DNA from: a virus
IMG/VR virus record: IMGVR_UViG_3300044900_000004
Coordinates: 1,103 to 65,102 of that record
Reading direction: 5' to 3' (one strand)
Length of the DNA: 64,000 nt
Shown here: piece by piece, positions 1-64,000 of the stretch
How the letters are laid out: each line of letters starts with the position of its first letter
Position numbering within the stretch: position 1 is the stretch's first letter
Program-made: the position numbers and the translations under genes
Notes under the pieces: model-generated
Seen by the model: only the letters and a program-made list of their open reading frames with translations
What the model was told of the DNA's origin: nothing
Databases searched by the model: none

Positions 1-476
1 TTTTTGATTTTGAATTTAGCAGCTTCCTGATATGCCCGATCGCCTGGCTGGTCGTGAATTCGCTTTAAATTAAATGACCAGGTGTTTTCTGAGCAAGCAC
101 CATATTTTCGTAAGACTCGGACACAACTGCGAAGATAAGTGCCTTCGTCTTGACTGGTATCACCATCTAATTCGCGGGCGTTGTAGTAGATAAAGAGGCG
201 GCTGACATCTTCGCCCTGACCCATGAGGCGATTTGCTAAATATTCATAAGCGCCTGCCATTGCGTTTGCAGTGCAACTATTAGAGTTGCCTTGATTTTCG
301 ACGGGTGTCAGGTACTCGCGCAGATCGACACTGGAGGGAAGGTTACGATCGCGACTACTAAATTTTTTGTCTCTAGGATTCTGCTTATCAGGACGATAAC
401 CGCCTAATTTGATCTCTTGACCCGACGGATTTTTAACTACGGTTGCTCGACGAACATGTTGATAATCTTTTGGCAT
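1..476 (-). CDS. Papain-like C1 cysteine peptidase (host; runs off window start)
   Basis: Manual translation from ATG at 476: MPKDYQH...VDLREYLTPVENQGNSNSCTANA...SRLFIYYNAR; QGxxxSC catalytic motif. Confidence 0.85.
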   Translation of the reverse strand, partial: MPKDYQHVRRATVVKNPSGQEIKLGGYRPDKQNPRDKKFSSRDRNLPSSVDLREYLTPVENQGNSNSCTANAMAGAYEYLANRLMGQGEDVSRLFIYYNARELDGDTSQDEGTYLRSCVRVLRKYGACSENTWSFNLKRIHDQPGDRAYQEAAKFKIK

Positions 477-635
477 AAAAAGCTCCTGAAATAGCTGGCT
501 GGATTGCCTTCTGCTACCTATGCTTCCCGAAACCAAAGGGAGGCTAACTGCAACTTTGCTAATAGCGTGATCAGGAGGTTTGTTGAATAACCGTCTTGTC
601 TTTGTTCTGTTTGTCGAAACTTTTTGTATATAAAT

Positions 636-2048
636 TTAGGACATGCGATCGATGGTTCGATATTGAATGGCTTCGGCAACATGATGAGTTTGCAGATGTT
701 CATCATTGGAGAGATCAGCAATCGTTCTAGCGACTTTGAGAATGCGATCGCTAGCTCTTACAGACAGCCCTAATCTGCGAATTGCATTTTCGAGTAAACT
801 ACGAGTCGCGTCGTCGAGAATGCACCATTTCCTCAAATGAACGCTTTGCATTTCTGCATTACAGCGCAGTGGCGTATTTTGGAATCGCTGGTAGGCGCAG
901 TTGCGGGCAAGTTGAACGCGCGATCGTACCGTTGTTGAATCTTCCCCACTGGGCTGTTGGGTGATTTCTTCTGGCTTAAGGCGATTGACTCCGACTTGTA
1001 GATCGATTCTGTCCATCAAGGGCCCCGAAAGCTTTGCCCAATATTGCTCTCTGGCTCTCGGCGAACAGGTACAAGGCTGAATCGTGTCTGCATAATAGCC
1101 ACAAGGACAGGGATTGGTGCTGGCAACAAGTGTAAATCGGGCGGGAAATAGAACGGATTGACGAGTGCGAGAAATGGTAACATGACCATCTTCTAAAGGC
1201 TGGCGCAAAAACTCTAGAACGTCTCGCTTAAATTCCGTTAATTCGTCAAGAAATAGAACTCCTCTATGGGCGAGAGAAATTTCGCCAGGGCGCGGGTAAC
1301 TGCCTCCTCCGACGAGAGACGCTCCGGATGCTGAATGGTGAGGACTACGAAATGGGCGGACAGCAACCAGTGCGCCTTTTTCTTTGAGCAGACCTGCGAC
1401 AGAGTGAATTTGCGTGACTTCGAGCGCTTCCTCAAAGGAGAGGGGTGGCAGTATCGCGGGCAGTCGTCGGGCTAGCATGGTTTTTCCACTTCCGGGTGGG
1501 CCGACAAAGACGACGTTATGACCTCCGGCGGCAGCAATTTCTAGAGCGCGACGGGCGTGAGATTGTCCTTTGACATCCCGCAGATCGGGCGCGTCAATCT
1601 GCATCTGTAGCTCTTTTTCGGCATCGATTTGAACGGGGAGATAAGCAGCAGGATTGCCCAAAAACTGACCAATTTCTGATAGATGTTTGAATCCGTAAAC
1701 GTTGAGACCTTTGACGACGGCGGCTTCGCGAACATTATCAGACGGGACGACTAACCCTGAAAATCCAAGCTGTTTGGCGGCAGCAGCGATCGCCAGTACA
1801 CCCGCAACAGGCCTAAGGGAGCCGTCTAACGAAACTTCGCCTAAAAATAGATGAGTTTCTAATAGTTCGGCACTGACTTGCTCAGAGGCGGCCAAAATTC
1901 CAACACTAATCGGTAGATCAAAGCTCGGTCCTTCTTTGCGGAGGTCGGCTGGCGTGAGATTTACGACTATTTTCCGCATCGGGAACAGATAGCCCGCATT
2001 TCTGAGCGCTGTTTTGACTCGTTCTTTTGATTCTTGAACCACAGCATC
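636..2048 (-). pseudogene. comM: ComM/YifB Mg-chelatase-family AAA+ ATPase, 3' part only (5' end separated by prophage)
   Basis: GPPGSGKT, PFRSPHH, LFLDE, CPCG, DRID motifs; homology begins abruptly at DAVVQESKERVK with an in-frame stop a few codons upstream; the usual ~40-aa N-terminus is absent. Confidence 0.9.
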
Positions 2049-2063
2049 TTGTTTGCGGACTTG

Positions 2064-2408
2064 TTAAATTGCTGGCATCCGACTTCGATCGGCGGCATCA
2101 CAGCACATCGCAATTAGCAGCGGCATGATCGTTAAAATCCTTACCGCATCCTCCTCGTTAGAAATTAGTGATGCCAATTCAGGCGGCACTTCAAGGTGCG
2201 GTGCAAGCGCTGGCAAGTCTGCCGGAACGAGCCTGATCGGAGTGGAGTCAGGAAGCGATCGCACTGTCCCGTCTTCAACACACACTTCTTTAAGTTCGCG
2301 AAAAACCTCAATAATTGGCTCTTGTCCAACAGGAGAGGCGACCTGAAAGTTCCAGGTTCGCCGCTCTTTTGAAAATGTCTTTTGTGATTGTCCTAAGTCG
2401 ATCGCCAT
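2064..2408 (-). CDS. Hypothetical protein, last gene of the structural operon
   Basis: ATG at 2408 overlaps TAA of the upstream gene (TAATG); MAIDLGQSQK..., 114 aa. Confidence 0.65.
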   Translation of the reverse strand: MAIDLGQSQKTFSKERRTWNFQVASPVGQEPIIEVFRELKEVCVEDGTVRSLPDSTPIRLVPADLPALAPHLEVPPELASLISNEEDAVRILTIMPLLIAMCCDAADRSRMPAI

Positions 2409-3463
2409 TACAAACCAACCCCCACATATTGAAGATCTGCTTCGATCGTGCGGGCAGTTGTACCAGCCGTTTTCACGATCACAATACCTGCTCCAAGCAG
2501 GTTGTTTACGGGGATATTCGTCGTGATCGGACTTCCCGTAACAGCTACGCCGTCGATGAAAAATTCTACGCTTGTGCCCGCAGCATTGACCACGATCGCG
2601 AGGTTTTGCCATGCGTTAAAAGGGGCAAAAACGCCAGTTGTAACCGCCGTCTCAACTCCCGCATTTCTGACGACAATCTGCCAGTTGGCACTCGTGCCAC
2701 TCACATATCGGAAAAAGATCCCCGACGTGGTTTCGGTTACAGTTGTGGAGAGAAAGAATCCGGCCCGAACTAGATAAGTGTCCGTAGCGTCAGACGCGAC
2801 AGGAATACGCACACGGCACAAATAATCGCTCTCGCCCGACCCCATTTTTAGGCTAGCCAGCAAGGTTGTGCCATTAACCACGGTGGGCGCAGTAGCCAAG
2901 CCTGCTCTAGCTGTTGCCGATGTTCCTGTAGAAAGCTGTGCGATTCCTGGGGCGGACGTGTCCGTAATGGTCACAAAACTGACCGCAGCAGCAGTTCCGT
3001 TAACGATCGTATTCCATCCGCCAGCCCCCTCAATAAAATGCGAAAACAGTTCGCAGAGGGGGTTATCTCCTCTTAGTAACTGCATCTTGCCGCTTCTGTT
3101 GGGCAGTGTGTATGCGTGGTTCCCGGTCAGCGCTGCGGTAAAACTGGACGTGAAGCCATTATTTCGGATGCCCACGATCGGAGAAATAACGCTCCCCGCC
3201 CACAATGCTCCACCAACTCCCACACCTCCGGCTACAACAACCGCTCCCGTCGTAGTCGAAGTCGAAGGTGTAGTGCCACTTGCTGAGATTGTAGTTGCCC
3301 CGATCGCTCCTGCACTTGCAAGGTTTAGAAGGCTAGGGTCTAATACGCCATCGCTGCGAGTCGAGACCAGTTTATTCCCATCTGCAGCCCCGATTGATGC
3401 AGAAATCGCCTGCACCAATCGGGGAACCCCTGCCAGAATCGTAAGGAACTTGTTTGTGGCCAT
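2408..3463 (-). CDS. Putative head/tail fibre with C-terminal beta-sandwich (ConA-like) domain
   Basis: 351 aa, T/G/A/S-rich; WQNLAIVV...VEFFIDG motif; N-terminus shared with 3464..3976. Confidence 0.6.
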   Translation of the reverse strand: MATNKFLTILAGVPRLVQAISASIGAADGNKLVSTRSDGVLDPSLLNLASAGAIGATTISASGTTPSTSTTTGAVVVAGGVGVGGALWAGSVISPIVGIRNNGFTSSFTAALTGNHAYTLPNRSGKMQLLRGDNPLCELFSHFIEGAGGWNTIVNGTAAAVSFVTITDTSAPGIAQLSTGTSATARAGLATAPTVVNGTTLLASLKMGSGESDYLCRVRIPVASDATDTYLVRAGFFLSTTVTETTSGIFFRYVSGTSANWQIVVRNAGVETAVTTGVFAPFNAWQNLAIVVNAAGTSVEFFIDGVAVTGSPITTNIPVNNLLGAGIVIVKTAGTTARTIEADLQYVGVGL

Positions 3464-3976
3464 TTATGCATCCAGCGCGATCGGGGCATCGTATTCAAAT
3501 AGAATTCCAGTGGTGCTGACCGCATAGCCAAGTGTCTGATAGGTTTGACTTGCCGCGCTTGGAGGCGTTGCGGTGCTAGCGCCTGGGGTCGTCGCGCTAA
3601 GATATCGCCGCCCGATCGTCACGCCCGTTACAGCATTGTTCAAGCCGGAAATATAGACTGTCGCGTTGGCAGCGTTTGCCACATTTGCCAAGACAAAACC
3701 ATTCGCCTCGCGTCCATTGCTGGCATCAGCTTTACGCACATTGCGAGTGCCTGCGTTGTCGTAAATGTTCACGAAGTCGCCTGCTGTCAGCGCTTCAGAG
3801 GCGGCGATCGTTTCTGTCTGTGCGCCAATTCCAACGGGCATAAACGAGTTATCGATCCGCCCGTTTGCCCCGGTCGAGATCAACTTGTTTGCGTCAGATG
3901 CTCCAGTTGAGGCGACGATCGCCTGCACTAGTCGTTCAACTCCGTTGATAAGAGTCAAAAATTTGTTGGTTGTCAT
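3464..3976 (-). CDS. Putative capsid decoration/cement-like protein
   Basis: 170 aa, coupled to neighbours, downstream of capsid gene; ALTAGDFV...ANGFV pattern. Confidence 0.55.
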   Translation of the reverse strand: MTTNKFLTLINGVERLVQAIVASTGASDANKLISTGANGRIDNSFMPVGIGAQTETIAASEALTAGDFVNIYDNAGTRNVRKADASNGREANGFVLANVANAANATVYISGLNNAVTGVTIGRRYLSATTPGASTATPPSAASQTYQTLGYAVSTTGILFEYDAPIALDA

Positions 3977-4404
3977 AGAAATATTGCCTCTTGCGGGTTA
4001 ATTAGAAGTTGAGTGGGTGAAGCGGCAAACCCGACGATTCGCCTAAATCCTGTAGCTGGCTGGGATTGAGTCAGCATTCCGTTTAAGCCTAAAAACACGG
4101 GTTGATTTGCAGCCCAATTCCAGCCCAGATCAGTCGCTAACCCTTGTAGTAGTGCATTGCACAAACTGCCCTGAGATTGCCCGGTTAAGAGCAACCCGAT
4201 CGCCGCATTCCCGTGGCTTTCTTGGTCGCTGCTGGCATAGATCCACTGACCTGATTCCAGAACGATCATTCTTAGTGCGGAGAGTGCGATCGCAGTTTCA
4301 AAGATTCCGCTCTGAATGTTGCCATCCGAGCGATCGCCCCTTTCCCCCCGAACTATCGTGAGTGATTGCGGCGAGGTTGTTTTGCGGTTTAGAATTTCGC
4401 TCAT
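3973..4404 (-). CDS. Putative capsid decoration/cement-like protein
   Basis: 143 aa; WNWAANQPVFLGLNGMLT...RIVGFA pattern; ATGA coupling. Confidence 0.5.
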   Translation of the reverse strand: MSEILNRKTTSPQSLTIVRGERGDRSDGNIQSGIFETAIALSALRMIVLESGQWIYASSDQESHGNAAIGLLLTGQSQGSLCNALLQGLATDLGWNWAANQPVFLGLNGMLTQSQPATGFRRIVGFAASPTQLLINPQEAIFL

Positions 4405-5051
4405 GTTCGCTCCCTGGTGACGATCGCTAATCCCTCTGCCCGCCTCTTTGTTTTGAGATTGGTGTCAGTCGATTCGATATCCCATCGGTAAGCCCTGTTG
4501 CAAAGCTTTTTGATTCGCTTGATTTCGTCTGGAAGATAGAAGTCGCTCAGAATTTCTGAAGACTGCCCTAGCAATGCAATGTCAATGCCTAAAAGATCCT
4601 CCCAAGAGCAAGTCGCGACCATTGCGGAAGTAACCGTTTTTGAGAGGCTGGTTTGAAACAATCCCTCTAAGGCATCCACGATCGAGCAATCAAAATTGAC
4701 GACTCCTCCGGATGGATGCTCAAGCTTGCCAGCAAAATTCCAGCCTGTAATGTCGATCGGGCTGCCCGTCAACATGCTGCCAGCCTTCAACTCAACAGGT
4801 AAAGCCGTTAATTGCAGCGTTCTGTCTGTTGGATTTAGAGGGGCAGCGAGTTCTAGTTCCTGGCAACCGATCGTCAGAATCTCGCCAGTCTGCATGGCCA
4901 CGCCCATCTCATCGATCTTGACGATTGCTGGAGAGGTGGAAACGCTGACACCGCAGCGGACGCGAACCCCGTGATTTAACTGAAACGTTAAATCGTCGAG
5001 GTCTGTCCCCTGAAGGATCAAGATATTCAGGATAGGCGGTGATTCCAGCAT
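4401..5051 (-). CDS. Virion-associated hypothetical protein
   Basis: 216 aa coupled ORF within structural operon. Confidence 0.6.
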   Translation of the reverse strand: MLESPPILNILILQGTDLDDLTFQLNHGVRVRCGVSVSTSPAIVKIDEMGVAMQTGEILTIGCQELELAAPLNPTDRTLQLTALPVELKAGSMLTGSPIDITGWNFAGKLEHPSGGVVNFDCSIVDALEGLFQTSLSKTVTSAMVATCSWEDLLGIDIALLGQSSEILSDFYLPDEIKRIKKLCNRAYRWDIESTDTNLKTKRRAEGLAIVTRERT

Positions 5052-5056
5052 GAGCT

Positions 5057-5362
5057 TTACTCAGAGAGGTCTTCGGCTTCCAGAATCAAAGAAATTGCTT
5101 CATCCCATCCACCTTCGGGCTTTTCAATTCCCAAAGGTTTAGCGATCGCTGCAATCTTCTGCCAGCTTTGCTTGAGGAGTGCCTCTAGCTCGGCTTTGCG
5201 AAGGTCGAATGGGCTGAGTTCGGGGGGTGCCTCTGGTTGAGTGGCTACGGGTGAAGGCTGGCGATCGAGGCTCCATCCGTGAGCAAAAAACACATCTGCA
5301 TCCACCAAAAACACCCGCTTCGATTCGTCCCCTTTGTAAATCGTGAGGAAGGGTAAGCTCAT
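5057..5362 (-). CDS. Hypothetical protein (head cluster)
   Basis: 101 aa ORF between head genes. Confidence 0.6.
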   Translation of the reverse strand: MSLPFLTIYKGDESKRVFLVDADVFFAHGWSLDRQPSPVATQPEAPPELSPFDLRKAELEALLKQSWQKIAAIAKPLGIEKPEGGWDEAISLILEAEDLSE

Positions 5363-5364
5363 GA

Positions 5365-5784
5365 TTAATGAACCTCTGGGCTTACAAAAGCGCCGTAGAT
5401 CAGCGATCCGGGTGTTCCGGTTTTGGTAGCCGTGACGCGCAGATATTTTGCGCCGGGAACAGCCTGCTCGATTTCGCCGCCTGAAAGCGCCATTTCAAGC
5501 GTCTTGGGAGTTGTTCCGTTCGGTTTCACGCTGTCGATGACGGTAAAAGCTCCGCCCAGCGTAAGGCCTGCTTCGACAGAGATTGTCCATTCTGCGGAGC
5601 CTGCAACGTATGCAGAAAAGGCAGTTGGGTAAACGATGACTTTGAAAACGTCGAACGCAACTGCGGTGAAAGCGATCGCAGTCTCGCTTGTGGTTGCCGC
5701 AACTGCAGAAGCAGTGCCGTCGCGCAGTTCCATTTGTTTGTCAAAGTGGAAGGCGCGACGATTAGGGAGAGTTGAAATAGGCAT
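5365..5784 (-). CDS. Putative minor capsid/decoration protein
   Basis: Start ATG 5784 (MPISTLPNRR) preceded by AGGAG; immediately after the capsid gene. Confidence 0.6.
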   Translation of the reverse strand: MPISTLPNRRAFHFDKQMELRDGTASAVAATTSETAIAFTAVAFDVFKVIVYPTAFSAYVAGSAEWTISVEAGLTLGGAFTVIDSVKPNGTTPKTLEMALSGGEIEQAVPGAKYLRVTATKTGTPGSLIYGAFVSPEVH

Positions 5785-5830
5785 AAGAACTCCTAAAGAG
5801 TGTGAAGTAGGGTGTGAAGCAAGAAGATTC

Positions 5831-6766
5831 TTACGCGACAACAGGTAAGTCTTTTACGCCGCGCAGACGAGCCACTGAGCGACCATGCTGCACAGCGATC
5901 GCCGTGTGCCAGTCGATACGGGTTCGCATACAGGGCTTGGTTTCCAGTTCCCCTAAGTCGCGAACACTGATGCCGTAGCCACCTTCGTTATTGCGGAAAT
6001 TCAGACCCTCAACCATGCCATCGTCAAAACTGACCACATAAATTGACGAGTTATTGGTTGTCGAGGCATCTTGAGACGCTTCGTCGAATCCCATAATTTC
6101 CAAATCGTTGTTGTCTTGCCATACAGGGATGATTGGAATTCCCTGGTAAGTCGTGATTCGCTTACCCATGCTTTCTGTGTTGAATTCCACAAAACCGCCA
6201 ACTGCGTTGTTCCGGGATGCTGCACTCATTCGACGCGCAATCGTCTTGTTCACAATGATGTGAGTGGGATTGTCTACTAGGTCGATCAACTCGTCCATCT
6301 TGCTAAGGCTGAGCGCCCCGCCTGCTGCTGCGATGTCGAGAAGCTGAGTCCCGCCAACACGCACCTGCAAACCATCAAAAGCGCGAGGCTCTTTGGATGA
6401 GTCGCCTTTGATGAAGTTACGCGTCCAAGCTAGAGCCTGCGCTTTTAGTTGCTGCTTTTCTTGAGTTTCGCGAACGCTCGGGCCCTGAGTAGCAATCATC
6501 GCCATATCGACATCGAGATCGCGACCGCACATCTTCATAGCCTCGGATTGCGGATTCATGATGCCGATCGACTGATCAAAGCCTTCGTTGTAGCCACGAA
6601 ACCCAACACCTGGGAGTGCGTGCTCTAGGTTGTAGCTGTAGGAATTGCCATCGACATTTTTGAAGCCGATCGCCATTAGAATCTCGGTAGTCGAGGCGTA
6701 TTGCTCGATATAAGCGCGGGTCAGGTCGTCGGCTGATTTGGCCGCTTCAATTAAAGTTAAGCCCAT
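5831..6766 (-). CDS. Major capsid protein
   Basis: 311 aa, MGLTLIEAAK...AFDGLQVR...YQGIPI; follows scaffold-like gene. Confidence 0.85.
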   Translation of the reverse strand: MGLTLIEAAKSADDLTRAYIEQYASTTEILMAIGFKNVDGNSYSYNLEHALPGVGFRGYNEGFDQSIGIMNPQSEAMKMCGRDLDVDMAMIATQGPSVRETQEKQQLKAQALAWTRNFIKGDSSKEPRAFDGLQVRVGGTQLLDIAAAGGALSLSKMDELIDLVDNPTHIIVNKTIARRMSAASRNNAVGGFVEFNTESMGKRITTYQGIPIIPVWQDNNDLEIMGFDEASQDASTTNNSSIYVVSFDDGMVEGLNFRNNEGGYGISVRDLGELETKPCMRTRIDWHTAIAVQHGRSVARLRGVKDLPVVA

Positions 6767-6875
6767 GTGAGTTCAAAGATGAGAGGGGTGTGCTAGTCCG
6801 TTGGCATCCCGCCTCCGGTCTTGGAGATAAAGATTTGGCTTACTGGCATCCCGCCTGAAGCTTATTGCCTCTGGT

Positions 6876-6883
6876 GTTCCCAC
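6876..6883 (-). promoter_or_regulatory. GTRGGAAY motif upstream of capsid gene
   Basis: GTGGGAAC directly after a terminator hairpin. Confidence 0.55.
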
Positions 6884-6885
6884 AC

Positions 6886-6909
6886 AAAAAAGGAGTGAAA
6901 TTTCACTCC
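6886..6909 (-). terminator. Intrinsic terminator after scaffold gene
   Basis: GGAGTGAAA/TTTCACTCC inverted repeat followed by T6 on minus strand. Confidence 0.65.
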
Positions 6910-6933
6910 CTACAACATCATGAAAATTGAGAA

Positions 6934-7725
6934 TTAACCTCGTGCGCGAATAGCCCGAACTCGTTCAGCAAATGGCAGGCTACTAAGATCTTGATTTGCC
7001 CCAAACTGTTTAGCGCTCTGCTGCATCCCGCCTCCCTTGGCGTTGTTCTTGGGCGCGAAACAGTGGCCTAAGACTGGATGCTCTGACAATTCTTCCATGA
7101 ACTCGATCGCGCTCATGGGTTTGCTGGCATCCTTCTTGGAGAAACGCCGAACTCCATTAGCATCCAGAACTTCAAGCTCACCCTTTTCGTTGATTCGCAG
7201 GTGGCGATCGGCATGGGCATTAATGCTATCGAAGAACGACACGCCATCTTCCCCAGCTTCCATGCGCCCGTTCGTAGCCGCAAAATACTTCTCAACCTGA
7301 GTACGTTTTTGCAGTGATGTGAATTTCTTCTCCCACTCCTGAGCCTTCACCTGCTCTTTCTGAATTTGAGCGGTAAACTCGGTTTCAAGCGTTTGTTTGA
7401 GTTGTGCTTCACGCTGGTTAAACTTCTCAGCTTCCTGTTGCAACGCCTCAAATTGCTGATATTTCTCAGGGTCAATACCCTTGAATGAGTCCTTGAGAGA
7501 TGCGAACTGTTTTTCGAGATCCTTGGCTCGATCGCGCTCCTTCTGCAACGCACTCTTTAACCCAGACACGTCTTCCGTTGGTAGTTCGGGGGGTGTTACT
7601 TGAGTGTTGCCGCCTGCTCCGTCATCTTCTTGAAAGGTGATTTGAGGCGCAAAACGCTTGAGAGAAACAGACTCGATCGAATGTCCGTAGCCAGATGAAT
7701 AAAGATTGAATTTCATTGTGGGCAT
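6934..7725 (-). CDS. Capsid scaffolding protein
   Basis: Coiled-coil LKSALQKERDRAKDLEKQ; C-terminal GGG; sits upstream of capsid gene. Confidence 0.8.
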   Translation of the reverse strand: MPTMKFNLYSSGYGHSIESVSLKRFAPQITFQEDDGAGGNTQVTPPELPTEDVSGLKSALQKERDRAKDLEKQFASLKDSFKGIDPEKYQQFEALQQEAEKFNQREAQLKQTLETEFTAQIQKEQVKAQEWEKKFTSLQKRTQVEKYFAATNGRMEAGEDGVSFFDSINAHADRHLRINEKGELEVLDANGVRRFSKKDASKPMSAIEFMEELSEHPVLGHCFAPKNNAKGGGMQQSAKQFGANQDLSSLPFAERVRAIRARG

Positions 7726-7748
7726 CCCGCCGCAACTTCAAGGCTGGA

Positions 7749-7756
7749 GTTCCCAC
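7749..7756 (-). promoter_or_regulatory. GTRGGAAY motif upstream of scaffold gene
   Basis: GTGGGAAC, 23 nt before ATG 7725. Confidence 0.55.
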
Positions 7757-7762
7757 AGTCGA

Positions 7763-8038
7763 TCAAATAGGCATCCCGTCAACCCAGGCTTTGTTCCCAT
7801 TAAAGGTGACGATCGCATTCTGCCCAGGTTTCAAAAAGCCATTGGTGATTGCCTGACATGCCACAATCCCGCCGTCAGCAAGTTGCACCATGATCGCCCC
7901 GCCGTCTGCGTTGCCGCCTAAAATGCGCCCTGAAAACTGCTGCTGAGAGTTTTCTAGTTCAACCTGCGCTTTGAGCTTTTTGGCATAGCTGGCACGATTG
8001 TTTGCTTGTTGTTGTCTGAGGAGTTGATAAGCGTTCAT
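7763..8038 (-). CDS. Small tail-tip protein, paralog of the N-terminus of 9001..10233
   Basis: QQQANNRAS...DGG...AITNGFLKPGQ vs QQAQNRSR...DGG...PVTNGFVKAGQ. Confidence 0.6.
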   Translation of the reverse strand: MNAYQLLRQQQANNRASYAKKLKAQVELENSQQQFSGRILGGNADGGAIMVQLADGGIVACQAITNGFLKPGQNAIVTFNGNKAWVDGMPI

Positions 8039-8057
8039 GAGTAATAAGAGGCGCTAA

Positions 8058-9014
8058 GAACGCATTTCTAAATCAATCGTTAAGTCTTCTCCTTGTGTTC
8101 ACCCAATCGTTGCAGCATCAATCGAATCATCGCTCCCTGAATCATTGCCTCACTCATTTCTGGGAGCAGTTCATAGTCTTTGCTCAAGCGACGATTCTGA
8201 TTGATCCAAGCAAAAGTTCGCTCTACGATCCACCGCTTAGGAAGAATGACAAATCCAGCTTCAGAGCGCTTGATGACCTCTACTTTCGCTCCACAGAGTT
8301 GCTCGATCACTCGCGCAAAATTCTCGCCTTGATACCCTTGATCGACCCAGATCCACTCTAAGGCTTTCGCTTGTTCTGGATCAAGGTTGTCCACGGCAAT
8401 CACACCACCGCGTTGCTCAGAACAGTTAGCATTGATCACGACCCCAGCCAGCAACAACCCCAACGTATCGACCAGGATAAATCGCTTGCGTCCTTTGATC
8501 AGTTTGCCACCGTCAAAGCCGTAGACCTCCCCCTTTTTTCCGTCGTTTTGACGGATTGACTATCAAGGCTGCCCGCACTCGCTTGAGGCTGTTTTCCCAC
8601 CGAGACTCGCACCGCTCGCCGTAAGGTATCGTGAATCTGTTGCCAAATGCCTCTGCGTTGCCACCGTCGGTAGTATTTGTAGACCGTTTGATAAGCGGGC
8701 AGATCGGTCGGTAAGTCGCTCCAGATCACCCCGTTGTGAATCTGATAGAAGATCGCATTGAGAATCTCTCGTTGACACACTTGGCGTTTGCGACCTCGAG
8801 CCTTTGGTAACGGTAGGAGCGGTCGAATAATCTCCCACTCGCGGTCACTCAAGTCAGTACTATAGCGTTTAGCCGCCCGTTCCGCTGCCCGGCGAAAGCG
8901 ACGAGGTTTGAGGGTGGTAGCCATGCCTGAATCATTGGTAGAAAGACTTCTCAATCCTGATTCCTTTTCCCTTCCTATCTGCATCTCTTTAACCTTTTAT
9001 TTAGAAATGCGCTC
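8058..9014 (-). mobile_element. IS5-family insertion sequence, 957 bp
   Basis: 16-bp terminal inverted repeats (GAACGCATTTCTAAAT / RC GAGCGCATTTCTAAAT, 15/16) flanked by TAA duplication at 8055-8057 and 9015-9017. Confidence 0.92.
8080..8924 (-). CDS. IS5-family transposase in two frames joined at an A6G5 run (-1)
   Basis: YSTDLSDREW, LDSQSVKT, then in -1 frame GEVYGFDGGKLIKGRKRFILVDTLG, DQGY, KRWIVERTFAW. Confidence 0.88.
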
Positions 9015-10233
9015 TAAACAGTTTGTGATTGGCAGGCAAGCGAATGGAGGCGCGAAAAGTTTTCTTTGACCTAAAAGTAATTTCTGACTTTAAAACTTGA
9101 TAGGTTCTGATCTCAAAGCTTTTTCTGTTCTGTTTTATTTGTTCGCAGTCGTGAATTTTGTCACCAACGAAGCTAATAAAATTTCTGCGATTGCCACTAA
9201 AGGGCGAAAAGTCGAGATTTGACGGTGCGGGACTGCTCAGATTCCTGGTTGAGTTTTTTGTGATAATCGCGAGATTATTCTGACTTGCGGCGATCGCAGT
9301 TTTCAGTTCTGAGTTGCAAATCAGGGATTGATAGTCGCTGCTTGTCACTTGAGGTAGAACAAATCGCCCCTCCGTCAGCTCCCCGTCAAGCCAAGAAAAG
9401 TTTGCATATTCCCCAAACACTCCTAACTCGGTATTGCTGGTGATGTAGTATCGAGTGCCAGCCCAAAAGCCAAAGCCTTTGTAGCTAACATCGGAGCTAA
9501 ATACTAACTCGACAGCGGCAGGGAAAAACGTGCTGGCTCTACGATCGATGTCAGTGCGAAGCTGCCAATTTTTTTTAGGGGTGATACTGTTGATGACCCC
9601 GATCGCATCCGAAATACTTTCTCTGCCTGGTACTGCAACAGGGTCTTGCAGCGTAAACAGCCCACTTGTCACGCCTTGCAAGATGTAGCTAATTCCGGCA
9701 ACCCAGTCATTAGGGCCTGCGCCTGTATTGTTGATTTGTGCCCGTGCGATAAATGCAGTTCCGCGCCTGGTTTGATCTCCAAAAGATTCGGCATATTCGC
9801 CTTGTGGAACAATCAAGATTGGCTCTGGATTAAAGGTGAATCTTCCCCCTTTCACATGACTAACAAAGAATTTCAATGCCCCATCGTCGTCGGTTAGCCC
9901 GCTCAGAATCTTGAGACTGTCTCCAGTCTGAGTCGTCGTTTCTTCCTCTGTCGTTTTGGGAAAAGGCATTGCATCAAATTGGGCTTGTTGACCCGCTTCG
10001 TCAAACCGTACCGCCTGACCAGCTTTAACAAATCCATTTGTAACGGGCTTTGCTTCAGCACTCCCTCCGTCACTGCCTTGCACAATTCCTTTTCCTGAAT
10101 CAGCGTTGAAGCCGACGTACTTCCATTGCTGCGATCGACGCTGCTCAGATTTCTCGCGCTGCTGCTGTGACTCTGCGTGACGAGAGCGGTTCTGCGCCTG
10201 CTGATTGCGAATCAAGTCAAGAGGATTAGTCAT
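9001..10233 (-). CDS. Tail-tip protein; last codons replaced by the IS
   Basis: Start ATG 10233 overlaps upstream stop; removing the IS restores LFSASYYS* with TGA overlapping ATG 8038. Confidence 0.7.
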   Translation of the reverse strand: MTNPLDLIRNQQAQNRSRHAESQQQREKSEQRRSQQWKYVGFNADSGKGIVQGSDGGSAEAKPVTNGFVKAGQAVRFDEAGQQAQFDAMPFPKTTEEETTTQTGDSLKILSGLTDDDGALKFFVSHVKGGRFTFNPEPILIVPQGEYAESFGDQTRRGTAFIARAQINNTGAGPNDWVAGISYILQGVTSGLFTLQDPVAVPGRESISDAIGVINSITPKKNWQLRTDIDRRASTFFPAAVELVFSSDVSYKGFGFWAGTRYYITSNTELGVFGEYANFSWLDGELTEGRFVLPQVTSSDYQSLICNSELKTAIAASQNNLAIITKNSTRNLSSPAPSNLDFSPFSGNRRNFISFVGDKIHDCEQIKQNRKSFEIRTYQVLKSEITFRSKKTFRASIRLPANHKLFRAHF

Positions 10234-10876
10234 GGTGTGGATGAGTTGCTGCAAAAGATCGGCTTGAGGGAGTGCCACGGAACTCGATCGCCACCTCACT
10301 CCAATCAGTCAAGCTCAGTCCCAGTCGGTGGATTACATCGCCCAAAACTCTATCTGCCAGCAAAACAGGCTGTGTGTCGATCGCCTCGCCTTCGTAGCGA
10401 TACTCGTCATATCGGCGGTAGCTAAATTTCGGATTATTGCAGTATCGATCGTCTTGCAGAATCCCCGAATTGAGAATCTTTTCAAGCGCTTTCCGTTTCA
10501 AAAAAACGCACCCTCCTCTCGGAAAGGGAATCTCTCTGCAAGTATTCAAAGTGCCCGCAACGTCAGCGATCGGAAGGCTTTTGAAAGGTCGCCAAAAGCG
10601 AGTGTCCCCCTCGGTTTTAATGAAATATGAATCATCTGAGTACAGCAGCGCAGACGTAAATAACCGCTCTAGCCAAAGTCCACCAAATTCGGGTAGCTTG
10701 AGGCGATCTCGGAACGGCAAAAAAATCACGCCTCGCGATCGACAGAATTCTGCAAAGTCCTCACGTATCTCGCCATCAGCAGCACAAAGCAGTTTTTCTA
10801 AGGGGTGGTGAGTCCTGAGATCTTCGATCAGTCTTTGGGTAATCTGTTCATCCCGATAGACAGAAAAAACAAACAT
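10226..10876 (-). CDS. Putative glycosyltransferase-like (GT-A) protein
   Basis: YFIKTEGDT (cf. xIKxDxDT) and RGGCVFLKRKAL motifs; coupled to tail genes. Confidence 0.45.
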   Translation of the reverse strand: MFVFSVYRDEQITQRLIEDLRTHHPLEKLLCAADGEIREDFAEFCRSRGVIFLPFRDRLKLPEFGGLWLERLFTSALLYSDDSYFIKTEGDTRFWRPFKSLPIADVAGTLNTCREIPFPRGGCVFLKRKALEKILNSGILQDDRYCNNPKFSYRRYDEYRYEGEAIDTQPVLLADRVLGDVIHRLGLSLTDWSEVAIEFRGTPSSRSFAATHPHHD

Positions 10877-11643
10877 TACGAACCCCCACTGTCGTCGTAA
10901 GCGTCATTGACAAAGGTCGATTTGCTGCCAAAAATGCGAGTAAATATCGCCTGAATTGAAAAGTTGGAGACTGCGCCAGGTAAGGTGATTTTGTAGGCAG
11001 GGCTGTCGTAGTCGTCCAGTACGTAGGGGACTTCTGCGGGGATCTGGAGTTGAGCGATCGTTCCGCTGATCCGAATTAATCCCGTCAGCATCCATTCAGG
11101 CTGAGAAGGTGGGCTGGAGCTATAGGGCAACGCAAAAAACGATGTTGTGCCCGTCCCCGCATCAAATACACCGTTCCCAAGAGTCAGCGTTTTCTGAAAA
11201 TCCAGGATACTTACTAGCGTGTCTTTGAAGCGATCGACATCAACTTTGTCGTCCTGAAGGGAAGTGATGCTGTACTGAATGGTGCTGTCAACGGCTTGAA
11301 GATCCGAAATAGCCCCAGCAAAACCATTAACTAAAGTGCCTAGCGCTCCAATATCGCTTGCCTGTTCGTCGATTTGCGCTTGAATCTCTGATAAATCTGC
11401 ATCTCCCCCGCCCCCGCTTCCACCCCCCGAACTGCTAACAGCGGTCATCGCAATCCATCGTCCAAGCCCAGAATTAGGAACGATCGTATTGTCATCATCC
11501 CCTGTTGCTGTTGACGCTGGCTCGTACTGGTAGGTGCGACGTTTCACCTTTACGGACAATTGGAACCCATAAGGTAGATCTGTTGTAGCGACCAATTTCA
11601 GCGCTGCAACCGTATCGACCGCATAGCCTGTATAGATCGTCAT
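10876..11643 (-). CDS. Putative tail fibre/receptor-binding protein
   Basis: N-terminal TVAALK...DDDNTIVP..GRW fibre-like module, Gly linker, coiled coil. Confidence 0.6.
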   Translation of the reverse strand: MTIYTGYAVDTVAALKLVATTDLPYGFQLSVKVKRRTYQYEPASTATGDDDNTIVPNSGLGRWIAMTAVSSSGGGSGGGGDADLSEIQAQIDEQASDIGALGTLVNGFAGAISDLQAVDSTIQYSITSLQDDKVDVDRFKDTLVSILDFQKTLTLGNGVFDAGTGTTSFFALPYSSSPPSQPEWMLTGLIRISGTIAQLQIPAEVPYVLDDYDSPAYKITLPGAVSNFSIQAIFTRIFGSKSTFVNDAYDDSGGS

Positions 11644-12335
11644 ACGCCTACTCCAAACGTGTCGTTCGCTTCAGCTAGCGTTAGATAAATGTCGCCCGTT
11701 CGTCCCGCCTGAATCAGTTGAGAGTCCGTGCTGACATCAAATGAGTGAATCTTGCCGTTGGCGTAGCGCAGTCGAAACGTGCCCGATCCTGCACCAATGT
11801 CGATCGCCGTTGCCCCATCACTCGAAATCTGAAAGTTGTCAGTGCTTACCCCGATCGCTTTATACAAAGTTCCAGCGCTCAACCCACTTGGCAGGGTCGA
11901 TCCAGCCTCAGCGTCAACCATAATTTCGTCGCCGCTGGTCAAACCGTGGGATGCGATCGTAATCACATTAGAACTTGCATTTACATCAGCCGCAGCAAAA
12001 GACTTGGGTGCGTTAGGGCTACCATCAGCAATCAGGAACACGGTCTGAAATTGCAATGCCCCACCTACTGCTGAGTAGGTTGCCGTCACAAGTGGCATTT
12101 CATGGCGCTTGTTGGTGTTGCTGTAAACGCCGTCTGATCCAAAGACGATCGCCGCTCTTTGATAGCCGTTCTGCGCTTTGAGTTCTGCGGCAAAAAACTC
12201 AGATTTGGCGCTAGTTCTGGACAATAAATTGGTGTCAGCCAGGCACATAAAAAACTTTGCAGGGTTGGGCGGAGTCGCCCCCCGATACTGCATTTTGGCT
12301 TTATAAGAAATCCAATCGTTGTGGATAAACGGCAT
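11640..12335 (-). CDS. Tail-tip structural protein
   Basis: 231 aa, position after tail hub; NGYQRAAI motif. Confidence 0.6.
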   Translation of the reverse strand: MPFIHNDWISYKAKMQYRGATPPNPAKFFMCLADTNLLSRTSAKSEFFAAELKAQNGYQRAAIVFGSDGVYSNTNKRHEMPLVTATYSAVGGALQFQTVFLIADGSPNAPKSFAAADVNASSNVITIASHGLTSGDEIMVDAEAGSTLPSGLSAGTLYKAIGVSTDNFQISSDGATAIDIGAGSGTFRLRYANGKIHSFDVSTDSQLIQAGRTGDIYLTLAEANDTFGVGV

Positions 12336-12363
12336 AGAGGCTGCAAGGAGTGGTGCCCTGAGA

Positions 12364-12371
12364 GTTCCTAC
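12364..12371 (-). promoter_or_regulatory. GTRGGAAY motif
   Basis: GTAGGAAC containing the upstream TAG stop; 28 nt before ATG 12335. Confidence 0.6.
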
Positions 12372-14731
12372 GATCCAGGCGGATAGATTTTAGTCCACTG
12401 GAAGTCAGTCATATTGCGCCATTGCTCAAAAGTGATTTCGTCCCAGTTAATCGATCGGGCCCATGCAGTAGCCGCACTACCCTGAACTTTCACTGCCTTA
12501 AAGGATTGCTGATACTTCACTGACGCACTGCCCTGCACATCAAACCTGTATCCCTCGGTTAACGTGCGGTAGCTCACCATTGCAGAGACCTGAACTGAGT
12601 AGTCGATCGACACTGGGTCGCTCGTGAGAATTGATAGGCGATAGTCTGCTGCCGCGCTTGCCTGTAGTTCAACTTCCTGGTTGAGGCGATAGGGTGGTGA
12701 GATTTGATCTGGATTCTCAGCCTGAGTCCAGCCTAAAAAGATGCCGTCAAATGAGCAAATACATCGTTTTTCTGCCATTGCGATCGAGAACCCGTCCATC
12801 AGATAAGCGCTCACGCCTTCTAGCTCTGTCACGTCGCCCCGCTTCATCGGCTCATAGTCAAACCACGAATTACTGAGATCAGTTGTGATGCTAGCTCCCT
12901 TGTGATGGCCCCACAAAACCACGCCCCAAGTTTGAGCCAGTTGGTTCGCTTCTTCTTGAGCCGCCGCCACAGTTCCACCGTTCAAATAATCAAAGCTGAG
13001 TGTTTTCTCCCTTGGTCTGTAAGGTGAATCGATATCGACCGGGAAGTTCGCTTTACCCTTCACCGTCACTTCTTCGCTACTGAATTCGGGCGAGTAGGTC
13101 TCAGGAGCAGGTGGTTGAGCTTGCCCCGATCGAGAGATTGTCAGCGTGTTTTGCGCTGCTACCAGGGCCACCAGAATGGCGGGGTCGTAAGTAATCTCAT
13201 CGTTCTCCCGCCGCTCACGGAGTTTGTCGGCTACTTGCGGGAATACCGTTGCCAACGGCTTCCTGATTGTCTGCTCATAGCTCCACTCTCCAAAATTCTT
13301 CTCTTTCCAGAATTGAATATTGGATTCTGAGGGCACTGGTCGCTCCATGTTGAAGACAATTCGATCGGGGTCGTAGGCGAACTCAGTCGGAATGATTGTC
13401 CCGATCGGGGCTTTTTTGGTCGTCGTGATGCGTGGTCCACGTCCTAATGCCTCCAAAAGCGGAAGGTCATCTTCTGACACATCTCCCGAAGTTAGAACGG
13501 CGCGACCAGGATCGTAGACGTAATCTGTTTGTTCAGATTCGGCAAACACCGGTTCAAATTTATTGATGTCGATTTCTAGCCGCCCATCCCCGTCCCTGGG
13601 ATAGCTGGCATAAACTTCGCGAAAAACAACAGCACGAGGGCGAGTTATTTCGATCGCATGGGTTTTTAATCGACCCTGATTACCCTGCTGGCATCCGGGT
13701 TGCCCTGCTGACCCCATTACGGGTGAGTTGGCTTCATATTTATAGGTCTCTCGCCTGAATTCGGACACGACCAGGCTGGTACTGCCTTCATAATCTGGGT
13801 CGTCAGACAAAACGATTCCTGCTGCCTCCTCGATCGTGGTTTCGATCGTTCTGAGCTTGCTCGACCTTGAGAAACTGTCTCTCTGAAATGTCCGCTTGAT
13901 TAACGTGTTTGCGTCAGAGCTAGATCCAGCGGCAGAAGCAGGGCCAAACTCCTCTGTTAAAGTTTCTGTTCCGTCTCGCGATTGCCTGGTGATGGTCGCC
14001 TTGCCATTGACAATGACTCGTTCCGCTGGCTGCTCTCCTTCAAGTCGCTGATAGTCTGCTGCTTGAGCGGTCAGGTCAAATGCAATCAGAGGGGCAGACT
14101 GCTTCGCGTCGATCGCGCTAGCTCTCGATCGCCCTAGTGAATCCATCCAAATAAAGTAGCCAGCCGCAGCAGCGATCGCGCCTGCTTGCTCGATAAAACT
14201 GCCTTCAAAAGCTTTAGGTGTTGGGCTGTTGAGAAAGCCAGGAATCGAATCAATCAGAGGGGGTGCTCCTGCCGCTAACAGAAGGCGATTTACAACTTCT
14301 GTTCGACTGGTGCTTGTTCCCGCGCAAACTTTAGAAGCGTCTCCTCTTGGCTCCCTGATCTTGAGCAGCTCGAACAAGTCTCCTGTGTGCAGCGTGAGCT
14401 TGCGAGTTTTAAGATCAAACTGACTGTCCAAGATGTAGATTTCACCGCCGCGAGGCGATCGCTCAAGCAAATCAGCCAGGTTAAACGGTTCCGAGTCTGG
14501 TCTTTTGGCTATCTCAACGACAATCTTTTGTCCTCGCGCCCATCGGTTGTTAATGCGATCGTCCAGACTCTCAAATCCATCAGGGCGGCCTAGTACGATC
14601 GTGCCCGTGAAAATGACCAGCCCACCTTGATCGATCTTGCTGTCGCTGCCCTGGAAGGAGATGAGTGCAGGTGTGCAGTCAAGTCCACCGACGCTGACTC
14701 TGTAATGACGAATGCTGAGATTGATCGTCAT
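12368..14731 (-). CDS. Tail hub/baseplate-like protein
   Basis: 787 aa, follows distal-tail-like gene; GYFIWMDSLGR, RVIVNG motifs. Confidence 0.65.
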   Translation of the reverse strand: MTINLSIRHYRVSVGGLDCTPALISFQGSDSKIDQGGLVIFTGTIVLGRPDGFESLDDRINNRWARGQKIVVEIAKRPDSEPFNLADLLERSPRGGEIYILDSQFDLKTRKLTLHTGDLFELLKIREPRGDASKVCAGTSTSRTEVVNRLLLAAGAPPLIDSIPGFLNSPTPKAFEGSFIEQAGAIAAAAGYFIWMDSLGRSRASAIDAKQSAPLIAFDLTAQAADYQRLEGEQPAERVIVNGKATITRQSRDGTETLTEEFGPASAAGSSSDANTLIKRTFQRDSFSRSSKLRTIETTIEEAAGIVLSDDPDYEGSTSLVVSEFRRETYKYEANSPVMGSAGQPGCQQGNQGRLKTHAIEITRPRAVVFREVYASYPRDGDGRLEIDINKFEPVFAESEQTDYVYDPGRAVLTSGDVSEDDLPLLEALGRGPRITTTKKAPIGTIIPTEFAYDPDRIVFNMERPVPSESNIQFWKEKNFGEWSYEQTIRKPLATVFPQVADKLRERRENDEITYDPAILVALVAAQNTLTISRSGQAQPPAPETYSPEFSSEEVTVKGKANFPVDIDSPYRPREKTLSFDYLNGGTVAAAQEEANQLAQTWGVVLWGHHKGASITTDLSNSWFDYEPMKRGDVTELEGVSAYLMDGFSIAMAEKRCICSFDGIFLGWTQAENPDQISPPYRLNQEVELQASAAADYRLSILTSDPVSIDYSVQVSAMVSYRTLTEGYRFDVQGSASVKYQQSFKAVKVQGSAATAWARSINWDEITFEQWRNMTDFQWTKIYPPGS

Positions 14732-15207
14732 GCTGGCACCCGATCCAGCTCTTTCAAAATGAATCGGGCCAGTTGATAAGCGCTGTTTGTGCGCTCTAAT
14801 TTTGGCTCAAACATTCGAGCCTTGAAGAGTGCGGGATACGCAACGCCGCCGCCTGAGATCGTTTGAACGGTGCCACCAGTGGCGATCGCTCTAGTTCGGG
14901 GGGAAACATCCTCAACAAACAAATTCACGTAGTCAGCGATCGTAATCCCGTAACTCTGCTGAGTCCTGCGTTTGCGCTCTGCTCGATCGAAGATTGCTTT
15001 GATGATTTGCCAGTCGTCGAGCAGGACGTAAGCGGCGATTGTCCAAACATGTTTGGCTTCGTAGAGAGTGCCATCCTCGATCGCCGCCCCAAAGAGTGAA
15101 TATTCTACGTCACCCGTTTGGGTGAGTACGCGATCGTAGCCCCCGGTCGCAAAGACTTTGAGGGAGGTTGAGAAGGTGTCGATCGAGAGGTCTAGTGTCT
15201 GGGGCAT
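14728..15207 (-). CDS. Putative distal tail protein
   Basis: 159 aa, coupled to hub gene; first tail gene after the tape measure. Confidence 0.55.
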   Translation of the reverse strand: MPQTLDLSIDTFSTSLKVFATGGYDRVLTQTGDVEYSLFGAAIEDGTLYEAKHVWTIAAYVLLDDWQIIKAIFDRAERKRRTQQSYGITIADYVNLFVEDVSPRTRAIATGGTVQTISGGGVAYPALFKARMFEPKLERTNSAYQLARFILKELDRVPA

Positions 15208-15232
15208 GGCAGAAAAGCTATCTGCCGCCAGA

Positions 15233-15240
15233 GTTCCTAC
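15233..15240 (-). promoter_or_regulatory. GTRGGAAY motif
   Basis: GTAGGAAC, 25 nt before ATG 15207. Confidence 0.6.
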
Positions 15241-15453
15241 GATTGACGATCTCTTGATAAGTGTCCCAAGCTAAAATCGAGATATATAATTCTCTCTCCG
15301 GGGTCAAAGGGTAGAGTTAGACTGAAGTGTAGGGCGATGGGGTTCCGTGCCGAACTTGTAAAGGTACAGAAAATTCTGGCACAAGACGGTTGTGTAAGGT
15401 CCACAGGCTTGTTATATATAAATTGACAAGCTATACAAAAGAGAGGATTAGCA

Positions 15454-15939
15454 GTGTCTACGGCTGTCCTAAACGGTTTTAATTTCCAAGAAATCCAGCA
15501 AGCACGGAAAGGAGCGGTTAGCTCGTGCAGATATCTTCTGCTGGCTCAACGCGCTGAGAGCATAGCGAACCGTGTGAGCAAGCATTGGGACGAGTTTCTG
15601 CCTGAAGAGCGTGAAAAGCTTAAGGAGCTTGCCCACGATCTAGTTGAACCTTCCAAGGATTTGAACAGCATTCCTGCATGGATTTCGGCGATACTGCGCC
15701 TGCTAATCTTGCGTGCTAGAGGGCAGAGTGAAGCTTTCTACGCACTTTGTGACGCATTAGACAGACTGGCAGATAACATATTTGATGCAATTGAGCGAGA
15801 AGATCCTGCGTACTACTCGGTTATAGCTGATACCCTAGAGGAAGCAATTTCTAGCCCTGATGCTGGGCAAAAGCTAGAACCGGAGGAGATCCGTGGTTGG
15901 CTCGGAAAATTATCAGATCGTGCCGTGGAAGAAGTTTGA
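15454..15939 (+). CDS. Putative antitoxin
   Basis: 161 aa helical protein overlapping a RelE-like gene; GCTTGT...ACAAGC inverted repeat upstream. Confidence 0.5.
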   Translation: MSTAVLNGFNFQEIQQARKGAVSSCRYLLLAQRAESIANRVSKHWDEFLPEEREKLKELAHDLVEPSKDLNSIPAWISAILRLLILRARGQSEAFYALCDALDRLADNIFDAIEREDPAYYSVIADTLEEAISSPDAGQKLEPEEIRGWLGKLSDRAVEEV

Positions 15940-16375
15940 GATTAGCTACGACAAGCTAATCAAAGCTCACTATAAAAAAGACAAAAAAGCTAGAGAAGCT
16001 TTTGATGATCTGCTGGGCGACTTTTTAAAGGAACTCTGCCTTGATCCTCGTCCCGACAGAACTCAGCAACAACCTTCTCCTGGCAATAGCTACGCAGAAG
16101 ATTTTGAGTTTCGCAAGATGCGTTGGCGCCGTCTTCCTGGCTTGAGGGGTGCTGCTAGATTCGGCAGACTTCTCTACATTGTTTGTGATTCAAAACGGCT
16201 CATCTACCCGTTCTGGATTTACACTCATGAAGAGTTTGGGGAGCCCAAAAACCAACCCCCTTCTAAAGACCTAGCGCGCGAAATTCTCCTAATTCAGGAG
16301 GATACAGACAGTAAAGCAAACGACGCTGATATGCCTGATGTCAGCGTCGTTTCTATTGAGGGCGAACAGCAATAA
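15920..16375 (+). CDS. RelE/ParE-like toxin
   Basis: GTG 15920; FRKMRW...GRLLYIV....IYPFWIYTH pattern. Confidence 0.6.
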   Translation: MPWKKFEISYDKLIKAHYKKDKKAREAFDDLLGDFLKELCLDPRPDRTQQQPSPGNSYAEDFEFRKMRWRRLPGLRGAARFGRLLYIVCDSKRLIYPFWIYTHEEFGEPKNQPPSKDLAREILLIQEDTDSKANDADMPDVSVVSIEGEQQ

Positions 16376-16509
16376 CACTCTTTTTTGTAGCGACAATGCG
16401 ACGACGAATTACGTCTGCATAGAAAGTCCGAACTCCGAACATTTGAGTGTTGCCCAGGATCAGCAACTACAAGACATTGCATTATATTTGCGAGTCTCTA
16501 AACTAAGCC

Positions 16510-16544
16510 AAAAGCCCCTCTAGTTTCTTGCTAAAGGGGCTTTT
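16510..16544. terminator. Bidirectional intrinsic terminator
   Basis: AAAAGCCCCT...AGGGGCTTTT between convergent genes. Confidence 0.75.
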
Positions 16545-16583
16545 GTTTGAAGCGATCGAGAGATTCAGGGGCAATCCCTCGCT

Positions 16584-16871
16584 TCAACTTGGCATCTCCT
16601 CCTCAATCTGCAAAACAATGTTGTCTTCGTGAACTTCCCGAAATTGTTGTAGTCCTGACTCAATGTGGTAGTACCAGCCAGGATCGCACCCTTCGGCGTT
16701 CTGAAAAGCAATCCCAACTGACAGAAAGTAAAATCCCACGATTCGACCGCTCAAGGAACTGCTGCCTCGGTCGTAGAGTACGGTTTGCCACAACTTGTAT
16801 TTAGGGGTTGGATTGGGGTCGTTTAGCAAGTCCTTAAGATATTGCTCAAACTCAACAAGTTCTTCGTTCAT
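16584..16871 (-). CDS. Hypothetical protein
   Basis: 95 aa, end of leftward early-type operon. Confidence 0.55.
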   Translation of the reverse strand: MNEELVEFEQYLKDLLNDPNPTPKYKLWQTVLYDRGSSSLSGRIVGFYFLSVGIAFQNAEGCDPGWYYHIESGLQQFREVHEDNIVLQIEEEMPS

Positions 16872-16898
16872 AGGTTTTTGGTTGGGTGGTGAGGTTGA

Positions 16899-17105
16899 TT
16901 ATTTCCAAGGCTCTTCTGTTTTGATTGCCGATATCGAGATCGCTGATTGAGTCGCTTTATCAAGATGGTGAATGAGATCTTCCCAGTGGCGACATTCGGG
17001 GCTGAGGCGTTGCTGCTCCTCCACCATTGTGAGCAGGCGATCCAAAGTCTCAGGCAGGCTGTGGCGCAAAATTAATGAGTGCAGGTCAGCGCGTAGGGTG
17101 GTCAT
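16899..17105 (-). CDS. Hypothetical protein (paralog of 49962..50177)
   Basis: MTTLRADLHSLILRHSLPETL... near identical to copy B. Confidence 0.7.
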   Translation of the reverse strand: MTTLRADLHSLILRHSLPETLDRLLTMVEEQQRLSPECRHWEDLIHHLDKATQSAISISAIKTEEPWK

Positions 17106-17106
17106 C

Positions 17107-18015
17107 TTAGTACCCCCGCTCAGCAACGGTTTGAATAGCGAGGTCAGCGATCGATAGGTCGCGCCCACTGTAGACGTTGACGTAGCTCACGCCGTCTTTG
17201 TAGTTAGTCAGGCGCTGCGGTGGATTTTTGCTGTGCTTCTGGCGGTAGAGGTCTGCTGCGAATTTTCCGGCTGCAACGGTTTGAAGTTGGCTGATGCGAT
17301 GACCGAGAACGAAGGCACGTTCAGCGATCGTATATTGCTGGGGCGCTTCAACGGGTGTCGGCGTTAATTCGCTTAGTTGTGCGACCTGAATCGCTTTGGC
17401 AAGTTTCGCCCGAACGATCGCTTGTTCAGCAGAATCAAAACCGCCAAGTTTTTCACCCATGTCGATCGCGTCCTGAATAAATTTCAGCGCAGGGTGAATG
17501 GAGTCTTCGGGTACGGGTTCGGCGGCGATCTCAATGGTTTGGGGTTCGATTTGCGGAGTCGATACCGGAATTCCGGTATCGGTCGTAGGTTGCTCAAGTT
17601 GAGGCGGTCTCCAGCCTGTAATTTGTTGCACCCAGCTATTGAATCCCATCTCTGCAAATTTCATGAGGCTGTGAAGCGCTTCCTTCTTTCCCTTGTCTGC
17701 GTGATACTTAACGACCTCGATGCAAAACCTGGAACGGTAGATTTTGAGGTTTCCAGATTCCTTACCGTTGACAATCGCTTTCTCGTCGTTGCGTAAAAGG
17801 GTAAAATCCTCGAAACCTTCTGCTGGTAAGGATTCTAAATCTGAAGATGCCTGAGACCGTAAAAGGGTAGCTTCAAACCTGTAAACCGATGGCGATCGTA
17901 CTCCACAGAGTTTCGCAAGGCCCGACTGACTAATGCCAGATTCACCTGTGGACTCAACGGTATAAAACTCAATTCCGTTTTGCTCAGACCTGATCAAATT
18001 CGTGATAATGGTCAT
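17107..18015 (-). CDS. Antirepressor-like DNA-binding protein with N-terminal HTH (copy A)
   Basis: ISQSGLAKLCGVRSPSVYRF; C-terminal VNVYSGRDL. Confidence 0.6.
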   Translation of the reverse strand: MTIITNLIRSEQNGIEFYTVESTGESGISQSGLAKLCGVRSPSVYRFEATLLRSQASSDLESLPAEGFEDFTLLRNDEKAIVNGKESGNLKIYRSRFCIEVVKYHADKGKKEALHSLMKFAEMGFNSWVQQITGWRPPQLEQPTTDTGIPVSTPQIEPQTIEIAAEPVPEDSIHPALKFIQDAIDMGEKLGGFDSAEQAIVRAKLAKAIQVAQLSELTPTPVEAPQQYTIAERAFVLGHRISQLQTVAAGKFAADLYRQKHSKNPPQRLTNYKDGVSYVNVYSGRDLSIADLAIQTVAERGY

Positions 18016-18103
18016 GACTGTTTCATTAGTAATGGTGGGCAGTTGAGGCGATCGCTTTTCTTTCCACGGGTGAGCGATCGCTTTTGAATTTTGAGAATCA
18101 AAA

Positions 18104-18478
18104 CTAGAGATCGGGGTACATCGACTTAACGAAGTTCACCCCATCGAATGAACTTGACAGAAAGCGAGAATATTTAACCTGCTGTTTCGCTCCTAGCCAA
18201 TAAATTACAAAGCCTGCTCGACCAAGCTCGTAGTTGAGTCGATCGCAGTCGTAATCAGAACAGTCGCCGTAAAGGATGAATCCAGGCTTAACATTCCAGC
18301 GATTCGCAGTCTCGATCGCTAAATCTTTCTTGTGCTCACACTCGCTCCAGTGACAGGGAATGAGCGTGTAGAGATTGCAAGCTAGATAGGGGCGGTCACT
18401 TGGGGCGGTTAAAGTTAGGCATTCGTTACCCCAAGAGACGTGATTGAAGAATTCTGTGATGGCTTCGCTAGGTGTCAT
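18104..18478 (-). CDS. Hypothetical protein (paralog of 48547..48939)
   Basis: MTPSEAITEFFNH...VKSMYPDL near identical to copy B. Confidence 0.7.
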   Translation of the reverse strand: MTPSEAITEFFNHVSWGNECLTLTAPSDRPYLACNLYTLIPCHWSECEHKKDLAIETANRWNVKPGFILYGDCSDYDCDRLNYELGRAGFVIYWLGAKQQVKYSRFLSSSFDGVNFVKSMYPDL

Positions 18479-18593
18479 TTTTGTCCTTTCGCTTTTGAAT
18501 TTTTGATAAACCTGCTTCTCGGTTCGGGGGGAGCGCGTTGAAAATTTGGCATGGTTGGGAGACCTGAATAAATCACTTCCCGGTTAAAAACGA

Positions 18594-18842
18594 ATGAGCG
18601 CAAAAACACCTGAGAGATCTAACGGCTCACAGCCAAACCCTGCCGTAATGGAGTTGCAAGGGGTTCGGTCTGAGCTTGAAGGGGTAAGAGATGAACTGAT
18701 TGGGCTACGTGCCGACCTAAAGAAAAGGGAGACATTTAGAATTACTGATCAGGTGGCACAAGGAGTCTTGTTAGCAGGAATTGTGGGATGGTTTGGGGTT
18801 GCAGTTCTCACTTTTCTTTTACAGATGCTTGTGGGTCGGTAA
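18594..18842 (+). CDS. Small coiled-coil + single-TM membrane protein
   Basis: 82 aa, hydrophobic C-terminus. Confidence 0.6.
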   Translation: MSAKTPERSNGSQPNPAVMELQGVRSELEGVRDELIGLRADLKKRETFRITDQVAQGVLLAGIVGWFGVAVLTFLLQMLVGR

Positions 18843-18911
18843 GCCTGAATAAGTAAACTTTCCGGTCAAAAAATAACTCAGAATTTTGTTGAATGCCCCT
18901 GGTGAAAAAGG

Positions 18912-19271
18912 CTAGGGGTTTTGTTTTTGGGGGCGATCGTCGTTTTGATCTCCTTCCCGATAAACCCTGCTTGACACGAACGCTAATCGACGTTCTCCGT
19001 GATAGGTCAGCCAAATACAGTCAACTTCGCTTTCAAGGGACTCCCACGCCGAATTAAGGCTCTCTCTAAAGTCAATCAATCCCATCTCTCGCTCTGACGA
19101 AAGTTGAAGACTTTCAGCGATCGCAACTGGAACCAAATAGCCTATTCGATCTTTGTAGTAATCAACAGGGATAACCTTGCCGCCCTGAACTTGACGACGG
19201 TAGCTGGAAAGGCTTTGCCTGAGTCTGGAAAGAGGAACCACGTTAATTGGGGGGCTGAGAGCGCTGTACAT
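18912..19271 (-). CDS. Putative regulator, tandem Phd/YefM-like domains
   Basis: Two repeats: VVPLSRLRQSL...IGYLVP and EMGLIDFRESL...LAFVS. Confidence 0.45.
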   Translation of the reverse strand: MYSALSPPINVVPLSRLRQSLSSYRRQVQGGKVIPVDYYKDRIGYLVPVAIAESLQLSSEREMGLIDFRESLNSAWESLESEVDCIWLTYHGERRLAFVSSRVYREGDQNDDRPQKQNP

Positions 19272-19327
19272 CTTAAGCCTCTATAACTTTATCAACTTGT
19301 TGTAACTATAGAATTTGTTGTACGGAT

Positions 19328-19351
19328 TGTCAACTAAGTAATTGTTGACAA
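19328..19351. promoter_or_regulatory. Operator-like inverted repeat in divergent promoter region
   Basis: TTGTCAAC-N8-GTTGACAA. Confidence 0.5.
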
Positions 19352-19451
19352 AGTTGTACGTTTTAGGGCACTATAGACATAGAGAAGCCGTTGCCCTTCC
19401 GACCAAGAAACAGCAACGGCTCTCTTTAACCCCTTATCAAGGTCTAAATCA

Positions 19452-19688
19452 ATGATTGCACAAAGTCTCGATATTCAATCTCAAGCTACTGCCGAACTCT
19501 ATAGCTATTTAGAGCAACAAGCACAAGAAGTCACAGTCGCAAGACGCGCCCCCGCTCCAACCTGCTCACAGTGCTTCCATTTCCGTAATGGCATTTGCCA
19601 GTTAAAAGCTGCTGCCGATTGGGGCGATAGCTCAAAAGTCAGCCCCACTAGACCCGCTTGTCACTTTGCTGAAATACTCCCGTTCTAG
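19452..19688 (+). CDS. Small Cys-rich hypothetical protein
   Basis: CxxC...C...C; first gene of rightward operon. Confidence 0.6.
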   Translation: MIAQSLDIQSQATAELYSYLEQQAQEVTVARRAPAPTCSQCFHFRNGICQLKAAADWGDSSKVSPTRPACHFAEILPF

Positions 19689-19756
19689 TTGATTTCTGGG
19701 CACTCCTCCACTTCAAGGGGTGCCCCTTCTCATGCCCTTCATTTGAGAGATTCGTC

Positions 19757-20242
19757 ATGGTCGATCGACTCCTAGAATCCCCAGCCCAAAACAACTTCCG
19801 GCAATATGACGAAGATTTCTACGGTCTTGCTTATTTCAAGATTGACGGCAAAGAATACGCCGCTGGCACGGTTGAACAAGCCAAAGTTGCAGCTAGACGG
19901 ATCGCTCGTGAATGCCCGGACATGATTTCACCTGAACTCATCATTCAGTATTCATGCTTACCACCGCAGTCAATCAACCTAGTTCAGCATCTCTGTGATG
20001 GTTGCTACTTGGATACAACAGTCGTGCGTTCACTTTTAGATCCCATCATTACAGATTGGGAAGGTCTGTTAGATGCTGCTATTGCGGCTAGGGGCGAGGA
20101 AGAATTTCTGTCGGTCTATACCGAAGGCAACCCCGAATACTGCTTGAGTGACTTCCCAGATGCTTATGCGCGGCTGATTTTGCAAGCGTTGGATTTACCC
20201 ACAACTCAGATTGATACTGTCCGTCTTTACAGTTTGGGTTAA
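19757..20242 (+). CDS. Hypothetical phage protein
   Basis: 161 aa ORF. Confidence 0.6.
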   Translation: MVDRLLESPAQNNFRQYDEDFYGLAYFKIDGKEYAAGTVEQAKVAARRIARECPDMISPELIIQYSCLPPQSINLVQHLCDGCYLDTTVVRSLLDPIITDWEGLLDAAIAARGEEEFLSVYTEGNPEYCLSDFPDAYARLILQALDLPTTQIDTVRLYSLG

Positions 20243-20316
20243 GCGCAATACCAACCCAATACCGGAAATCACTCTCCCTCGACACATTCTCACCTTGGCA
20301 AACTCCCCTAAAACTA

Positions 20317-20670
20317 ATGGCCACAAAAATCAGCGACCTCGAACAACGCATTCTCCAGCTTGAGCAGGGACAAAACCAGCTAAAGTCTCGCCAAGAATGG
20401 CTAGAGCGTGTCTTTGCCACCTACGGCATCAAAGGCTTGTGGCTCTCTCCGACCAAAGCCGCTCCCTTGCTGGGTGTGAGCGAAGACCGCATCGAAGACG
20501 AAATCAAACGCGCTGAAAGAATGCGGCAAGCCAAAAGACGCGGTGATGCAGTCTACGGAACGCACTACCGCAACATTCAAACGATCGAGTCAAAAAATGC
20601 AACCTGGCAGGTCAACGTCTCTAAGTTTGACGAACTCTTTGCGATCCCACCTGACCAGCGAAAAGTCTAA
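20317..20670 (+). CDS. Putative excisionase-like winged-HTH protein
   Basis: WLSPTKAAPLLGVSEDRI HTH pattern after a coiled coil. Confidence 0.5.
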   Translation: MATKISDLEQRILQLEQGQNQLKSRQEWLERVFATYGIKGLWLSPTKAAPLLGVSEDRIEDEIKRAERMRQAKRRGDAVYGTHYRNIQTIESKNATWQVNVSKFDELFAIPPDQRKV

Positions 20671-20681
20671 GGGGTACTAAG

Positions 20682-21677
20682 ATGGCAACTATTTTCAAAT
20701 ACAACGGTGTTCAATATCTCAGCATCAAAGACGCTTGCCAGCAATTAGGGAAAAATTATGCGGCTGTCCTAAAACGCCTTCAAGCTAACTGGACTGTGGC
20801 ACAAGCGTTTGACGACGAACCTCGCCCACCCCGACACCCCCTCTCACTCAATGGGGTTACTTACAATGGGGTCGGCGAAGCGGTTCGACTCCTAAACGCT
20901 CCTGTGAGTCGCCGCACTGCTATGCGGCGAATGGAAGCAGGAATGACCCTGGAGGAAAGTTTATTCACGCCTCTTACCCTTGCTCACAGCAATGGAGTTG
21001 TTTATTCGATCACCAATCTCGTCAATGGCAAGCAATATATCGGTATAACCACCACGTCACTGGAAGAGCGATGGCAAAGCCATCTAGACACTCCTCTCAA
21101 AAAAAGACACCTGCTCCATCAATCGATCACTGAATTTGGCAAAGAGAACTTCGCGATCGAGGTTCTCGAACGTGCTTCTAGCCTGAAAGAGCTTCGCGTC
21201 AAAGAGCAAGAGTGGATTCAGAAGTTAAACACAAGGCAGCCAAATGGCTACAACATCACCAAAGGCGGTGAAATGGGCGGATCTGCGGGCAAGCCTACTA
21301 TACTCCCTGGAGATCCAACGCTCTACCCAACTGTTCGGGCTGCGGCGAAAGCGTTGGCTCAAAGGGAAGGAATTAATGAAGCTGCTGCCGAGAGGAGAAT
21401 TTATGTAGAGCGAATTGAGGTTAAGAAACCTCATGGAATGTCAAAAAGCAAAATTTATCGGTATTGGGATAATTTGATCAATTCCACAACCAACCCTCGA
21501 TCGAGGGGCTACAACGGTTCTACACTCTGCGATCGCTGGAGGGATTTTAGGAACTTTCATGAGGATATGGGTGAGCAATACCAGGAGGGTATGATCCTTC
21601 GATTAAAGGACTCTACTAAGCCTTACTCTAAAGACAATTGCTCTTGGGTCTGGCGCTACGGAAAGAGCATTGTCTAA
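20682..21677 (+). CDS. GIY-YIG homing endonuclease with degenerate HNH-like C-terminus
   Basis: GVVYSITNLVNGKQYIGIT...RW..H...E..WI...GYN. Confidence 0.8.
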   Translation: MATIFKYNGVQYLSIKDACQQLGKNYAAVLKRLQANWTVAQAFDDEPRPPRHPLSLNGVTYNGVGEAVRLLNAPVSRRTAMRRMEAGMTLEESLFTPLTLAHSNGVVYSITNLVNGKQYIGITTTSLEERWQSHLDTPLKKRHLLHQSITEFGKENFAIEVLERASSLKELRVKEQEWIQKLNTRQPNGYNITKGGEMGGSAGKPTILPGDPTLYPTVRAAAKALAQREGINEAAAERRIYVERIEVKKPHGMSKSKIYRYWDNLINSTTNPRSRGYNGSTLCDRWRDFRNFHEDMGEQYQEGMILRLKDSTKPYSKDNCSWVWRYGKSIV

Positions 21678-24600
21678 ATCCCTCTCAAAGTTGAACCTGC
21701 CTGCTGGTTCTGGAATTTAGCGTAGTCCTCCACGGGTGTCGGTGTGCTAATTGTCAGCGATCGAGGGGTGTTCGCTAACTGCACAATCCCCGCATACAGT
21801 TGCTCCAATTTAGCAACCACATCTTGGTTGTTGCTGGCCCGACTCACCGCCTGATCTACGCTGCTGGTCTGCGGTTGAATTGCAGCAGTTTCGATCGGGT
21901 TGAAGTTTGCCTGAGTCGGCACGATCGGTGGCGCTCCTCCAAGCACGTCAAGCGGCCTGGGATTCCCGCCCAAACTTGGACTCTTCATCTCAGGCAGATT
22001 TGCTGCCCCAGGTGTCTTCAACTTTGTTGACTCTTCTGCTAAAAATCCCGATCGAATTCCCGAAGCAGCAGATTCAAAAGTGTTTGCCGCTATCGATTTG
22101 GCATCGTTGGCCAAATCCAGCGCAAGAGCCTGTATTGCAGGCAAGAAGCCACAGCTTTTCTCGATGCTCCCAAGCAGCCCCAGCAATGTTTTTGGTTGTT
22201 TCTCCTCAGCCTTTTTATTGGGGTCTTCGCCGTTGATCGTTACTGAAGTTCCTGTGCCATCTTCACTGCCGTCGCTTTGATCGACGCTTACCGATGTGCC
22301 GCCTAACTCACTCCTTCCGTTAGGGCCAAGAGACTGTAAACCTGCTTGAGCCGCTGCGCTCGGAGGCATACCGCTGAAACTCAAACTCCCACGATATTTC
22401 ACTTCGTCTGCTGCGCCTGCAAGCTCCCGATCGCGACTCCTTTTTTTTGCCTGGTTTTCAGCATCCAACTCACTTCGAGTTTGAGCAGCGCGAATATCAT
22501 TTGCTTCTAATTCTTTCTGGACTTGCTTGTCGATTACCCCTACGCCACTCTCAGCCAGTCCCCTCCCCTGGCTTGCCAGGTTCAGGCCTTCCTGAGCATC
22601 TTTGAGATTAGATTGAGCGTTAGCAATCTCGTTAGCATCGCCAGTCTTCAGCGCTTTATTCAATTCGCCTTTAGCCGCGTTGAGATTCTGCTTTGCGAGT
22701 AGCTCTGCCCGTTTCGCCTCAATCACCGCGATTCGCGCCGAAGACTGTTCTTTAAGCAGTCCCAACCGAACTGACTCACGTTCTAGTTCCTGCTGCTTGA
22801 GTAATGCAGCGGTCTTCTCTGCGTCCGCTTCGGCTTCGAGTGCCTGCTTATTTTGAATCGCTTCAACAATGCCTTTTTTATCGTCAGGATTTGCGCCGAA
22901 CTGTGAAAGCTGATCTCTCAAAACGGCTTTGCGCTGGAAGGTTTGACCCCCTTTTTCAGAGTCTAATCCCCCAAGCTGCTTAAATAAATCGGCTGACTCG
23001 CTCGCCCGATCGACACCAATTTTGAGCGCTGACTGACGAGAATCAGAAATTGCCTTACTGACACCCAGTTCGGCATCAAGCAAAGATTTGCGTCTTTCAA
23101 GTTGAGCAATCGACTTATCTTGAGCAGCCTTCTCGCGATCGAGCAAAGATACCTTTTCATCCGTCGATCGCTTCTCGGCATCCACTTGGTTTTGAATCGC
23201 CTTGAGTCTCTGTTGGGTGATTTGCTCGATCACCTGAGATTCAAGCTGCTGAGTATCCGCCGTGATTTGTATCCGACGATCCTCAGCTTCTTTTTCAGAA
23301 ATTACGCCTCTATTTCGCAATTCCTGAACTTGTGCAAACTCCTTCCTTTTGAGATCAAGGCGCTGCTGATTTGCAGACAGCTCTACTTTGAGGATTTCAG
23401 CTTGTCCACCTTCCCCAACGATGCCGCCCTCCAACTGTTTAGCTCGGATGGTGTTGCTACGATCGCCTACCTGAACATTAATCGCTGCATTGGCTCGTTT
23501 GGAGATCTGCTCGTATCCCTCCAAGATTTTGCGGTTCTTCGCCTCCACTACAGCCAACTCTGCTTGGGCCTGGCGCACCGTCAGATCTCCAATAGAGTTT
23601 TGCAAATCACGGTTTCGCTTTTCAAACTCTTCGGATTTGACTATGCCTTTTGAGTAAGCATCTGCTAATTCTGCTGCCTGTTTCTGAGTGTTGCCTAATT
23701 GAGCATTTGCGGTGTTTTGAGAGATTTCCGCTTCCTCGATCTCCAAATCCGACTCATCAACATTCTTGCCAATCTTCTTGCGGATCAAGCCAACGGTTGC
23801 ACTGGATTCGGCACGTTTAATCAAACTCTCACGTTGAACAGCAGAGCGCTCAATTGCCTCCAGCTTCGCCGCCTCAACCGCCTTGACAACTGCCAATTCT
23901 GCTTGGGCATTTTGAACCGTGAGATCGCTCAGGCGATTCTCAATATCCTGCTTGCGCTTCTCATATTCTTCCGCCGAAACTAGCTTTGCTTGGAATGCCG
24001 CTTGCAGATCGCTTAATTCTCGCTGCGTGCTGTCAAGCTGTCCGCCAGTCTGACTTTGCTGGATTTTAGCGCCTTTAACCGAAGCATCTGATTCGTAAAT
24101 TTTGCCACTAATCTGCTGTTTAATCAGCCCGACCTGCGATTTGGCCAATCGCTGCTTGGACAGACTCTCTCGCTGAGCAGAAGATTTGTCAAGGAGGGCA
24201 AGCGTTGCAGCTTCTTCGGCTTTTTGAATTGCCTGGCGGTCTTGAGCGCCTTGTAGTTGCAGTTTTGTCTGTTCATCCTGAGTTTTCTTGAACAGAATTA
24301 ACTGCTCAAGGATCTTCTTCTTAGGATCACTGTCCGACAGTCCAGATTTAGCAAGCTCAATTTCTTTGATAGACGAATCTTTAGAGAGCGACTTCCCGGT
24401 ACTGCCAACGGTGACGCTTCCTAAAACGTCTGAAACCTCGCGCTGGTTCAACTTCTGGCTAATCCCGTCAAGTTCCTGCCGCTTACCCTCAAGCTCTGAC
24501 TGAGTTTGAGTGCTTTTACGTTTTGCCGCTGTTACGGGCGCATTGATACTGGCGTTGCGATCGGCACCAAAGTTGGCAATCTGGGAATTGATGTCTTGGG

Positions 24601-27600
24601 TTGAGTCGATCGTGAACTTAATTTCAGCATCGCGCTTCACCTGCTCAAGTGCGATCGACATCTCATCTAGCGCATTTTTGAAGTCGAGAACTTTATCCGC
24701 CGCCGTCCCAAAACTGTTTTGCAGTTTGGTAATGCGGGTTTGAGCATCCTGCAACTCCTTGAGACTGGCTTCAAGATTACTCTTTAACCCATCACTGATG
24801 CCACCGCCCTCAATTAGAGATTTGGTGCCCTTGATTCGCGATTCTAGATTTGCCTGATACTCAGCCAATGGAGCGACGGTTTCAGAGCGCTTCTGCGACA
24901 AGCCCTTGATTTCTTCATCAAGTTTGCCGATTTCAGTCTTATCAGTGCGAGGCAAGGAAGCGAGGCGGTTGCGCTCGTTCTGCTTGTCAATAATTTGATT
25001 GTCTAATCCTTGGGCTGCGCCAAGCTGCTGCCTAAATTCACCCAGTCCGTTTGTGATCTGTCCCGATCTGAACTGTTGCCCGAGTAGTTCGCGAGTACCC
25101 GTTTGGAAGCGATCAATCTGCATCGCCCTGTTTTCGCGATTGACATCGGCATAGGTTCTTGTTTCCGGCGCTTCCCCGTTCAGTCGTTTGTATTCTTCAG
25201 GATCTTTGGTTCTAAGGCTTTCGATGTAATCTTGGTTGCTGTTATTGACGTAGTTCAACACATCGTCGACAATACCCGTCGATTCGGTCTTACGTCCAAC
25301 ATTTTCTGGAATGGTGTTAACTTCGCCCCGCGCCTTCTTTGCAGCCGCCTCAATTCGCTTTAGCCCCTGCTCCCCTTGGTCGGCAAACTCTTTGAATTCC
25401 TTACCTTTCTCATCTAAGGTGAATGCCTGAGAGATGGTGCGAGTTGCCTCGAATCCGGCATATAGTGCTAGTCCCGTTCCCAGCAAACCTGCGCCTTCTT
25501 TGGCGATACCCCTGGCTGCACCTCCTTTGCCAAATGTGCCGCCTTCTTTGAAGGAGTCTTTCCCTTTCCCGATCGCTTCTCCAATATTGAAGTTTTGTAG
25601 TGATGAAACTGCATCACCGATTGACGCTGCAAGGTTTGGCAATTTGACTTTATCTAGCCCTGAAAATCGGACTGCCAGCACCCCAGCAAGCAGAATAACC
25701 TTGTCGATATTTTGGCCCAAAAGCCCGATCGCTACCGTCAGTGCGTCTGCGCCAGATTTGACCGCAGGTGTAAACAGTTGCCCTGTGTTTTCTTGTAAGA
25801 CTTGAAATGCATTGCTGAGTCTAAATAGAGATGACTGTACGTTCTTTGATGCGCTCTCGGCACTGCCCGCATACTCGATCTGCAACTGCTTTCCAAATTT
25901 CTTTCCAAACTCGTCTGAAGTAACTGCGCCCGCCTCTAGCAACTTGTTCAACTGCGCTTCTGTTACGCCCATTGCTCGCGCTGCGGTTGAAAACGCTCCC
26001 GGCAAGCGATCACCGATCTGCGATCGCAGCTCTTCGGCCTGAATTTTTCCCTTACTAAAAGATTGTCCGAGAGCGTTGAATATACCCTCAACATTCTCGC
26101 TAGATAAGCCTAATGTGGTCGCTGCCTGACTAACTCCAGTGACGAGATCTTTGGTTACCTGCCCCGATGATGATGTCCCCTTTGTCGAAGCTGCTAACTT
26201 GACAAACCCTTCTTGAACCGCGCCCAAAGGAACGCCCAGACGATCAGCTTCTTTGCGGATAAATGCAAGGTCTTTGCCAGCGTTAATTGCGCTGCCTGAA
26301 CCAAAAGACAATGCGGTTTTGAGGTTGTCGAGCTTAATCGCAGCCTGCACCGAAGCGCTGACAAATTGCTGAAGCTGAGGAATGATGTTTTGTAGAACCT
26401 GGAAACCGATAAAACCGATTACCGCTTGCTTTAGCACCCCTGGCAGTCCGCCTGCCTGTTCTTTAATCTTTTCTAGGAAGCCGCCAAAGCCCCCACCGCC
26501 ACCGCCACCTGGAGGCGGACGATCGACAACTTTGTAGACTGCTCGTAACTCTTTCTCTAATTGCTTGAGTTTGGAGATATCGCCTTGATTGACTTCAACT
26601 CTAGGCTTAGAAAGAATTTTCTCAGTCTGCCCGATCGCTCTCTCGGCTTTTTGAGCAACGCCGCCCAATCGATTCGCCTGAGTTGTGTCACCTGCTCCTT
26701 TCGCAACTGCCTCACTGGTTCGCAAATCATTAACCAGTGTTTTAGATTCAATTAGCAGCAGGCTGGTTCGCTTAAGAACGCCATTAGTGAGGTCGTCATT
26801 CAGCCCTGACAAGAAGCGTTTTGCCGCCCCGATCGCACCCTTGCCAAAGTCATTCGGGGCTGGATCTTCAATCCGAATCAGTCCCGTATTTTCAGCAAGT
26901 CCTTTGCGTTCGTTCCGATTGATCAACCGCTCGTTTGAGCGAATTTGAGATCGATTAGCGTCAATAACCCGACTGCCTTCCTCTTGAGCAGAGTTGCTGA
27001 TGCCGCGATCGGCAACTAATCCGAAATCGGGCTGCGCCTTGAGTCTTGCCTGCACTCTCGCGTTGAGTGCGTTTAACTGCTGGCTAAACTTTGCGGTCTC
27101 AGCTTCAAAGACATCGTTAACAACGTCAGTTTGACCTTCTAGAACACGTTGCGCGGTCTGATTGAGTCGGGCTAAAGTCCGCGTAACTTTGGCGTTGTTG
27201 ATTAAATCGGGTTGCTGCTTGAGCAGTAGAGAGATTGAGTCGATCGCGTTCCCGATCGACTGCTCCAATTGCTCTAAAATCTTTCTGCGCTTGCTGTCTA
27301 GGGTGCGAATTGCCTGCTTTGCGCCAGGTGCCAGTGATTGAGCGGTGAGGTCTTCTCCGCTTGCTCGTGCGCTGGTATCTTCAGATAATCGCCCTGTAAT
27401 TTTTTCTCTAAGTTTTGCCAGTTGGGGAACGGCTGCCATCGCCACTGCCGCACCCTTGAGAGGTAACGGGACTGGAAGCTGCGCCGCTGCATTCCCGATC
27501 GCAAACCCAGTTAAGTCACCAAACAGTTCATCATTTTGAATTGCCCCCATTCCCTGGAAGCGCTGGCTACCTTCTCGAAGCACCATTCCTGCTTTTTGAC

Positions 27601-30600
27601 GCAGGGGAGCTTTTTGAAATTCTGGTTTTTGATTAAGCGATCGATACGCCTGCACTCCAGAGATTCCAGCATTAAGCGACTGGCGAGCGGCCAATGCTCC
27701 AATCAAATCACCGCCTAGCCCTGCAACCTGTCCAGACTGCCCAGCCACTTGAGACGCGACAAATCCGCCTGTATTGACAACGAGGTCTTTGGCAATTGCC
27801 TGCACCTTGGGACTCTTGGCCGCCGCTCCTAATGTCCCTCGCAGTGTGGGCTGCTTCTCAACTTCAGCAAACTTGGCGGTTGTGGCGTTGATACCTGCGA
27901 TCGCTCTTGCTGCTGTGCGCTTGAACTCATCCAGAGCGGCATCGAGTGCCCCGTATTTGGCACCACCTAGCGACGCAGCCTTAAGATCTTCACCTCTAGC
28001 AGCCTGACTCTGCTCAAACTTTGCTGCCGATCGGGTGACTAAATTTTCTTTCTGGGTCAACCGTCCTTTGACCCCGCCCAGTTGCCCGATCGCTCCTGAC
28101 TTGTCACCAGAATTTTTAAGTTCTCCAATCAGCGCATCAATGTCGCCTTTACTCCTTCGAGTAAGGTCAACCATCGTTTTCTTGTAGGCTTCGACTAATC
28201 GAGCGTCGCCATTTTTGAGAGCCGATTGGAAAGCTTTGTAGGCAGTGGAGAACCGAGCGTCTAAATCTTTGGCTTGAGCGATCGCACCGCTGACAATTTC
28301 TTGGACGTTTTGCCCAGCGTCTACTACCGATCGGGCTGCTTGCCCCGCTTTGAGCGCGATGTTTTTGGCTTGCTCTGTTCGGTTGAGCTTAACGGGTTCG
28401 CGAAGTGCAAGAGAATTGGATTCTGGGGTAATCGGACTGGCGAGTGCAAGCCTTCTGGGTTGCTGCTGTTGTGCGACCTCGACAGATACAAGCTCAGGAA
28501 GAGCGAGAGGTTTTAATGGCAATGCAAGCGGTTGATTTGCCGCCGTCTTGTCTTCAATGCTGGGGGGCTTGTAATTTGCAATGCGATCGCTGAGCTTATC
28601 TTCAACCGCCAACAGTTGATTAAACAAACTCTGCTGTCGCTGCGTAAATTGCTCAATTTTCGCTTCATCCAGTGATGCAGCGCTACTGGCTTGCAAGGCT
28701 TCTTGTGCTAGCGCTCCAAATCCTGACTGAATCTTCTCGATCGCGCTTGTATAAGCTGCGGCAACCTTAGAAAGGTCGTCGCCTCGGCTTTGGGCAAAAG
28801 AAACGAATTCTGAAAGCTTGCTCCCAATTCCCTGCGATCGACTGTCAGCAATATCCTTGGTCGCTGCAAATGCCGAAGCGTTGGTTTGTTGGGCGATCGT
28901 GCCTCGCTGCGACAAATAAGCTTCTGTTGAGCGAATTGCCCCAGTTTTGCCGCTGAGTTCAATCTCTCTGCGCTTGGGGTCATAGAGTCCCAAGTTTGGC
29001 GCAAGCTGGCTGAATTCATCAGGTGTTGGGATTAATGGTCTGCCAACAACACGCCCTTCTCTAGAAGCTTGAATCCCTCTAGCAGAGCCAAAATCTAAAT
29101 CAATGGCGTGTTGCAGTTCCTCTGCCAGAATGTTGGCTTGCCGCTCACTGAGCAGAACCGACTCTTGAAGCTGTTGGAAAAACTCAGCAGTGACTTCAAT
29201 TCGATTGCGAAGCGGGTCGTATTGGCTGACCGCGTTCGCTTTTTTCAGAGATTCATCGGCGATCGCCAGCTCTGGCAACTTGTCAGCATCGAAGCGATCG
29301 CCCAACGCAATTTTCGCAAGCTCAACAAACTCCTTCGGTTGAGACTTGGGCGCAACCTGCTTGCTGGTTTCGCTCGCCTTGATTGCATCCTGCTCAGCTT
29401 GTTTGACTGCCCCCTGAATTAGCGCCTTGCCTTTCTCAAGTGCCTGAATCGAAGTAGCCAGCCCACTCAATTCACGAGCCGAGGCGTTTAGCTCCTCAGA
29501 GATTCCCTGCAAAGTTGCGTCGTCTGCGCCTGATGCCTGCGCTCGATTGAGCAATGCTTGATTGCTGCGGACTCGCTGTTCTGCGCCTGCTAATTCTCTC
29601 TGCTTAGCCGCAATCTGACCTTCAATAAAAGTGAGTCGTTTGACTGCGGAAGCCCTGGTCTCGTCTAGCTTTCCAACTGCGCCCCGAAACTCAATGACTG
29701 ATTGCTCACGAACGATCGGAGTCTCGGCATCTCGCTGTTGCTGGCGCTGCCCTCGACGAAGCAGGCTCTCACGCTGAATTGCTTCAGTCCCGATCGTTTC
29801 TGTAACCGCTGCTCTCGTCTTCTGAGGCAGTTCGCGAACTTGGGCGAGTTTCTCTTGTAATTCGGTGCGAGTCTTTTTGTCGTCAATCTTTGCGATTTGT
29901 TTTTCGAGTAAATCGCCCAATCCTTGCAGCTTGGAAGATACGCCACTAGAAATGGACGCGCCGATCGCGCCCCCAACCTTTTCACCCAACAGTGAAGAAC
30001 TGCCGACGCTGTTGGAAAGTGATTTCTCTAACGCAGTAGATAACCCCGCTCCTAGTCCCGACCCCAATGGCTGCGTGATGCTGAGGATTAGACTGCTAGC
30101 GATCGTGCCTCCGACTCCGAAAATAGCGCTCGTTGCTAATTTCAGAGGGGCAGAAACCAGCGAACCAAGTCCACTTAGCAACCCTCCGCCTTTAACCTGG
30201 CTGAAAGCCCTCTCAATGCTATTGCTGATCGACTTCTCAAAATCTCCCGTATCAAGCTGAAGCTTCTGAGTGACAGCCTGAGCAATATTTGGGGGCTGAG
30301 TGCTGGAGTATTTAATCGCAGCGTTGACGGTGATGGTTTTACTTTGCAGCGACCCCAAGCGTCGATCGAGAGCATTCAGATTTGAGAAATCAACCCTTGG
30401 CGTAAGGGGACTAGATTTGAAGTAGTTGTCAACCTGACCAAAGTGCTTTTGCTTTAGATCTAAGTGCTTGTTGAGGGCTGTGAGTTGGCGATCGTCAACT
30501 TGAGCCGTGACCTTGAAAGATTTGTCGCTGTATCCCTTTAGTCGTTGGTCAAGGCTGGTCAGCTTCGATTCGTCGATCGACACTCCAATTTTGACGAAGC

Positions 30601-30844
30601 GATCGCGCCCCAGCACTCGTAACTGCTGCTCAACTGCATTGATGTTGGTTAGCCGAACCGAGGCATCGATCGTTGGTTTGAGTTGCCCCAAACTATTGAC
30701 TTGTTGCCTAAATGCTCTAGTATCTAGCGACGCTGCAAACCCGATCGTTGAATTCTTGAGGTTTTGCAGTGCCTGCAAGTCACGGTCGAATTTGTCGCGC
30801 TCAAGACGCAACTCTACCGCTAGAGAACCCACAACTTCAGACAT
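21674..30844 (-). CDS. Tape measure protein (~3056 aa)
   Basis: MSEVVGSLAVELRL start; tape-measure core ADRLGV...KGKIQAEELRSQIGDRLPGA; long coiled coils; follows chaperones. Confidence 0.9.
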   Translation of the reverse strand: MSEVVGSLAVELRLERDKFDRDLQALQNLKNSTIGFAASLDTRAFRQQVNSLGQLKPTIDASVRLTNINAVEQQLRVLGRDRFVKIGVSIDESKLTSLDQRLKGYSDKSFKVTAQVDDRQLTALNKHLDLKQKHFGQVDNYFKSSPLTPRVDFSNLNALDRRLGSLQSKTITVNAAIKYSSTQPPNIAQAVTQKLQLDTGDFEKSISNSIERAFSQVKGGGLLSGLGSLVSAPLKLATSAIFGVGGTIASSLILSITQPLGSGLGAGLSTALEKSLSNSVGSSSLLGEKVGGAIGASISSGVSSKLQGLGDLLEKQIAKIDDKKTRTELQEKLAQVRELPQKTRAAVTETIGTEAIQRESLLRRGQRQQQRDAETPIVREQSVIEFRGAVGKLDETRASAVKRLTFIEGQIAAKQRELAGAEQRVRSNQALLNRAQASGADDATLQGISEELNASARELSGLATSIQALEKGKALIQGAVKQAEQDAIKASETSKQVAPKSQPKEFVELAKIALGDRFDADKLPELAIADESLKKANAVSQYDPLRNRIEVTAEFFQQLQESVLLSERQANILAEELQHAIDLDFGSARGIQASREGRVVGRPLIPTPDEFSQLAPNLGLYDPKRREIELSGKTGAIRSTEAYLSQRGTIAQQTNASAFAATKDIADSRSQGIGSKLSEFVSFAQSRGDDLSKVAAAYTSAIEKIQSGFGALAQEALQASSAASLDEAKIEQFTQRQQSLFNQLLAVEDKLSDRIANYKPPSIEDKTAANQPLALPLKPLALPELVSVEVAQQQQPRRLALASPITPESNSLALREPVKLNRTEQAKNIALKAGQAARSVVDAGQNVQEIVSGAIAQAKDLDARFSTAYKAFQSALKNGDARLVEAYKKTMVDLTRRSKGDIDALIGELKNSGDKSGAIGQLGGVKGRLTQKENLVTRSAAKFEQSQAARGEDLKAASLGGAKYGALDAALDEFKRTAARAIAGINATTAKFAEVEKQPTLRGTLGAAAKSPKVQAIAKDLVVNTGGFVASQVAGQSGQVAGLGGDLIGALAARQSLNAGISGVQAYRSLNQKPEFQKAPLRQKAGMVLREGSQRFQGMGAIQNDELFGDLTGFAIGNAAAQLPVPLPLKGAAVAMAAVPQLAKLREKITGRLSEDTSARASGEDLTAQSLAPGAKQAIRTLDSKRRKILEQLEQSIGNAIDSISLLLKQQPDLINNAKVTRTLARLNQTAQRVLEGQTDVVNDVFEAETAKFSQQLNALNARVQARLKAQPDFGLVADRGISNSAQEEGSRVIDANRSQIRSNERLINRNERKGLAENTGLIRIEDPAPNDFGKGAIGAAKRFLSGLNDDLTNGVLKRTSLLLIESKTLVNDLRTSEAVAKGAGDTTQANRLGGVAQKAERAIGQTEKILSKPRVEVNQGDISKLKQLEKELRAVYKVVDRPPPGGGGGGGFGGFLEKIKEQAGGLPGVLKQAVIGFIGFQVLQNIIPQLQQFVSASVQAAIKLDNLKTALSFGSGSAINAGKDLAFIRKEADRLGVPLGAVQEGFVKLAASTKGTSSSGQVTKDLVTGVSQAATTLGLSSENVEGIFNALGQSFSKGKIQAEELRSQIGDRLPGAFSTAARAMGVTEAQLNKLLEAGAVTSDEFGKKFGKQLQIEYAGSAESASKNVQSSLFRLSNAFQVLQENTGQLFTPAVKSGADALTVAIGLLGQNIDKVILLAGVLAVRFSGLDKVKLPNLAASIGDAVSSLQNFNIGEAIGKGKDSFKEGGTFGKGGAARGIAKEGAGLLGTGLALYAGFEATRTISQAFTLDEKGKEFKEFADQGEQGLKRIEAAAKKARGEVNTIPENVGRKTESTGIVDDVLNYVNNSNQDYIESLRTKDPEEYKRLNGEAPETRTYADVNRENRAMQIDRFQTGTRELLGQQFRSGQITNGLGEFRQQLGAAQGLDNQIIDKQNERNRLASLPRTDKTEIGKLDEEIKGLSQKRSETVAPLAEYQANLESRIKGTKSLIEGGGISDGLKSNLEASLKELQDAQTRITKLQNSFGTAADKVLDFKNALDEMSIALEQVKRDAEIKFTIDSTQDINSQIANFGADRNASINAPVTAAKRKSTQTQSELEGKRQELDGISQKLNQREVSDVLGSVTVGSTGKSLSKDSSIKEIELAKSGLSDSDPKKKILEQLILFKKTQDEQTKLQLQGAQDRQAIQKAEEAATLALLDKSSAQRESLSKQRLAKSQVGLIKQQISGKIYESDASVKGAKIQQSQTGGQLDSTQRELSDLQAAFQAKLVSAEEYEKRKQDIENRLSDLTVQNAQAELAVVKAVEAAKLEAIERSAVQRESLIKRAESSATVGLIRKKIGKNVDESDLEIEEAEISQNTANAQLGNTQKQAAELADAYSKGIVKSEEFEKRNRDLQNSIGDLTVRQAQAELAVVEAKNRKILEGYEQISKRANAAINVQVGDRSNTIRAKQLEGGIVGEGGQAEILKVELSANQQRLDLKRKEFAQVQELRNRGVISEKEAEDRRIQITADTQQLESQVIEQITQQRLKAIQNQVDAEKRSTDEKVSLLDREKAAQDKSIAQLERRKSLLDAELGVSKAISDSRQSALKIGVDRASESADLFKQLGGLDSEKGGQTFQRKAVLRDQLSQFGANPDDKKGIVEAIQNKQALEAEADAEKTAALLKQQELERESVRLGLLKEQSSARIAVIEAKRAELLAKQNLNAAKGELNKALKTGDANEIANAQSNLKDAQEGLNLASQGRGLAESGVGVIDKQVQKELEANDIRAAQTRSELDAENQAKKRSRDRELAGAADEVKYRGSLSFSGMPPSAAAQAGLQSLGPNGRSELGGTSVSVDQSDGSEDGTGTSVTINGEDPNKKAEEKQPKTLLGLLGSIEKSCGFLPAIQALALDLANDAKSIAANTFESAASGIRSGFLAEESTKLKTPGAANLPEMKSPSLGGNPRPLDVLGGAPPIVPTQANFNPIETAAIQPQTSSVDQAVSRASNNQDVVAKLEQLYAGIVQLANTPRSLTISTPTPVEDYAKFQNQQAGSTLRGI

Positions 30845-30874
30845 GCCGAACCACACAAAGGATACGGCTTCAGG

Positions 30875-30882
30875 GTTCCTAC
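30875..30882 (-). promoter_or_regulatory. GTRGGAAY motif
   Basis: GTAGGAAC, 30 nt before ATG 30844, after hairpin + T6. Confidence 0.6.
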
Positions 30883-31269
30883 AGTGTTAAGTTCAAAAAA
30901 GACGAAGCCCCCACATTTCTGATGAGAGCTTCTTCGCTTTTGTATAGAGCCGCTATGCCTTTCTAATGCTCAGGCGGCAATCCCAAACCCTTACGGGCGC
31001 GGCTCGACGGGAATTCTGATGAGTGCGATCGCTAGCCTCTGGCACCGCTGCCGCCTGCTAAAGGACACTTTTACGGCCAACGCCGACCTTTAGTAGATAA
31101 TCGGGGCCCCAGCCACTATTTAGCCAGCTTGGTTCGAGTCCATGTAGATGGAGAACTGACTAAACGGCGCGGCTTGCAACTGGTGAGGTGAGCGATCGCA
31201 GTTTTATTCTAACTGACTCCCTGTGCTGGTTTAGTTTTGAATCGTGGCGATAATAAGTTTTAACTTACG

Positions 31270-31311
31270 GTCGTATATTAAAACTTTGTTGCTAATTCTT
31301 TAATATACGAC
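31270..31311. promoter_or_regulatory. Perfect 13-bp inverted repeat
   Basis: GTCGTATATTAAA-N16-TTTAATATACGAC. Confidence 0.5.
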
Positions 31312-31563
31312 TGCTAGTTAATAGAAAGTTCACTCAGGAGCCATAGTTGATCGCTGCCTACAATTTTAGTCGAGAAACAACCACCGCTGTAACTTTGATT
31401 AATACACCATCTCCCGCCGCAGTCACTTCTAAGCTTTTCGCGTTCATTGCAATAAGATGGGCTGCTAGTTTAGACGCTGCTTCTTTTCCGCGTTTTAACT
31501 CGTCATCGTCATTCAGTTTTTTACACATAGGTTTTTCATTGAAGTGGCTTAGAAGGAATTAAA

Positions 31564-32882
31564 TCAAGACAGCCTCTCAAATTCACAGTCGAGCATCCAG
31601 CGAGGCTCACCATCGGGAACTACGATCGTAAACCAGAGTCCCGAATCGGGATCTTGTACATTGCATTCCCCCCTAACTGACTCTACGATCGCCATCTGAC
31701 ACACCACCTTTGATCCACGAATCAGAGGTTGAAGTAGTACAATCCCTTCTCCTATCCACGCACGCGGATAAGCGAAATCACCCTTACCTCGATGGGCGAG
31801 CAATTTGGGTATTGGGGCAATAGAGATCGCCCAGGCAGGCAGTTTAAGTTCTTCCGCCAGCGAGAAAAAGGCATCCGCAGCCGCAGACGGAATTTTTGCC
31901 TCAGTGTTGGTGTTGAAGTGATAGAAATCCTTTTCCTGGAATGCAGGCGCATCTTTGCCGCGATTGGTATTGGCAAACATTGCAGACAGCGAGGCGATTC
32001 CCAGTTCTTGCAGGTGAAGCTCCTCGACCTGAATCTTAGAGGCCCACTCATAAGCCTGATGAATCAAATACATCGGCTGGAAGCCAAAATTGTCGGCGTT
32101 AAACCGTGAATCATGGCTCCAACGGCGCTGAATCTTCCAGTAAAGGCTTTCCCAGTCAGTATCCTCATCTACGCGGCTGAGGATTTTCCCAGTTCTTCGT
32201 CAGTCGATTCTTTAAACTCAACAGGCTCGACTTCGACCCAGTGAGCCTTCTCTTTGACAATGAACTCAGCGATCGCATTCACTAGCTCCGATCTGATCAA
32301 TTCGGGATTGCTGGTGTGCTCCAGTGTCCAGTCTTCCAGCTTCAGACGATACAAAAGGATTGCTGTAACTTCAACTAGTTTCTGAGTTTCTAGTGAGGCT
32401 AAAAACTCGTTTTGGAAGGTAATGATCTCGCTGTAGAATTCGCCAAACCATTCAGGATCAACAATCTCTAACAAGTCCGCATCGATTGTGATCTCTTTGT
32501 CTTCAAGCTTAATTGTGGCGACTTTGCCGTTCTCGGTCTTTTCAATCTTGATAACCGTTGCGGTTTTACCTTTGAGGGATTTGTGGGCTTTGTCATCTGA
32601 GATAACCGTGACAACATCTTCAGTAATCACGCCAATATCAAAGATGTATCCGTAAATGCGATCGTTGGTATAAGCAAACTTTGCGCCAGACGCTTTGCTA
32701 ATCCGCTTTGCAAGGCTAGCAAGCTGTTTTTGGAAGTCGAACAAATTTTGAGATTTAATGTAGCGTCGCTCTAATGGGCTGAGATCCTTGAGCTTGGGAA
32801 TCGAAAGCACTCCAATCTCATCATTACCCACATCAACGGTCTCGATCGCTTTGGGTGAAACTTTAAACGGCAGCAAGGACAT
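31564..32882 (-). CDS. Tail assembly chaperones G / GT joined by -1 frameshift
   Basis: G GGA AAA at 32184-32190 near the end of 32169..32882; the -1 frame is open (ILSRVDEDTDWESLYW...) into MYLIHQAY of 31564..32073. Confidence 0.85.
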
Positions 32883-32911
32883 TTATGGTTGCTCAACTCT
32901 ACAAGCCTGGA

Positions 32912-32919
32912 GTTCCCAC
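32912..32919 (-). promoter_or_regulatory. GTRGGAAY motif
   Basis: GTGGGAAC, 29 nt before ATG 32882. Confidence 0.6.
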
Positions 32920-33013
32920 GCACCGAAAACCGAATGAAAAACGAGTGTAGGAACTGTTAAAGAGTAGTCGGTCGCCCCAGAAGCTCAACTCTGGCGATCG
33001 GCTTTTTTGGTGC

Positions 33014-33730
33014 TTAAACGTAAGGCTCGAAGGTCGGAATGCCTCGGCCCAAAAAGTTCGTGGTGAACGTGACGATCCCAGCGGCCGGGAACTCACTGTT
33101 GAAGTTTTCAAGCTGAACTAGTCCGCGAGTGGTTGCTCCCTTGGTCTTGCCTGCGGGCTTGGGTTCTTCCAGCCAGATGTAGCCGTGAGCGCCAGCGATC
33201 GCATTCACGCCAGCATAGTTGATGCGGTAGTAGCCATCATCCAAGGGCAATGCGTTAGCGGTGTAAGAAATATTCCAGCTTGCTCCAGTAACAATCCCTG
33301 ACTTGAATGCTAGTCCTTCCTGATAAACGTCGGTTTCAGTGTTTTGGTTCTGGATCTGTCGGCTGGAAGTTGTACCACCGCTCAACAGTTGCTTGGCTTT
33401 GTAGGTGCCTGTTGCGGCTGTGGCCAGTGCTCCTGCAGCAGGAAGAATCGCAAGTTCAGTGTCGCCTGTTTTTGCGTGAGCAGCAGTGTAAACCGTGAGC
33501 TTGGTCGCGGTATTTCCCGTGCCCACCTGCAAAGCGATCGGGGTGCCGGCGGGAACAGGGCCAGCCAGCGCCGTAACATCTACAGCAGGATCAAGCGCTA
33601 CGATCGCGCCGGTGGTTGTGATGGGCACGTCAACAGGGGCGGTCAACTCAGGCAATGCCAACAGTTCGTCTGGCATCACAGTAAAATAAATCTTGGTTTG
33701 AACACCAATAACGAAAGCTAAATTTGGCAT
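33014..33730 (-). CDS. Major tail (tube) protein
   Basis: Start MPNLAFVIG; SWNISYTAN...GIVTFTTNFLGRG; upstream of chaperones. Confidence 0.75.
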   Translation of the reverse strand: MPNLAFVIGVQTKIYFTVMPDELLALPELTAPVDVPITTTGAIVALDPAVDVTALAGPVPAGTPIALQVGTGNTATKLTVYTAAHAKTGDTELAILPAAGALATAATGTYKAKQLLSGGTTSSRQIQNQNTETDVYQEGLAFKSGIVTGASWNISYTANALPLDDGYYRINYAGVNAIAGAHGYIWLEEPKPAGKTKGATTRGLVQLENFNSEFPAAGIVTFTTNFLGRGIPTFEPYV

Positions 33731-33769
33731 CGGGCAACCCTCTAGAGGTTTTGAGTAGTTGCTGATGGA

Positions 33770-33777
33770 GTTCCCAC
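33770..33777 (-). promoter_or_regulatory. GTRGGAAY motif
   Basis: GTGGGAAC, 39 nt before ATG 33730. Confidence 0.55.
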
Positions 33778-33789
33778 AGTGGAGAGAGT

Positions 33790-34176
33790 TTGATGGATTG
33801 GTTGAAAGGCTACATTCTGCAAGGACAAACACCCGTTCCCTGTGACGATCTACTGGTGTGGAGCACTTGGTGTGAGAGTGCCGATCGCCGCGTTGGATTC
33901 ACCAAAATCGGGCGACTCACGGTCTCAACTGTTTTTCTAGGACTAGATCACCGATTTGCCGCTTCAGAAAGTGAGTTGCCGATTTTGTTTGAGACGATGG
34001 TTTTTGGAGGCGGGACTCAATTCGCTGAATTTCAAATGCGATACTGCACCTGGGAAGATGCGGAATCAGGGCATCAAGCGATCGTGCAACTGGTTAAAGT
34101 CGATCGACGCAGGCAAAACAAAAAGGCGTTCAAGCAACTGCTCAAACGCCTCGCGAATCGTCATGCTCAATTTTAA
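33790..34176 (+). CDS. Hypothetical phage protein on opposite strand (moron)
   Basis: 128 aa; VSTVFLGLDH...LFETMVFGG...RYCTWEDAESGH. Confidence 0.65.
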   Translation: MMDWLKGYILQGQTPVPCDDLLVWSTWCESADRRVGFTKIGRLTVSTVFLGLDHRFAASESELPILFETMVFGGGTQFAEFQMRYCTWEDAESGHQAIVQLVKVDRRRQNKKAFKQLLKRLANRHAQF

Positions 34177-34568
34177 GTGTCAAACTCAGTTACGTCAGGA
34201 ATTCTCACTGAGTATTGTTCTTTGATATTTTTGTTTTTCTCGACAGTGGTTACACTTGCTCTCGTGTTCACGAACTGGTTGCCGATCTTTCTCAGTGCGG
34301 CATCTATCGTGTAGGCACCCGAATATTGAGTTAAGAATATCTGCCAGGTCTTGATCTGATTTGTCCCCCCGAACTGAGTTTTAGGGCGGTAGTCGATCGG
34401 GGATTTGACGATGATCAGTTCCAGTCCGGACACTCCTCGATCGTTGGGCAAACCCTCACCATTGGCAAGGATGGCGATCGCGGGGGTCGATTGCCCTGCA
34501 ATTAAAAACGTGCCTAGCTCTGCGCGCAACTCCAACTGCAATTCATCTCTTAGCTCTTCCGCGTTCAC
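34173..34568 (-). CDS. Putative tail terminator
   Basis: 131 aa, position before the tube gene. Confidence 0.5.
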   Translation of the reverse strand: MNAEELRDELQLELRAELGTFLIAGQSTPAIAILANGEGLPNDRGVSGLELIIVKSPIDYRPKTQFGGTNQIKTWQIFLTQYSGAYTIDAALRKIGNQFVNTRASVTTVEKNKNIKEQYSVRIPDVTEFDT

Positions 34569-34825
34569 GCTTCGTCATCTCCAAAGGTTGCTGGATACGA
34601 GAAAGAGGGCCTCACTGCGGGAGCTAATTCTCGATGAACTCTGATCAGTGTTTCCCAGGCTTGAGTGGCATCAGCGATCGCAGCGCAAAAGCCTGACAGG
34701 ACTTCTGGCAACTCCCCATATTCAATCGTTCCGTCAAGATATTTTTCTAATCGATCTTGCAGTAAAGCAATAGTTTTGGCTTGCTTGCCGATAGCTTGAA
34801 TCAGTACAAATTCCTCAGACATCAC
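34565..34825 (-). CDS. Hypothetical protein
   Basis: Coupled 86-aa ORF. Confidence 0.5.
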   Translation of the reverse strand: MMSEEFVLIQAIGKQAKTIALLQDRLEKYLDGTIEYGELPEVLSGFCAAIADATQAWETLIRVHRELAPAVRPSFSYPATFGDDEA

Positions 34826-35193
34826 TTCAACCTCTTTCTTAATTCTCTCGCCATAATGCCCTCAAAATCGGTTTCTTCGGCAGCGGTCTTTGTCCACGGT
34901 CTTGCAGCCTTCCCCGGTTCGCCGTTGTGCACATCGATCGCATGGTCAGCACTCCACTCAATCACAGCAACTCCGTCACCATAAACCGGGTCTTGCTGAG
35001 AGTCGCGCAGCTCTCCCTCGTCTACGATGTCTCGTGGCGAACCCACCAAATCACCGTTGCGGCGCAGAGTATAGCCATCCCAACGCCACTGCTCTGTTTC
35101 AATTTCGATGCGGCACTGATCGGCGTATGCTTCGACTACAGTTTTGAAAGAGCCATCGATCGCCGCGTTTAACTTACTCAGGTTGAGCTTCAT
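34822..35193 (-). CDS. Neck/tail-completion protein (HK97 gp10-like)
   Basis: RDIVDEGELRDS...VHNG...ARPW. Confidence 0.65.
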   Translation of the reverse strand: MKLNLSKLNAAIDGSFKTVVEAYADQCRIEIETEQWRWDGYTLRRNGDLVGSPRDIVDEGELRDSQQDPVYGDGVAVIEWSADHAIDVHNGEPGKAARPWTKTAAEETDFEGIMARELRKRLK

Positions 35194-35569
35194 GGCCTGC
35201 AAGTTTGAAGAGTGCGCCAGAAATGGCATTAATCGCAAACTCAACGGCAGTATCTTGTGATTCGTCTTCTGGCTGAAACGGGGCAATGTGCAGATGCAGC
35301 AACTCATGGATCAGTGTTTCTTCCATGCTGTAAGGACGCATCCCTCGCTGTTTTTCAGAGTCCTCGATCGTCACAAGCTTAATATCTGCGGTGCGCCCAT
35401 TCAACTCCCAGCGGCAGGTGCCCCATGCGCCTTGAGAAAACATATCCATTGCGGGTACAACTTTAACGCTAATGTCCCAGTCAGCTAGTCTGAGCAGTTT
35501 TTGCCACTCAAGACATTTCTGCTGCATCTGCTGCTCGATCGTAGGTTCCGAGGAAGAAAGTTCTGGCAT
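35174..35569 (-). CDS. Small zincin-like metallopeptidase
   Basis: EETLIHELLHLH (HExxH). Confidence 0.7.
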   Translation of the reverse strand: MPELSSSEPTIEQQMQQKCLEWQKLLRLADWDISVKVVPAMDMFSQGAWGTCRWELNGRTADIKLVTIEDSEKQRGMRPYSMEETLIHELLHLHIAPFQPEDESQDTAVEFAINAISGALFKLAGHEAQPE

Positions 35570-35597
35570 GGGGATTGCTCAACACTATGTTTGTTGA

Positions 35598-35605
35598 GTT
35601 CCCAC
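35598..35605 (-). promoter_or_regulatory. GTRGGAAY motif
   Basis: GTGGGAAC, 28 nt before ATG 35569, after hairpin + T5. Confidence 0.6.
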
Positions 35606-35701
35606 AAACAAAAACCGCCAGCATGAGGAACTGACGGCTTATTCATCATTTATCAACCTAAATGGAAGAAAAGCAACCCTCATATCTTTAGAGTTCCCAT
35701 T

Positions 35702-36643
35702 TTACGACTTCTTCTCAAAATCATTGCAAGTCTCACCCTCAAACCCGTAGGGATGCATCGCGCAAATCATTAGGTTGCCGCCATCTACCTTGCCGTGAAC
35801 GTTGCGACAGCCCTGGCACAACTTCGGCACGTCGGGATGAAAGGGTGAAGTAAAGTCAACCAGAGGGAGGCGATCGTAGAAGCGATCGTAAGACCTCATT
35901 ATCAGGTCTTGTCGTGATTGCTCAAGAAGCTGCGATCGTAGTCGGCTCGAATGATATTCATCCGCCACATATATTCTGATTGTGTCGAGAGTCTCTGAAC
36001 CGAGACCCTCTCGCCTTCGCTCTTGCTCAACACGATCGACGTTCAGATCAACCGTTACTAGGCAAAGATCATTTGCCGGAGAATGGACGTTGTATCCGTA
36101 AACTTTCAGAAACAAGCCGTCTATTAATACTCCTCCCTCAACAAACCTCATGCTCCTATGAGCATGGAATCTGATTGAGCAGGTTGCTTCGGACATCCTC
36201 CATTCGAGGATTGAAATTGACCGATGACTCTGACCCTGGCTCACCACCGCGCTCACCGCTGAATTGCTGCGTTGGATTTCCCAAACTTGCTGATACTCAG
36301 CCTCGACTCGCTCTAAAAATTCGGCTCGCTCGTGGTCAACTCGACCTATCCAAGGCTCTAACCAGCTATTTTCTTGACTGACAATCCTTGCAGAAAAATT
36401 GCATCCCGGCTCAAAGCGTCTTACCTCGAAGAAGTGGCGATCGTGAATCCATTGCTCCCCATCCACGAAAGTACTGGTGAGTTGGCGACCGATCTGCCCA
36501 CCGCGATCGTAGTATTCATCCACCGTTCTGCCTGGTGTGCGCGTAGTGCGAAGTGCCAGGCACCCGTTCTCCCAGTGATGTTCAGTTACTTGCGGTTCTA
36601 CGTCCGTCATCACTAACCTCTCGCTATGGAAACCTGGAACCAT
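35702..36643 (-). CDS. Hypothetical protein with C-terminal Cys-rich motif
   Basis: CQGC...ICAMHPYG....CNDF. Confidence 0.55.
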   Translation of the reverse strand: MVPGFHSERLVMTDVEPQVTEHHWENGCLALRTTRTPGRTVDEYYDRGGQIGRQLTSTFVDGEQWIHDRHFFEVRRFEPGCNFSARIVSQENSWLEPWIGRVDHERAEFLERVEAEYQQVWEIQRSNSAVSAVVSQGQSHRSISILEWRMSEATCSIRFHAHRSMRFVEGGVLIDGLFLKVYGYNVHSPANDLCLVTVDLNVDRVEQERRREGLGSETLDTIRIYVADEYHSSRLRSQLLEQSRQDLIMRSYDRFYDRLPLVDFTSPFHPDVPKLCQGCRNVHGKVDGGNLMICAMHPYGFEGETCNDFEKKS

Positions 36644-37023
36644 CCAGTAATTTTAGTGCCCTGAGCCTGCTCTTCTAGCGCCCCTATACCTTGCCGTCCA
36701 TGCGGGGGATTGATCGGCGTATCGAGATAGAAGTAGCCCTTTATTCCACTCCACACACATTCTGCCCAGTTGTTCGGCAGAATCCGGCGATCGAGGATTG
36801 CTGGACTCACGCAATACCCCTCTAGCCTAAGAGCGGTTTCGTCTACGCCTGGCTGTTTAAGCACTTTACTTGCTGATTGCAAAGCCAGCATCTCTAGAAT
36901 TGCAGTCAACTTAATCGACTTGGTTTCCGCCACTGCATTCCCCACTTCATCGCGAATCAGATTCCCGGTTGGAATCTGAAATGTTAGCCTTGCGTTCTCA
37001 AAATTACTGTAGGGACTGATCAT
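36613..37023 (-). CDS. Putative head-closure protein
   Basis: GNLIRDEVGN pattern; position after adaptor. Confidence 0.55.
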   Translation of the reverse strand: MISPYSNFENARLTFQIPTGNLIRDEVGNAVAETKSIKLTAILEMLALQSASKVLKQPGVDETALRLEGYCVSPAILDRRILPNNWAECVWSGIKGYFYLDTPINPPHGRQGIGALEEQAQGTKITGWFQVSIARG

Positions 37024-37244
37024 TACCCTCCCCTCATTTCTCGAATCTCGCCCTCAAACCACACATGATCGTCAGTACTCAAACTGCCTTGCGTGATGCG
37101 AAACGCCCAACGTGCGTCAACGTCATCCAGCGTGACCGACATCTTGCTGATCACTTCACGGAGGAGAGAGCGATCGCGCTGCCTGATTGCATTGCCTAAC
37201 AATAGAGCTAACTCTGGGCTTAGTTCGGGGGGTATTGTCATCAT
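37023..37244 (-). CDS. Hypothetical protein
   Basis: Coupled 73-aa ORF. Confidence 0.5.
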   Translation of the reverse strand: MMTIPPELSPELALLLGNAIRQRDRSLLREVISKMSVTLDDVDARWAFRITQGSLSTDDHVWFEGEIREMRGG

Positions 37245-37612
37245 TTTGAATTCGTTTGGATCGTGGGAGATACCTTGCTATCGAGAAAGTAGACGGCGCG
37301 ATCGTTTTTGCTAGCTACCTCTTCTTGCATCTGAATCTGCAAATAAGCCAGGTAAGCAGGGGACAGAGAAGACTCAATTTCATCGGCTGCCTGTTTTAGG
37401 AACTTGGCAGAATCTAATTTAGCCTGAGCGTCAGCTACTTGAGCTTGTCTAGAGTATTCAGCCTTAGCCAAAATCGCTTTACCGTCTTGCTCAGAACTGT
37501 AGACATGGTAGGCGGGAATTACCCAAAGCAAGCCACCGACCAACAACAGAACTAATGGTGCTGAAAGCGCTAGAGTCAAAACTTGATAGGGTTTCAAAAC
37601 AAGTAACTCCAA
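37241..37612 (-). CDS. Membrane-anchored protein, SPFH C-terminus-like
   Basis: N-terminal TM; GKAILAKAE...A..LSPAYLAYL. Confidence 0.5.
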   Translation of the reverse strand: MELLVLKPYQVLTLALSAPLVLLLVGGLLWVIPAYHVYSSEQDGKAILAKAEYSRQAQVADAQAKLDSAKFLKQAADEIESSLSPAYLAYLQIQMQEEVASKNDRAVYFLDSKVSPTIQTNSK

Positions 37613-37635
37613 AGATTAATTTTACTAAGGTTTCC

Positions 37636-38091
37636 CTAGCTTCTGCCCAGACTCGCGCATCCGTCGATCGGAGGTACAGGCGGTAGTTTGAGGAAATAGC
37701 GCAGCCGATCGATTAACTCGTTCCTCTGCATCTCCATGCCGGCCGTTCTCGATTCCTGATTCCATTTGAGCTTGCTGGCTTCTACTAATGCAAAGTTGGG
37801 GCTACTGCGTTCCTGCTTGAGCCGATCGGCAAGTTCATCTAGTTCGTCCAAGATCTCAATCACCCCCCGAACTGAGAACTCAGGCGTGATTTTGTCCATA
37901 CGATCGCTGATGTCCTCCTGTTCAAACAGTCGAGGGATCGGCATGTTGGCATAGTATTCGGACGGGTTCAGTTGAGCATCGTAGGTATAGAACTCTTTCT
38001 GAGACTGAGTTGCAAGATAAGGGAGAGATTTGATCAGTGCAAAGTTGAGATGATTGATAGCGCGATAGTGATCTTCAAGACTGAAAGGCAT
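37636..38091 (-). CDS. Putative head-tail adaptor
   Basis: Start MPFSLEDH; ends ...LGRS; position in connector cluster. Confidence 0.55.
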   Translation of the reverse strand: MPFSLEDHYRAINHLNFALIKSLPYLATQSQKEFYTYDAQLNPSEYYANMPIPRLFEQEDISDRMDKITPEFSVRGVIEILDELDELADRLKQERSSPNFALVEASKLKWNQESRTAGMEMQRNELIDRLRYFLKLPPVPPIDGCASLGRS

Positions 38092-38119
38092 GACGCGAGG
38101 AATGAGGGATGAGTCCAGC

Positions 38120-38127
38120 ATTCCTAC
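38120..38127 (-). promoter_or_regulatory. GTRGGAAY motif
   Basis: GTAGGAAT, 28 nt before ATG 38091, after hairpin + T6. Confidence 0.6.
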
Positions 38128-38288
38128 AACAAAAAACCGCCAGGAACGCGACTGACGGCAGGAAAGGAGAGCTATTAAGAATTCCGATAAGACTTCGCAT
38201 ATTACATGCTGTTAGTGGAACGTGGTTTTTTCGGAATGGTAGCGTAAACGGATGTATTTTTCTTAGAAGTCTCAGTAGCAAACTAGTT

Positions 38289-38924
38289 ATGCGTAGTTTA
38301 GGTGTATCTTTTGTTAGTCGTTCTTTTGCAACATTTGCTCTAGTAATTTGTTTCTACAGTTTCTTCATCTCCCCCGAAACCGCAATCAAGACTCAAGCTT
38401 TTTACTGGTTTTGTGGCGCACTTGTGTCAGCGGTAATTCCATATCTAAAGGAAGTAGCAGCATATGTGCGAAGCATCAAACTTGGTGATATTGAAATTGC
38501 TTTGAATGAAGTTAAACATGAAATTCAAAGAGTTGATAACAAGGTAGAAAAGTTAGACAACAAGTTGTTAGCATCGCTGGGTCAAGTTCGTCAAAGTGAA
38601 GCAGCATTGACAAGAGAAGCTCGTGAAAATCGGCAGAGAATTTATGATGAATCTGCTCAAGCTCTTGCATTGCTGCCTCCTGAAAGCAAGATAAACTTAC
38701 AGAAGCGTCTTACACTAAACCATCTTAATGATGCCGGTATTGACGTGCAAACCCTCAAGGGTGTGTTCAAAGATCTTGGTTACTATCAAGGGTCAATCGA
38801 TCAGTTTTTTAATCCTGAGTTGGTGAAATCAATTGAGAGGTTTCAAGCTGAAAAAATACCAGGACAACCTGATGGCATAGTTGGTCCAATTACGCTTTCC
38901 AAGATCGCGGAGCTTCACTCTTAA
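38289..38924 (+). CDS. 2-TM + coiled-coil + peptidoglycan-binding domain protein (cassette-like)
   Basis: LGYYQGSIDQFF...AIERFQ....PDGIVGPIT pattern; AT-rich; ATG embedded in GTTATGC. Confidence 0.75.
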   Translation: MRSLGVSFVSRSFATFALVICFYSFFISPETAIKTQAFYWFCGALVSAVIPYLKEVAAYVRSIKLGDIEIALNEVKHEIQRVDNKVEKLDNKLLASLGQVRQSEAALTREARENRQRIYDESAQALALLPPESKINLQKRLTLNHLNDAGIDVQTLKGVFKDLGYYQGSIDQFFNPELVKSIERFQAEKIPGQPDGIVGPITLSKIAELHS

Positions 38925-38970
38925 GAGCCGTGAAAAAGTTAATCGGCTATTTTTCAGGAGTTGCTGAGCA

Positions 38971-39028
38971 GTCGAACAACCCGGTTGGAGCGGATTGGCA
39001 GTGCAACCGCTCAACCGGAACGTTAGAC
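38971..39028 (+). other. Integron attC-like recombination site (58 bp)
   Basis: GTCGAAC ... CCGGTTGGAGCGG / CCGCTCAACCGG (one extra G) ... GTTAGAC. Confidence 0.65.
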
Positions 39029-39151
39029 CGCTCATCCCTTAGTGGTGGCAGTTCTGGTAACTTTCTAGGTTAGTGTTGGGATTAACTTGAAAACACTTGA
39101 GAGAGTTGAGAGTCTAAGTTTTCAGTGACAATTTAGCTAAGTGAGGCTGAT

Positions 39152-39382
39152 ATGGAGTATCAACGAGTCCGCAAATCTTCCTCCTGGAATCCTCTAAGCC
39201 AGGAAAAAAGCTCTCAGTTTGCTCCGCGCCCCTTTGCTGTTCAAGCACAACAGGATTCTCGTAGACCTCCCACTCAAAAAGAAATAGAGAACGAAGCTCA
39301 GCGGATGGAACGGGCGAAAGCACAGCCGGGCGATCGCTCTAGTCTTGCTGAGTTCAAATTGCGGTTCGATCGACAGCTCTAA
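39152..39382 (+). pseudogene. Probable 5' fragment of a cyanobacterial secreted-effector (DUF4157-type) gene
   Basis: MEYQRVRKSSSWNP..EKSSQFAPRPFAVQAQQDS.RPPTQ.EIENEA recalled as such an N-terminus; diverges after ~50 aa. Confidence 0.45.
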
Positions 39383-39401
39383 ATGTAGTTTTATAACTGA
39401 T

Positions 39402-40025
39402 TCATTCTATTGCCGTTAGCGTTCTCCCAATTCGGGCAAAAACGATTCGACACTTACAGCGATTTTGACAGCTACAGTTTGTGCCCACTGGGATGATGTC
39501 AGCGATCGCCGTCCATTCCAACCTCTGATAATCAATACACTCTGAGCAGTGCCGCGCGCCTGCGTCCAAAATTCGCTTGCCAGCATTGAAGCCTTCCTCA
39601 ATGCGAGAAATCTGCTCTGCTCTTGAGAAAGTGATTTTGACTGATTCGGCATACAGACCGCTGCGCCTAATCGCCTGCGTGGGGGTAACTTTGCCTGCAT
39701 ACAGGTCGCGGGCAAAGTTATCAAGATACTCGAATTGCTTACGAAGTTGGGAACCGATCGCCCCATAGTGTCTAGGCGTGAGTTGCTCCTTTCCCCCCGA
39801 ACTGAGCATTGCCATCTGCAGGTGTGAGGTTTTGATCGTCTCAGCCATGCGAATTTGCCACTCTGCCAGATGAATCTTGCCTTGAGTGAGCAAACGAGTG
39901 TGCGCTTTCAATCGTGCCTCTGAGCGCCCAATTTCTTGGTTGAGCAAGCGAGTGATCTCAGGGCGGGGGACGAACTGCCCTTTGTCGTTGCGGTATTGGC
40001 TGGCGCGGCGATCGTACGTGACCAT
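39402..40025 (-). CDS. Minor capsid / head morphogenesis protein
   Basis: RILDAGARHCSEC...C.CQNRCKCRI. Confidence 0.7.
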   Translation of the reverse strand: MVTYDRRASQYRNDKGQFVPRPEITRLLNQEIGRSEARLKAHTRLLTQGKIHLAEWQIRMAETIKTSHLQMAMLSSGGKEQLTPRHYGAIGSQLRKQFEYLDNFARDLYAGKVTPTQAIRRSGLYAESVKITFSRAEQISRIEEGFNAGKRILDAGARHCSECIDYQRLEWTAIADIIPVGTNCSCQNRCKCRIVFARIGRTLTAIE

Positions 40026-40119
40026 TACGCCCCCAAGCTAATCCACAGACCAAACAGCATCGAACTCAGAAGCAACGCCACCACGAGAGCGATCGCGCTC
40101 ATTGCTTCAAGCCAGTCCT

Positions 40120-40314
40120 TCACAGCGTTGCCAATCCTGACTTAGCGACCTGGTGAGCCACGACTCGTTCACGCACTCTTTGAGCAAGTGTCTCCATAGC
40201 GATCGCATGAACGATCGACTCTGCCTGAGTGCCATATTTTTGCTGATGAAATTCTTCGAGGTTATTGACCGCGCTTTCGATTAATGATTCGTCGATCGTG
40301 ATGTATCCAAACAT
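40120..40314 (-). CDS. Hypothetical protein
   Basis: 64 aa preceded by the motif at 40344. Confidence 0.5.
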   Translation of the reverse strand: MFGYITIDESLIESAVNNLEEFHQQKYGTQAESIVHAIAMETLAQRVRERVVAHQVAKSGLATL

Positions 40315-40343
40315 GGCTCAACTCCGAAATAGTTAATTCAAGA

Positions 40344-40351
40344 ATTCCTAC
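40344..40351 (-). promoter_or_regulatory. GTRGGAAY motif
   Basis: GTAGGAAT, 29 nt before ATG 40314. Confidence 0.6.
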
Positions 40352-40552
40352 AAAATTTGAGCGCCGCCGCCGCACCGGAAAAATTTGTCCCTACCGATGT
40401 TTTTCTATTTGGTCAATCAACCATTGAGTCTTCTCTCTATCTCAACAGAGAGTCGATCGCTGCTTTCCGATCGTCTTTGTTTTTTCAAAATTCGCTCTCT
40501 GCTCTAGAGAGAGTTTTCATTGAGTAAGCCTAAGAGTAAGACTATGAGATTA

Positions 40553-40682
40553 TGGTCGGTATCTCGCCCTTCAAAGTCGGTATCTCGCCCTTCAAAGTCT
40601 GAATACCGACTTTGGCACCCAGAGCGGCTTTGAGCTTCTCTATTTAGAGGATATTAGAAAGCGGCAAAATACCGACTTTGGG
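40553..40682. repeat. Iteron-like direct and inverted repeats
   Basis: 21-bp tandem GTCGGTATCTCGCCCTTCAAA x2 plus two inverted AATACCGACTTTGG copies. Confidence 0.7.
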
Positions 40683-40955
40683 CATCCACTCACTTTTTAG
40701 ACAAGAAATGCACCCAAAATTGACCTTCAGTGCAGCAAGTTCGCTCGATCAATTTGTTGGAATAGTGCAAACCTTTTCCCTTAATACTGTTAGTTTGATC
40801 GTTGCGATCAAGCGTGTTTAAGATTGGCTTGCGTTAGAATAATAGTGGTTTGCATTAAAATAATAGTGGTTTTAGTGGCTTAAAACGACGCGATCGCTAA
40901 ACTCTTGCAGGAGTCCGGCGATCGCTAACCAGTCCGCATTTTAGAGGAATGCAAA

Positions 40956-41603
40956 ATGGCTAGAAGAATTATAGTTGAGCCAGGAGACAGGTTTGAAGCC
41001 TTGGTGGTTGTAGAAGAACTTCCGGTGCAAAGGTATCCAAACGGAGCCAAGTATCGTTCTTTTAGGCTTGCCTGCGATTGTGGCTCTGAAGTCAGAGCAA
41101 TCTTAGGGCATTTGAGATCTGGACACACTTCGTCTTGTGGATGCAGCAGAAGAGCCTACTATCAGTCTGTTATGCCTGAGTATCGCGTTTGGCAGCAGAT
41201 GAAGCAAAGATGCGGGAATCCAAGGTGCCGAGCATACTCTAGGTATGGCGGCAGAGGGATTAAGGTTTGCGATGCCTGGAAGAATTCATTTGAAGCTTTT
41301 ATCTCGGATATGGGTTTGCGTCCATCTGACGGGCACACCATAGACAGAATTGACGTGAACGGAGATTACGAGCCGAGCAATTGCCGATGGGCTACTCGGC
41401 AAGAGCAGATGCACAACATAAGGACTAATCGAGAGGTTGAGTTTAGGGGTGTTAAAAAATGCATTGGCGCATGGGCAAGGCACTTCAGCAAACACCCTTC
41501 AACTCTGTACAAGACTAAGACAAGCGAGGGTGTTTGTAAGATCTTAGAGCGATGGGCGGCCCTAAGAGATTGTGAGAATCAGGAGGCTTTTTTCAAAAAA
41601 TGA
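40956..41603 (+). CDS. HNH homing endonuclease
   Basis: CDCG...SCGC, RYGGRGIKVC, TIDRIDVNGDYEPSNCRWAT. Confidence 0.85.
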   Translation: MARRIIVEPGDRFEALVVVEELPVQRYPNGAKYRSFRLACDCGSEVRAILGHLRSGHTSSCGCSRRAYYQSVMPEYRVWQQMKQRCGNPRCRAYSRYGGRGIKVCDAWKNSFEAFISDMGLRPSDGHTIDRIDVNGDYEPSNCRWATRQEQMHNIRTNREVEFRGVKKCIGAWARHFSKHPSTLYKTKTSEGVCKILERWAALRDCENQEAFFKK

Positions 41604-42094
41604 GCCCAAAATGATCCGTCGCTCATACAGGTGCGGCGGATTAGTTCGTTCGAGTAATGCAACCCTTTGCCCCTGCAATCGTTAGCATCATCATTCCTGT
41701 CGTATCCCCACTCATTCCACTCGCCATAAGGGTCATGTACCCAGAAGCCATTGTCATCAGCCCCAGTCACGGCGATGATGTGGCCACTTGAAGTGAAAAA
41801 TCCGGCAATGATCGCTGGATTAGTTTTGACCCATTCCTTCACCTCGGCGATCGTTGCATTCGATTTGAACTCATCATTCACGCCGTAGGCTTCGGCCACT
41901 CTGGCCAGATCGTGGGGACTGTGGCGGTCTAGTCCATGCTCTTCGCAATAATCATCTAATTCGTCAGGGAACCGCCGCTCAGTTCGGGGGGAAACACCCA
42001 AATACAGCAAGCACATTGCCAGGCTTGAAACGTTGCAGCTTCCGAATGGATTGTCTGCATTCGATAGCTGATCAAAATAAGGAACGTTGAGCAT
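41579..42094 (-). CDS. C39-like peptidase, candidate endolysin
   Basis: LNVPYFDQ...SCNVSSLAM...GHII...VHDPYG (Cys-His-Asp). Confidence 0.8.
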   Translation of the reverse strand: MLNVPYFDQLSNADNPFGSCNVSSLAMCLLYLGVSPRTERRFPDELDDYCEEHGLDRHSPHDLARVAEAYGVNDEFKSNATIAEVKEWVKTNPAIIAGFFTSSGHIIAVTGADDNGFWVHDPYGEWNEWGYDRNDDANDCRGKGLHYSNELIRRTCMSDGSFWAHFLKKAS

Positions 42095-42123
42095 CAGGAG
42101 TCCAAAAATGACTATGCCTGAAT

Positions 42124-42131
42124 ATTCCTAC
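42124..42131 (-). promoter_or_regulatory. GTRGGAAY motif
   Basis: GTAGGAAT, 29 nt before ATG 42094. Confidence 0.6.
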
Positions 42132-42349
42132 GTTTGGCTTTGAGAAAAGGCTTGAGAGAGGGATGAGCCAACTGGATGGCTCGATCGATGTCCACTTGAG
42201 TGATTTTCGGCTTAGAAGCGGCAACTGAAATCGGTGAACCGATTGGCTTGAACAGCGGTTCGGGGGGAGTCATGATCTAGAAGTCAACAGACGGCAGATT
42301 ACGATCGTCCTGAAGTTGTCGGAAAAACCGACAACTTCAAATTGAGTCA

Positions 42350-42577
42350 TTACTTACGCTTGAGCAGGGAGAACGATCGACAGAGCAGCACCGGAATCCA
42401 CGCAAAGCCGAGAAATGCAAAAGTGAATACAAAAAACAGACTGACCAAGATCACCGCATCGTCACCACGATCTTCTGCCATGTCGATCGCTATCTCGCTG
42501 ATATCAACGTTTTGAACATAGTCATTGCAGGTAAATATCCATCCACCCAGATAGCAAACCCAAAGAGCTGTAAGCAT
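42350..42577 (-). CDS. Small 2-TM protein (holin candidate)
   Basis: CYLGGWIF...WIPVLLCR; paralog of 42618..42800. Confidence 0.55.
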   Translation of the reverse strand: MLTALWVCYLGGWIFTCNDYVQNVDISEIAIDMAEDRGDDAVILVSLFFVFTFAFLGFAWIPVLLCRSFSLLKRK

Positions 42578-42617
42578 TTGCAGTTAATTTTTAGCTTTCA
42601 GCGTAAGGGTTCCCGCG

Positions 42618-42800
42618 TCATGATCTAGAGGTCAACAGACGGCAGAGTACGATCGGAACCCAGTAAAAAAACAGAATGGCAAACATCATTCCGATAAGTA
42701 GGCTGGAACAAATGCCGTCGTCTGGCTCACTGACGGTCTCAGCAAAGTCCACGCAAATGAATATCCACCCAATCAGGTAGCAAGCAACGATCGTCGTCAT
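42618..42800 (-). CDS. Small 2-TM protein (holin candidate)
   Basis: CYLIGWIF...WVPIVLCR. Confidence 0.55.
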   Translation of the reverse strand: MTTIVACYLIGWIFICVDFAETVSEPDDGICSSLLIGMMFAILFFYWVPIVLCRLLTSRS

Positions 42801-42931
42801 CTTCGGGTTCGGTTAATTCGTGAGTTGTGGCCCTCTAGCCATACCGAAAAGCCCAGCACGAAGACGCAGGCGGCAACGTTGGCAAAAAAGGCAAGCAGCA
42901 TAAAAGCGAAGGGATTAGGGCAGTTCATCAT
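42797..42931 (-). CDS. 44-aa single-TM protein
   Basis: MMNCPNPFAFMLLAFFANVAACVFVLGFSVWL...; stop overlaps ATG 42800. Confidence 0.4.
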   Translation of the reverse strand: MMNCPNPFAFMLLAFFANVAACVFVLGFSVWLEGHNSRINRTRR

Positions 42932-44342
42932 TTGGTTCTGTGTTCTGAGTTCCTACGAGATCTACATTCTGCTCAATTTCCTCAAGCTTCGTGTCAGCAG
43001 GGAGCCAGCGACGCGCTAAGAGCATTTGTAAGCCAAGAGCCTGGGGAATTTGAACGCCCATTGCATCCAAAATGATTTGGATTTCTTGCGGGGTTGCTGG
43101 GATTTGCAGAATCGATTCGTTTACGTCCAAGCTGCCAGTGGCTGGTTCACGGGTGAACGCTGCCCAGAACCTGAAGATCTGCTGTGAGCAAGATTCTTTG
43201 CGGGTAGCCATACCCTTGAGAGTTGCCTGCGTTTGAGCAGTGTCCAGAACCACCTCGGTTGCCGTTTTCGCTGTCTCGCTGCCAGAGAGAAACGCTAGCG
43301 TCACGCGATCCATCGATCGCTCTAGCTTTTCAATATCTGCCTGCGTCAATGCCATGCCGCTGCCCGAAGGTTCGGCAAAAGAGAAATCGCCTGTTTCTGG
43401 GACATCGACAACCGAATTTGGACCAATCACCAGACGCGGCATGATCGGCGGCTGCCCTGGGACAGTTGGGGCGATCGCTTTTGCACCTTTCCGCACAGGC
43501 ACAGGCATATTGATCTTGTACTGGATTTCGTTGAAGCTCGATCGCTTCTGCAGATGCTCAATGTTCAGCCTCGCTAAATTCATGAATGGCGGCTGACCCT
43601 GGAACAATTTAGATTCTGAAATGCTGTACCAAACGATCGGCACTTCACTCAGGCTCGTCTTCCCCTCATCCACCAGCCGCTTAACGTAGCCCTGCTTCGT
43701 GTGAATCAGTTCGTAAACCTCAAAGGAGCCAGGGCGCAACACGCGATAGAGAGTCTGCTGTTTGGTGCCAAATTCGCCATCGTCAACCTCCTCGATCGTG
43801 CGAATCACCACGCGATTGATAAACTGTTTGCCGCCTCGGTGAGTCGTGCTCCAGTTGAGAATGTCGCGCCGATCGATGAGCACCAAATAGGGCCGTCTTC
43901 CCGATTCGAGTAAGTCCCGATTGGTGAGGATTTCAGGATCTTCAGGTGGATACTCCACCAAAATTCCGCACCCACCGTCACGCATCACCAGCTCATCAGC
44001 TTCGGTGAAGAACGTCACTAGATCATTACCCTGTCCGTCGATGTCTTTTTCAGAAAGTACGATCGACGCTGGGACTTCATCCGTGAGCGTAAACTCACTC
44101 AGCAAACCCGCATGACCTTTGAGCGCAGGGGTGAATCGGTTGTCGAAGTGGGCGCGATCGAGCCTGTTTTTATAAGCTTTTTCTGGCTCTGCCTGCTCTT
44201 TGGGGAGATATTGTTTTTTGCAGTTTTTGAGGTCGTTCCAGACATTCCACACCAAATCAAGTTCATCCTGCACCTCTAGAAGGTTTGGGTGCAGGAAGCT
44301 GGGGAGGGTGTTGTCTGTGGTGGGAATTGCAGCGGTTCTCAT
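42915..44342 (-). CDS. Portal protein (DUF4055-like)
   Basis: 475 aa; YLPKEQAE...YKNRL; LARLNIEH; AKTATE. Confidence 0.85.
   Translation of the reverse strand: MRTAAIPTTDNTLPSFLHPNLLEVQDELDLVWNVWNDLKNCKKQYLPKEQAEPEKAYKNRLDRAHFDNRFTPALKGHAGLLSEFTLTDEVPASIVLSEKDIDGQGNDLVTFFTEADELVMRDGGCGILVEYPPEDPEILTNRDLLESGRRPYLVLIDRRDILNWSTTHRGGKQFINRVVIRTIEEVDDGEFGTKQQTLYRVLRPGSFEVYELIHTKQGYVKRLVDEGKTSLSEVPIVWYSISESKLFQGQPPFMNLARLNIEHLQKRSSFNEIQYKINMPVPVRKGAKAIAPTVPGQPPIMPRLVIGPNSVVDVPETGDFSFAEPSGSGMALTQADIEKLERSMDRVTLAFLSGSETAKTATEVVLDTAQTQATLKGMATRKESCSQQIFRFWAAFTREPATGSLDVNESILQIPATPQEIQIILDAMGVQIPQALGLQMLLARRWLPADTKLEEIEQNVDLVGTQNTEPNDELP
42949..42956 (-). promoter_or_regulatory. GTRGGAAY motif inside the portal 3' end
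   Basis: GTAGGAAC, 17-20 nt before the small membrane-gene cluster. Confidence 0.45.
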
Positions 44343-44351
44343 GCCGTTGGA

Positions 44352-44359
44352 GTTCCCAC
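44352..44359 (-). promoter_or_regulatory. GTRGGAAY motif
   Basis: GTGGGAAC, 9 nt before the portal ATG, after hairpin + T5. Confidence 0.6.
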
Positions 44360-44362
44360 AGC

Positions 44363-44392
44363 AAAAAGCCCCTTAGTTTGGGGCTAAAGGGA
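44363..44392 (-). terminator. Terminator ending the leftward early operon
   Basis: GCCCC...GGGGC hairpin followed by T5 on minus strand. Confidence 0.55.
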
Positions 44393-44412
44393 ATGAGGGT
44401 TGTTTTGGGCTA

Positions 44413-44625
44413 CTAGAGTTGGTTGGCTCGATCGACAGACTCCCTGACATCGATCGCACTAATCCGACAGTCTTGGTACTGCTCACGAACCATGCCTCGA
44501 AGGATTACAGGTTCGTTGGAATTAGGGGAAATGCCTGCTTTGCTAAGGAGCGATCGACATTGGTCATTGCTCAGGCGACAGATTAACGCTTGGACAGATG
44601 TTTGTGTTTTCATGGCTCCTAGCAT
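44413..44625 (-). CDS. Hypothetical early protein
   Basis: 70-aa ORF in leftward small-gene run. Confidence 0.45.
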   Translation of the reverse strand: MLGAMKTQTSVQALICRLSNDQCRSLLSKAGISPNSNEPVILRGMVREQYQDCRISAIDVRESVDRANQL

Positions 44626-44886
44626 TTGGAGAACAGAAGAGCGGCAAGACGATCGACGGGATCAAGTTTTGTTGTTACTGTTTGGGCAAGAATCACCTCA
44701 ACTAATTCGACTGCTAGATCGCGGGAGGTTGGGTCTCCGATTTCGTTGAGTGCCTCGCAGGTTTTGTTGGAGGAATGCGATCGCGCCCACTTCATTGATC
44801 GCCGCTTTGATTTGTTCAGTGCTCATGGTTTGTTTGAGGTTTGAGGTTTGAGGTTTGGCTGAATTAGTTCGGGGGGAAATTAGAAG

Positions 44887-45096
44887 TTAGTTCCAGGAGT
44901 CGATTAGCTCCTCTGCGGCAAATTCAGCTTCTTCCTGGCTTGAGAATTCTTCAGAAGCGATCGTTTTACCGGGAGCGCGAACCAAGCTTTTATATGCGGC
45001 ACCCTGCGGGGTTTCGGACTTATGGATCTCAATGGTCAGTCCTTTGTACAGATAGGTGAGCGGCAGTTCTTCGATCGGGGTTTGTTTTTCTTGCAT
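44887..45096 (-). CDS. Hypothetical early protein
   Basis: 69-aa ORF. Confidence 0.5.
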   Translation of the reverse strand: MQEKQTPIEELPLTYLYKGLTIEIHKSETPQGAAYKSLVRAPGKTIASEEFSSQEEAEFAAEELIDSWN

Positions 45097-45114
45097 GGTT
45101 TTTCAGGTGATTGG

Positions 45115-45312
45115 CTAGGGTTTTGGAGCGAGCTTGACTCGATCGCTGCCTCGCAAAGTGTGGATAAGTGCGCCATGCTCATCCCAGATGGAGATTCGCT
45201 TGCCTCCAGAATTTCCTTGAGATTTGAGGTCCCCGATCGTAAAAGTCCTTTGAGAGATCTCTACGGAGTCTCCGATCTGTAAGTCCCTAGCCAACTTCGT
45301 CTGTTTTTTCAT
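45115..45312 (-). CDS. Hypothetical early protein
   Basis: 65 aa; ARDLQIGD pattern. Confidence 0.55.
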   Translation of the reverse strand: MKKQTKLARDLQIGDSVEISQRTFTIGDLKSQGNSGGKRISIWDEHGALIHTLRGSDRVKLAPKP

Positions 45313-45377
45313 TGGTGTTAGATTTCAGGAGTAATGATTAGGAATGTGAGGCGAAAAGCCTGCTATAGAGCAATCCT

Positions 45378-45815
45378 TTATTTTTTGAGCAGCAGGTAGA
45401 ATCCTGCCCAGAAAATGCCTTCTCCAACAGCGCTGTAAGCATCCCTGTTGTTTTCGTTCCAGCTGATCAAAACGTCTCGGCTGAGTCCCATCGTCGAAGA
45501 CAATAGACCAAGCCAGAAAGGCTTAAAAGGCTTGATAAACAAGATGAAGGAGATTGAGCGCTGCTCTATTTCCGATTCGGACTCTGCTATAGACTCAATC
45601 TCTTCGAGCGAAAATTGATGGATAAAATCAATTTGCTTTTCTTGCACCGGGGAAAGTAGCGAGTTGCGAACTCCGTATTTCTTTAGACAAGATTCTGAAC
45701 CCGCGATCGCTATTTGTTGAGCGTTTTCCGTCCCTCCTATGATTGAACTGAAAACCTCGCGAACAATTGAGGGCTTCTTTTCAATAAACTCTTCAACCAA
45801 GTGTCTAGTGATCAT
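45378..45815 (-). CDS. Hypothetical early protein
   Basis: 145-aa ORF. Confidence 0.55.
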   Translation of the reverse strand: MITRHLVEEFIEKKPSIVREVFSSIIGGTENAQQIAIAGSESCLKKYGVRNSLLSPVQEKQIDFIHQFSLEEIESIAESESEIEQRSISFILFIKPFKPFWLGLLSSTMGLSRDVLISWNENNRDAYSAVGEGIFWAGFYLLLKK

Positions 45816-45887
45816 GATTTCAAGTTGTGAGTGCGCTTGCCCAAGGCGCGGACACGGGGGCGATCGGCATTAGATTTGTTTGTGAAA

Positions 45888-46160
45888 CTACAGTTGGCTC
45901 AGAGCACGCCCGATCGCTTCGTACAGTGCGGGTTTGCGAGGGTCGTGCTCTAGTGTTTCTATCAGGCAAAAACGAGGCGCAGTGTTGAATCCCAGGCATG
46001 GGTTTAGCGCCCAGCGATGGCCGTATCTGACGGAATCGCCCAAAACCTCGACGTGTGTGATTGCATAGGCGTAACCGCCACTGCCGACCCAGACGGGATA
46101 CTCAACGGACGAGCCTGGGGCGATCGGGTAGTTGCCAGGATTGGTGAAAGCTAATTTCAT
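45888..46160 (-). CDS. Hypothetical early protein
   Basis: 90-aa ORF. Confidence 0.55.
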   Translation of the reverse strand: MKLAFTNPGNYPIAPGSSVEYPVWVGSGGYAYAITHVEVLGDSVRYGHRWALNPCLGFNTAPRFCLIETLEHDPRKPALYEAIGRALSQL

Positions 46161-46392
46161 GGGTTTGAAGGCTAAAGATTAGTTGGGGAAGTTTTGAGGC
46201 TTCCCCGGTGGAATTAGAAGGGAATTGCAAGGCTCTCAAGTTCGGGTGAGATCCAAATTACCCAGTGTCGATCGAGGCTAAAGGTTAAAGCCACAGCCCC
46301 CACTCCGTAACGGTTGCGATCGCGCTCCCACTGTTGAAAGTCTTCCAAAGCTTGAGCAAATCGATCCGACTGCCAGCGTCGCCAAACTTTCA

Positions 46393-46710
46393 TTACGCCA
46401 ACCTCTGAGAGAGCAGGAAGTCAACGGCTTCTGTGTGCTCCAAATGAGCGATGCCATCGTAGAAAGGAGTGCGGCAAAGGTGGGTGATCTGCCAGCATTC
46501 GGTGCGTTTGTTGAACTCGATCGCTCCCAATAGTTGACGAGTGCCTGAAAGTTTGTGCAGGGTGCAAGCGTAGAGTCCTGATCCTTTGTTGCCATCGTGG
46601 TTAAACACAACCTGACCATAGGGAGTTTCGTAGACGGTGCGAGAGAGGGAGGTGCTACTGCGTTCCTTAAGTGCTGGGCGTTGAGTATTGAGAAGAACTG
46701 CTGATATCAT
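46393..46710 (-). CDS. Hypothetical early protein
   Basis: First gene of the leftward operon after the conserved leader hairpin. Confidence 0.55.
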   Translation of the reverse strand: MISAVLLNTQRPALKERSSTSLSRTVYETPYGQVVFNHDGNKGSGLYACTLHKLSGTRQLLGAIEFNKRTECWQITHLCRTPFYDGIAHLEHTEAVDFLLSQRLA

Positions 46711-46854
46711 TTGAGTTAAGACCTTGCTAAGGGGATTGTGGTTAAGAACCTTGCTAAGGGTTTAAGAGAGGCGTTGCTTACTTCTTGGTCGGAGGGGCAA
46801 CGCTTTCTCTATGTCTATTAGTATGGCATATCGTACATACGATAGCAACAATAA

Positions 46855-46907
46855 TACATACGTAAAACTGATTACTTGCCAAATGGATAATCAGTTTTAC
46901 GTATGTA
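46855..46907. promoter_or_regulatory. Operator region: perfect 20-bp inverted repeat
   Basis: TACATACGTAAAACTGATTA-N13-TAATCAGTTTTACGTATGTA, with extra TACATACG/CGTATGTA half-sites at ~46834 and ~46910. Confidence 0.7.
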
Positions 46908-46949
46908 ATCGTATGTACGTTTAATTCAAATGCGTGTAATGATGGGTTT

Positions 46950-47246
46950 GTGTTGTTCAATAAAGGAAAGAACCTCGTGACACAAGCCATTGTGGGAAGA
47001 CCCAAAAAGCCAGCTAAACGCCAAAACTACAAGATTTCATACGATCTTCTTGCTAGTTTGAAGGGCGTGTCGATTTTAGAAGATCGCAGTGATACTGCTC
47101 AGTTGGAGCGCTGGATCAGAGAAGGTGTCGATCGGTGGCGAACGGAAAACCCCTCCAAAAACAAAGACCTTAATGAGTTGATAAAAAGCTTTTTGGCAAG
47201 CGAAGGGGTTGAAGATGATCAGAACGACGATCGCCCACAAAAATAA
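46950..47246 (+). CDS. Ribbon-helix-helix (Arc-like) regulator
   Basis: NYKISYDLLASLKGVSILEDRSDTAQLERWIREGV. Confidence 0.6.
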   Translation: MLFNKGKNLVTQAIVGRPKKPAKRQNYKISYDLLASLKGVSILEDRSDTAQLERWIREGVDRWRTENPSKNKDLNELIKSFLASEGVEDDQNDDRPQK

Positions 47247-47314
47247 ACCCCTAGCTTTCACTAGAGGTAGGCTTCAGGCTATTACGAGGCTGTCATTTCA
47301 CCTCTCAGAAAACT

Positions 47315-47845
47315 CTAATTACTCTCGCCCTCGTATCGCAAAACGCAATACTGCTTGGAAGAATAATTGTCTCGTTTCGGCACAACCGGCTTTCGAGGCT
47401 CGACTTGGGGTTCTCCTAGAGCGGTGTTCACCTGGTTGACCACCTCATACGTCTTAGCGGCTTGCTGGTTTAGCGAATCTATTAATCGTTTGTTTGATTC
47501 AAAAAAATCTTCTGACTTCCAGACGGAAAACTTCCAAGTACGTGTAACTGAAAAGCCTCCAAGCGCTTTAGTTTCGACCTTTGCGGATACCAGATTGTAT
47601 CTACCGTCTGAGTCGGTTTCAGAAGCTTGAGGTTCTTGCTCAACCACTTCCCATTTCTGGATATTAGTCAATGGCTCTTTTGACTTAGGCAACTCTTTGC
47701 TATGACAGCCAAGCTCTTGCTGCTGCTGAATCTTACCCTTCTGCAAAGCTTCTAAATATGCGCTCACCGTATTCTTCGGCGTTGGAGTCATTTGGCATCC
47801 TGACAGCGCGATCGCTACCACAACCACAGACAAGATATTTTTCAT
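47315..47845 (-). CDS. Lipoprotein
   Basis: MKNILSVVVVAIALSG|C lipobox. Confidence 0.75.
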   Translation of the reverse strand: MKNILSVVVVAIALSGCQMTPTPKNTVSAYLEALQKGKIQQQQELGCHSKELPKSKEPLTNIQKWEVVEQEPQASETDSDGRYNLVSAKVETKALGGFSVTRTWKFSVWKSEDFFESNKRLIDSLNQQAAKTYEVVNQVNTALGEPQVEPRKPVVPKRDNYSSKQYCVLRYEGESN

Positions 47846-47879
47846 TGATTTGACCAAGTAATTTATGAATGCGTTCTAC

Positions 47880-48437
47880 TCATTGCCGCCCAATCTTCCC
47901 GTCATTCCAAATCCACTCAACACTCAAAACGTTGGCTACTCCCTTACCCGCCACTTTTGTTTCAAAGCTTGCAGTCTCCCCAGGGCGCAAAAACAATGGG
48001 CTGAGTGTAACGGTCTTAGTGTCAATGACTCTTCGCCGTCCATTGATAGTGACATTGGTGTTAGACGGTACAACTTCAAACACCACATTCATTAGTCGGA
48101 TCATTCGATCGCTGTCGTTTCTAATCTGCCCTTCTGCAAAAAATGAAGCTTTCTTTAAACCTGGCTCTCGAACGCGCTTTACCAAGATTTCTGATACCGC
48201 GACTTTCTTCTGAGCAGCTTGTGCAACTTGCAATGACACAGGAAGTGACACTCTCAAATCACGGCCACTGCTGCTTACCGACGCGCCTTCAAGTTTGAAC
48301 CCACAAACGGAAGCGGTCAGGTCAAGAATCCCGTCTTTAGCCTGCACATAGCAACTGTAGTCAGGCTCAGGAGCCGACAACGCAGGCAAACAGAAAGGCG
48401 CAGACATTAGAACCGCCAGCAAAAACTTCTTCATCAA
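47880..48437 (-). CDS. Secreted protein
   Basis: Signal peptide MMKKFLLAVLMSAPFCLPALS; CY...GILDLTASVCG; FLRPGETASF. Confidence 0.7.
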   Translation of the reverse strand: MMKKFLLAVLMSAPFCLPALSAPEPDYSCYVQAKDGILDLTASVCGFKLEGASVSSSGRDLRVSLPVSLQVAQAAQKKVAVSEILVKRVREPGLKKASFFAEGQIRNDSDRMIRLMNVVFEVVPSNTNVTINGRRRVIDTKTVTLSPLFLRPGETASFETKVAGKGVANVLSVEWIWNDGKIGRQ

Positions 48438-48546
48438 TTTAACCGGGAAAGTGACTTATTCAGGTCCCCCAATCATGGCAAAGTCTCAACGTGCTCCCCC
48501 CGAACTGAAAGCAGGTTTATCAAAAATTCAAAAGCAAAAGGACAAA

Positions 48547-48939
48547 ATGACACCTAGCGAAGCCATCACAGAATTTTTCAATCACATCTCTTGGGGCAGC
48601 GAATGCTTAACCCTGACCGCTCCAAGTGACAGCCTCTATGCGCGATGCACCCCTTATCTCGCTTGCAATCTTTACACGCTTACTCCCTGCCACTGGAGTG
48701 AATTTGAACAGAAGAAAGAGTTAGCGATCGAGACTGCAAATCGCTGGAATGTGAAGCCCGGATTTATTCTTTACGGCGACTGTCCTGATTACGACTGCGA
48801 TCGACTCAACTACGAGCTTGGCCAAGCAGGCTTTGTAATTTATTGGCTAGGAGCGAAACAGCAGGTTAAATATTCTCGCTTTCTGTCAAGTTCATTCGAT
48901 GGGGTGAACTTCGTTAAGTCGATGTACCCCGATCTCTAG
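48547..48939 (+). CDS. Hypothetical protein (paralog of 18104..18478)
   Basis: Near-identical protein. Confidence 0.7.
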   Translation: MTPSEAITEFFNHISWGSECLTLTAPSDSLYARCTPYLACNLYTLTPCHWSEFEQKKELAIETANRWNVKPGFILYGDCPDYDCDRLNYELGQAGFVIYWLGAKQQVKYSRFLSSSFDGVNFVKSMYPDL

Positions 48940-49027
48940 TTTTGATTCTCAAAATTCAAAAGCGACCGCTCACCCGTGAAAAGAGAAGCGATCGCCTAGC
49001 TCCCTCATTCACCAAAAGGAAAGAACT

Positions 49028-49960
49028 ATGACCATTATCACCAATTTAATCAAGTTCGAGCAAAACGGAATTGAATTCTACACGGTCGAAGCAACTGGCG
49101 AATCTGGAATCAGCCAGTCAGGTCTAGCAAAACTCTGCGGAGTTACACGCCCATCGATCGTGAATTTTGCAAAGACTCTGACCCCTGTAACTTGCGAAGG
49201 TGAAACCGTTTCAGAACCCAGTGATACCAAGAGTTTTGAGGATTTTACCCTTGTAACTAACAGTGGAAAAGCGGTTGTAAACGGACGGGAATCAGGGAGT
49301 CTCAGAATCTATCGTTCTAACTTCTGCATTGCCGCAATCAAGTACTACGCAGAGAAGGGAAAGAAGGAAGCGCTTCATAGTCTACTGAAATTTGCAGAAC
49401 TGGGATTTGAAACCTGGGTGCAGCAAATTACAGGCTGGAAGCCACCCCAAACAGACCAGCCCATTCTTGAGCCAGAACCACAGCCCCAAATCGAGCCCCC
49501 CACCCTCGAAGTCACCGCCGAACAGATTCCCCCCGAACTACCACCCGCACCTGAAGAACCCACCCTTCACCCCGCACTGAAATTCATCCAGGACGCGATC
49601 GACATGGGTGAAAAACTTGGCGGTTTTGATTCTGGTGAGCAAGCGATCGTTCGGGCGAAACTTGCCAAAGCGATTCAGGTCGCACAACTGAGCGAATTAA
49701 CTTTACCAACTCCCGTTGAAGCTCCCCAGCAATACACGATCGCTGAACGCGCCTTTGTCCTCGGACACCGCATCAACCAACTTCAAACCGTCGCAGCCGG
49801 AAAATTCGCAGCCGAACTCTACCGCAAAAAGCACGACAAAAATCCACCGCAGCGACTCACCAATTACAACGGCGGCGTGAGCTACGTCAACGTTTACAGT
49901 GGGCGCGACCTATCGATCGCTGACCTCGCCATTCAAACCGTTGCTGAACGGGGGTACTAA
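49028..49960 (+). CDS. Antirepressor-like DNA-binding protein with N-terminal HTH (copy B)
   Basis: ISQSGLAKLCGVTRPSIVNF. Confidence 0.6.
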   Translation: MTIITNLIKFEQNGIEFYTVEATGESGISQSGLAKLCGVTRPSIVNFAKTLTPVTCEGETVSEPSDTKSFEDFTLVTNSGKAVVNGRESGSLRIYRSNFCIAAIKYYAEKGKKEALHSLLKFAELGFETWVQQITGWKPPQTDQPILEPEPQPQIEPPTLEVTAEQIPPELPPAPEEPTLHPALKFIQDAIDMGEKLGGFDSGEQAIVRAKLAKAIQVAQLSELTLPTPVEAPQQYTIAERAFVLGHRINQLQTVAAGKFAAELYRKKHDKNPPQRLTNYNGGVSYVNVYSGRDLSIADLAIQTVAERGY

Positions 49961-49961
49961 G

Positions 49962-50177
49962 ATGACCACCCTACGCGCTGACCTGCACTCATTAATTTTG
50001 CGCCACAGCCTGCCTGAGACTTTGGATCGCCTGCTCACAATGGTGGAGGAGCAGCAACGCCTCAGCCCCGAATGTCGCCACTGGGAAGATCTCATTCACC
50101 ATCTTGATAAAGCGACTCAATCAGCGATCGCCGTATCGGCTGTCAAATCAGAACTGAAGGAAGAGGTGTGGAAATGA
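49962..50177 (+). CDS. Hypothetical protein (paralog of 16899..17105)
   Basis: Near-identical protein. Confidence 0.7.
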   Translation: MTTLRADLHSLILRHSLPETLDRLLTMVEEQQRLSPECRHWEDLIHHLDKATQSAIAVSAVKSELKEEVWK

Positions 50178-50452
50178 ACGAATCCAGGCAGAATTGGAGG
50201 GCGATCGCAAAAACCCTCGACAACACCTGTATGGACTTGGACGAATTTCTAGCGCTTTACCCTGACATCTCCCGCGAACAGCTTGCCAAGCTAGCGGGCT
50301 GCGAAATTGCAACCGTCAATAACTGGTTTGCAAGCGGCTCGACCCACCGATCTCCCACCGACAAACACAAAATGAGGCTAGCGATCGCGCACTGGCTCAA
50401 AAACGAACCCGGTGTCTTTCGTGACTTGAGAGACATTATGGACGAACTCTGA
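50174..50452 (+). CDS. XRE-like HTH protein
   Basis: ISREQLAKLAGCEIATVNNWF. Confidence 0.7.
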   Translation: MNESRQNWRAIAKTLDNTCMDLDEFLALYPDISREQLAKLAGCEIATVNNWFASGSTHRSPTDKHKMRLAIAHWLKNEPGVFRDLRDIMDEL

Positions 50453-50556
50453 TTCTTATAAACCTTATAAGTATTGGCAGTCGATCGCCGTCTCAAACAC
50501 GAGGCGGCTTTTTATTGTAGAGAAAGTTACTCAAAGGTTCCTCAAAGGTTTCTCAC

Positions 50557-50877
50557 ATGCGAACAACATTTGAACAACCTTTGAGCTTTGACCCAAACGC
50601 CGTTTTAGGAGCCGATGGTTACGAACGCTGCGCTGTCTTCAATGAGCTATCTCGCGAATACGGACAAGCAATCTGCTACCGCACCTTTTACGGTTGGTGT
50701 CGCACTCTGAAGATCCCCTCTGGTCGCGTCCTCTACCCCGCCAGAGAAGTGTTTCTTCTCCTAACCCTGGTTTGGGCGCGGTTTGGTCAAGGCTACCGAG
50801 GTTTATCCCGTCCCGTTATTGAATCTCTCCAAGAAAACTATGCCAGTAGCAGAATTAATCGAACGGTTGGAAGCTGA
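50557..50877 (+). CDS. Putative HTH protein
   Basis: ICYRTFYGWCRTLKIP. Confidence 0.45.
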   Translation: MRTTFEQPLSFDPNAVLGADGYERCAVFNELSREYGQAICYRTFYGWCRTLKIPSGRVLYPAREVFLLLTLVWARFGQGYRGLSRPVIESLQENYASSRINRTVGS

Positions 50878-51319
50878 AGGGCTGACTCCAAATCAGTCGC
50901 ATAAGGCTTTAGAAGAGTTAGGGCTACCTCAAGATGGCGAGGTTCCTTCCGAGGCGTATGAGCAGGTCATCTCTCATGTGTCTTCTCCCCCCAAAAAACA
51001 AAAGGGTGGATCAGTCGCCAAGCGTCAGCAGCAATCTAATCAGGGCAAGGGCGACCTTACAAAAGCAGGCGAAAAGCTCACAAACGCGATCGCCAAGACT
51101 CAAGCAAAACAAGCGATCGAGGCTTGCGACGCGGCTGCTAAAATCACCGCCGTTGCAGTTTTAAAGCGAAATTCGAGCAATATGAACGCCCTGGCAGACC
51201 AGATTCTAGGCTCTACAGGAATGAGTTCTGAAATCGTAGATCGCACCTCCGATGAGTTCGACATCGACGCTTTTTTGGGGGAAATTCCCAGCCCTTTAGC
51301 GGGGTTGAATCTGGGCTAA
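50840..51319 (+). CDS. Hypothetical coiled-coil protein
   Basis: Start MPVAELIERL; acidic C-terminus. Confidence 0.6.
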   Translation: MPVAELIERLEAEGLTPNQSHKALEELGLPQDGEVPSEAYEQVISHVSSPPKKQKGGSVAKRQQQSNQGKGDLTKAGEKLTNAIAKTQAKQAIEACDAAAKITAVAVLKRNSSNMNALADQILGSTGMSSEIVDRTSDEFDIDAFLGEIPSPLAGLNLG

Positions 51320-51393
51320 TTCAGCAGGCAATTATCTATAAACTGCTGCTGGCTCAGGTTGCTCAAGAGTCTTACCACAAAGGAGAAGAAAGA

Positions 51394-51537
51394 ATGGTCG
51401 ATGCAATTTTGAACGGATTCGGATACGGGGTGATGGTCGGCGTTGCTGGACTGCTGATTGGAGGAATGGCGATCGCGACCACTCCAATTTTGATCGCTGG
51501 CATCGGCGGGGCGTTGGTGGGAGGAATGCGTCGATGA
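51394..51537 (+). CDS. 47-aa glycine-zipper membrane protein (below ORF-track cutoff)
   Basis: AAGGAG upstream; MVDAILNGFGYGVMVGVAGLLIGGMAIATTPILIAGIGGALVGGMRR; stop overlaps ATG 51534. Confidence 0.7.
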   Translation: MVDAILNGFGYGVMVGVAGLLIGGMAIATTPILIAGIGGALVGGMRR

Positions 51538-51950
51538 TCAAGCAATTTGTCAGAGGGCTTTTGGTGATCGGCATTGGGTTGGCCGCTGGCTACGCAAACG
51601 GTCAAGTTGCCGAGCTTGCAGCCGAACAGTCCGCGCAAAAAACCTTTTACGCACGTCAATTCGACCCTAATCGCGATGTGCAATTTAGCATTAACGGCTT
51701 GCAGCAGTACACAACTGAGACTGCTCGATCGGCGGCTGACCTAGCGCAAGGCTATCAACTGATGGTTGCCCTCGCTGCATTCGCTCTGACAGCGTTTGTG
51801 ATGATGGCTCCAACTCCAGACCGCAAGCCCCAGCCCATCACCGAAACTCAGCTTCTATTTCAGCGTTGGATCAGCGCCGCCAAAAAGAACAACTCTTTAG
51901 AAATGGCCGCGATCGAGACTCAGGTGCAAGAGACTCATGAGCAAAACTGA
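51534..51950 (+). CDS. 2-TM membrane protein
   Basis: Hydrophobic segments near N-terminus and centre. Confidence 0.65.
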   Translation: MIKQFVRGLLVIGIGLAAGYANGQVAELAAEQSAQKTFYARQFDPNRDVQFSINGLQQYTTETARSAADLAQGYQLMVALAAFALTAFVMMAPTPDRKPQPITETQLLFQRWISAAKKNNSLEMAAIETQVQETHEQN

Positions 51951-52464
51951 CGAAGGCGAAAAACTAGATCTCACTCAGTGGGCGATTGCTCAGTTCAAAA
52001 GCCTTCCGATCGGCAAATGGGTTCCTTTTGTTTTTGGTGTCGCGCTACTGGCGATTGTGTGGGCGCGTGGCTCTGAAAAACCTCCGATGGTTGAGGAATC
52101 GAAGTCTAACCCAGTTCGGGCAGCAGCAACGCTTGATCCGGCTGCTAACGACGGAGACAGCAAGCTGCTGCCTGATGCCTACAACGTGGCTCAACAGCAG
52201 TTAATCTCGCTTCGCGCCCAACAGATTCGCGCCGAGTTCGATCGGGCAACCACCGACAAGAAAAATCGCTGCTTCAAAAAATCTCCCATGATTTGTGCAG
52301 AGCGGCGATTGAGCGAACTCAGCCGCAAGTTAACCGAGACGATCGGCGACGATGGCAGCCTTAAAGTTACTCCCCAACGCGCTTTGGAACTCACCCTAGA
52401 GGCTCAAGCTGTCCTTGCGGCGATGAGCGGGCAGGAGTCAAAGATGCCGATACCGAGCGCTTAA
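51937..52464 (+). CDS. Single-TM membrane protein
   Basis: WVPFVFGVALLAIVWA followed by soluble domain. Confidence 0.65.
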   Translation: MSKTDEGEKLDLTQWAIAQFKSLPIGKWVPFVFGVALLAIVWARGSEKPPMVEESKSNPVRAAATLDPAANDGDSKLLPDAYNVAQQQLISLRAQQIRAEFDRATTDKKNRCFKKSPMICAERRLSELSRKLTETIGDDGSLKVTPQRALELTLEAQAVLAAMSGQESKMPIPSA

Positions 52465-52617
52465 TTCAAATCTACCTACCAGCGACAGATGGGCAATCTA
52501 CCAATCTGTCAGGCGTGGCCGCCTCAATTCAGGGCACCGACTTATATCTAGAGAAGCGAAGGGTCGATCGCCTCTCATCAGTCGGAAAATCCGACGAAAT
52601 CCCTCAGCTAAAAAAAC

Positions 52618-53943
52618 GTGATGCCTCAAAGACTGCCCTGGATAATTAGCTGCGCTGTATCGACACTGCTGACGCTCTCTATTTCTGAGCAGAGCAACAG
52701 TTACCAAGCGTCGATCGACACCGCAATTTATCAACAAACCGGAGATCTCAAAGTCGCTTGGATGAAACCAGAAGGGGCACTCGCCAACCTGTTAACTTTC
52801 AGTTCGGGGGGAATGGCTTGCTTTGCGCTTTATCAGATTCTCAATCAGTCAACTACTGTGCAGACTGAGACAAAAAAGGAGAGCAAAAAGAGTCAGAAAG
52901 CAGAAGCTGAATCGGAGGAGCAACCTCTAAAAGAGCCTCTAGAGTCTGAGCAAGAGCATGAAGATGGTGACGACGCATCTGAATCGCCTGAGACTGTTGT
53001 AGCTCTGGTGTCAGTGCCAGAAAAACCAAGTCTCTTCGACCGCGTTTGGAATCATCGCAAGCGGCACCTCTTAATCCCTGCCGAAACCGGAGCCGGAAAA
53101 ACCACGCTGCTACTTGGCTTGCTCAAATACTTTTGGGAACAGAGCGGCGAAACTGTTGAAATTTACGCCTCAACCGTCAAGCCCTCCCCTTGTCTAGGGC
53201 TGGAGTTTGAAACCGCTCCTGATGGATTGCCCAAAGTGATCAATCTCAATGTGACCGACCCGGCCACGGTTGAGACGCTCATTCATCGTTTGCGCTGGCT
53301 GCAAAAGCGATTGCAAAAGCGCCAAAATCAACGGGCTGAAGCCGAAGCTGCAAACAAGCCCTACACTCCTACTCGAATTATCATTGTTGCCGACGAGTGG
53401 AACAGCACTCTTGGTCTAGCCGCTCGGTTTGACAAGATTCTGGCGCGGGAGTTTTCGATCGCGAAAGCCGAAAAAGCTGAGGTGCTTCCGCAGCCTCCCT
53501 ACGCAGTTGACGAACTCAAATCATTGATGGAATCAATCTTGCTGATGGGGCGTGAAGACGAGTGCGCTGAATGGGTGTTTGGGCAAGATCACCAAGTCCA
53601 AAACGCAGGGTTTAACACTGGCTATCGTAAGTCTTTCGGCGTGTTGGTGCCCTTTCGCAAAGGTGCAACGCAGTCGCTTGAAGATGCGCTCATCGGTCGA
53701 TCTCCCGTACTGCCATTTCAGATTGGGAAGCAGATTTTAGAGCAGGCAAATAAAGAGATCGAGGCAAATCCTGATGGTGCATTTGTCTATTCAAATTTGA
53801 ATGGGCACGAAATTCTAGAAGTTCCTTATATGCCAAACATCAAGCGAGAGAAACTCAATGGCAAACAACAACCAGCAACAGCAGGGCAATCAGAATCAGC
53901 AACAGAACCCACAGCAGAACTATCAGAATCAGACCCGTGGTAA
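52618..53943 (+). CDS. Membrane-anchored FtsK/HerA-like P-loop ATPase
   Basis: N-terminal hydrophobic segments; HLLIPAETGAGKTT (Walker A); IIIVADEW (Walker B); GQDHQ. Confidence 0.7.
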   Translation: MMPQRLPWIISCAVSTLLTLSISEQSNSYQASIDTAIYQQTGDLKVAWMKPEGALANLLTFSSGGMACFALYQILNQSTTVQTETKKESKKSQKAEAESEEQPLKEPLESEQEHEDGDDASESPETVVALVSVPEKPSLFDRVWNHRKRHLLIPAETGAGKTTLLLGLLKYFWEQSGETVEIYASTVKPSPCLGLEFETAPDGLPKVINLNVTDPATVETLIHRLRWLQKRLQKRQNQRAEAEAANKPYTPTRIIIVADEWNSTLGLAARFDKILAREFSIAKAEKAEVLPQPPYAVDELKSLMESILLMGREDECAEWVFGQDHQVQNAGFNTGYRKSFGVLVPFRKGATQSLEDALIGRSPVLPFQIGKQILEQANKEIEANPDGAFVYSNLNGHEILEVPYMPNIKREKLNGKQQPATAGQSESATEPTAELSESDPW

Positions 53944-54298
53944 TAACAGGAGCAACAAACAAATGGGCGTAAAAGAATTTGTTTCCGAACACACCAGCCT
54001 TGACGTGACTCGTCCTGGTAACTCGCTCAAGAATTGGTTTATCGGCATCCCGATCGCGATCTCTCTAGTGTTTGGAGTTGTCGTCGAAGGCAATCCAGTT
54101 TCTAAGTTCGTGTCGTCTCTCGGCGTGGGAGCAAGACGCGGCGTAGGCAGCGCTATCACTGAAACTCAGCCCCAGATGCAAGAAGGAGTCGAAAGTCTGT
54201 ACGGTCGCCCAACTCAACCAGGCGATTTGAGTAAGCGCAAACAGCAATCTCAAGGACAGCAAACTCAGTGCAACAACGGCTGGTGCTGGAAAAACTGA
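53858..54298 (+). CDS. Single-TM protein with Q/N-rich ends
   Basis: WFIGIPIAISLVFGVVV; start uncertain. Confidence 0.55.
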   Translation: MANNNQQQQGNQNQQQNPQQNYQNQTRGNNRSNKQMGVKEFVSEHTSLDVTRPGNSLKNWFIGIPIAISLVFGVVVEGNPVSKFVSSLGVGARRGVGSAITETQPQMQEGVESLYGRPTQPGDLSKRKQQSQGQQTQCNNGWCWKN

Positions 54299-54299
54299 T

Positions 54300-54794
54300 A
54301 TGTCGAAATACATCATCCCAGGGCTGCGGCTCCAACACATTCTGATTCTTGGCACCTGCGCTTATTTAATGCAAGCGATCGCCACCGCAGACGGAGCGTT
54401 CAGGCTCAATCACTCTTTAGCAGTGCAGGTAAAAGAACGGGGATGGGCAGGCGCAATGCAGTCTCTGGGATGGATGGACAAATCGGCAGACGCGATCGAC
54501 CGATGGAGCATTAAACAATTCGGCAAAGACCCCTGGCAGGCTCAAGGTGAGTTTCTCGCTCGGCAGGTTGGGGATTGTGTCACCACTCCCAGCTATGGCA
54601 AGGGCTACCTCAGCAAAGCCCAAATCAGCGTGTATCACCGCGCTCTCAAAAAAGACTTAAAAGTACTCGGATCGCCCCTCTGCAAGACCGTTTCAGGCAA
54701 TTTACGTTACCTGACAGACGAACCCCAAACGCTCTTTGAGGTCGATTCGACCAACCCTAAAAATTATGGTGCAGTCACGCAGCCCGACAATTGA
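54300..54794 (+). CDS. Membrane/secreted hypothetical protein
   Basis: N-terminal hydrophobic segment. Confidence 0.55.
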   Translation: MSKYIIPGLRLQHILILGTCAYLMQAIATADGAFRLNHSLAVQVKERGWAGAMQSLGWMDKSADAIDRWSIKQFGKDPWQAQGEFLARQVGDCVTTPSYGKGYLSKAQISVYHRALKKDLKVLGSPLCKTVSGNLRYLTDEPQTLFEVDSTNPKNYGAVTQPDN

Positions 54795-56313
54795 TAATGT
54801 TATCTCGCTCGCTAAATTCCTTAATAAATCAGCAACCCCAGACCGCTCCTCTGCGCTCAAAGATGCCAAACTGCGCCTAGAAACCGCCCAAAAGAATGCC
54901 CGAACTGCGAGAGACCCAAACCGCGCTAATGACCTCGCTGAAAGCGCCAAAGACTCTCTAGATATCGCAGAAGAGAAGCGGATTAAAGCGGTCAGCACCT
55001 ACAACCTGGTTGCTGACAAACTCAATCAAATCAAGGCGGCGCAGAAGACCCCAGACGAGTTGCAGCTTCTGGCTGACTCGGTTGAAACTGCCAAAGATCG
55101 GCTCGATCGGGCATCTCGCAAAGTTGACAAGCTGCAAGAAGCTGTCAATCTAGGGTCAGCAAAACTGCGTCAAGCGAGGCAATTAGAGAAATCTGAGACG
55201 GAACTTGAATCTCTCGAATCGTTGCTGAATGTCGATCGAGAGAAACTCAGTCGCGCATCTATTCAGTTTCGCGCTAGACAGGATGAGTTTAAGCAGGCAG
55301 AGCAGGCACTTTCTCAAGCCAGAAAGCTCACCAAAACGCCCGAAGAACTCAAACTTCTAGAAGACCGACTCAATGAGGCTCAAGGGCAAGTAGACCGAGC
55401 AACCAAAAAGGTCGCCGATGCCCAGCAAAATTATCAGCAGGCTCTAACCACTGCTCAAACCACCACAGCCGAAGCTCAGAAATTGGAAGCAGAGTTGGCG
55501 ATTGCCCTTGCTGATTACGAAAAAATTACTGAGGCAACCGAAGCTGAGGAACGATTTGCAGCGATCGAGGCGCACCTTCAGACCTTTGAGAAGGGGCTGC
55601 AAACGACCAGAGAAGTGACTGACGTAGTTGACCCGTTTCTCAATGCTGAATTTTGGTGGAATTCTGCCTGCCTGGGAGCGACGGCGCTAGTTGCTGTGAT
55701 GTACTTCACTCCCTTGGGGGCAGTGCTACAAAACACAGTTAAGGCAGTGAAATGGACGGCTGGTGCAGTTGGCAACGCTAAACAGTATGTGGATTCAACG
55801 TTTGCTCCAAATCTCAAGGACGTGCCAAAAGAGGGAGAAACGATCGCGGGTTGGGTTGTCACTTCTGGGTTTGGGCCGCGCACTTCTCCCACCGCAGGCG
55901 CATCCAAAGATCACGGCGGCATCGACCTTGCTGACCCACGCGGACCTAAATTTACAACAGGACGCGAACTCTACGGCATCGGCACTCCTGGAACCAAATT
56001 GCAGTTGACCTGCTGGCAAGATACAGGCGGCGGCGGGTTGGTCGCAACCTTAAAGCCTGAAAGCCTGCCCTACACGATCGAGTATCTCCACTTATCAAAA
56101 TGCCAGCTCAAAAATGGCGAAACCAAAACGGTTAGCGCAGGCAAGGTGATCGCTTTGGTGGGCCGCTCCGGAGTAGGTACGGCGGCCCACCTGCATCTAC
56201 AGGTCAAAGATGCCAACGGCAAAAAGATTCCGCCACCCCGGTCGATCGCTTGGTGGGCACTTACCGGAGAAATGCCCCAACCCGTAATTGCTCAGAAGAG
56301 GATAACCAAATGA
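54766..56313 (+). CDS. Coiled-coil + TM + M23 metallopeptidase
   Basis: VTSGFGPR...HGGID...YLHL...GRSG.GT..HLH. Confidence 0.85.
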   Translation: MVQSRSPTIDNVISLAKFLNKSATPDRSSALKDAKLRLETAQKNARTARDPNRANDLAESAKDSLDIAEEKRIKAVSTYNLVADKLNQIKAAQKTPDELQLLADSVETAKDRLDRASRKVDKLQEAVNLGSAKLRQARQLEKSETELESLESLLNVDREKLSRASIQFRARQDEFKQAEQALSQARKLTKTPEELKLLEDRLNEAQGQVDRATKKVADAQQNYQQALTTAQTTTAEAQKLEAELAIALADYEKITEATEAEERFAAIEAHLQTFEKGLQTTREVTDVVDPFLNAEFWWNSACLGATALVAVMYFTPLGAVLQNTVKAVKWTAGAVGNAKQYVDSTFAPNLKDVPKEGETIAGWVVTSGFGPRTSPTAGASKDHGGIDLADPRGPKFTTGRELYGIGTPGTKLQLTCWQDTGGGGLVATLKPESLPYTIEYLHLSKCQLKNGETKTVSAGKVIALVGRSGVGTAAHLHLQVKDANGKKIPPPRSIAWWALTGEMPQPVIAQKRITK

Positions 56314-56477
56314 CGCTCAACCCCTTTTATTGGTGGCTTCAGGCAGTGGCGATCGAGTTACGTCATTTCGGCGAAGTCTTAACTACCGCCGACTTGATGT
56401 CTGCTGAGTTTTACTTCTACCAGTCATACACGCCAAATCAGTATGCAAACGCGCTACTTAACTGGAGACGATACTGA
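56310..56477 (+). CDS. Hypothetical protein
   Basis: Coupled 55-aa ORF MTLNPFYWW... Confidence 0.45.
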   Translation: MTLNPFYWWLQAVAIELRHFGEVLTTADLMSAEFYFYQSYTPNQYANALLNWRRY

Positions 56478-56992
56478 TGACTCAATCAGACCCACGTCGC
56501 CACAAACAGAAGTGGAAGCGCACTGCCAAGCTCACCCGATCGCTGACTCGAGATCGCTGTTGCAACTGTGGAGCCGCCGCCAAAGAAGTGCATCACAGTT
56601 ACTACGGCATTCGAGTTTTGTTTCTCACCTTGCCTTTGTCCGGCTTTGAGATTCCCGGCTGGCAAATCTTTCCGTTGTGCGACAAGTGCCATTCCAACTC
56701 TAAGCACTGCGCTCACCACATCAGCAATTATCAAGCTTCAAAGCTCTCAGACTGGTTCAACTGCAACACCTCCAGCTACTTGTGGGGACTGCGGTTTAAG
56801 TTTCTGCTGACTGTTGCGATCGTGCATCCACTCACCACCTTATTGATTTTGATTGGCTTATGGCTATCCGTTCCGACTATCTTTGCTGGTTCATCCTGGG
56901 GGCGATTTTTGTCACCAGCCTCCCCTCGATCGCCCAAAGCACCAAATCTACCAGCCAGACTGCTGCATCGCCTGACACCGCCAAACTTGTAG
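56477..56992 (+). CDS. HNH-like nuclease with C-terminal TM segment
   Basis: CCNCG...EVHH...PLCDKCH. Confidence 0.6.
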   Translation: MTQSDPRRHKQKWKRTAKLTRSLTRDRCCNCGAAAKEVHHSYYGIRVLFLTLPLSGFEIPGWQIFPLCDKCHSNSKHCAHHISNYQASKLSDWFNCNTSSYLWGLRFKFLLTVAIVHPLTTLLILIGLWLSVPTIFAGSSWGRFLSPASPRSPKAPNLPARLLHRLTPPNL

Positions 56993-57405
56993 GCGAAATG
57001 GAAGGCTTCCGATCCTGCCCTTATAAAGACCCTGTGGGAGTGGCGACGATCGGATACGGCAACACCTACTACCAGGATGGGCGCAAGGTAACACTGAACG
57101 ATGCTTGTTTAGACAAAGACAAAGCAAAGCAGTTGATGCAAGCCACGCTAGACAAAACAGCGAGAGAAGTAGAGGCGATGGTGAACGTACCGCTAACCGC
57201 TAATCAAAAAACGGCTCTCACCAGTTTTGCCTTCAACATAGGAACAGGGGCGCTGAGAGACTCTGACTTGCTAGCAAAACTCAACGCTGGAGATAAAGAA
57301 GGCGCGGCACAAGAGTTTGATCGCTGGGTGCATGGCGAGAACAAGCAAGTGCTGCCGGGGTTGGTCGATCGCCGCGCCAAAGAGAAAGACCTCTTCAAAA
57401 AATAA
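56860..57405 (+). CDS. GH24 phage lysozyme with N-terminal signal-like segment
   Basis: EMEGFR..PYKDPVGVATIGYG...FAFNIG...FDRW...LPGLVDRRAKE. Confidence 0.9.
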   Translation: MAIRSDYLCWFILGAIFVTSLPSIAQSTKSTSQTAASPDTAKLVGEMEGFRSCPYKDPVGVATIGYGNTYYQDGRKVTLNDACLDKDKAKQLMQATLDKTAREVEAMVNVPLTANQKTALTSFAFNIGTGALRDSDLLAKLNAGDKEGAAQEFDRWVHGENKQVLPGLVDRRAKEKDLFKK

Positions 57406-57438
57406 ACTAACTGTCTCACAAGCAGACAGAACCAGGCG

Positions 57439-57645
57439 TTGCGCGGTCGCCTCCTTTCCCAACTCAAAGACATCAAGTATCCTGCTCTCGTCTATCACGA
57501 TGGCGAGTGGTTTGCAGCAGTCGTGCCTGAACTTAACGAAGGAGACAACCACTCGTTCCAGAACTCATTATCCACCGCCACTACTGCGCCAACCTCTATG
57601 TCCCAACCGGGGAATATCGCAAAAACACCAACGGCCACCCCCTGA
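57439..57645 (+). pseudogene. Possible HicB-like fragment
   Basis: YPALVYHDGEWFAAVVPEL then low-complexity tail. Confidence 0.3.
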
Positions 57646-57953
57646 GCAAGGCCTTCCTTGGTGAGAGCTAAGGATTCCTTTTTGGCTAATATCTATCCGT
57701 AAATAGCCAGAACTGCTTTAACGATCGACCACGGACTGATCGTGATCTTGCTTCGCTTTGTATAGCGCGACTAAAAACAAGAATCGCATAGCATTTTAAG
57801 CAATTCCCCTAAAAAACGCGATCGCGTCGCGATCGCGTTTCAAAAAGGTATGTTAGTCTTGCATTAGGTGAAAAAGAATTAGCAAAGCAAAAGAGCCAGT
57901 CTCCTGGAAAAGATTACAGCCCTTTTGCCGCTCTACTCGTTTTTGCTAGAAAT

Positions 57954-58022
57954 GGGGCGGGCAGGTTTGCCTCTTTGGGACTTCGCACTCCGGGGAGAGG
58001 AATTCAAGTTTCCGCCGCTCCA
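57954..58022 (+). tRNA. Degenerate tRNA-Arg(UCG)-like element
   Basis: Acceptor GGGGCGG/CCGCTCC, anticodon loop CTTCGCA, T-loop TTCAAGT; short D-arm and stem mismatches. Confidence 0.4.
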
Positions 58023-58047
58023 CAACCCCCTACTTTTAGGAGGTTAG

Positions 58048-58983
58048 TTGACCATGACTAACAATCACACTTTCATTTTAAACGGACATGCCTCAACAGC
58101 GCAACAACTTCTTATTACTCCCACCACCAAAGTGATAGAACCTCATAGCAGCGATAATACCTCTACAAGTCCGCATTCACTTCGCCCTGTCGATTGGACA
58201 GTTTTGCGAGCGATTGGCATTGGTGGTGAGGTGAAAAGATTAGAAATCCAAAAAGAAACAGGCTTACCCACCTCTATCGTCTCGAAGTCCACGCGTGTAT
58301 TGTACGAGCAGACCAGGATATGCAGAAGGATAGCTCCTGGGACTGAAAACCAATCGAAGCCTACTCTCCTCTTTTCACTTTCTCCAGGGTTAACACTGGA
58401 ATCCATTGAGGCTGAAATGAAAGATTTAAATGTATCTATTTCGGCTCCCACTCTAAAAGACATTCCTGAAGAACAAAAACGTTCTGCAAAACCAAAACCG
58501 ATGAGTTCTCAAATCAGTGAAATTATTAAAGAAAGAGGAGGCACAGTTAGCGAAATTGTTGAAAAAACTGGGCTAGCGGTAGGAATAGTTCAAGGGTACT
58601 TGGGTAGAGCTTACCGAAAAGGAGATGTTACTCGTGTACGCAATCCAGACAAATCAACTTTGGAGTACATCTATTCGCTCGCCACAAATGCAGGTGATTC
58701 TGGACAGAGCAAGGGTAGATCGGATGCTGTGAGTCATTCTGCTTCTGAAACCAATGAACCATTAGAGCAACCCAGTATGAATCATCATATGGACACGGAA
58801 TCGCCACAAAAGGCATCTGACTCTACATCCAACGCTGAGGCAACAATTTGGGAAGTAGTACAAGCTATGGCTGAAAGAATCGTTGACCTTGAAGGTCGTT
58901 TTGAACAGCTTGAGACAGCTTTAAAGGGAAATAGCAATCTTAAGGCTGACCAGATCTTATCTTTACTTCGCAAAAAGACTTAG
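58048..58983 (+). CDS. Protein with two winged-HTH-like domains and C-terminal coiled coil
   Basis: EIQKETGLPTSIVSKST and EIVEKTGLAVGIVQGYL repeats. Confidence 0.6.
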   Translation: MTMTNNHTFILNGHASTAQQLLITPTTKVIEPHSSDNTSTSPHSLRPVDWTVLRAIGIGGEVKRLEIQKETGLPTSIVSKSTRVLYEQTRICRRIAPGTENQSKPTLLFSLSPGLTLESIEAEMKDLNVSISAPTLKDIPEEQKRSAKPKPMSSQISEIIKERGGTVSEIVEKTGLAVGIVQGYLGRAYRKGDVTRVRNPDKSTLEYIYSLATNAGDSGQSKGRSDAVSHSASETNEPLEQPSMNHHMDTESPQKASDSTSNAEATIWEVVQAMAERIVDLEGRFEQLETALKGNSNLKADQILSLLRKKT

Positions 58984-58989
58984 AAAAAA

Positions 58990-59087
58990 TGGCGGCACTG
59001 GTGCCTATGTTCTGTCCAAAGAAGCGTCGCTGGTGCTAGTTGTGCTTCCTAAGCTCAGTGCTGGGGGTTCAATTCCCCTGCCGTTCA
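58990..59087 (+). tRNA. tRNA-Arg(CCU)-like element with enlarged D-region
   Basis: Anticodon loop TTCCTAA, T-arm GGGGG-TTCAATT-CCCCT, acceptor TGGCGGC/GCCGTTC; ~24 extra nt in the D-loop. Confidence 0.45.
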
Positions 59088-59104
59088 TAATCCTATCTAA
59101 GCCC

Positions 59105-59776
59105 ATGGAAGCAGTAGAAATGATGAATCGCTCTAGTTACTTGAATTGTAATAATTGGGACTACTCTGACCACCCTAAGCGTCATAGTGCCCTTTCAGAA
59201 AGATGCTTCGAGGTTTACAAGGAAATAGAAGAAAATAGGCTAGGTATTTTAGATCTTTTAGCAGATTCGCGCCCTACTCATAAGCATCTTTTTGAATTTG
59301 CCGCCCCTTCTGATTGCGAATATATGGCTGGGCATTACCGTGGTGAAGATTTTCCTTGTTTAGCTAATTGCTGGGTTGGAATTGAATCGGATTCGAGTGT
59401 TGGATACGCGCCATCAATTGTTCTAGAAACTATGAAAGTATTTGGTGATATTTCGACTAATTCAATTCATGCCTTAGACCCAATTATTCAAGATTCTAAC
59501 TTTTCAATAGAACGCAAGATTATTAGAGCAGTTACTTCAGCCTGTGACATTTTTGAGTATTTTCTCCGAATACATCCTTACGCCAACGGGAATGGGCATC
59601 TTAGCAGGATGCTGCTTTGGGCGACTCTTAAGCGCTATAACTTTGAGCCTAGAGGTTTGACAATAGATACTAGACCAATATCTCCGTATGCAACCCTTAT
59701 CAAGTCATACAGAGAAGATGACAAAAAGCCTTTAATAGCTAAGATTTTGAATTTTATTAATGCGAACGGTACATGA
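59105..59776 (+). CDS. Fic-domain protein
   Basis: HPYANGNGHLSR (cf. HPFxDGNGRxxR); AGHYR. Confidence 0.85.
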   Translation: MEAVEMMNRSSYLNCNNWDYSDHPKRHSALSERCFEVYKEIEENRLGILDLLADSRPTHKHLFEFAAPSDCEYMAGHYRGEDFPCLANCWVGIESDSSVGYAPSIVLETMKVFGDISTNSIHALDPIIQDSNFSIERKIIRAVTSACDIFEYFLRIHPYANGNGHLSRMLLWATLKRYNFEPRGLTIDTRPISPYATLIKSYREDDKKPLIAKILNFINANGT

Positions 59777-59782
59777 ATAAAC

Positions 59783-60403
59783 TTAATCGTTGAAGCTAGA
59801 TATTTCGCTTGAAAAATTGCGGAGCCATTGCTCTGAACCAGAAACATCTTGTTTCCTTTTACTTATTGCAAAACTGGCTTGACGTGCCAATTCTAATAGT
59901 TCCTCATCAGCTTCGATAGAAGAAGTTTCATCATCTATGCTTGCTTCTCTTGCGCTCCAACCAAACCCAAACTCATTGAGACGACTGGAAAAATATTGTT
60001 TTATTGATTGCTGAGGAATTGATTGGCTTAACTTATTATAATTCTCAATCCAAGGAGACTCAAGATGGGTCATATTTCTCAAGCTCATAGCAGAATATTT
60101 ACCAAACATCTCTAAAATTCTATTCAAGAAAGCACTAATGTTTTGGTCCCAAGTTTGATAGTTAGAATGTGCTTGAAAATTGACTGGATTGGCACCAAAA
60201 AGCTTGAGTTCATGGTACACAGAAGGAACAACAGGTCCATGATCCCAAGCTTCAAGTTCTTCTAAAAATAAAGGGGACTCATACAAAGCCAAATGAAACC
60301 CTTGCGCGTAATAGAGCAGTTTTTGAATTTTTAAGTTGCTTAAATCTGTATAGCTTTGACCATTTTCTACAAAGTATCGAGCAATTTCTAAAGCATTTTT
60401 CAT
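59783..60403 (-). CDS. SocA/Panacea (DUF4065) antitoxin-like protein
   Basis: LSNLKIQKLLYYAQG...AWDHGPVV...LRNMTH.E.PW. Confidence 0.88.
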   Translation of the reverse strand: MKNALEIARYFVENGQSYTDLSNLKIQKLLYYAQGFHLALYESPLFLEELEAWDHGPVVPSVYHELKLFGANPVNFQAHSNYQTWDQNISAFLNRILEMFGKYSAMSLRNMTHLESPWIENYNKLSQSIPQQSIKQYFSSRLNEFGFGWSAREASIDDETSSIEADEELLELARQASFAISKRKQDVSGSEQWLRNFSSEISSFND

Positions 60404-60865
60404 TGGATTGCTCCTATTGCAGCTTGGTACAAGAGTACGTTAGTCGCGTGCCCTATTATAGCTTGCCTTCCAACTGTTTTTAATAAATCTATAGACTTGA
60501 AGTGGCGCTATATGTAGGATGCTTGAATTTAGTTGAACTACTTATAGCGTTTGCTTCTGGATTTGCTTCTAGAAAGTAATAAGCCGCATCAATAGTGTTT
60601 GCCACAAATTCCTCCAGTTGAGCCAAGAACCGAATGCAATCACCTAGTAGTCAACTACTACCACTCTAGTTTACCTAATTGTAAAATGTACGGACGACTT
60701 TAAAACTTTATATCATACTCTGCATTGCTCAAAAAGCATACACACCTTTTTTGATTTAAACATGCGGATATCCGAACCTTTAATTTCGCTGCCACTATTT
60801 AACCAGAAGGTTAGGAAAGAGAGCCGATCCTAATCGGCTGAACACGTTCAAGAACGTTCAAGAAC

Positions 60866-61405
60866 ATGATCCACCGTCACTACGTGTCCGATTTGTTTGG
60901 GGAGTCTGGAGAGTATCGAACCAGTCAGGGAGAGACGATCGGGAAGACGACTTTCTACACCCAATACCTGAAAGCGCTGTCTATCTCTCCTCTTAAAGAT
61001 GAGAATCACCGCGCTTACGTCACTCACGACCAGAAGCAACTACTCGATGAGTATCACCGCCGCCGATGTGAGGGTAAAACCTCTCTGAACGAATTCCTTG
61101 CCGAACTTGGCTCAACTCAGCTACAGTCTACGATCGAGCCTGTTCAGAACACTCCCGAACTCGTTCAATCTCCCCTGTGGCTTGCTTTTCTCGAAGCTCT
61201 AACCCCTCGCCTCGCACCTCCCACTGATCCGCTCTCTCCTCAAAAGCAATTGCAGGAGATTAGCGATCGGGCCTGGCAAGTTTCAAGCTCCCAACTCAAA
61301 GCCATCCTAAACACAAGCTCTGTCCCCCCGAACCGATACGGGTTCAACTTTACAAAAGTAGGTAAATCAGGTCGCGAATTATCGTGGGTGGTACAAAAAA
61401 TCTAG
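60866..61405 (+). CDS. Hypothetical protein, possible N-terminal HTH
   Basis: IGKTTFYTQYLKALSI; conserved-looking C-terminus. Confidence 0.55.
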   Translation: MIHRHYVSDLFGESGEYRTSQGETIGKTTFYTQYLKALSISPLKDENHRAYVTHDQKQLLDEYHRRRCEGKTSLNEFLAELGSTQLQSTIEPVQNTPELVQSPLWLAFLEALTPRLAPPTDPLSPQKQLQEISDRAWQVSSSQLKAILNTSSVPPNRYGFNFTKVGKSGRELSWVVQKI

Positions 61406-61432
61406 AATGTTGTGGAAGTTTAAAAATCTGCT

Positions 61433-61663
61433 GTGTTCAACCTGCTTTCAGCCGATGAACGGATTGTTGCTTCTGTCAAGCTTGAGGTTGCCAATCCTCC
61501 ACTGATTATTGTTTGGGGCGATCGGGGATTCCTGCGATACAAGGATTTCTCTTATCGAGAGATTGCAATTTATGTATGCGATGCAGAGACCCAAATCTTG
61601 ACCGCAGAGCAGATGCTACCGATTCGCCCCCCGCGCCGATCAAGCGCTAAAAATGGTCGGTAG
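61433..61663 (+). CDS. Hypothetical protein
   Basis: 76-aa ORF converging on EAL gene. Confidence 0.4.
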   Translation: MFNLLSADERIVASVKLEVANPPLIIVWGDRGFLRYKDFSYREIAIYVCDAETQILTAEQMLPIRPPRRSSAKNGR

Positions 61664-62326
61664 ACCTGCGGCCCAGCCTTGAACATATAAATCAAGTCCT
61701 GGGGCATAGCGATCGTGGATGCCAGATAAAATCTCCCACAGCTCAGTTGTCTCCACATATTCACAAACGCAGCAAAGCCCCAACCCTTCAGCCATTGTCA
61801 TCAAGGTGCCTACGATCGCTCTTGCCTTCATGTTTTCAGCGATTTGCAAAATTAGATGGCCGTCGATCTTGATGCCATCAAACTTAAAATTGCACAGTCG
61901 ATTTAGCCCAGAGTAGGCAGAGCCAATATCATCCAACATGGTTGGAAAGTGTTGGCAGATTTCATTTAGCAGATCAGTTTGAGTAATTTCAAAGGCGTGA
62001 TGCTCCGTCACCTCGATCACGAGTTCTTGAGCAGTGCCAAGCAGGAACTCAAAAAGCTCAGGACTGCTCAGACTGTCACTCGATAAGTTGATTGCATATT
62101 TTCCAAAAGGGAGCCTACGGATCTGGCTTGCCACCCAAAAATCGAGAATTCTTGACTCTTGAGGATTGAGCGAATTGAGGAAAGCGATCGGGCTGCCTCC
62201 TTGAACTCTGAGCAGCACCTCAAAGTAATCAGACTCTCTCGCCTTTGGACGAATCGAGCGAATCGGCTGGCAAGCGATCGATAGATGTTCCTGTCTGAGA
62301 GCGGCTTCCAAAATTGACACGGGCAA
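61640..62326 (-). CDS. Stand-alone EAL-domain cyclic dinucleotide phosphodiesterase
   Basis: CQP, EVLLR, INLS, IEVTE, LDDIGSAYS, IKID, CEYVE, QGW. Confidence 0.9.
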   Translation of the reverse strand: MPVSILEAALRQEHLSIACQPIRSIRPKARESDYFEVLLRVQGGSPIAFLNSLNPQESRILDFWVASQIRRLPFGKYAINLSSDSLSSPELFEFLLGTAQELVIEVTEHHAFEITQTDLLNEICQHFPTMLDDIGSAYSGLNRLCNFKFDGIKIDGHLILQIAENMKARAIVGTLMTMAEGLGLCCVCEYVETTELWEILSGIHDRYAPGLDLYVQGWAAGLPTIFSA

Positions 62327-62451
62327 TAATCTGAATGAAGTTTATTCGACTTTCGCGACCGATTTAACCATTCTCTGTACTTGCTCAAAGCAACCGGAGT
62401 AAGGCTACAGGTTGTTTTAAAACTTGTTCTACAGGCTAAATTCTTCACCAA

Positions 62452-62985
62452 TTACTCATATTCTTTTCGAGCGGCCCTGAACTTTGCTTCGATCGCTTGA
62501 GTCCAAAAAGCTTCTCGAAACGGATTGAACTCCTCTTCTCTCCGCTTGTCTGGGATGCGCCTGAGTAGCCTGGGGTCTCTGATGTTGAGCACGATGTCTG
62601 GGCAAATTCTCTCGGCTAAAAATTTGCCTATATCAGCAGCAACGCGATCGGGGGCTTGCCAGAGTTCTAGCGTAGACCCGTTATCCGCTGGAATCTGAAT
62701 TGATGTTTGAATCGAAACCACGATCGAGATAGTGTCTTTCTCGATCGGACGAGCCAAAATCCACAAATGATGAGTCTTGGTCGGGTCCAACTGATAAGGG
62801 AGATACTTCTCTCCTCGTATAGGTCTGAGATGCTCGATACGGAGGGTATGCAGATATCCCTGCAAGAGACATCCGCGATAGGCAACGACCGCTCGACCGG
62901 ACGGGAGGAGTCGCTCCATTCTGGGAAGAAAGATTGAGGATACTGGCTTATCACGCCGCTTCCTCCAGTTTGAGAAAAATTCCAC
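62452..62985 (-). CDS. Hypothetical protein
   Basis: 177-aa ORF in the EAL operon. Confidence 0.6.
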   Translation of the reverse strand: MEFFSNWRKRRDKPVSSIFLPRMERLLPSGRAVVAYRGCLLQGYLHTLRIEHLRPIRGEKYLPYQLDPTKTHHLWILARPIEKDTISIVVSIQTSIQIPADNGSTLELWQAPDRVAADIGKFLAERICPDIVLNIRDPRLLRRIPDKRREEEFNPFREAFWTQAIEAKFRAARKEYE

Positions 62986-62998
62986 GTTGCATGGTCAC

Positions 62999-63292
62999 TT
63001 ATTTTACGAGGATTTTTGAATAGGCGTTGAGTCGATCGGTGGGTGCCATTCTCAGGACTGCCGAACCAGCGGCCATCGCCCCAAACCAGCCGATCGCTTC
63101 TTGCCAGGTGAAATTCTCGGCAATCGATCGCTTAGACGCAGGAACTGCCAGCAGCGCTAGCAACGCCAGATGCATCGTGAATTCGATCGGGTCGAGCGTC
63201 AGCCCAAACAAGCGAATGCCACTGGGTTTAGCACGGTTTACACAGTCGATCGGGCAGCTCAAAAGTTCGGTCGGGATTTCTGACTGAGACAT
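62999..63292 (-). CDS. Small 2-TM membrane protein
   Basis: Two hydrophobic helices. Confidence 0.6.
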   Translation of the reverse strand: MSQSEIPTELLSCPIDCVNRAKPSGIRLFGLTLDPIEFTMHLALLALLAVPASKRSIAENFTWQEAIGWFGAMAAGSAVLRMAPTDRLNAYSKILVK

Positions 63293-63321
63293 GGAATAAA
63301 CCGAAACGCTTCACTTTATTG

Positions 63322-63329
63322 ATTCCCAC
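63322..63329 (-). promoter_or_regulatory. GTRGGAAY motif
   Basis: GTGGGAAT, 29 nt before ATG 63292. Confidence 0.6.
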
Positions 63330-63558
63330 GCTCAATTAAGCAAGGTTGCAGCAAATGCCATAAAAACCTACCTCAGAGATTGATGCTGCCCAGTAATTCT
63401 TTTCCGCCCAAAGCATCAGGATGCGATCGTAGTCCTCGCTCTGACAAATATCATCTGAGCTTCCGCCGCCATAGTGGTAGTAGAGCGAATATCTAGCAAT
63501 CATTTGAGGAGTGAGGAGTGAGGTGTGAGGGGATATCTAATCGCTCATACCCCCCGAA

Positions 63559-64000
63559 CTAAGAAGCAATTTGAATCAAAATTTGCTGAATTTTAGCTTT
63601 CAGCGCAGCATTGTCAATTTGCAGATCAAAAGCGATTTCCTTCCTGGACCGCTTTTGATAATAAAGAGCCTCGATTAAAGAGCGATCGCTTGCCTCTAGC
63701 GCAGATAAGTTCTTTCGCAGCTTAGACCAGGCGCGTTCTAGTTGACTGTGATCACCTGGCTCTGGCCCCTCAATGCTGAATTCTTGCGATCGCACTAGTG
63801 GAGAAGTTCTTGCACGTCCGTGACTAAAGCTTTTAGTCGTTGGAAGCTGAGACTCGTATTCATCGCGACCAGTCAAATCACGATCGAGTTGATCAAAGCT
63901 GATTGGAGTTTGGTGAGCGATCGCTGCCCTCACCTCTCGAATTCGCTCTAGCTTTATCCCAGACTGATCGGCTAATTCCTGCTCGGTTGGCAATCTCCCT
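63559..64000 (-). CDS. Sigma-70-family (group 3, FliA/SigF-like) factor, C-terminal part
   Basis: PTEQELADQSGIKLERIREV...ISFDQ (region 3); ALEASDRSLIEALYYQKRSRKEIAFDLQI (region 4). Confidence 0.8.
   Translation of the reverse strand, partial: GRLPTEQELADQSGIKLERIREVRAAIAHQTPISFDQLDRDLTGRDEYESQLPTTKSFSHGRARTSPLVRSQEFSIEGPEPGDHSQLERAWSKLRKNLSALEASDRSLIEALYYQKRSRKEIAFDLQIDNAALKAKIQQILIQIAS

Follow-up and report, generated by a model that had tools for sequence, protein, structure and literature searches.

A divergent gene and a palindrome between late phage genes

The window analysed here, a stretch of 64,000 nucleotides, spans bases 1103-65102 of a 73.7-kb provirus record in IMG/VR whose estimated completeness is 82%. 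The host of the provirus is a filamentous cyanobacterium; HIP1 octamers occur in the window together with a truncated ComM-like host gene at one end, and this ComM flank shows 76-82% identity at best to genomes of the order around Thermoleptolyngbya. Besides the genes given below, the record encodes a 3060-aa protein and other phage genes. The features relevant to this study are as follows:

5831-6766, phage gene, major head protein
6934-7725, phage gene, scaffold protein
37636-38121, minus strand, phage late gene from the ORF list, 161 aa, left of the insert
38121-38160, minus strand, phage-native, terminator-like junction: GC hairpin with T-run (38159-38136), then a motif of the GTRGGAAY type immediately ahead of the next gene start
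38161-38203, no strand, left junction zone between the phage junction motif and the cassette leader
38204-38288, plus strand, retained 3' part of a cassette 5' leader (97.8% identical to metagenome contig L086 from 38213, 84% to L002 from 38206)
38289-38924, plus strand, cassette gene, 211 aa, PG_binding_1 (PF01471, E 5e-8), TAA at 38922-38924
38925-38970, plus strand, 46-nt spacer in which the RNA fold shows a small hairpin and, behind it, a T-run, conserved in L086
38971-39028, plus strand, attC site, 58-bp imperfect palindrome (covariance model R1, L-box covariation, homology to L086)
39029-39128, plus strand, leader of a second, different cassette (73% identity to G017:C24, from GTTAGAC)
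39152-39382, plus strand, 76-aa ORF, its first ~49 codons being the 5' end of an eCIS_core (DUF4157) gene, the rest unrelated
39299-39401, no strand, right junction zone between the eCIS_core fragment and the phrog_24776 gene
39402-40025, minus strand, phage late gene phrog_24776 (PHROG E 8e-56), right of the insert
42915-44342, phage gene, portal

The 161-aa gene to the left gave no match in Pfam and PHROG searches and lies on the same strand as the portal-proximal module. The hairpin, T-run and motif of 38121-38160 recur at four other gene junctions of the phage, at about 35.6, 44.35, 30.88 and 6.88 kb; the phage junction motif thus indicates that phage DNA extends to at least 38160, which sets the left limit of the insert. 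The cassette gene lies on the plus strand among minus-strand phage genes and is antisense to the direction of phage late transcription; its GC content is 38-41% versus about 50% in the flanks. A reading of the sequence alone (hereafter the sequence-only reading) had described the palindrome as lying 46 nt past an AT-rich, opposite-strand gene, and this distance is indeed found between the stop codon and the site, which has the same strand as the ORF.

Anatomy of the attC site

The 58-bp imperfect palindrome was located exactly where it had been placed, and the R''-like GTCGAAC, the L boxes differing by one G and the R' box GTTAGAC can all be read in the sequence. Its elements on the plus strand are:

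38971-38977, R'' GTCGAAC
38978-38982, R''-L'' spacer AACCC
38983-38989, L'' GGTTGGA, with the extra G
38990-38993, GCGG
38994-39006, terminal structure, 13-nt centre
39007-39010, CCGC
39011-39016, L' TCAACC
39017-39021, L'-R' spacer GGAAC
39022-39028, R' GTTAGAC

Judged by the usual attC features (R'' RYYYAAC complementary to R' GTTRRRY, total length about 57-141 bp), R' matches the consensus, and R'' agrees with it at 6/7 positions and forms 6/7 pairs with R'; the deviation from RYYYAAC falls on position 4, where R'' and R' also mispair. The R'' box reads GTCTAAC in a 98%-identical array copy (see below), and GTCGAAC is likewise found in an array site of G002:C113. Comparison of GGTTGGA with TCAACC leaves one surplus G in the 5' arm, a bulged column that is nearly invariant across the family, and a second unpaired base, A38994, is positioned 6 bp further in than the extra G of L'', the same spacing between unpaired bases as in aadA7-type sites. 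The central spacer (AAC versus AAC) is unpaired in the folds of both strands and in the family consensus, and the tip is formed by a 3-bp stem with a 6-nt loop. Folded as single-stranded DNA, the site reached -20.7 kcal/mol for the top and -22.8 kcal/mol for the bottom strand, corresponding to z values of -4.2 and -5.4 relative to shuffled sequences, with 0/200 shuffles folding as well.

In attC sites, which IntI recombines as a folded bottom strand, the additional L'' base turns extrahelical and confers polarity. The extrahelical base on the bottom strand would be a C in the window site, versus the usual G; in VCR assays, a G-to-C change of the first extrahelical base had a 1.2- to 2.7-fold effect, and shortening of the attC loop was tolerated in VCR and aadA7 assays (PMC2727003). 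Since the site retains every feature that matters in these assays, it may plausibly be regarded as a putative IntI substrate in a cell expressing IntI. It cannot release a cassette alone, because the 73.7-kb record contains no second attC (R1, E <= 1) and no PF00589 match was obtained when IntI or another tyrosine recombinase was sought in it. The record accordingly harbors neither a complete integron, with intI and attI beside cassettes, nor a CALIN, defined by at least two clustered attC sites.

A structured repeat family and its covariance model

When the 90 bases surrounding the palindrome were searched in the genomes of the homologues, matches to the two arms appeared in pairs with differing middles. 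The family follows the plan xxxTAAC, AACCC, 7-nt L'' and GCGG on the 5' side, then 40-43 variable bases, and CCGC, 6-nt L', GGAAC and GTTRGNN (mostly GTTAGCC or GTTAGAC) on the 3' side. Variation is confined to the central part, which comprises 13 nt in the window versus 40-43 nt in the other members, each of which is 85-88 nt long. In an alignment of 11 sequences with a 22-pair structure, 88% of the cells pair, a share that drops to 16-39% if the 3' partners are slid. Changes of both partners were seen in eight pairs, of which seven belong to the L-box helix (helix 2), as exemplified by GGTTGGA/TCAACC, TGGTGCA/TGACCA and TGCTGGA/TCAGCA. One 5'-arm base is unpaired in all family sites.

Model R1 was built from 10 array-borne sites of other cyanobacterial genomes, with the window excluded. 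Applied to the window, it returned 38971-39028 (plus strand) as the sole significant match (65.9 bits, E 4.6e-17), with 17.4 bits for the minus strand of the same segment and 12.7 bits for the next-best match in the 64 kb; on the whole 73.7-kb record the window attC was again the only match. A positive control on 50 kb of plasmid R100 likewise gave one significant match (29.8 bits, E 2e-6), which is the 60-bp aadA1 attC between aadA1 and qacEdelta1, aligned end to end and in the orientation of the gene. Alignment to the aadA1 attC also bears out the earlier remark on the R''-L'' stretch, which exceeds the canonical length by one base. We conclude that 38971-39028 is a true attC site.

Pattern scans of IMG/VR brought up four other contigs with attC-like sites scored by R1 (L073, L074, L106, L095); L073 and L074 have a high GC content, L106 carries two attC-like sites and L095 one degenerate site. 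None of the four showed cyanobacterial traits, and HIP1 is absent from L106 and L095.

Integron arrays and integrases in cyanobacterial genomes

In the cyanobacterial genomes, R1 detected 8-38 sites per genome, many of them in same-strand arrays, such as the five attC sites on the minus strand of G004:C67, spaced 0.7-1.3 kb apart, and the further arrays on G004:C74 and G002:C16. Integrases were identified with the NCBIfam profile TIGR02249 (integron integrase, cut-off 265 bits). Among the first five genomes, three gave scores of 440-485 bits, and the cut-off was exceeded in 25 of the 57 genomes from the order around Thermoleptolyngbya versus 0 of 14 control genomes. Loci with intI and attC side by side are:

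G004:C13, intI 168021-168956 (minus), attC 169394-169479 (plus)
G004:C66, intI 1255-2193 (minus), attCs at 3301 and 7988 (plus)
G002:C75, intI 41794-42732 (plus), attC 36748-36834 (minus)
G048:C6, intI 3038-3976 (plus), attCs 1706-1793 (minus) and 846-932 (minus)

The classical geometry is seen at these loci, with the intI genes adjoining the arrays and facing away from them. Attachment sites of the family stand in same-strand arrays adjoining intI in G002, G004, G048 and the Microcystis genome G005, and not in the provirus. The attC family of the window is integron-borne, and integrons that share one uniform type of attC occur commonly across this order of filamentous cyanobacteria.

The cassette gene and its product

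The 211-aa protein begins with two hydrophobic helices, continues with long coiled-coil helices spanning about 90 residues and ends in a PG_binding_1 domain. Its AF2 model is all-helical (pLDDT 69.6), and neither the structure model nor the protein atlas added anything on function beyond Pfam. Judging from this predicted architecture, the product is probably an envelope-anchored wall-binding protein. No sigma-70-like promoter was predicted upstream of the gene.

We found 26 homologues of the 211-aa protein, with 55-95% identity, in Leptolyngbya-like cyanobacteria (Leptolyngbya, Thermoleptolyngbya, Elainellaceae, Oculatella) and Microcystis. Compared with six reference genomes, the window shares the ORF only, the neighbourhoods being all different. 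In G048:C6, the homologue (972-1591, minus strand) lies exactly between two attCs and about 1.4 kb from intI. Further homologues have attC neighbours as well, upstream in L005 (55 bits) and downstream in L004 (28 bits) and L087 (38 bits); a simple alignment of the sequences downstream of the homologues showed no hairpin, whereas R1 reveals attCs there at several loci. The gene at 38289-38924 is an integron cassette gene, and its homologue in G048:C6 is part of a complete integron.

An array-borne twin and the boundaries of the cassette

Metagenome contig L086 (1192 bp) carries a copy of the cassette that is 97.8% identical to that of the window. This copy is flanked by two attCs, one upstream of it (67-153, 69 bits) and, at its end, its own site of 87 nt (987-1073, 79 bits). 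Window positions 38213-39001 align with L086 229-1017 and positions 39002-39024 with L086 1047-1069, such that the window attC equals the 87-nt site of L086 minus 29 central nucleotides. Between the two ORFs there are 5 synonymous and 6 non-synonymous differences (dN/dS 0.34, with too few changes for this ratio to carry weight). The segment 38925-39001, comprising the 46-nt spacer and the 31 nt at the 5' end of attC, is identical to L086 at 73 of 77 bases. As far as the GTT of R' (39024), identity between window and L086 amounts to 98-100%, while the sequences beyond are unrelated (AGAC... versus GGGC...). By sequence comparison, this break in homology is the signature of cassette shuffling at the canonical G|TT crossover.

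The hairpin's position 3' of a gene and its stability would also fit an ordinary terminator or regulatory hairpin that happens to resemble attC, and Rfam, which holds no attC model, returned no match to the palindrome at the gathering score and only sub-threshold miRNA-hairpin noise. We nevertheless regard the probability of this explanation as practically negligible: there is no T-run past the stem, the match is strand-specific and directed to a structured repeat family arrayed beside integron integrases, the same model R1 recovers the aadA1 attC, and the homology to the array twin breaks at G|TT.

The cassette is intact at its 3' end, while its 5' leader is shorter than in a complete cassette (G|TT at both ends, TTRRRY ... 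attC-G). In L086, 75 bases separate the upstream attC from position 229, and some 70-75 leader nucleotides are absent from the window; what lies left of about 38204 gave no significant alignment to the L086 leader (local score 17 versus a shuffle mean of 20). Two short motifs that had been suspected to be crossover-related did not hold up. The GTTATGC at the ATG, proposed to be core-like, is a start-codon context only, since the homologues have CCATGCGT, TTATGCGT or TCATGCGA at this position and the cassette boundary in array copies lies 95-151 nt upstream of the ATG. Likewise, the GTTAGTG at 38211, considered as a core remnant, reads TATAGTG in L086, so its GTT is not a crossover relic, and homology begins a few bases further left.

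Sequence to the right of the attC

Beyond the attC, the window continues with the leader of a second, different cassette. The matching stretch in G017:C24 likewise starts at GTTAGAC, and the first ~24 nt of this leader are found directly after attCs in G056 and G027; L086 has a different sequence at this position. The adjoining segment 39128-39298 shows 83% and 78% DNA identity to gene starts in G019 and G042, where the genes are longer than 548 aa and carry PF13699 (eCIS_core/DUF4157). Because the match is to the 5' ends of long genes, the 76-aa ORF represents a gene fragment fused to unrelated sequence; a protein search with this ORF in five genomes gave no match, and the relatives were found by DNA search. 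The right junction zone (39299-39401) had no match in the 57 genomes of the order.

Origin of the fragment

We put at roughly 87% the probability that about 38204-39300, which lies antisense in the late module of the provirus, is a piece of the chromosomal integron cassette array of a Leptolyngbya-like (Oculatellaceae-type) cyanobacterium. This reading is carried by three findings: the site belongs to the attC family, the cassette has a twin within an array, and phage DNA flanks the fragment on either side. Situated downstream of the phrog_24776 coding sequence, in its 3' untranslated part, between its stop codon and its native terminator, the fragment consists of three parts: a cassette lacking about 70 nt of its 5' leader, with an intact ORF for a predicted membrane-anchored peptidoglycan-binding protein; an attC shortened by a 29-nt deletion of the terminal loop; and the start of the next cassette. 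Retained in the shortened attC are the R box and the L box, the latter including the extrahelical base, as well as the unpaired spacer and a short hairpin at the tip. The sequence-only reading had proposed that the phage captured part of a host attC array, and a 5'-truncated cassette, an attC and the leader of a different cassette do stand between phage sequences. That interpretation is supported by our analysis and was largely right: the covariance model, here our own with the window excluded, finds the site, related repeats occur in arrays of cyanobacterial genomes, and TIGR02249 integrases lie beside those arrays, which leaves none of the three observations it had named as contrary to it.

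How the fragment entered the phage genome may be judged from its ends. Neither of them lies at a G|TT crossover point, and the left end lacks about 70 nt of the cassette leader, which favors illegitimate recombination, that is, a 'moron'-type insertion, as the probable mode of entry rather than a clean IntI event. An alternative scenario is that IntI placed one or more cassettes into a secondary, GTT-type site of the phage and that the 5' leader and the second attC were later lost by deletion. Integrons are known to place cassettes at secondary sites (as cited in PMC4889954), a GTT is present near the left junction (38211-38213), and integron integrases are common in this cyanobacterial order. 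We nonetheless hold this scenario to be quite improbable: some 70 nt of leader present in the array copy are missing at the left end, the GTTAGTG is TATAGTG in that copy and hence no crossover relic, and the right end has, instead of an attC, a gene fragment and unassigned DNA. With the leader missing and no attC at the right end, at least two extra deletions would have to be invoked.

A joining of host DNA to phage DNA by mis-assembly, or an over-generous provirus call, has to be considered as well, as attC repeats are a known cause of broken or confused assemblies, many array contigs in our data end at or near attCs, and the record is an IMG/VR 'provirus' with an estimated completeness of 82%. 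The junctions, however, lie in unique sequence away from the repeated attC, the phage regulatory sequence at 38121-38160 is only about 45 nt from the left end of the fragment, a phage gene (from 39402) begins at most about 100 nt from its right end, both flanks have the same orientation, and the insert is small (1.1-1.2 kb). The flanking phage genes moreover form one module in a related prophage. In this prophage (G032:C201), a 54%-identical phrog_24776 homologue comes after the portal, a homologue of 36613-37023 follows about 430 nt past it, and the cassette is absent between them. The gene order of the window's phage module agrees with that in G032, whose prophage is, at 54% identity of the phrog_24776 protein, our best comparator and thus no empty-site comparison at high identity. 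More closely related phages were not among the sequences searched: the phrog_24776 protein had no relatives in IMG/VR and JGI metagenomes, and portal relatives reach 26-30% identity only. On balance, an artefact of assembly or provirus delimitation appears very improbable.

Under the preferred reading of a captured array fragment, the attC in the prophage would be a stranded relic, as the record offers it neither a partner site nor an integrase, and the cassette gene, if expressed, would add an envelope protein to the lysogen. The SOS response induces the integron integrase in other bacteria, and prophages as well. It is conceivable, though in our estimate unlikely, that the phage-borne attC is still active and would recombine with chromosomal attI or attC upon IntI induction. 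If this were true, the phage genome could co-integrate into an integron or swap cassettes, and the cyanophage would be a working shuttle of cassettes between cyanobacterial strains, beyond a relic carrier. Because intI is found in 25 of the 57 genomes, a phage with such an attC would often meet compatible integrases. Phage-mediated cassette traffic, as suggested in the sequence-only reading, remains an inference, the record having a single attC and no IntI or other tyrosine recombinase.

Relation to known systems

Integron cassettes constitute a large pool of accessory genes, and their movement between cells is only partly understood. Phages with integron parts were first catalogued in 2023, mostly from proteobacterial hosts; complete integrons, In0 elements and CALINs were described in phage genomes, and some of the cassettes from the host's sedentary array are present in Vibrio anguillarum prophages (Qi et al. 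2023, PMC9892861). Our case resembles these in that a fragment of a chromosomal cassette array with attC lies inside a phage or prophage genome. It differs in its host, a filamentous cyanobacterium, as that survey names no cyanobacterial host (PMC9892861), in having a single attC where the CALIN definition calls for two or more, and in its position inside a late structural module, with both ends truncated and no integrase.

Chromosomal integrons of cyanobacteria have been reported (Cury 2016, PMC4889954; Boucher 2007, as cited in PMC2426708), and a Cyanobacteria-type attC model is available (Ghaly 2021, PMC8352920). The window site shares with the cyanobacterial integrons, found in Leptolyngbya-like genomes and Microcystis, the attC architecture of sites that have TIGR02249 neighbours; unlike the array sites it measures 58 bp versus 85-88 bp, owing to the 29-nt loop deletion, and lies outside an array in a provirus. 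With the aadA1 attC of the class 1 integron (R100/Tn21), which at 60 bp has about the same length, it shares the order R'', spacer, L'' with extra base, loop, L', spacer and R' GTTAGAY. The extra L'' base on the top strand is C in aadA1 and G in the window, the R''-L'' stretch is one base longer in the window, and the L-box sequences are unrelated.

A lone cassette with attC outside an integron is also what insertions at secondary sites produce (Recchia & Hall 1995; Francia et al., both as cited in PMC4889954); such insertions are precise at G|TT on both sides, in contrast to the truncated 5' leader and the partial second cassette past the attC in the window. The position of the cassette gene invites a further comparison, namely with the extra genes inserted between the late genes of phages.

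These phage 'morons' have in common with our case an opposite-strand, compositionally deviant gene, here between a late gene and its terminator. Unlike for morons, the donor is identifiable as an integron array, and a recombination site arrived with the gene.

A literature search joining cyanophage and integron returned nothing relevant. Phage-borne integron parts and cyanobacterial integrons are both published; what is new is the case in a cyanobacterial provirus. It adds a well-documented example in which the type of donor can be named through a 98% array twin that breaks at the crossover point, and its anatomy shows where in the phage the captured piece sits, past a late gene and ahead of that gene's terminator.

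In a search of the phage collection, the HNH gene at 40956-41603 was the sole match; it is a similar insertion near the cassette fragment.

Structure of the cyanobacterial attC type

The extra L'' base of the cyanobacterial attC family is a G on the coding (top) strand (38983–38989 in the window; column 17 of the family alignment A2), so that the extrahelical base on the bottom strand is a C. This is the reverse of the aadA1 site, the class 1 integron attC of plasmid R100, where the extra base is a top-strand C and a bottom-strand G. Directly 3' of R', a motif of ~25 nt, roughly GCTyAtCCCTTAGTGGGGGCAGT, is common to several cassettes of different genomes, located at 39029–39052 in the window and right after the R' sites of four further loci (L081, L083, L021 and L082). 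Its first bases pair with '...GCA' upstream of R'', thereby lengthening the R-box stem, which suggests that conservation in this attC type may extend as a unit beyond the limits of the canonical site.

Phage surroundings of the cassette

The first ~49 codons of a 76-aa ORF (39152–39382) represent the start of an eCIS_core (DUF4157) protein gene, full-length relatives of which (G019:C622 and G042:C20, from two cyanobacterial genomes) exceed 548 aa; the rest of the ORF is unrelated. A phage junction unit recurs on the minus strand, consisting of a GC hairpin, a T-run and then a GTRGGAAY-type motif that closely precedes the start of the following gene. This unit and three likely further add-on genes of the late region map as follows:

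38121–38160, ~35600, ~44350, ~30880 and ~6880, minus strand: phage junction unit
40956–41603, plus strand: HNH endonuclease
20682–21677, plus strand: GIY-YIG endonuclease
41579–42094, minus strand: C39-like peptidase

None of these three genes was found between the portal and phrog_24776 genes of the related prophage in genome G032. There, the scaffold and major head genes abut the portal gene divergently, whereas in the window they (within 5365–7725) lie 36 kb away from it (42915–44342), and the genomes are thus arranged differently; locus L063 was included in this comparison.

Related sites and possibly decaying copies elsewhere

A copy of the PG-binding gene in a Thermoleptolyngbya MAG contig (JAYUYI010000214.1) is 84% identical, contains an in-frame TAA and has a partially duplicated leader; no attC was found on either side of it, and this copy may be a stranded cassette in decay. 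On the Microcystis sp. BLCC-F210 chromosome (~2411800–2415550), a partial integron-integrase match (116 bits, model positions 11–105) adjoins two attC sites, in what looks like a decayed integron. With covariance model R1, built from array-borne cyanobacterial sites, attC-like sites scoring 34–39 bits were also obtained in three non-cyanobacterial IMG/VR viral contigs (L073, 3300037478_000195; L074, 3300048597_000056; L106, 3300022682_000042), the last of which is a possible CALIN because it carries two such sites in tandem.

Follow-up and report, generated by a model that had tools for sequence, protein, structure and literature searches.

In our comparison, the closest working analogues of the operon described here are the FtsK-like conjugation and spreading systems TcpA and TraB/Spd. 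TcpA acts alongside the wall hydrolase TcpG in the tcp system, which also depends on a relaxase and on proteins resembling VirB6, VirB8 and the ATPase VirB4. SpoIIIE works at the septum with wall-remodelling enzymes, and PrgK- and CwlT-type enzymes of Gram-positive conjugative elements, which belong to VirB4-based T4SSs, are TM-anchored proteins in which a glycosidase is joined to a peptidase (LytM/M23 or NlpC/P60), opening the wall for the transfer channel. In Streptomyces, TraB and the small, peptidoglycan-binding membrane proteins called Spd constitute a complex for relaxase-independent transfer and spreading of double-stranded DNA (PMC4447253).

The present element is an integrated virus of a filamentous cyanobacterium, and its operon lies on the plus strand at 50557-57405 of the window, i.e. 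the whole 64,000-nt stretch of DNA that was analysed. Twelve plus-strand ORFs follow one another head-to-tail or overlapping, in agreement with the coupled operon proposed in the first-pass annotation. The features are as follows:

50487..50508, plus strand: intrinsic-terminator-like hairpin of 8 pairs (6 GC) followed by a T run, directly 5' of the operon
50530..50585, plus strand: three exact copies of CTCAAAGGTT (2 direct, 1 inverted) flanking the start codon of gene a, the first in the operon
50557..50877, plus strand: gene a, soluble protein of 106 aa without a family match
50783..51319, plus strand: gene b, ORF of 178 aa; likely start ATG 50840, giving 159 aa
51394..51537, plus strand: gene c, Gly-rich (glycine-zipper-like) two-TM protein of 47 aa with a homologue in locus L011
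51534..51950, plus strand: gene d, 138 aa, signal-like N-terminus, TM 73-95
51937..52649, plus strand: gene e, N-terminal TM (22-43 in the 175-aa product), then a helical domain; two conserved Cys
52618..53943, plus strand: FtsK/TcpA-like ATPase, ORF of 441 aa, likely start ATG 52621
53858..54298, plus strand: gene g, single-TM protein, ORF of 146 aa, Q/N-rich head, TM 57-81
54300..54794, plus strand: gene h, 164 aa, signal-like N-terminus
54736..56313, plus strand: M23 protein, ORF of 525 aa, coiled coil at about 1-300, TM 311-331, M23 domain at about 370-500
56250..56477, plus strand: putative gene, ORF of 75 aa occupying the interval between the M23 gene and gene k
56477..56992, plus strand: gene k, ORF of 171 aa, Cys/His-rich domain, then a hydrophobic C-terminal segment (107-140)
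56860..57405, plus strand: GH24 (T4-type) lysozyme, ORF of 181 aa, N-terminal signal or signal-anchor at 7-26

Membrane segments called by Kyte-Doolittle analysis occur in multiple operon products, including two in the gene c product, consistent with the several TM proteins and the glycine-zipper mini-protein noted earlier. The stop of gene c overlaps the start of gene d. Homologues of gene a (45-60% identity) are the first operon gene in two related loci, L011 and L016, and weak relatives of gene b, whose product is helical with an acidic C-terminus and no TM segment, are found also in Leptolyngbya PCC 7375-type loci. Gene g, whose likely start at ATG 53963 would give a 111-aa product matching its relatives, adjoins the ATPase gene in every locus of types A and B. 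Gene h is kept after gene g in eight loci and matched neither a family nor a fold, and the 75-aa ORF lacks conservation in the relatives. In the present copy, gene e carries a one-base frameshift near 52425-52440, overlooked at first pass, which leaves pieces of 175 aa (51937-52464) and 44 aa (52515-52649). Gene e is intact in the relatives, with 233-242 aa and an end that overlaps the ATPase start; because of the frameshift, the machine may be inactive in the present copy.

The structural model shows the central protein to be a membrane-anchored single-domain motor ATPase of the FtsK/TcpA/EccC type. Two N-terminal hydrophobic helices (6-26 and 54-76) are followed by an acidic disordered linker and a RecA-type motor (135-415, mostly at pLDDT >90 in the AF2 model), a layout like that of FtsK, SpoIIIE and TraB, and the short acidic tail ends in a conserved D-P/x-W. 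Walker A and B are invariant across 22 homologues. The protein itself falls below the Pfam FtsK_SpoIIIE threshold; this family is matched by 19 of 100 wider relatives (best 4e-9). In VIA-align the motor gives its top score with TcpA (Z 16.5, rmsd 3.3, 222 aa), other top matches being FtsK (15.4), EccC (15.3-15.4), HerA (14.7) and VirB4 (14.3), and Foldseek likewise ranked TcpA first (E 3.7e-6). The anchored FtsK/HerA-like ATPase of the first-pass annotation is thereby confirmed.

The resemblance to each described system is partial. TcpA of Clostridium perfringens pCW3 (PDB 6o1w/6o1x) is the top motor match and shares the N-terminal TM helices, but its sequence identity with the present ATPase is only 14-15%, and neither a relaxase nor any VirB4-, VirB6- or VirB8-like protein was found in the present element. 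FtsK and SpoIIIE share the order of TM anchor, linker and RecA-type motor; however, they have four TM helices rather than two and a gamma (KOPS-reading) domain that is missing here, and the present ATPase, under the Pfam threshold, sits on a mobile element within a hydrolase operon. With TraB/Spd of pSVH1 (PMC4447253) the locus has in common a single membrane-anchored FtsK-like ATPase without relaxase or VirB4, translationally coupled genes for small membrane proteins, peptidoglycan interaction and a multicellular filamentous host. The two have no sequence relation past the FtsK superfamily, however, and the present ATPase lacks the clt-reading C-terminal winged-helix domain; catalytic M23 and GH24 enzymes stand in place of peptidoglycan-binding Spd proteins, and where TraB/Spd belongs to an actinomycete plasmid, the present module is carried by the tailed prophage of a diderm cyanobacterium. 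The TM-anchored peptidase and glycosidase activities of PrgK/CwlT are also present, although on separate proteins, each with an extra N-terminal domain or a fusion in relatives.

A synteny search, suggested at first pass, recovered the module with its gene order kept, and all the recovered copies lay in phage-like mobile elements of cyanobacteria. Genes in the order e - ATPase - g - h - M23 - glycosidase are found in independent cyanobacterial loci at ATPase identities down to 34-41%, the ATPase being the most conserved member. The glycosidase slot shows non-orthologous replacement, with GH24 here and an SLT_3-like enzyme in Oculatella. As judged from the encoded motifs, the ATPase is always accompanied by small membrane proteins and TM-tethered, motif-intact peptidoglycan hydrolases, whose predicted parts N-terminal to the TM vary: a coiled coil here, a second ATPase domain in Oculatella and, on the lysozyme, a Zn-finger/HNH-like domain in the related locus L004. 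The Oculatella M23 domain is attached via a TM helix to a paralogous ATPase domain with intact Walker motifs, and among the ATPase relatives peptidase fusions involve M23 in four and NlpC/P60 in two; a single in-frame protein of L004 combines the Cys-rich domain with a TM helix and the lysozyme. These ATPase-hydrolase and Cys-rich-lysozyme fusions make it appear that the motor and the wall hydrolases act as a single machine.

The fusions, which couple hydrolysis to the hydrolase in one chain (ATPase-TM-M23 and ATPase-TM-NlpC/P60), would also suit an ATP-coupled wall-remodelling or protein-export machine, in which the ring drives or gates the M23 enzyme and the lysozyme like FtsEX-EnvC, or exports protein like EssC/EccC. 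Such a machine might serve to thin or split the septal wall, to break filaments into fragments or to ready the envelope for lysis. The pairing of a coiled coil with M23 recalls EnvC, and no DNA-recognition domain was found. Moreover, the fold does not separate the DNA pumps FtsK and TcpA from the protein-secretion motor EccC, the differences being reported as under 1 Z unit; EccC, also membrane-anchored and FtsK-like, scores level with FtsK within error. We regard this explanation as possible but rather doubtful. EccC/EssC have three tandem ATPase domains with FHA/DUF regions and WXG100-type substrates, whereas the present chain has one ATPase domain and no FHA domain, and no WXG100-like or other T7SS family was seen among the operon products. 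In addition, the FtsEX ATPase is of the ABC type and not a ring translocase, and threading a polymer is the usual activity of ring motors in this clade.

Both wall enzymes look active from their sequence motifs. The M23 domain exceeds the Pfam cut-off (1.8e-7) with intact catalytic/Zn motifs (HxxxD at 393, HxH at 485), and the lysozyme matches Pfam GH24 (1.7e-40) with an intact triad (E48-8-D-5-T), so that the coiled-coil-TM-M23 peptidase and the signal-bearing lysozyme assigned previously both stand. A secreted muramidase together with M23 is also compatible with lysis or wall remodelling, which counts against a DNA translocator.

Expression timing bears on the question of lysis. The hairpin sets the operon apart from the preceding early genes, and the CTCAAAGGTT repeats, which have no other exact copies within the window and resemble in layout those 5' of the homologous gene a in L016 and L011, are a candidate operator or start-codon-sequestering hairpin. 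The late motif GTRGGAAY has 18 occurrences against about 5 expected; it precedes the structural genes, and one copy lies directly 5' of a C39_2 peptidase gene (41579-42094, minus strand) that follows two paralogous 2-TM (holin-like) proteins. No copy occurs within 44.4-58.5 kb, i.e. across the operon, in line with the earlier remarks that the operon is separate from the late C39/holin-like genes and lacks their motif. We infer that it is expressed early or in the middle phase, gated by the terminator together with the 10-mer repeats around the gene a start codon.

An accessory or alternative lysis cassette, in which pinholin-like TM proteins would free a signal- or SAR-type GH24 enzyme and the M23 enzyme beside an unrelated ATPase gene, would account for the strong match of the lysozyme to endolysin family PHROG 7 (1.1e-47), its resemblance to the gene-transfer-agent endolysin BgtA, the matches of the M23 protein to endolysin PHROGs and the several small TM proteins. 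We consider it unlikely, since the ATPase is the best conserved member and is peptidase-fused in relatives, the sizeable domains N-terminal to the TM (or fused in relatives) are atypical of endolysins, two holin-like genes and a peptidase gene form a late set of their own, and the motif that precedes the C39_2 gene and the structural genes is missing here. The operon looks like a small envelope-spanning machine that would move DNA or another polymer, unlike an ordinary lysis cassette.

The TM-anchored HNH-like nuclease proposed for gene k held in part: the TM segment is present and the pattern CxxC..HH..CxxCH (His-Me/HNH-like) is invariant in five sequences, but the matches to PHROG HNH (0.008) and Pfam DUF968 (5 of 5 members, best 1.1e-3) are below threshold. 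The AF2 model (pLDDT 52) was too poor for a fold search, and an HNH-like identity is plausible. The gene overlaps that of the lysozyme by 133 nt in a different frame, and its product is restricted to a close subfamily. A membrane-anchored HNH-like protein in an early operon would fit superinfection exclusion or membrane defence, where the anchored translocase and nuclease intercept incoming DNA and the wall enzymes modify the entry site; HerA-type defence ATPases also match the motor fold (DndH Z 14.8, HerA-DUF 14.7, TdpAB 12.2, Nezha HerA 11.5). This role is very improbable, given that most module-carrying loci lack gene k, that no PADLOC family was matched beyond the P-loop stretch and coiled-coil noise, and that apparently active wall hydrolases would have no obvious role.

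The motor also aligns with the STIV B204 packaging ATPase (Z 11.6), and its nearest neighbours in the ESM Atlas include FtsK_SpoIIIE-type clusters dominated by tailed-phage sequences. Streptomyces phage papers record FtsK-like genes and suggest a replication role (PMC11536984, PMC13587820). A helper for replication, segregation or packaging of the phage genome is nonetheless the least likely explanation that we considered: the provirus carries its own large terminase and portal, no capsid protein of a membrane-containing virus was found within the operon block, and the membrane anchor and the linkage or fusion to hydrolases would be left unexplained.

As the first-pass annotation stated, no relaxase or VirB4 is found, either among Pfam matches of 62 further provirus proteins or in Pfam and NCBIfam matches of the operon proteins. 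The same family searches gave no T4CP or tyrosine integrase (PF00589), and neither a tRNA nor flanking direct repeats mark the boundaries of a nested element. A phage-ICE hybrid is therefore unsupported, while the other parts of the transfer-machine interpretation, i.e. an anchored FtsK/TcpA-type motor in a conserved unit on cyanobacterial mobile elements, hold.

We tentatively conclude that a relaxase-independent, TraB/Spd-like DNA translocator is the best reading of the operon, as suggested by the TcpA/FtsK fold, the anchor layout, the conserved gene order, the fusions, the intact hydrolase motifs, the separation from the late set, the mostly filamentous named hosts and the precedent of TraB/Spd. 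Counting against DNA as the substrate, the ATPase has an acidic tail of about 25 aa and no C-terminal DNA-recognition domain, genes a and b show no demonstrable DNA-binding fold, and a search for a clt-like repeat array found none. In the proposed mechanism, the operon would be read early or in the middle phase under the upstream terminator and the repeated 10-mer, and at the inner membrane the ATPase would assemble into a hexameric ring. The N-terminal domains, presumably cytoplasmic, would hold the tethered hydrolases at this ring; these hydrolases would open the thick cyanobacterial wall locally, and through the opening the motor would then pump a polymer, most likely the element's own dsDNA without a relaxase, as in Streptomyces. 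In the close subfamily, gene k would be a possible DNA-processing partner.

The family is rare, occurring in 2 of the 401 cyanobacterial genomes sampled. The host here is Phormidesmis-like by its comM, 97% identical to that of Phormidesmis, and the other named carriers are Myxacorys, Oculatella, Leptolyngbya, Roholtiella and Sphaerospermopsis, with further carriers among MAGs of Thermosynechococcaceae. These genera are known as filamentous, as are most of the named hosts of the module. Transfer would go to the adjoining cell of the filament, and we infer that the module may serve cell-to-cell DNA spreading through septa.

The synteny search suggested by the first-pass annotation returned one gene order across eleven cyanobacterial loci that we compared gene by gene, and the operon at 50557-57405 of the window follows it:

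first, small membrane proteins
second, a TM-helical protein (gene e in the window) whose end overlaps the start of the ATPase gene
third, the ATPase
fourth, two small exported or TM proteins
fifth, the M23 peptidase
sixth, a glycosidase

We class this module with the FtsK-type translocase systems of mobile elements, and its most original feature is the fusion of motor and hydrolase in relatives. In Oculatella sp. LEGE 06141 (locus L001, 12508-14112), four genes after the main ATPase, a 534-aa protein is composed of an FtsK-like ATPase domain, a TM helix and an M23 domain; the ATPase domain, which replaces the coiled coil of the window's peptidase, retains intact Walker motifs and shares 27% identity with the main ATPase. 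The same order of ATPase, TM helix and peptidase occurs among wider relatives, four with M23 and two with NlpC/P60 (P0044 and P0052). In another relative (locus L004, 7943-8908), a single frame encodes a 321-aa protein that joins the Cys-rich domain corresponding to gene k, a TM helix and the lysozyme. Because of these three kinds of fusion, the motor and the hydrolases seem to be parts of one machine. The glycosidase has been swapped non-orthologously, an SLT_3-like enzyme taking its place in Oculatella, which suggests that selection acts on the pairing of the two activities and not on any one enzyme in particular.

Homologues of the ATPase (34-73% identity) are found only in cyanobacterial sequences, namely Myxacorys, Oculatella, Leptolyngbya PCC 7375, Roholtiella, Thermosynechococcaceae MAGs and Sphaerospermopsis, and the named hosts are mostly filamentous. 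The family is rare: a pattern scan found it in 7 of about 185,000 species genomes, and a profile search in 2 of 401 sampled cyanobacterial genomes, both already-known carriers. No match to the ATPase was obtained by tblastn in phage and plasmid collections, and the IMG/VR scan yielded a single other locus, in Oculatella, classed by IMG/VR as a provirus. The neighbouring genes in relatives encode Cro/cI-type HTH proteins, DNA methylases, ParB_N, integrase, SSB, Phage_tail_L and DUF932 proteins, and such gene content is typical of temperate phages or phage-like elements, an assignment that is putative for the PCC 7375-type loci. A search for the PF17289 terminase in five host genomes of the relatives gave matches only far from the locus, and the large downstream genes of one relative (L006) have no PHROG or Pfam match.

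The 441-aa ATPase has been described as FtsK/HerA-like and membrane-anchored, and both attributes are borne out. Its Walker A and B motifs are conserved: G158, G160, K161, T162 and E260 do not vary among 22 homologues, and D259 hardly does. The AF2 model from the 22-homologue alignment is confident at residues 135-415, the motor domain, which is preceded by two hydrophobic helices and a disordered acidic linker; there is one motor domain per chain, and about 25 residues after it form a disordered acidic tail. The tail (53869-53943) ends in D-(P/x)-W, conserved across most of the family, and looks like a docking peptide for some partner. In Foldseek, 38 matches reached E ≤ 1e-3, with TcpA, the coupling protein of pCW3, at the top of the list (E = 3.7e-6) and EccC and FtsK next. 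Exhaustive comparison with VIA-align gave Z scores of 16.5 for TcpA, 15.4 for FtsK, 15.3-15.4 for EccC, 14.8 for DndH-C, 14.7 for HerA, 14.3 for VirB4 and 11.5 for TrwB, and the superpositions on TcpA, FtsK, EccC and HerA cover 217-228 aligned residues.

Family searches with the window protein matched the P-loop only, below threshold in Pfam (AAA_30 at 1e-3, DUF87 at 0.033), and PHROG 1358 (FtsK/SpoIIIE-like) at 2.1e-5; a profile-based sequence search of the PDB returned nothing meaningful. Its relatives are more informative: a profile search of 1.84 billion representatives collected 141 of them, and among the 100 scanned, 19 match PF01580 FtsK_SpoIIIE (best 4e-9) and 10 match DUF87. From the motifs, the fold matches of the AF2 model and the relatives' Pfam matches, we assign the protein to the FtsK/HerA superfamily as a divergent, membrane-anchored, single-domain member, predicted to be nearest to the FtsK/TcpA/EccC group. 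The model-based fold scores do not separate DNA pumps from the ATPase of type VII protein export. An ATP-coupled device for wall remodelling or protein export would accommodate these scores as well as the ATPase-TM-peptidase fusions, and we consider it rather unlikely; no WXG100 family was found among the operon products (Pfam, E ≤ 0.1). Beyond a P-loop stretch (mad8) and coiled-coil noise, PADLOC detected nothing in the operon, and superinfection exclusion by the operon's membrane and wall-directed proteins is given a small probability.

The wall-directed products agree with the first-pass annotation, which had named a coiled-coil-TM-M23 peptidase and a signal-bearing GH24 lysozyme. The former, of 525 aa, begins with a coiled-coil-like head of about 300 residues (62% E/K/R/Q/A/L), followed by a TM helix at 311-331 and an M23 domain (PF01551, 31.7 bits against a cut-off of 28.7) with both motifs intact, HxxxD as HGGID at 393 and HxH as HLH at 485; among named enzymes, ShyA and MepM, both DD-endopeptidases, are nearest to it. 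The latter, encoded by the last gene of the operon, has a signal-like N-terminus, matches PF00959 at 1.7e-40, and retains the Glu-8-Asp-5-Thr triad starting at E48. The glycine-zipper mini-protein and the several TM proteins are likewise recognized by hydropathy as a 47-aa Gly-rich two-TM product and four further small products with single or double hydrophobic segments. A membrane-containing virus of the tectivirus or corticovirus type hidden in the block was rejected, since the block encodes no soluble protein of capsid size and the ATPase is anchored in the membrane at its N-terminus.

Gene k, a 171-aa product reported as a TM-anchored HNH-like nuclease, is only partly in accord with that description. 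The pattern CxxC..HH..CxxCH is invariant in 5 sequences and a hydrophobic tail follows it, but the family matches are all sub-threshold: DUF968, which we take to belong to the His-Me finger clan, is matched by 5 of 5 members (best 1.1e-3), and PHROG 119 (HNH) at 0.0084. We read a Gln at the position expected for the HNH Asn. The AF2 model from the 5-row alignment (pLDDT 52) is unfit for a fold search, and a PDB profile search with the Cys-rich domain gave nothing relevant. An HNH-like nature is no more than plausible. Genes k and lysozyme overlap by 133 nt in different frames (window 56828-56992; also in Myxacorys), both of which encode hydrophobic segments. A programmed -1 frameshift joining the two was rejected because no canonical slippery heptamer was seen in the overlap; a simpler explanation is that the genes have split or fused, since the split is common to relative L011 and the fusion is found in L004.

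The other small genes gave few further clues. Searches of PDB sequences with the profile of gene b, with gene a and with a 311-aa wHTH protein returned nothing meaningful, and the ESM Atlas had no usable match to gene h, its own model being poor (pLDDT 0.45). A predicted complex of ATPase residues 135-441 with gene b scored 0.00, which gives no verdict either way. A one-base frameshift near 52425-52440 interrupts gene e (window 52380-52660); its C-terminal 44 codons run on in another frame, still overlapping the ATPase start, and the gene is intact in relatives (233-242 aa), including the one with 73% identity. The frameshift may reflect recoding, an error in the assembly, or a prophage copy in decay.

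The window derives from a provirus of 73.7 kb (IMG/VR record) inserted at the 5' end of host comM/yifB, leaving 468 aa of ComM compared with 508 aa in full-length homologues. This comM and its Phormidesmis sp. counterpart share 97% identity; Phormidesmis is a thin filamentous member of the Leptolyngbyaceae. At about 2.4-47.8 kb, the minus strand carries structural genes of the phage (for the major head protein, the scaffold and the portal). The features surrounding the operon are as follows.

21674-30856, minus strand, 3060-aa open reading frame in the structural region
38109-38924, PG_binding_1 protein
41579-42094, minus strand, C39_2-type cysteine peptidase of 171 aa (Peptidase_C39_2)
41579-42800, minus strand, the C39_2 gene with two paralogous two-TM proteins (60 and 75 aa) preceding it
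42124-42131, copy of the motif GTRGGAAY directly upstream of the C39_2 gene
42915-44342, portal
48.4-61.4 kb, plus-strand block between terminase and portal, with the operon as its core
49028-49960, 310-aa early protein (PADLOC 'HTH' model 1.2e-32, BstA 2.1e-8) with an antirepressor- or BstA-like N-terminus
50487-50508, strong terminator-like hairpin directly upstream of the operon
50530-50585, two direct and one inverted exact copies of the 10-mer CTCAAAGGTT, just past the terminator and around the start codon of the first gene
50557-57405, plus strand, the operon of 12 ORFs, end to end or overlapping
57814-57840, perfect 13+13 palindrome with two HIP1-type GCGATCGC cores, in the gap 3' of the operon
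59033-60403, convergent pair of a Fic/DOC-like protein (weak Pfam match) and a SocA/Panacea-domain antitoxin-like protein (1.8e-19)
about 65708-67153 (65.7-67.2 kb), large terminase, to the right of the window and outside it

Portal and large terminase are on the same strand, about 21 kb apart, with the whole plus-strand early block between them, a layout unusual for a tailed phage; the position of the C39_2 set right after the portal gene is also unusual. The Fic/DOC and SocA/Panacea pair, in a stretch of low GC content (0.42) close to the right end of the operon, is probably a cassette of the toxin-antitoxin or moron type. The 73.7-kb record also contains IS-type transposase genes (DDE, OrfB_IS605/TnpB-like). 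Words related to CTCAAAGGTT recur in a similar layout in two relatives (L016, about 1160-1230, and L011, about 2900-2960), and the repeats may serve as an operator or as an RNA hairpin masking the start codon.

Whether the operon is an accessory lysis cassette was considered in light of its hydrolases. Endolysin-type enzymes are indeed present, as the GH24 lysozyme matches PHROG 7 at 1.1e-47 and the M23 protein matches endolysin PHROGs down to 5.6e-14. The motif GTRGGAAY, however, which occurs in 18 copies against about 5 expected, nearly all of them on the minus strand before structural genes, has no copy between 44.4 and 58.5 kb, and this distribution suggests that the operon is not co-regulated with the late genes. 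The two-TM pair and the C39_2 peptidase form a credible late holin/endolysin set of their own, so that the separation of the operon from the late C39/holin-like genes, asserted in the first-pass annotation, stands. The place of the operon in the early arm, downstream of a terminator, speaks for early or middle expression. An accessory lysis function is thus, in our estimation, distinctly improbable.

The first-pass annotation had also proposed a phage-ICE hybrid, while seeing neither relaxase nor clear VirB4. That absence extends to all families of the operon and of 62 other provirus proteins: neither the Pfam matches of both sets (E ≤ 1e-4 for the 62 proteins) nor the NCBIfam matches of the operon products include VirB4/AAA_10, a relaxase or a VirD4/TraG-type coupling protein, NCBIfam assigns no conjugation family to the operon products, and the gene tables of the relatives' loci contain no relaxase, VirB4 or VirD4-type protein. 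Despite the insertion in comM, the tyrosine integrase PF00589 is absent across the 73.7-kb record, and no serine recombinase is among the Pfam matches of the 62 provirus proteins (E ≤ 1e-4). No tRNA was found, nor flanking direct repeats around 46.5-62 kb, and with PF00589 also absent a nested integrative element was rejected. Since no conjugation families, tyrosine integrase or element boundaries were found, the wording "phage-ICE hybrid" is unsupported; a T4SS or ICE differs in having VirB4, a relaxase, a VirD4-type coupling protein and its own integrase and boundaries. An iteron-type origin or clt beside the operon was also rejected, because 57.35-59.2 kb holds no repeat array, only the HIP1-type palindrome. 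The nearest ESM Atlas neighbours of the ATPase include tailed-phage FtsK_SpoIIIE clusters; a helper role of the operon in replication or packaging appears the least probable of the functions considered here.

FtsK-type ring motors translocate DNA during cell division and sporulation and in the conjugation of Gram-positive bacteria or actinomycetes; in type VII secretion their substrates are proteins. Among these systems, TraB/Spd shares with the window operon a single membrane-anchored FtsK-like ATPase as sole motor and the lack of a relaxase. In contrast, Oculatella holds a second, paralogous ATPase domain, fused to M23, and the C-terminal winged helix by which TraB reads clt 8-mer repeats is absent here, where there are a short acidic tail and no repeat array. 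EssC/EccC of type VII systems carry tandem ATPase domains, unlike the one motor domain per chain here. In the Streptomyces system, an FtsK-like motor works with small membrane and wall-binding proteins (PMC4447253), and phages of filamentous Streptomyces repeatedly carry FtsK-like genes without an assigned role (PMC11536984, PMC13587820).

We tentatively favor reading the operon as a DNA translocator that, like TraB/Spd, would work without a relaxase, while rating it as somewhat short of probable. The ATPase ring would sit at the inner membrane, with the hydrolases tethered to it by the presumably cytoplasmic domains that precede their TM helices. Both hydrolases would open the thick wall locally, and the double-stranded DNA of the element would be pumped outwards, plausibly to the adjoining cell of the trichome. 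This DNA-pump reading is weakened because neither a DNA-recognition domain nor a repeat array was found, protein-export ATPases score equally in fold, the nuclease-like protein is limited to the close subfamily, and gene e is frameshifted in the window copy. The bolder proposal, that a temperate tailed phage uses a relaxase-independent DNA pump and a wall drill to send its genome through the septum to neighbor cells, virion-free, is in our view unlikely.

Our literature search found no description of this motor-hydrolase module, in which an FtsK-type motor is coupled to catalytic wall hydrolases, within one chain in relatives, on cyanobacterial phage-like elements. If the module is an ATP-gated wall cutter, the ATPase-TM-peptidase fusions would represent a new cytoplasmic control of peptidoglycan hydrolases. 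Should DNA be its substrate, the module would be the first cyanobacterial case of a conjugation-like or spreading system linked to a tailed phage, with a bearing on viral spread within multicellular bacteria. Septal genome transfer, if true, would constitute a cyanobacterial counterpart of TraB/Spd spreading and a new viral route in multicellular bacteria.

Follow-up and report, generated by a model that had tools for sequence, protein, structure and literature searches.

EAL phosphodiesterases are a textbook enzyme class. The closest described relatives of the protein treated here, BlrP1 (3GFX), RbdA/PA0861 (8PPS, 5XGB) and DosP (4HU3), carry sensor domains (BLUF, PAS, GGDEF, haem) and are encoded by chromosomal host genes. 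Stand-alone forms are described as well: the proteins of NF008617, a model that we take to be that of PdeH/YhjH, and the Vibrio cholerae protein 6IFQ are one-domain proteins of about 230-255 aa whose active site is intact, while STM1697/YdiV, EAL-like anti-FlhDC proteins that are likewise small and stand-alone, have lost the catalytic residues and work by protein binding. In the literature, virus-borne c-di-GMP genes were found as metagenomic annotations, and no characterised phage-encoded EAL protein was found there. The locus described here, in a window of 64,000 nucleotides (the whole stretch of DNA analysed; positions 1,103 to 65,102 of IMG/VR record IMGVR_UViG_3300044900_000004), encodes a single-domain EAL protein that has neither a sensor domain nor the setting of a chromosomal host gene. 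The reading that we favour, with a probability of roughly 0.55, is that this protein is an active c-di-GMP phosphodiesterase lowering host c-di-GMP under phage control.

The EAL gene (61640..62326, minus strand) encodes 228 aa from a TTG start codon, with a GTG two codons on giving the called form of 226 aa. A Pfam search matches it to EAL (PF00563) over profile positions 4-223 of 236 (E 1.4e-27, 97 bits, cut-off 31.3) and finds no second domain in the 228-aa protein, and since the reading frame is closed upstream of the ORF, a sensor or GGDEF domain cannot fit. The translation contains FEVLLR (E36, R40), AINLS (N80), IEVTE (E105, E108), LDDIG (D132, D133), GIKID (K153, D155), CEYVE (E189, E192) and VQGW (Q216), catalytic, metal-binding and substrate-binding motifs that line up with the equivalent positions of BlrP1 and DosP. 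All 19 homologues compared (52-62% identity) keep Q20, E36, R40, N80, E105, E108, D132, D133, K153, D155, E189 and E192, with Q216 present in all full-length members. The earlier note on this DNA had claimed, from the letters alone, both a complete set of canonical EAL residues and the absence of sensor and GGDEF domains, and these results agree with it on both points. Loop 6 (DDIGSAYSGL) is similar to DDFGAGYSGL of the active BlrP1; set against DFG(T/A)GYSS, the loop 6 motif of class 1 active EALs, DIGSAYSG matches the strict form at five of eight positions and departs from it at three, with two positions varying among the family. None of the named NCBIfam EAL equivalogs scores above its cut-off, the best being RimA at 48.7 bits (cut-off 430), with NF008617 at 33.4 (cut-off 190). 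A degenerate EAL-like regulator of the YdiV/STM1697 type was considered and rejected, as the phage protein keeps all catalytic residues. Residue conservation is enough for expecting activity, and we predict from the sequence that the product is a c-di-GMP phosphodiesterase. That it is a catalytically competent EAL enzyme and that it is carried by a phage are, taken jointly, what we hold to be highly probable.

The AlphaFold2 model of the EAL protein (pLDDT 89.7, pTM 0.85) is in line with this assignment. In a Foldseek search against the PDB, the best 50 matches are all EAL domains, with E values down to 1e-17 and query-normalised TM-scores (TMq) up to 0.86; active EAL domains lead the list of fold matches at 0.82-0.86, with those of PA0861/RbdA at 0.85-0.86. 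A predicted homodimer scores 0.47, with 0.17 for the best of three controls, and passes a mark attained in 20 of 30 proteins whose structures were solved as pairs and in 1 of 23 solved as single chains. At least 95% of its contacts agree between runs, with a partner pLDDT of at least 83, and the modelled interface (residues 134-182) is made up of loop 6 together with the helices after it, an arrangement also seen in EAL dimers of solved structure; because such solved dimers exist, the pass may reflect likeness to those structures. The model thus suggests that the EAL protein would form a homodimer through loop 6 and the helices that follow it.

As to its genomic setting, the gene belongs to a prophage that measures at least 70 kb and interrupts comM in a filamentous, Phormidesmis-like cyanobacterium. 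The left end of the virus record is a truncated comM followed by host DNA, with the left border at ~2048, in keeping with the prophage origin that the earlier note had assigned to the gene. The right border is not reached within the contig, the missing 5' piece of comM has left no trace anywhere in the contig, and comparison of the comM junction with the right-hand part of the contig gave no direct repeat of at least 13 bp that could represent attL/attR. The EAL gene lies inside the phage DNA, with structural and lysis genes (capsid GP7, portal DUF4055, GH24 lysozyme and M23 peptidase) to its left; to its right follow the genes for a SigF-like sigma factor and for the terminase large subunit. 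Its GC content (0.477) does not differ from that of the phage (0.492). The variable accessory region that holds it adjoins a low-GC cargo island with a Fic-like gene and a SocA/Panacea gene. Both the 177-aa fragment of the window and its 179-aa protein have in addition been recorded from a contig of 2.2 Mb.

The EAL gene is the third of a run on the minus strand. The first gene (62999..63292, minus strand, ATG start) encodes a 97-aa small membrane protein, recognised by its hydropathy, with residues 36-52 clearly and residues 66-83 weakly hydrophobic; it has no family match in Pfam or PHROG and no PADLOC match. The second (62452..62985, minus strand) encodes a 177-aa protein with six homologues, for which Pfam, PHROG, NCBIfam and PADLOC return no match and Atlas no lead; one homologue (68% identity) stands upstream of the EAL gene in locus L004, and one stands in L014 without an EAL gene. 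The order that had been proposed, with a motif and a gene for two transmembrane segments ahead of the EAL gene, is therefore as observed, with the two-segment description holding in part, the second segment being weak. The genes are separated by 13 nt (97-aa/177-aa) and 125 nt (177-aa/EAL), and the wider gap is a point against the reading that we favour. The interval from the sigma gene to the motif holds an ORF of 55 aa (63336..63503, minus strand), which comes from the ORF list only and is a doubtful gene.

The promoter-like motif GTGGGAAT at the head of the run (63322..63329, minus strand) stands 29 nt before the ATG at 63292 of the 97-aa gene. It occurs 18 times in the window, against 5.0 +/- 2.2 expected, with 14 copies on the minus strand. 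Of 15 minus-strand sites in the whole contig, 9 have a fixed distance of 28-30 nt to an ATG; one of these nine is located 30 nt ahead of an ATG inside the ORF, probably that of the small subunit, which lies upstream of the gene for the terminase large subunit. The operons for the terminase, the portal region and the giant gene each have a copy 28-30 nt ahead of their start codons. The motif resembles the SigJ/SigF extended -10 box, the cyanobacterial SigJ J-Box being GGGaAtacT (PMC6495340). A motif heads the run as the earlier note had described; it is non-random and precedes structural and packaging operons as well, and judging by this promoter-like sequence the run may be expressed late. In nine other loci, the motif was not found upstream of the EAL homologues, indicating that late control is no conserved feature of the family. 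A consensus scan also returned a sigma-70-type promoter-like site (TTGACA, 16 nt, TAAAAT; 63590..63617, minus strand; 11/12), which sits in the 3' end of the sigma gene and points at the EAL run; it is a pattern match only, with one site found against 2.7 expected at the threshold. Given this near-consensus site upstream, the EAL gene could equally well be expressed in the lysogen. Among sequencing runs, a DNA run that is probably the source is the only one listed as containing the stretch, and no RNA run is.

Two further neighbours recur at other loci. The 179-aa protein encoded convergently with the EAL gene (60866..61405, plus strand) has an 80% identical homologue right after the EAL gene in L001/L002 and weaker homologues in the same convergent position in L011, L003 and L005. 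No family and no PADLOC match was found for it, and Atlas places it with weak cyanobacterial hypothetical clusters. Its AlphaFold2 model has two domains (pLDDT 75), with nothing in the PDB fold search reaching E 0.001 and the best hit being a weak match to a MerR/GlnR-type winged helix (probability 0.3-0.6). On the other side, the window contains the 3' part of a gene for a SigF-like group-3 sigma factor (63559..64000, minus strand; Pfam Sigma70_r2 and r3), which in full comprises 275 aa (contig 64661-65488) and extends past the window end. In NCBIfam it scores best with the model of cyanobacterial SigF, NF005644, where its 191 bits fall short of the cut-off of 261, and no relatives of it were found in IMG/VR. 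Homologues of the sigma factor adjoin the EAL gene in L005 and the 177-aa homologue in L014. A fixed SigF-EAL cassette as the rule for the EAL clade was rejected, sigma adjacency being seen in 2 of 13 loci.

The EAL protein is a member of a clade that comprises about 30 short EALs, all of them stand-alone. The tree groups 30 short EALs (SH-aLRT 91) separately from six host GGDEF-EAL domains (100), and on the EAL profile the phage protein scores 91-97 bits versus 241-271 bits for host EALs; this tree and the large score gap led us to reject a recent capture from the host's own EAL genes. The low profile score, like the departures in loop 6, counts against the favoured reading. Every locus of the clade that was examined consists of phage-like DNA in which the cyanobacterial HIP1 repeat is abundant, and wherever the context is readable the clade is so far found only in cyanobacterial viruses. 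One homologue, with the same convergent neighbour, is on a 57,477-bp contig whose name suffix _c is read as circular; another follows tail-fibre genes in a Phormidesmis MAG; in L001 and L003 the homologue stands at the end of the tail-fibre block. Others adjoin terminase, integrase, portal or Mom genes, and EAL loci often have TnpB elements next to them. The neighbours thus vary between phages, which fits a free-standing accessory gene, not part of a fixed late operon. IMG/VR holds one relative of the EAL protein. A tblastn search of isolate phages returned 31 records, of which none covers 80% of the protein, so that the collection holds no full-length relative; many of these records are short pieces from faeces or contigs of bacteria deposited under a phage label. 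'Cyanobacteria phage AS-1' DQ115821 was rejected as a precedent: it is a high-GC GGDEF-EAL fragment, unlike a cyanophage or its host, and is probably a contaminant.

The related Phormidesmis genome contains 12 GGDEF and 6 EAL matches, a c-di-GMP network that is available as a target. In Synechocystis and Thermosynechococcus, cells with high c-di-GMP tend to aggregate, to produce matrix and to lose pilus motility, so that a drop in c-di-GMP would loosen the mat or matrix and favour motility. In the mechanism that we propose, the EAL gene would be an accessory gene of a temperate tailed phage whose host is a filamentous cyanobacterium resembling Phormidesmis, and it would encode a minimal dimeric enzyme that hydrolyses c-di-GMP to pGpG. 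The SigF-like sigma factor of the phage would switch on the motif-bearing operons for packaging, head and tail, and by the same switch the three-gene run (membrane protein, 177-aa protein and EAL) would be transcribed too. The enzyme would then collapse the c-di-GMP pool of the host, and a looser mat and greater motility could help virions or infected filaments to spread. Among the roles considered, a rewiring of host lifestyle by the phage, which the earlier note had suggested, seems to us the most plausible; on the particular physiological role and timing of the enzyme our confidence is evenly balanced.

An alternative, in our view unlikely though worth keeping in sight, is that the gene is a moron, made in the lysogen from a host-type promoter and keeping c-di-GMP low, with altered exopolysaccharide or pilus display reducing the adsorption of other phages and so leading to superinfection exclusion, or with a more motile, dispersive lysogen as the effect. 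The sigma-70-like site pointing at the run would serve such expression, although it is the pattern match described above, in a number below expectation, and the J-box-like motif lies directly ahead of the run. A moron would also suit the variable accessory region beside the low-GC cargo island and the frequent TnpB neighbours, as well as the tail-fibre block ends in L001 and L003, the classic moron position; the GC content of the gene itself, however, is close to that of the phage. For an effect on superinfection there is precedent in c-di-GMP-dependent phage receptors: phage N4 requires a c-di-GMP-dependent glycan (according to PMC8669472), and overexpressed phosphodiesterases give N4 resistance (as cited in PMC8085984).

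Two further readings are far less probable. The earlier note had suggested that the phage might deplete a defence signal. In that case the EAL enzyme would destroy c-di-GMP, or another cyclic dinucleotide, that a CD-NTase produces to activate an effector of CBASS, whether of STING type or not, and would thereby keep the infection from being aborted. EAL chemistry suits 3'3'-c-di-GMP, an expression together with middle or late genes would agree with such a role, and 6IFQ is titled a 'versatile' cyclic dinucleotide phosphodiesterase; the niche is also open, as no phage enzyme against c-di-GMP-based immunity was found described in the literature searched. The suggestion nevertheless gained no support, since neither the EAL protein nor its two upstream genes nor the 179-aa protein has a PADLOC match (PADLOC holding models of defence, not of anti-defence) and one related Phormidesmis genome gave no SMODS/CD-NTase match. 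A search for STING in the related Phormidesmis MAG gave no match either, a result that is uninformative because the STING control matched in no genome. In addition, an immune signal would need insulation from the housekeeping network of the host with its 12 GGDEF matches, and the family, confined to cyanobacterial phages, does not track CBASS. We consider it very doubtful that the EAL clade is a counter-measure to c-di-GMP-signalling immunity in cyanobacteria, be it STING-type CBASS or an unknown c-di-GMP-triggered abortive system; if true, the clade would be the first known phage enzyme erasing c-di-GMP as an immune messenger. We give equally little credence to the EAL protein being a sensor whose c-di-GMP occupancy controls a phage regulator (the SigF-like sigma factor or the 179-aa putative DNA-binding protein), coupling the lysis-lysogeny decision or a late switch to the surface or planktonic state of the host. 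The sigma gene adjoins the EAL gene here and in L005, the convergent 179-aa neighbour recurs, the c-di-GMP level alters the lysogeny frequency of vibriophage VP882 (PMC11315295), and trigger phosphodiesterases form a recognised class (Hengge 2016, as cited in PMC8085984). Trigger enzymes and EAL-like regulators, however, usually have extra domains or lost catalytic residues, whereas the full set is strictly conserved here, and the adjacency to sigma is limited to the 2 of 13 loci.

A novel reading less radical than immune evasion is that the SigF-like sigma factor and the EAL enzyme would jointly drive the host towards dispersal, in a hormogonium-like state with c-di-GMP low and pili on. c-di-GMP governs the sessile-motile choice in mat-forming cyanobacteria. 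If the favoured reading of an active phosphodiesterase under phage control is right, a phage with its own c-di-GMP-degrading enzyme could override that choice, with effects on how mats hold together, on how filaments and virions spread and on how susceptible the cells are to other phages. The proteins of the EAL family are small, at about 230 aa, and soluble, give good models and lend themselves to simple assays; the family would be a handy minimal tool for lowering c-di-GMP in cyanobacteria, as well as a test case for the manipulation of host behaviour by temperate cyanophages.

Compared with the known systems, the phage protein has the fold of BlrP1, RbdA/PA0861 and DosP (TMq 0.73-0.86), whose EAL domains are also its best PDB profile matches (E 1e-20 to 3e-16), and shares their catalytic and metal-binding residues, with a loop 6 that is BlrP1-like; it differs from them in being a bare domain of 27-28% identity that is about 15-20 residues shorter. 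Acb1, a phage anti-CBASS nuclease (Hobbs et al. 2022, cited in PMC12072042), cleaves cyclic nucleotide messengers, as the phage EAL protein is predicted to do, but it belongs to a protein family unrelated to EAL and targets a defence signal, so that the analogy is functional only. The stand-alone EALs have the same one-domain organisation as the phage protein, which lies outside the NF008617 family (33 bits against the cut-off of 190) and matches Vibrio cholerae 6IFQ at E 2e-13 and 23% identity, and, whereas NF008617-type proteins and 6IFQ are products of host regulon genes, this one is carried by a phage.

The window covers bases 1103-65102 of a single virus record of 73,694 bp. Its left end carries a 5'-truncated comM/Mg-chelatase-like gene (636-2042, minus strand), whose product is 86% identical to that of comM in a metagenome-assembled genome (MAG) of Phormidesmis, a related host. 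The gene lacks its first ~38 codons, with homology ending at ~2048, and past comM the contig shows DNA-level synteny with the Phormidesmis chromosome, in agreement with the earlier note's description of this element as a prophage. The missing comM piece is absent from the whole contig, so the insertion reaches at least the contig's right end (~70 kb); neither an att repeat nor an integrase was found in the contig, and the right prophage border lies beyond the end of the record. Within the insertion we observe a GP7-type capsid gene (5831-6766), a DUF4055 portal (42915-44342), a giant 3060-aa ORF, and an M23 peptidase and GH24 lysozyme (54736-57405), while the EAL run is bordered on its right by genes for a SigF-like sigma factor, a GIY-YIG endonuclease and the terminase large subunit. 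The EAL gene is thus flanked on both sides by essential phage genes and belongs to the phage DNA, as had been supposed. A 2.2-Mb contig on record has exact copies of the neighboring 179-aa protein and of part of the 177-aa protein, which fits integration of the prophage. HIP1, the cyanobacterial octamer GCGATCGC, is present in 53 copies (1.8 expected), and the longest HIP1-free gap of the contig spans 57829-63682 (5.85 kb). Two GIY-YIG genes (window 20682-21677 and contig 65822-66835) are likely homing endonucleases; one of them lies between the sigma and terminase genes, where the related phages L005 and L014 have an integrase.

The EAL gene (61640-62326) is the third in a minus-strand run that also comprises ORFs of 97 aa (62999-63292) and 177 aa (62452-62985). 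Its 228-aa product matches Pfam EAL as its sole domain (E = 1.4e-27; 97 bits versus a cut-off of 31.3; profile positions 4-223 of 236). The ORF starts with TTG, the gene-caller form beginning at a GTG two codons on (226 aa), and the frame upstream of the TTG is closed almost immediately, so that a sensor or GGDEF domain cannot fit. All canonical residues listed in the earlier note were found in the translation: FEVLLR (E36, R40), AINLS (N80), IEVTE (E105, E108), LDDIG (D132, D133), GIKID (K153, D155), CEYVE (E189, E192), and VQGW (Q216). In the profile alignment, these residues coincide with the equivalent motifs of BlrP1 and DosP, and the loop that follows the DD pair reads DDIGSAYSGL, near to DDFGAGYSGL of BlrP1; loop 6 nevertheless departs from the strict class-1 motif, which calls for caution as to activity. 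A second reason for caution is the EAL-profile score of the phage protein (91 to 97 bits), far below that of host-type EALs in the related cyanobacterium (241 to 271 bits). Judged by NCBIfam model scores against their cut-offs, the protein belongs to no named equivalog.

A search of 5.8 billion clustered proteins yielded 19 close homologues (201 to 257 aa, 52 to 62% identity), every one stand-alone, and the catalytic positions are invariant across their alignment despite a mean column identity of only 61%, a pattern that reads as a signature of selection on catalysis. An AlphaFold2 model built from this alignment (pLDDT 89.7, pTM 0.85) retrieved only EAL domains among its best 50 Foldseek matches in the PDB, led by PA0861 and RbdA (TMq 0.85 to 0.86, 27% identity), and the protein can be placed in the EAL superfamily proper. 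Furthermore, a two-copy model scored 0.47 versus 0.17 for the best of three controls, passing a mark that 20 of 30 solved pairs and 1 of 23 solved single chains attained. Contact agreement between runs was at least 95%, with partner pLDDT of at least 83, and the modeled interface (residues 134 to 182) consists of loop 6 and the following helices, like solved EAL dimers; this pass may reflect likeness to those structures.

An exhaustive HMMER search over 1.84 billion representatives returned 25,877 EAL proteins at E ≤0.001 and only 4 at E ≤1e-30, and 11 of the 12 top matches were short (227 to 311 aa). A maximum likelihood tree joins the 19 core members with 11 more distant short EALs in a single group (SH-aLRT 91). 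This group stands apart from nine multidomain EALs and also, here with full support, from the Phormidesmis MAG's six GGDEF-EAL genes. Although the multidomain rows were picked from top hits and are a biased sample, the tree argues against a recent capture of the gene from the host. The genomic contexts are phage-like in every readable case: a 57,477-bp contig read as circular from its name suffix _c (L001), a homologue directly after tail-fibre genes in the Phormidesmis MAG (L003/L006), contigs with an integrase (L004) or with terminase, integrase and sigma factor (L005), an IMG/VR contig (L011), and loci with Gp80/Mom genes (L016/L017), a portal with ParAB (L018), or a terminase-like gene (L032). 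Since all nine loci checked are rich in HIP1 (0.36 to 1.9 per kb), the clade seems restricted to cyanobacterial phages. A 1.67-kb record named Cyanobacteria phage AS-1 contig_14 (GenBank DQ115821) holds a GGDEF-EAL fragment that is very rich in GC and does not look like DNA of cyanophages or Synechococcus; the record is probably a contaminant in a phage collection.

The neighbors of the gene vary. Among related loci, the 177-aa gene lies beside EAL only in L004 and is present without EAL in L014, and a sigma homologue adjoins EAL only in the phage of the window and in L005. The convergent gene for a two-domain protein of 179 to 191 aa (window 60866-61405, plus strand; L001 10113-10667; L011 11682-12257; L005 6814-7389) recurs in five loci; it matches no known family, and the N-terminal part of the 179-aa model weakly resembles MerR/GlnR-type winged-helix DNA-binding domains. 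The protein may be a phage regulator. In five loci (L001 9633-10073, L005 7770-9137, L011 12257-13759, L015 5314-6582, L016 4213-5478), TnpB (IS605-family OrfB) genes or their remnants are found no more than about 2 kb from EAL, accompanied once by a Y1 transposase; they may mark an insertion hotspot or give a hint of the EAL gene's route between phages. Such variable surroundings are those of an accessory gene that stands by itself in a plastic region. Beside it, a low-GC island (58048-60403; GC 0.36 to 0.43 versus 0.49) encodes a MarR-like 311-aa protein, a Fic-like protein with weak Pfam and PADLOC SoFic/PDC-S04 matches, and a SocA/Panacea-domain protein in convergent orientation, a cargo pair resembling toxin-antitoxin or defence genes. 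Farther along, right of the window (contig 69053-70832; 7054-8833 in L013, a view of the contig's right part), an AAA_21 ATPase and a DUF4276 protein match the PADLOC candidate defence system HEC-01; a TnpB gene and a Schlafen/AlbA_2 protein come next. This block past the terminase, before the prophage end that lies beyond the record, is possibly defence cargo.

With respect to expression, the late-type motif described at the head of the run is indeed present, at 63322-63329 (minus strand), 29 nt ahead of the first gene. The window has 18 copies of GTRGGAAY (5.0 ± 2.2 expected), 14 of them in minus-strand orientation; they span 6876-63329, and a further copy is at contig 68758-68765, outside the window. 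Of the 15 minus-strand copies in the contig as a whole, 9 precede an ATG by 28 to 30 nt, including those before the giant ORF and the portal-to-tail operons; copies also lie 26 nt upstream of the capsid gene and upstream of the portal gene. One copy, 30 nt ahead of an internal ATG in the 243-aa ORF preceding the terminase large-subunit gene, suggests that the true small-subunit gene is shorter. SigJ, a cyanobacterial group-3 sigma factor, recognizes an extended -10 "J-Box" (GGGaAtacT) that SigF may read too (PMC6495340). GTRGGAAY resembles this box and looks like a group-3 extended -10 promoter. Because the phage sigma is nearest to the cyanobacterial SigF model (191 bits, under its cut-off), we infer, reasonably in our opinion, that it drives the motif-bearing operons, the EAL run included; being SigF-like, it might recognize pilus or motility promoters of the host as well. 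A simple late-gene label for EAL meets three objections: a sigma-70-type site found by pattern match (63617-63590, 11 of 12 consensus positions, same direction as the run), the 125-nt gap before the gene, and the absence of GTRGGAAY upstream of EAL in the nine other loci examined.

The related Phormidesmis genome has 12 GGDEF and 6 EAL matches, and a c-di-GMP network is therefore present to perturb. In Synechocystis and Thermosynechococcus, high c-di-GMP increases aggregation and decreases pilus motility; a phage phosphodiesterase would shift the cell the opposite way, toward less aggregation and more pilus motility. We accordingly rank first, at a probability of about 0.5, matrix loosening and dispersal during phage-controlled expression. 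Lysogenic conversion or exclusion of other phages ranks second and is a good deal less probable; precedents are a c-di-GMP-dependent N4 receptor (PMC8669472) and N4 resistance conferred by phosphodiesterases, as cited in PMC8085984. It is possible that the protein is a sensor or trigger feeding the phage's own decisions, given that lysogeny of VP882 is altered by c-di-GMP (PMC11315295), but the strictly conserved catalytic set points to an enzyme.

The proposal that the enzyme depletes a defence signal gained no support and is improbable: its chemistry is the sole point in favor, PADLOC matches neither EAL nor the 97-, 177- and 179-aa proteins, and no CD-NTase was found in the related host genome. 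A STING search of that genome gave no match either, but its control also matched in no genome, so this negative carries no weight. Our literature searches turned up virome annotations of c-di-GMP genes (PMC11295528) and a phage-encoded peptide inhibitor of a diguanylate cyclase (PMC8085984), but no characterized phage EAL. Compared with known systems, the protein is no new kind of system and belongs, on the sequence comparisons, to a cyanophage-specific clade of predicted minimal EAL phosphodiesterases that merits an assay.
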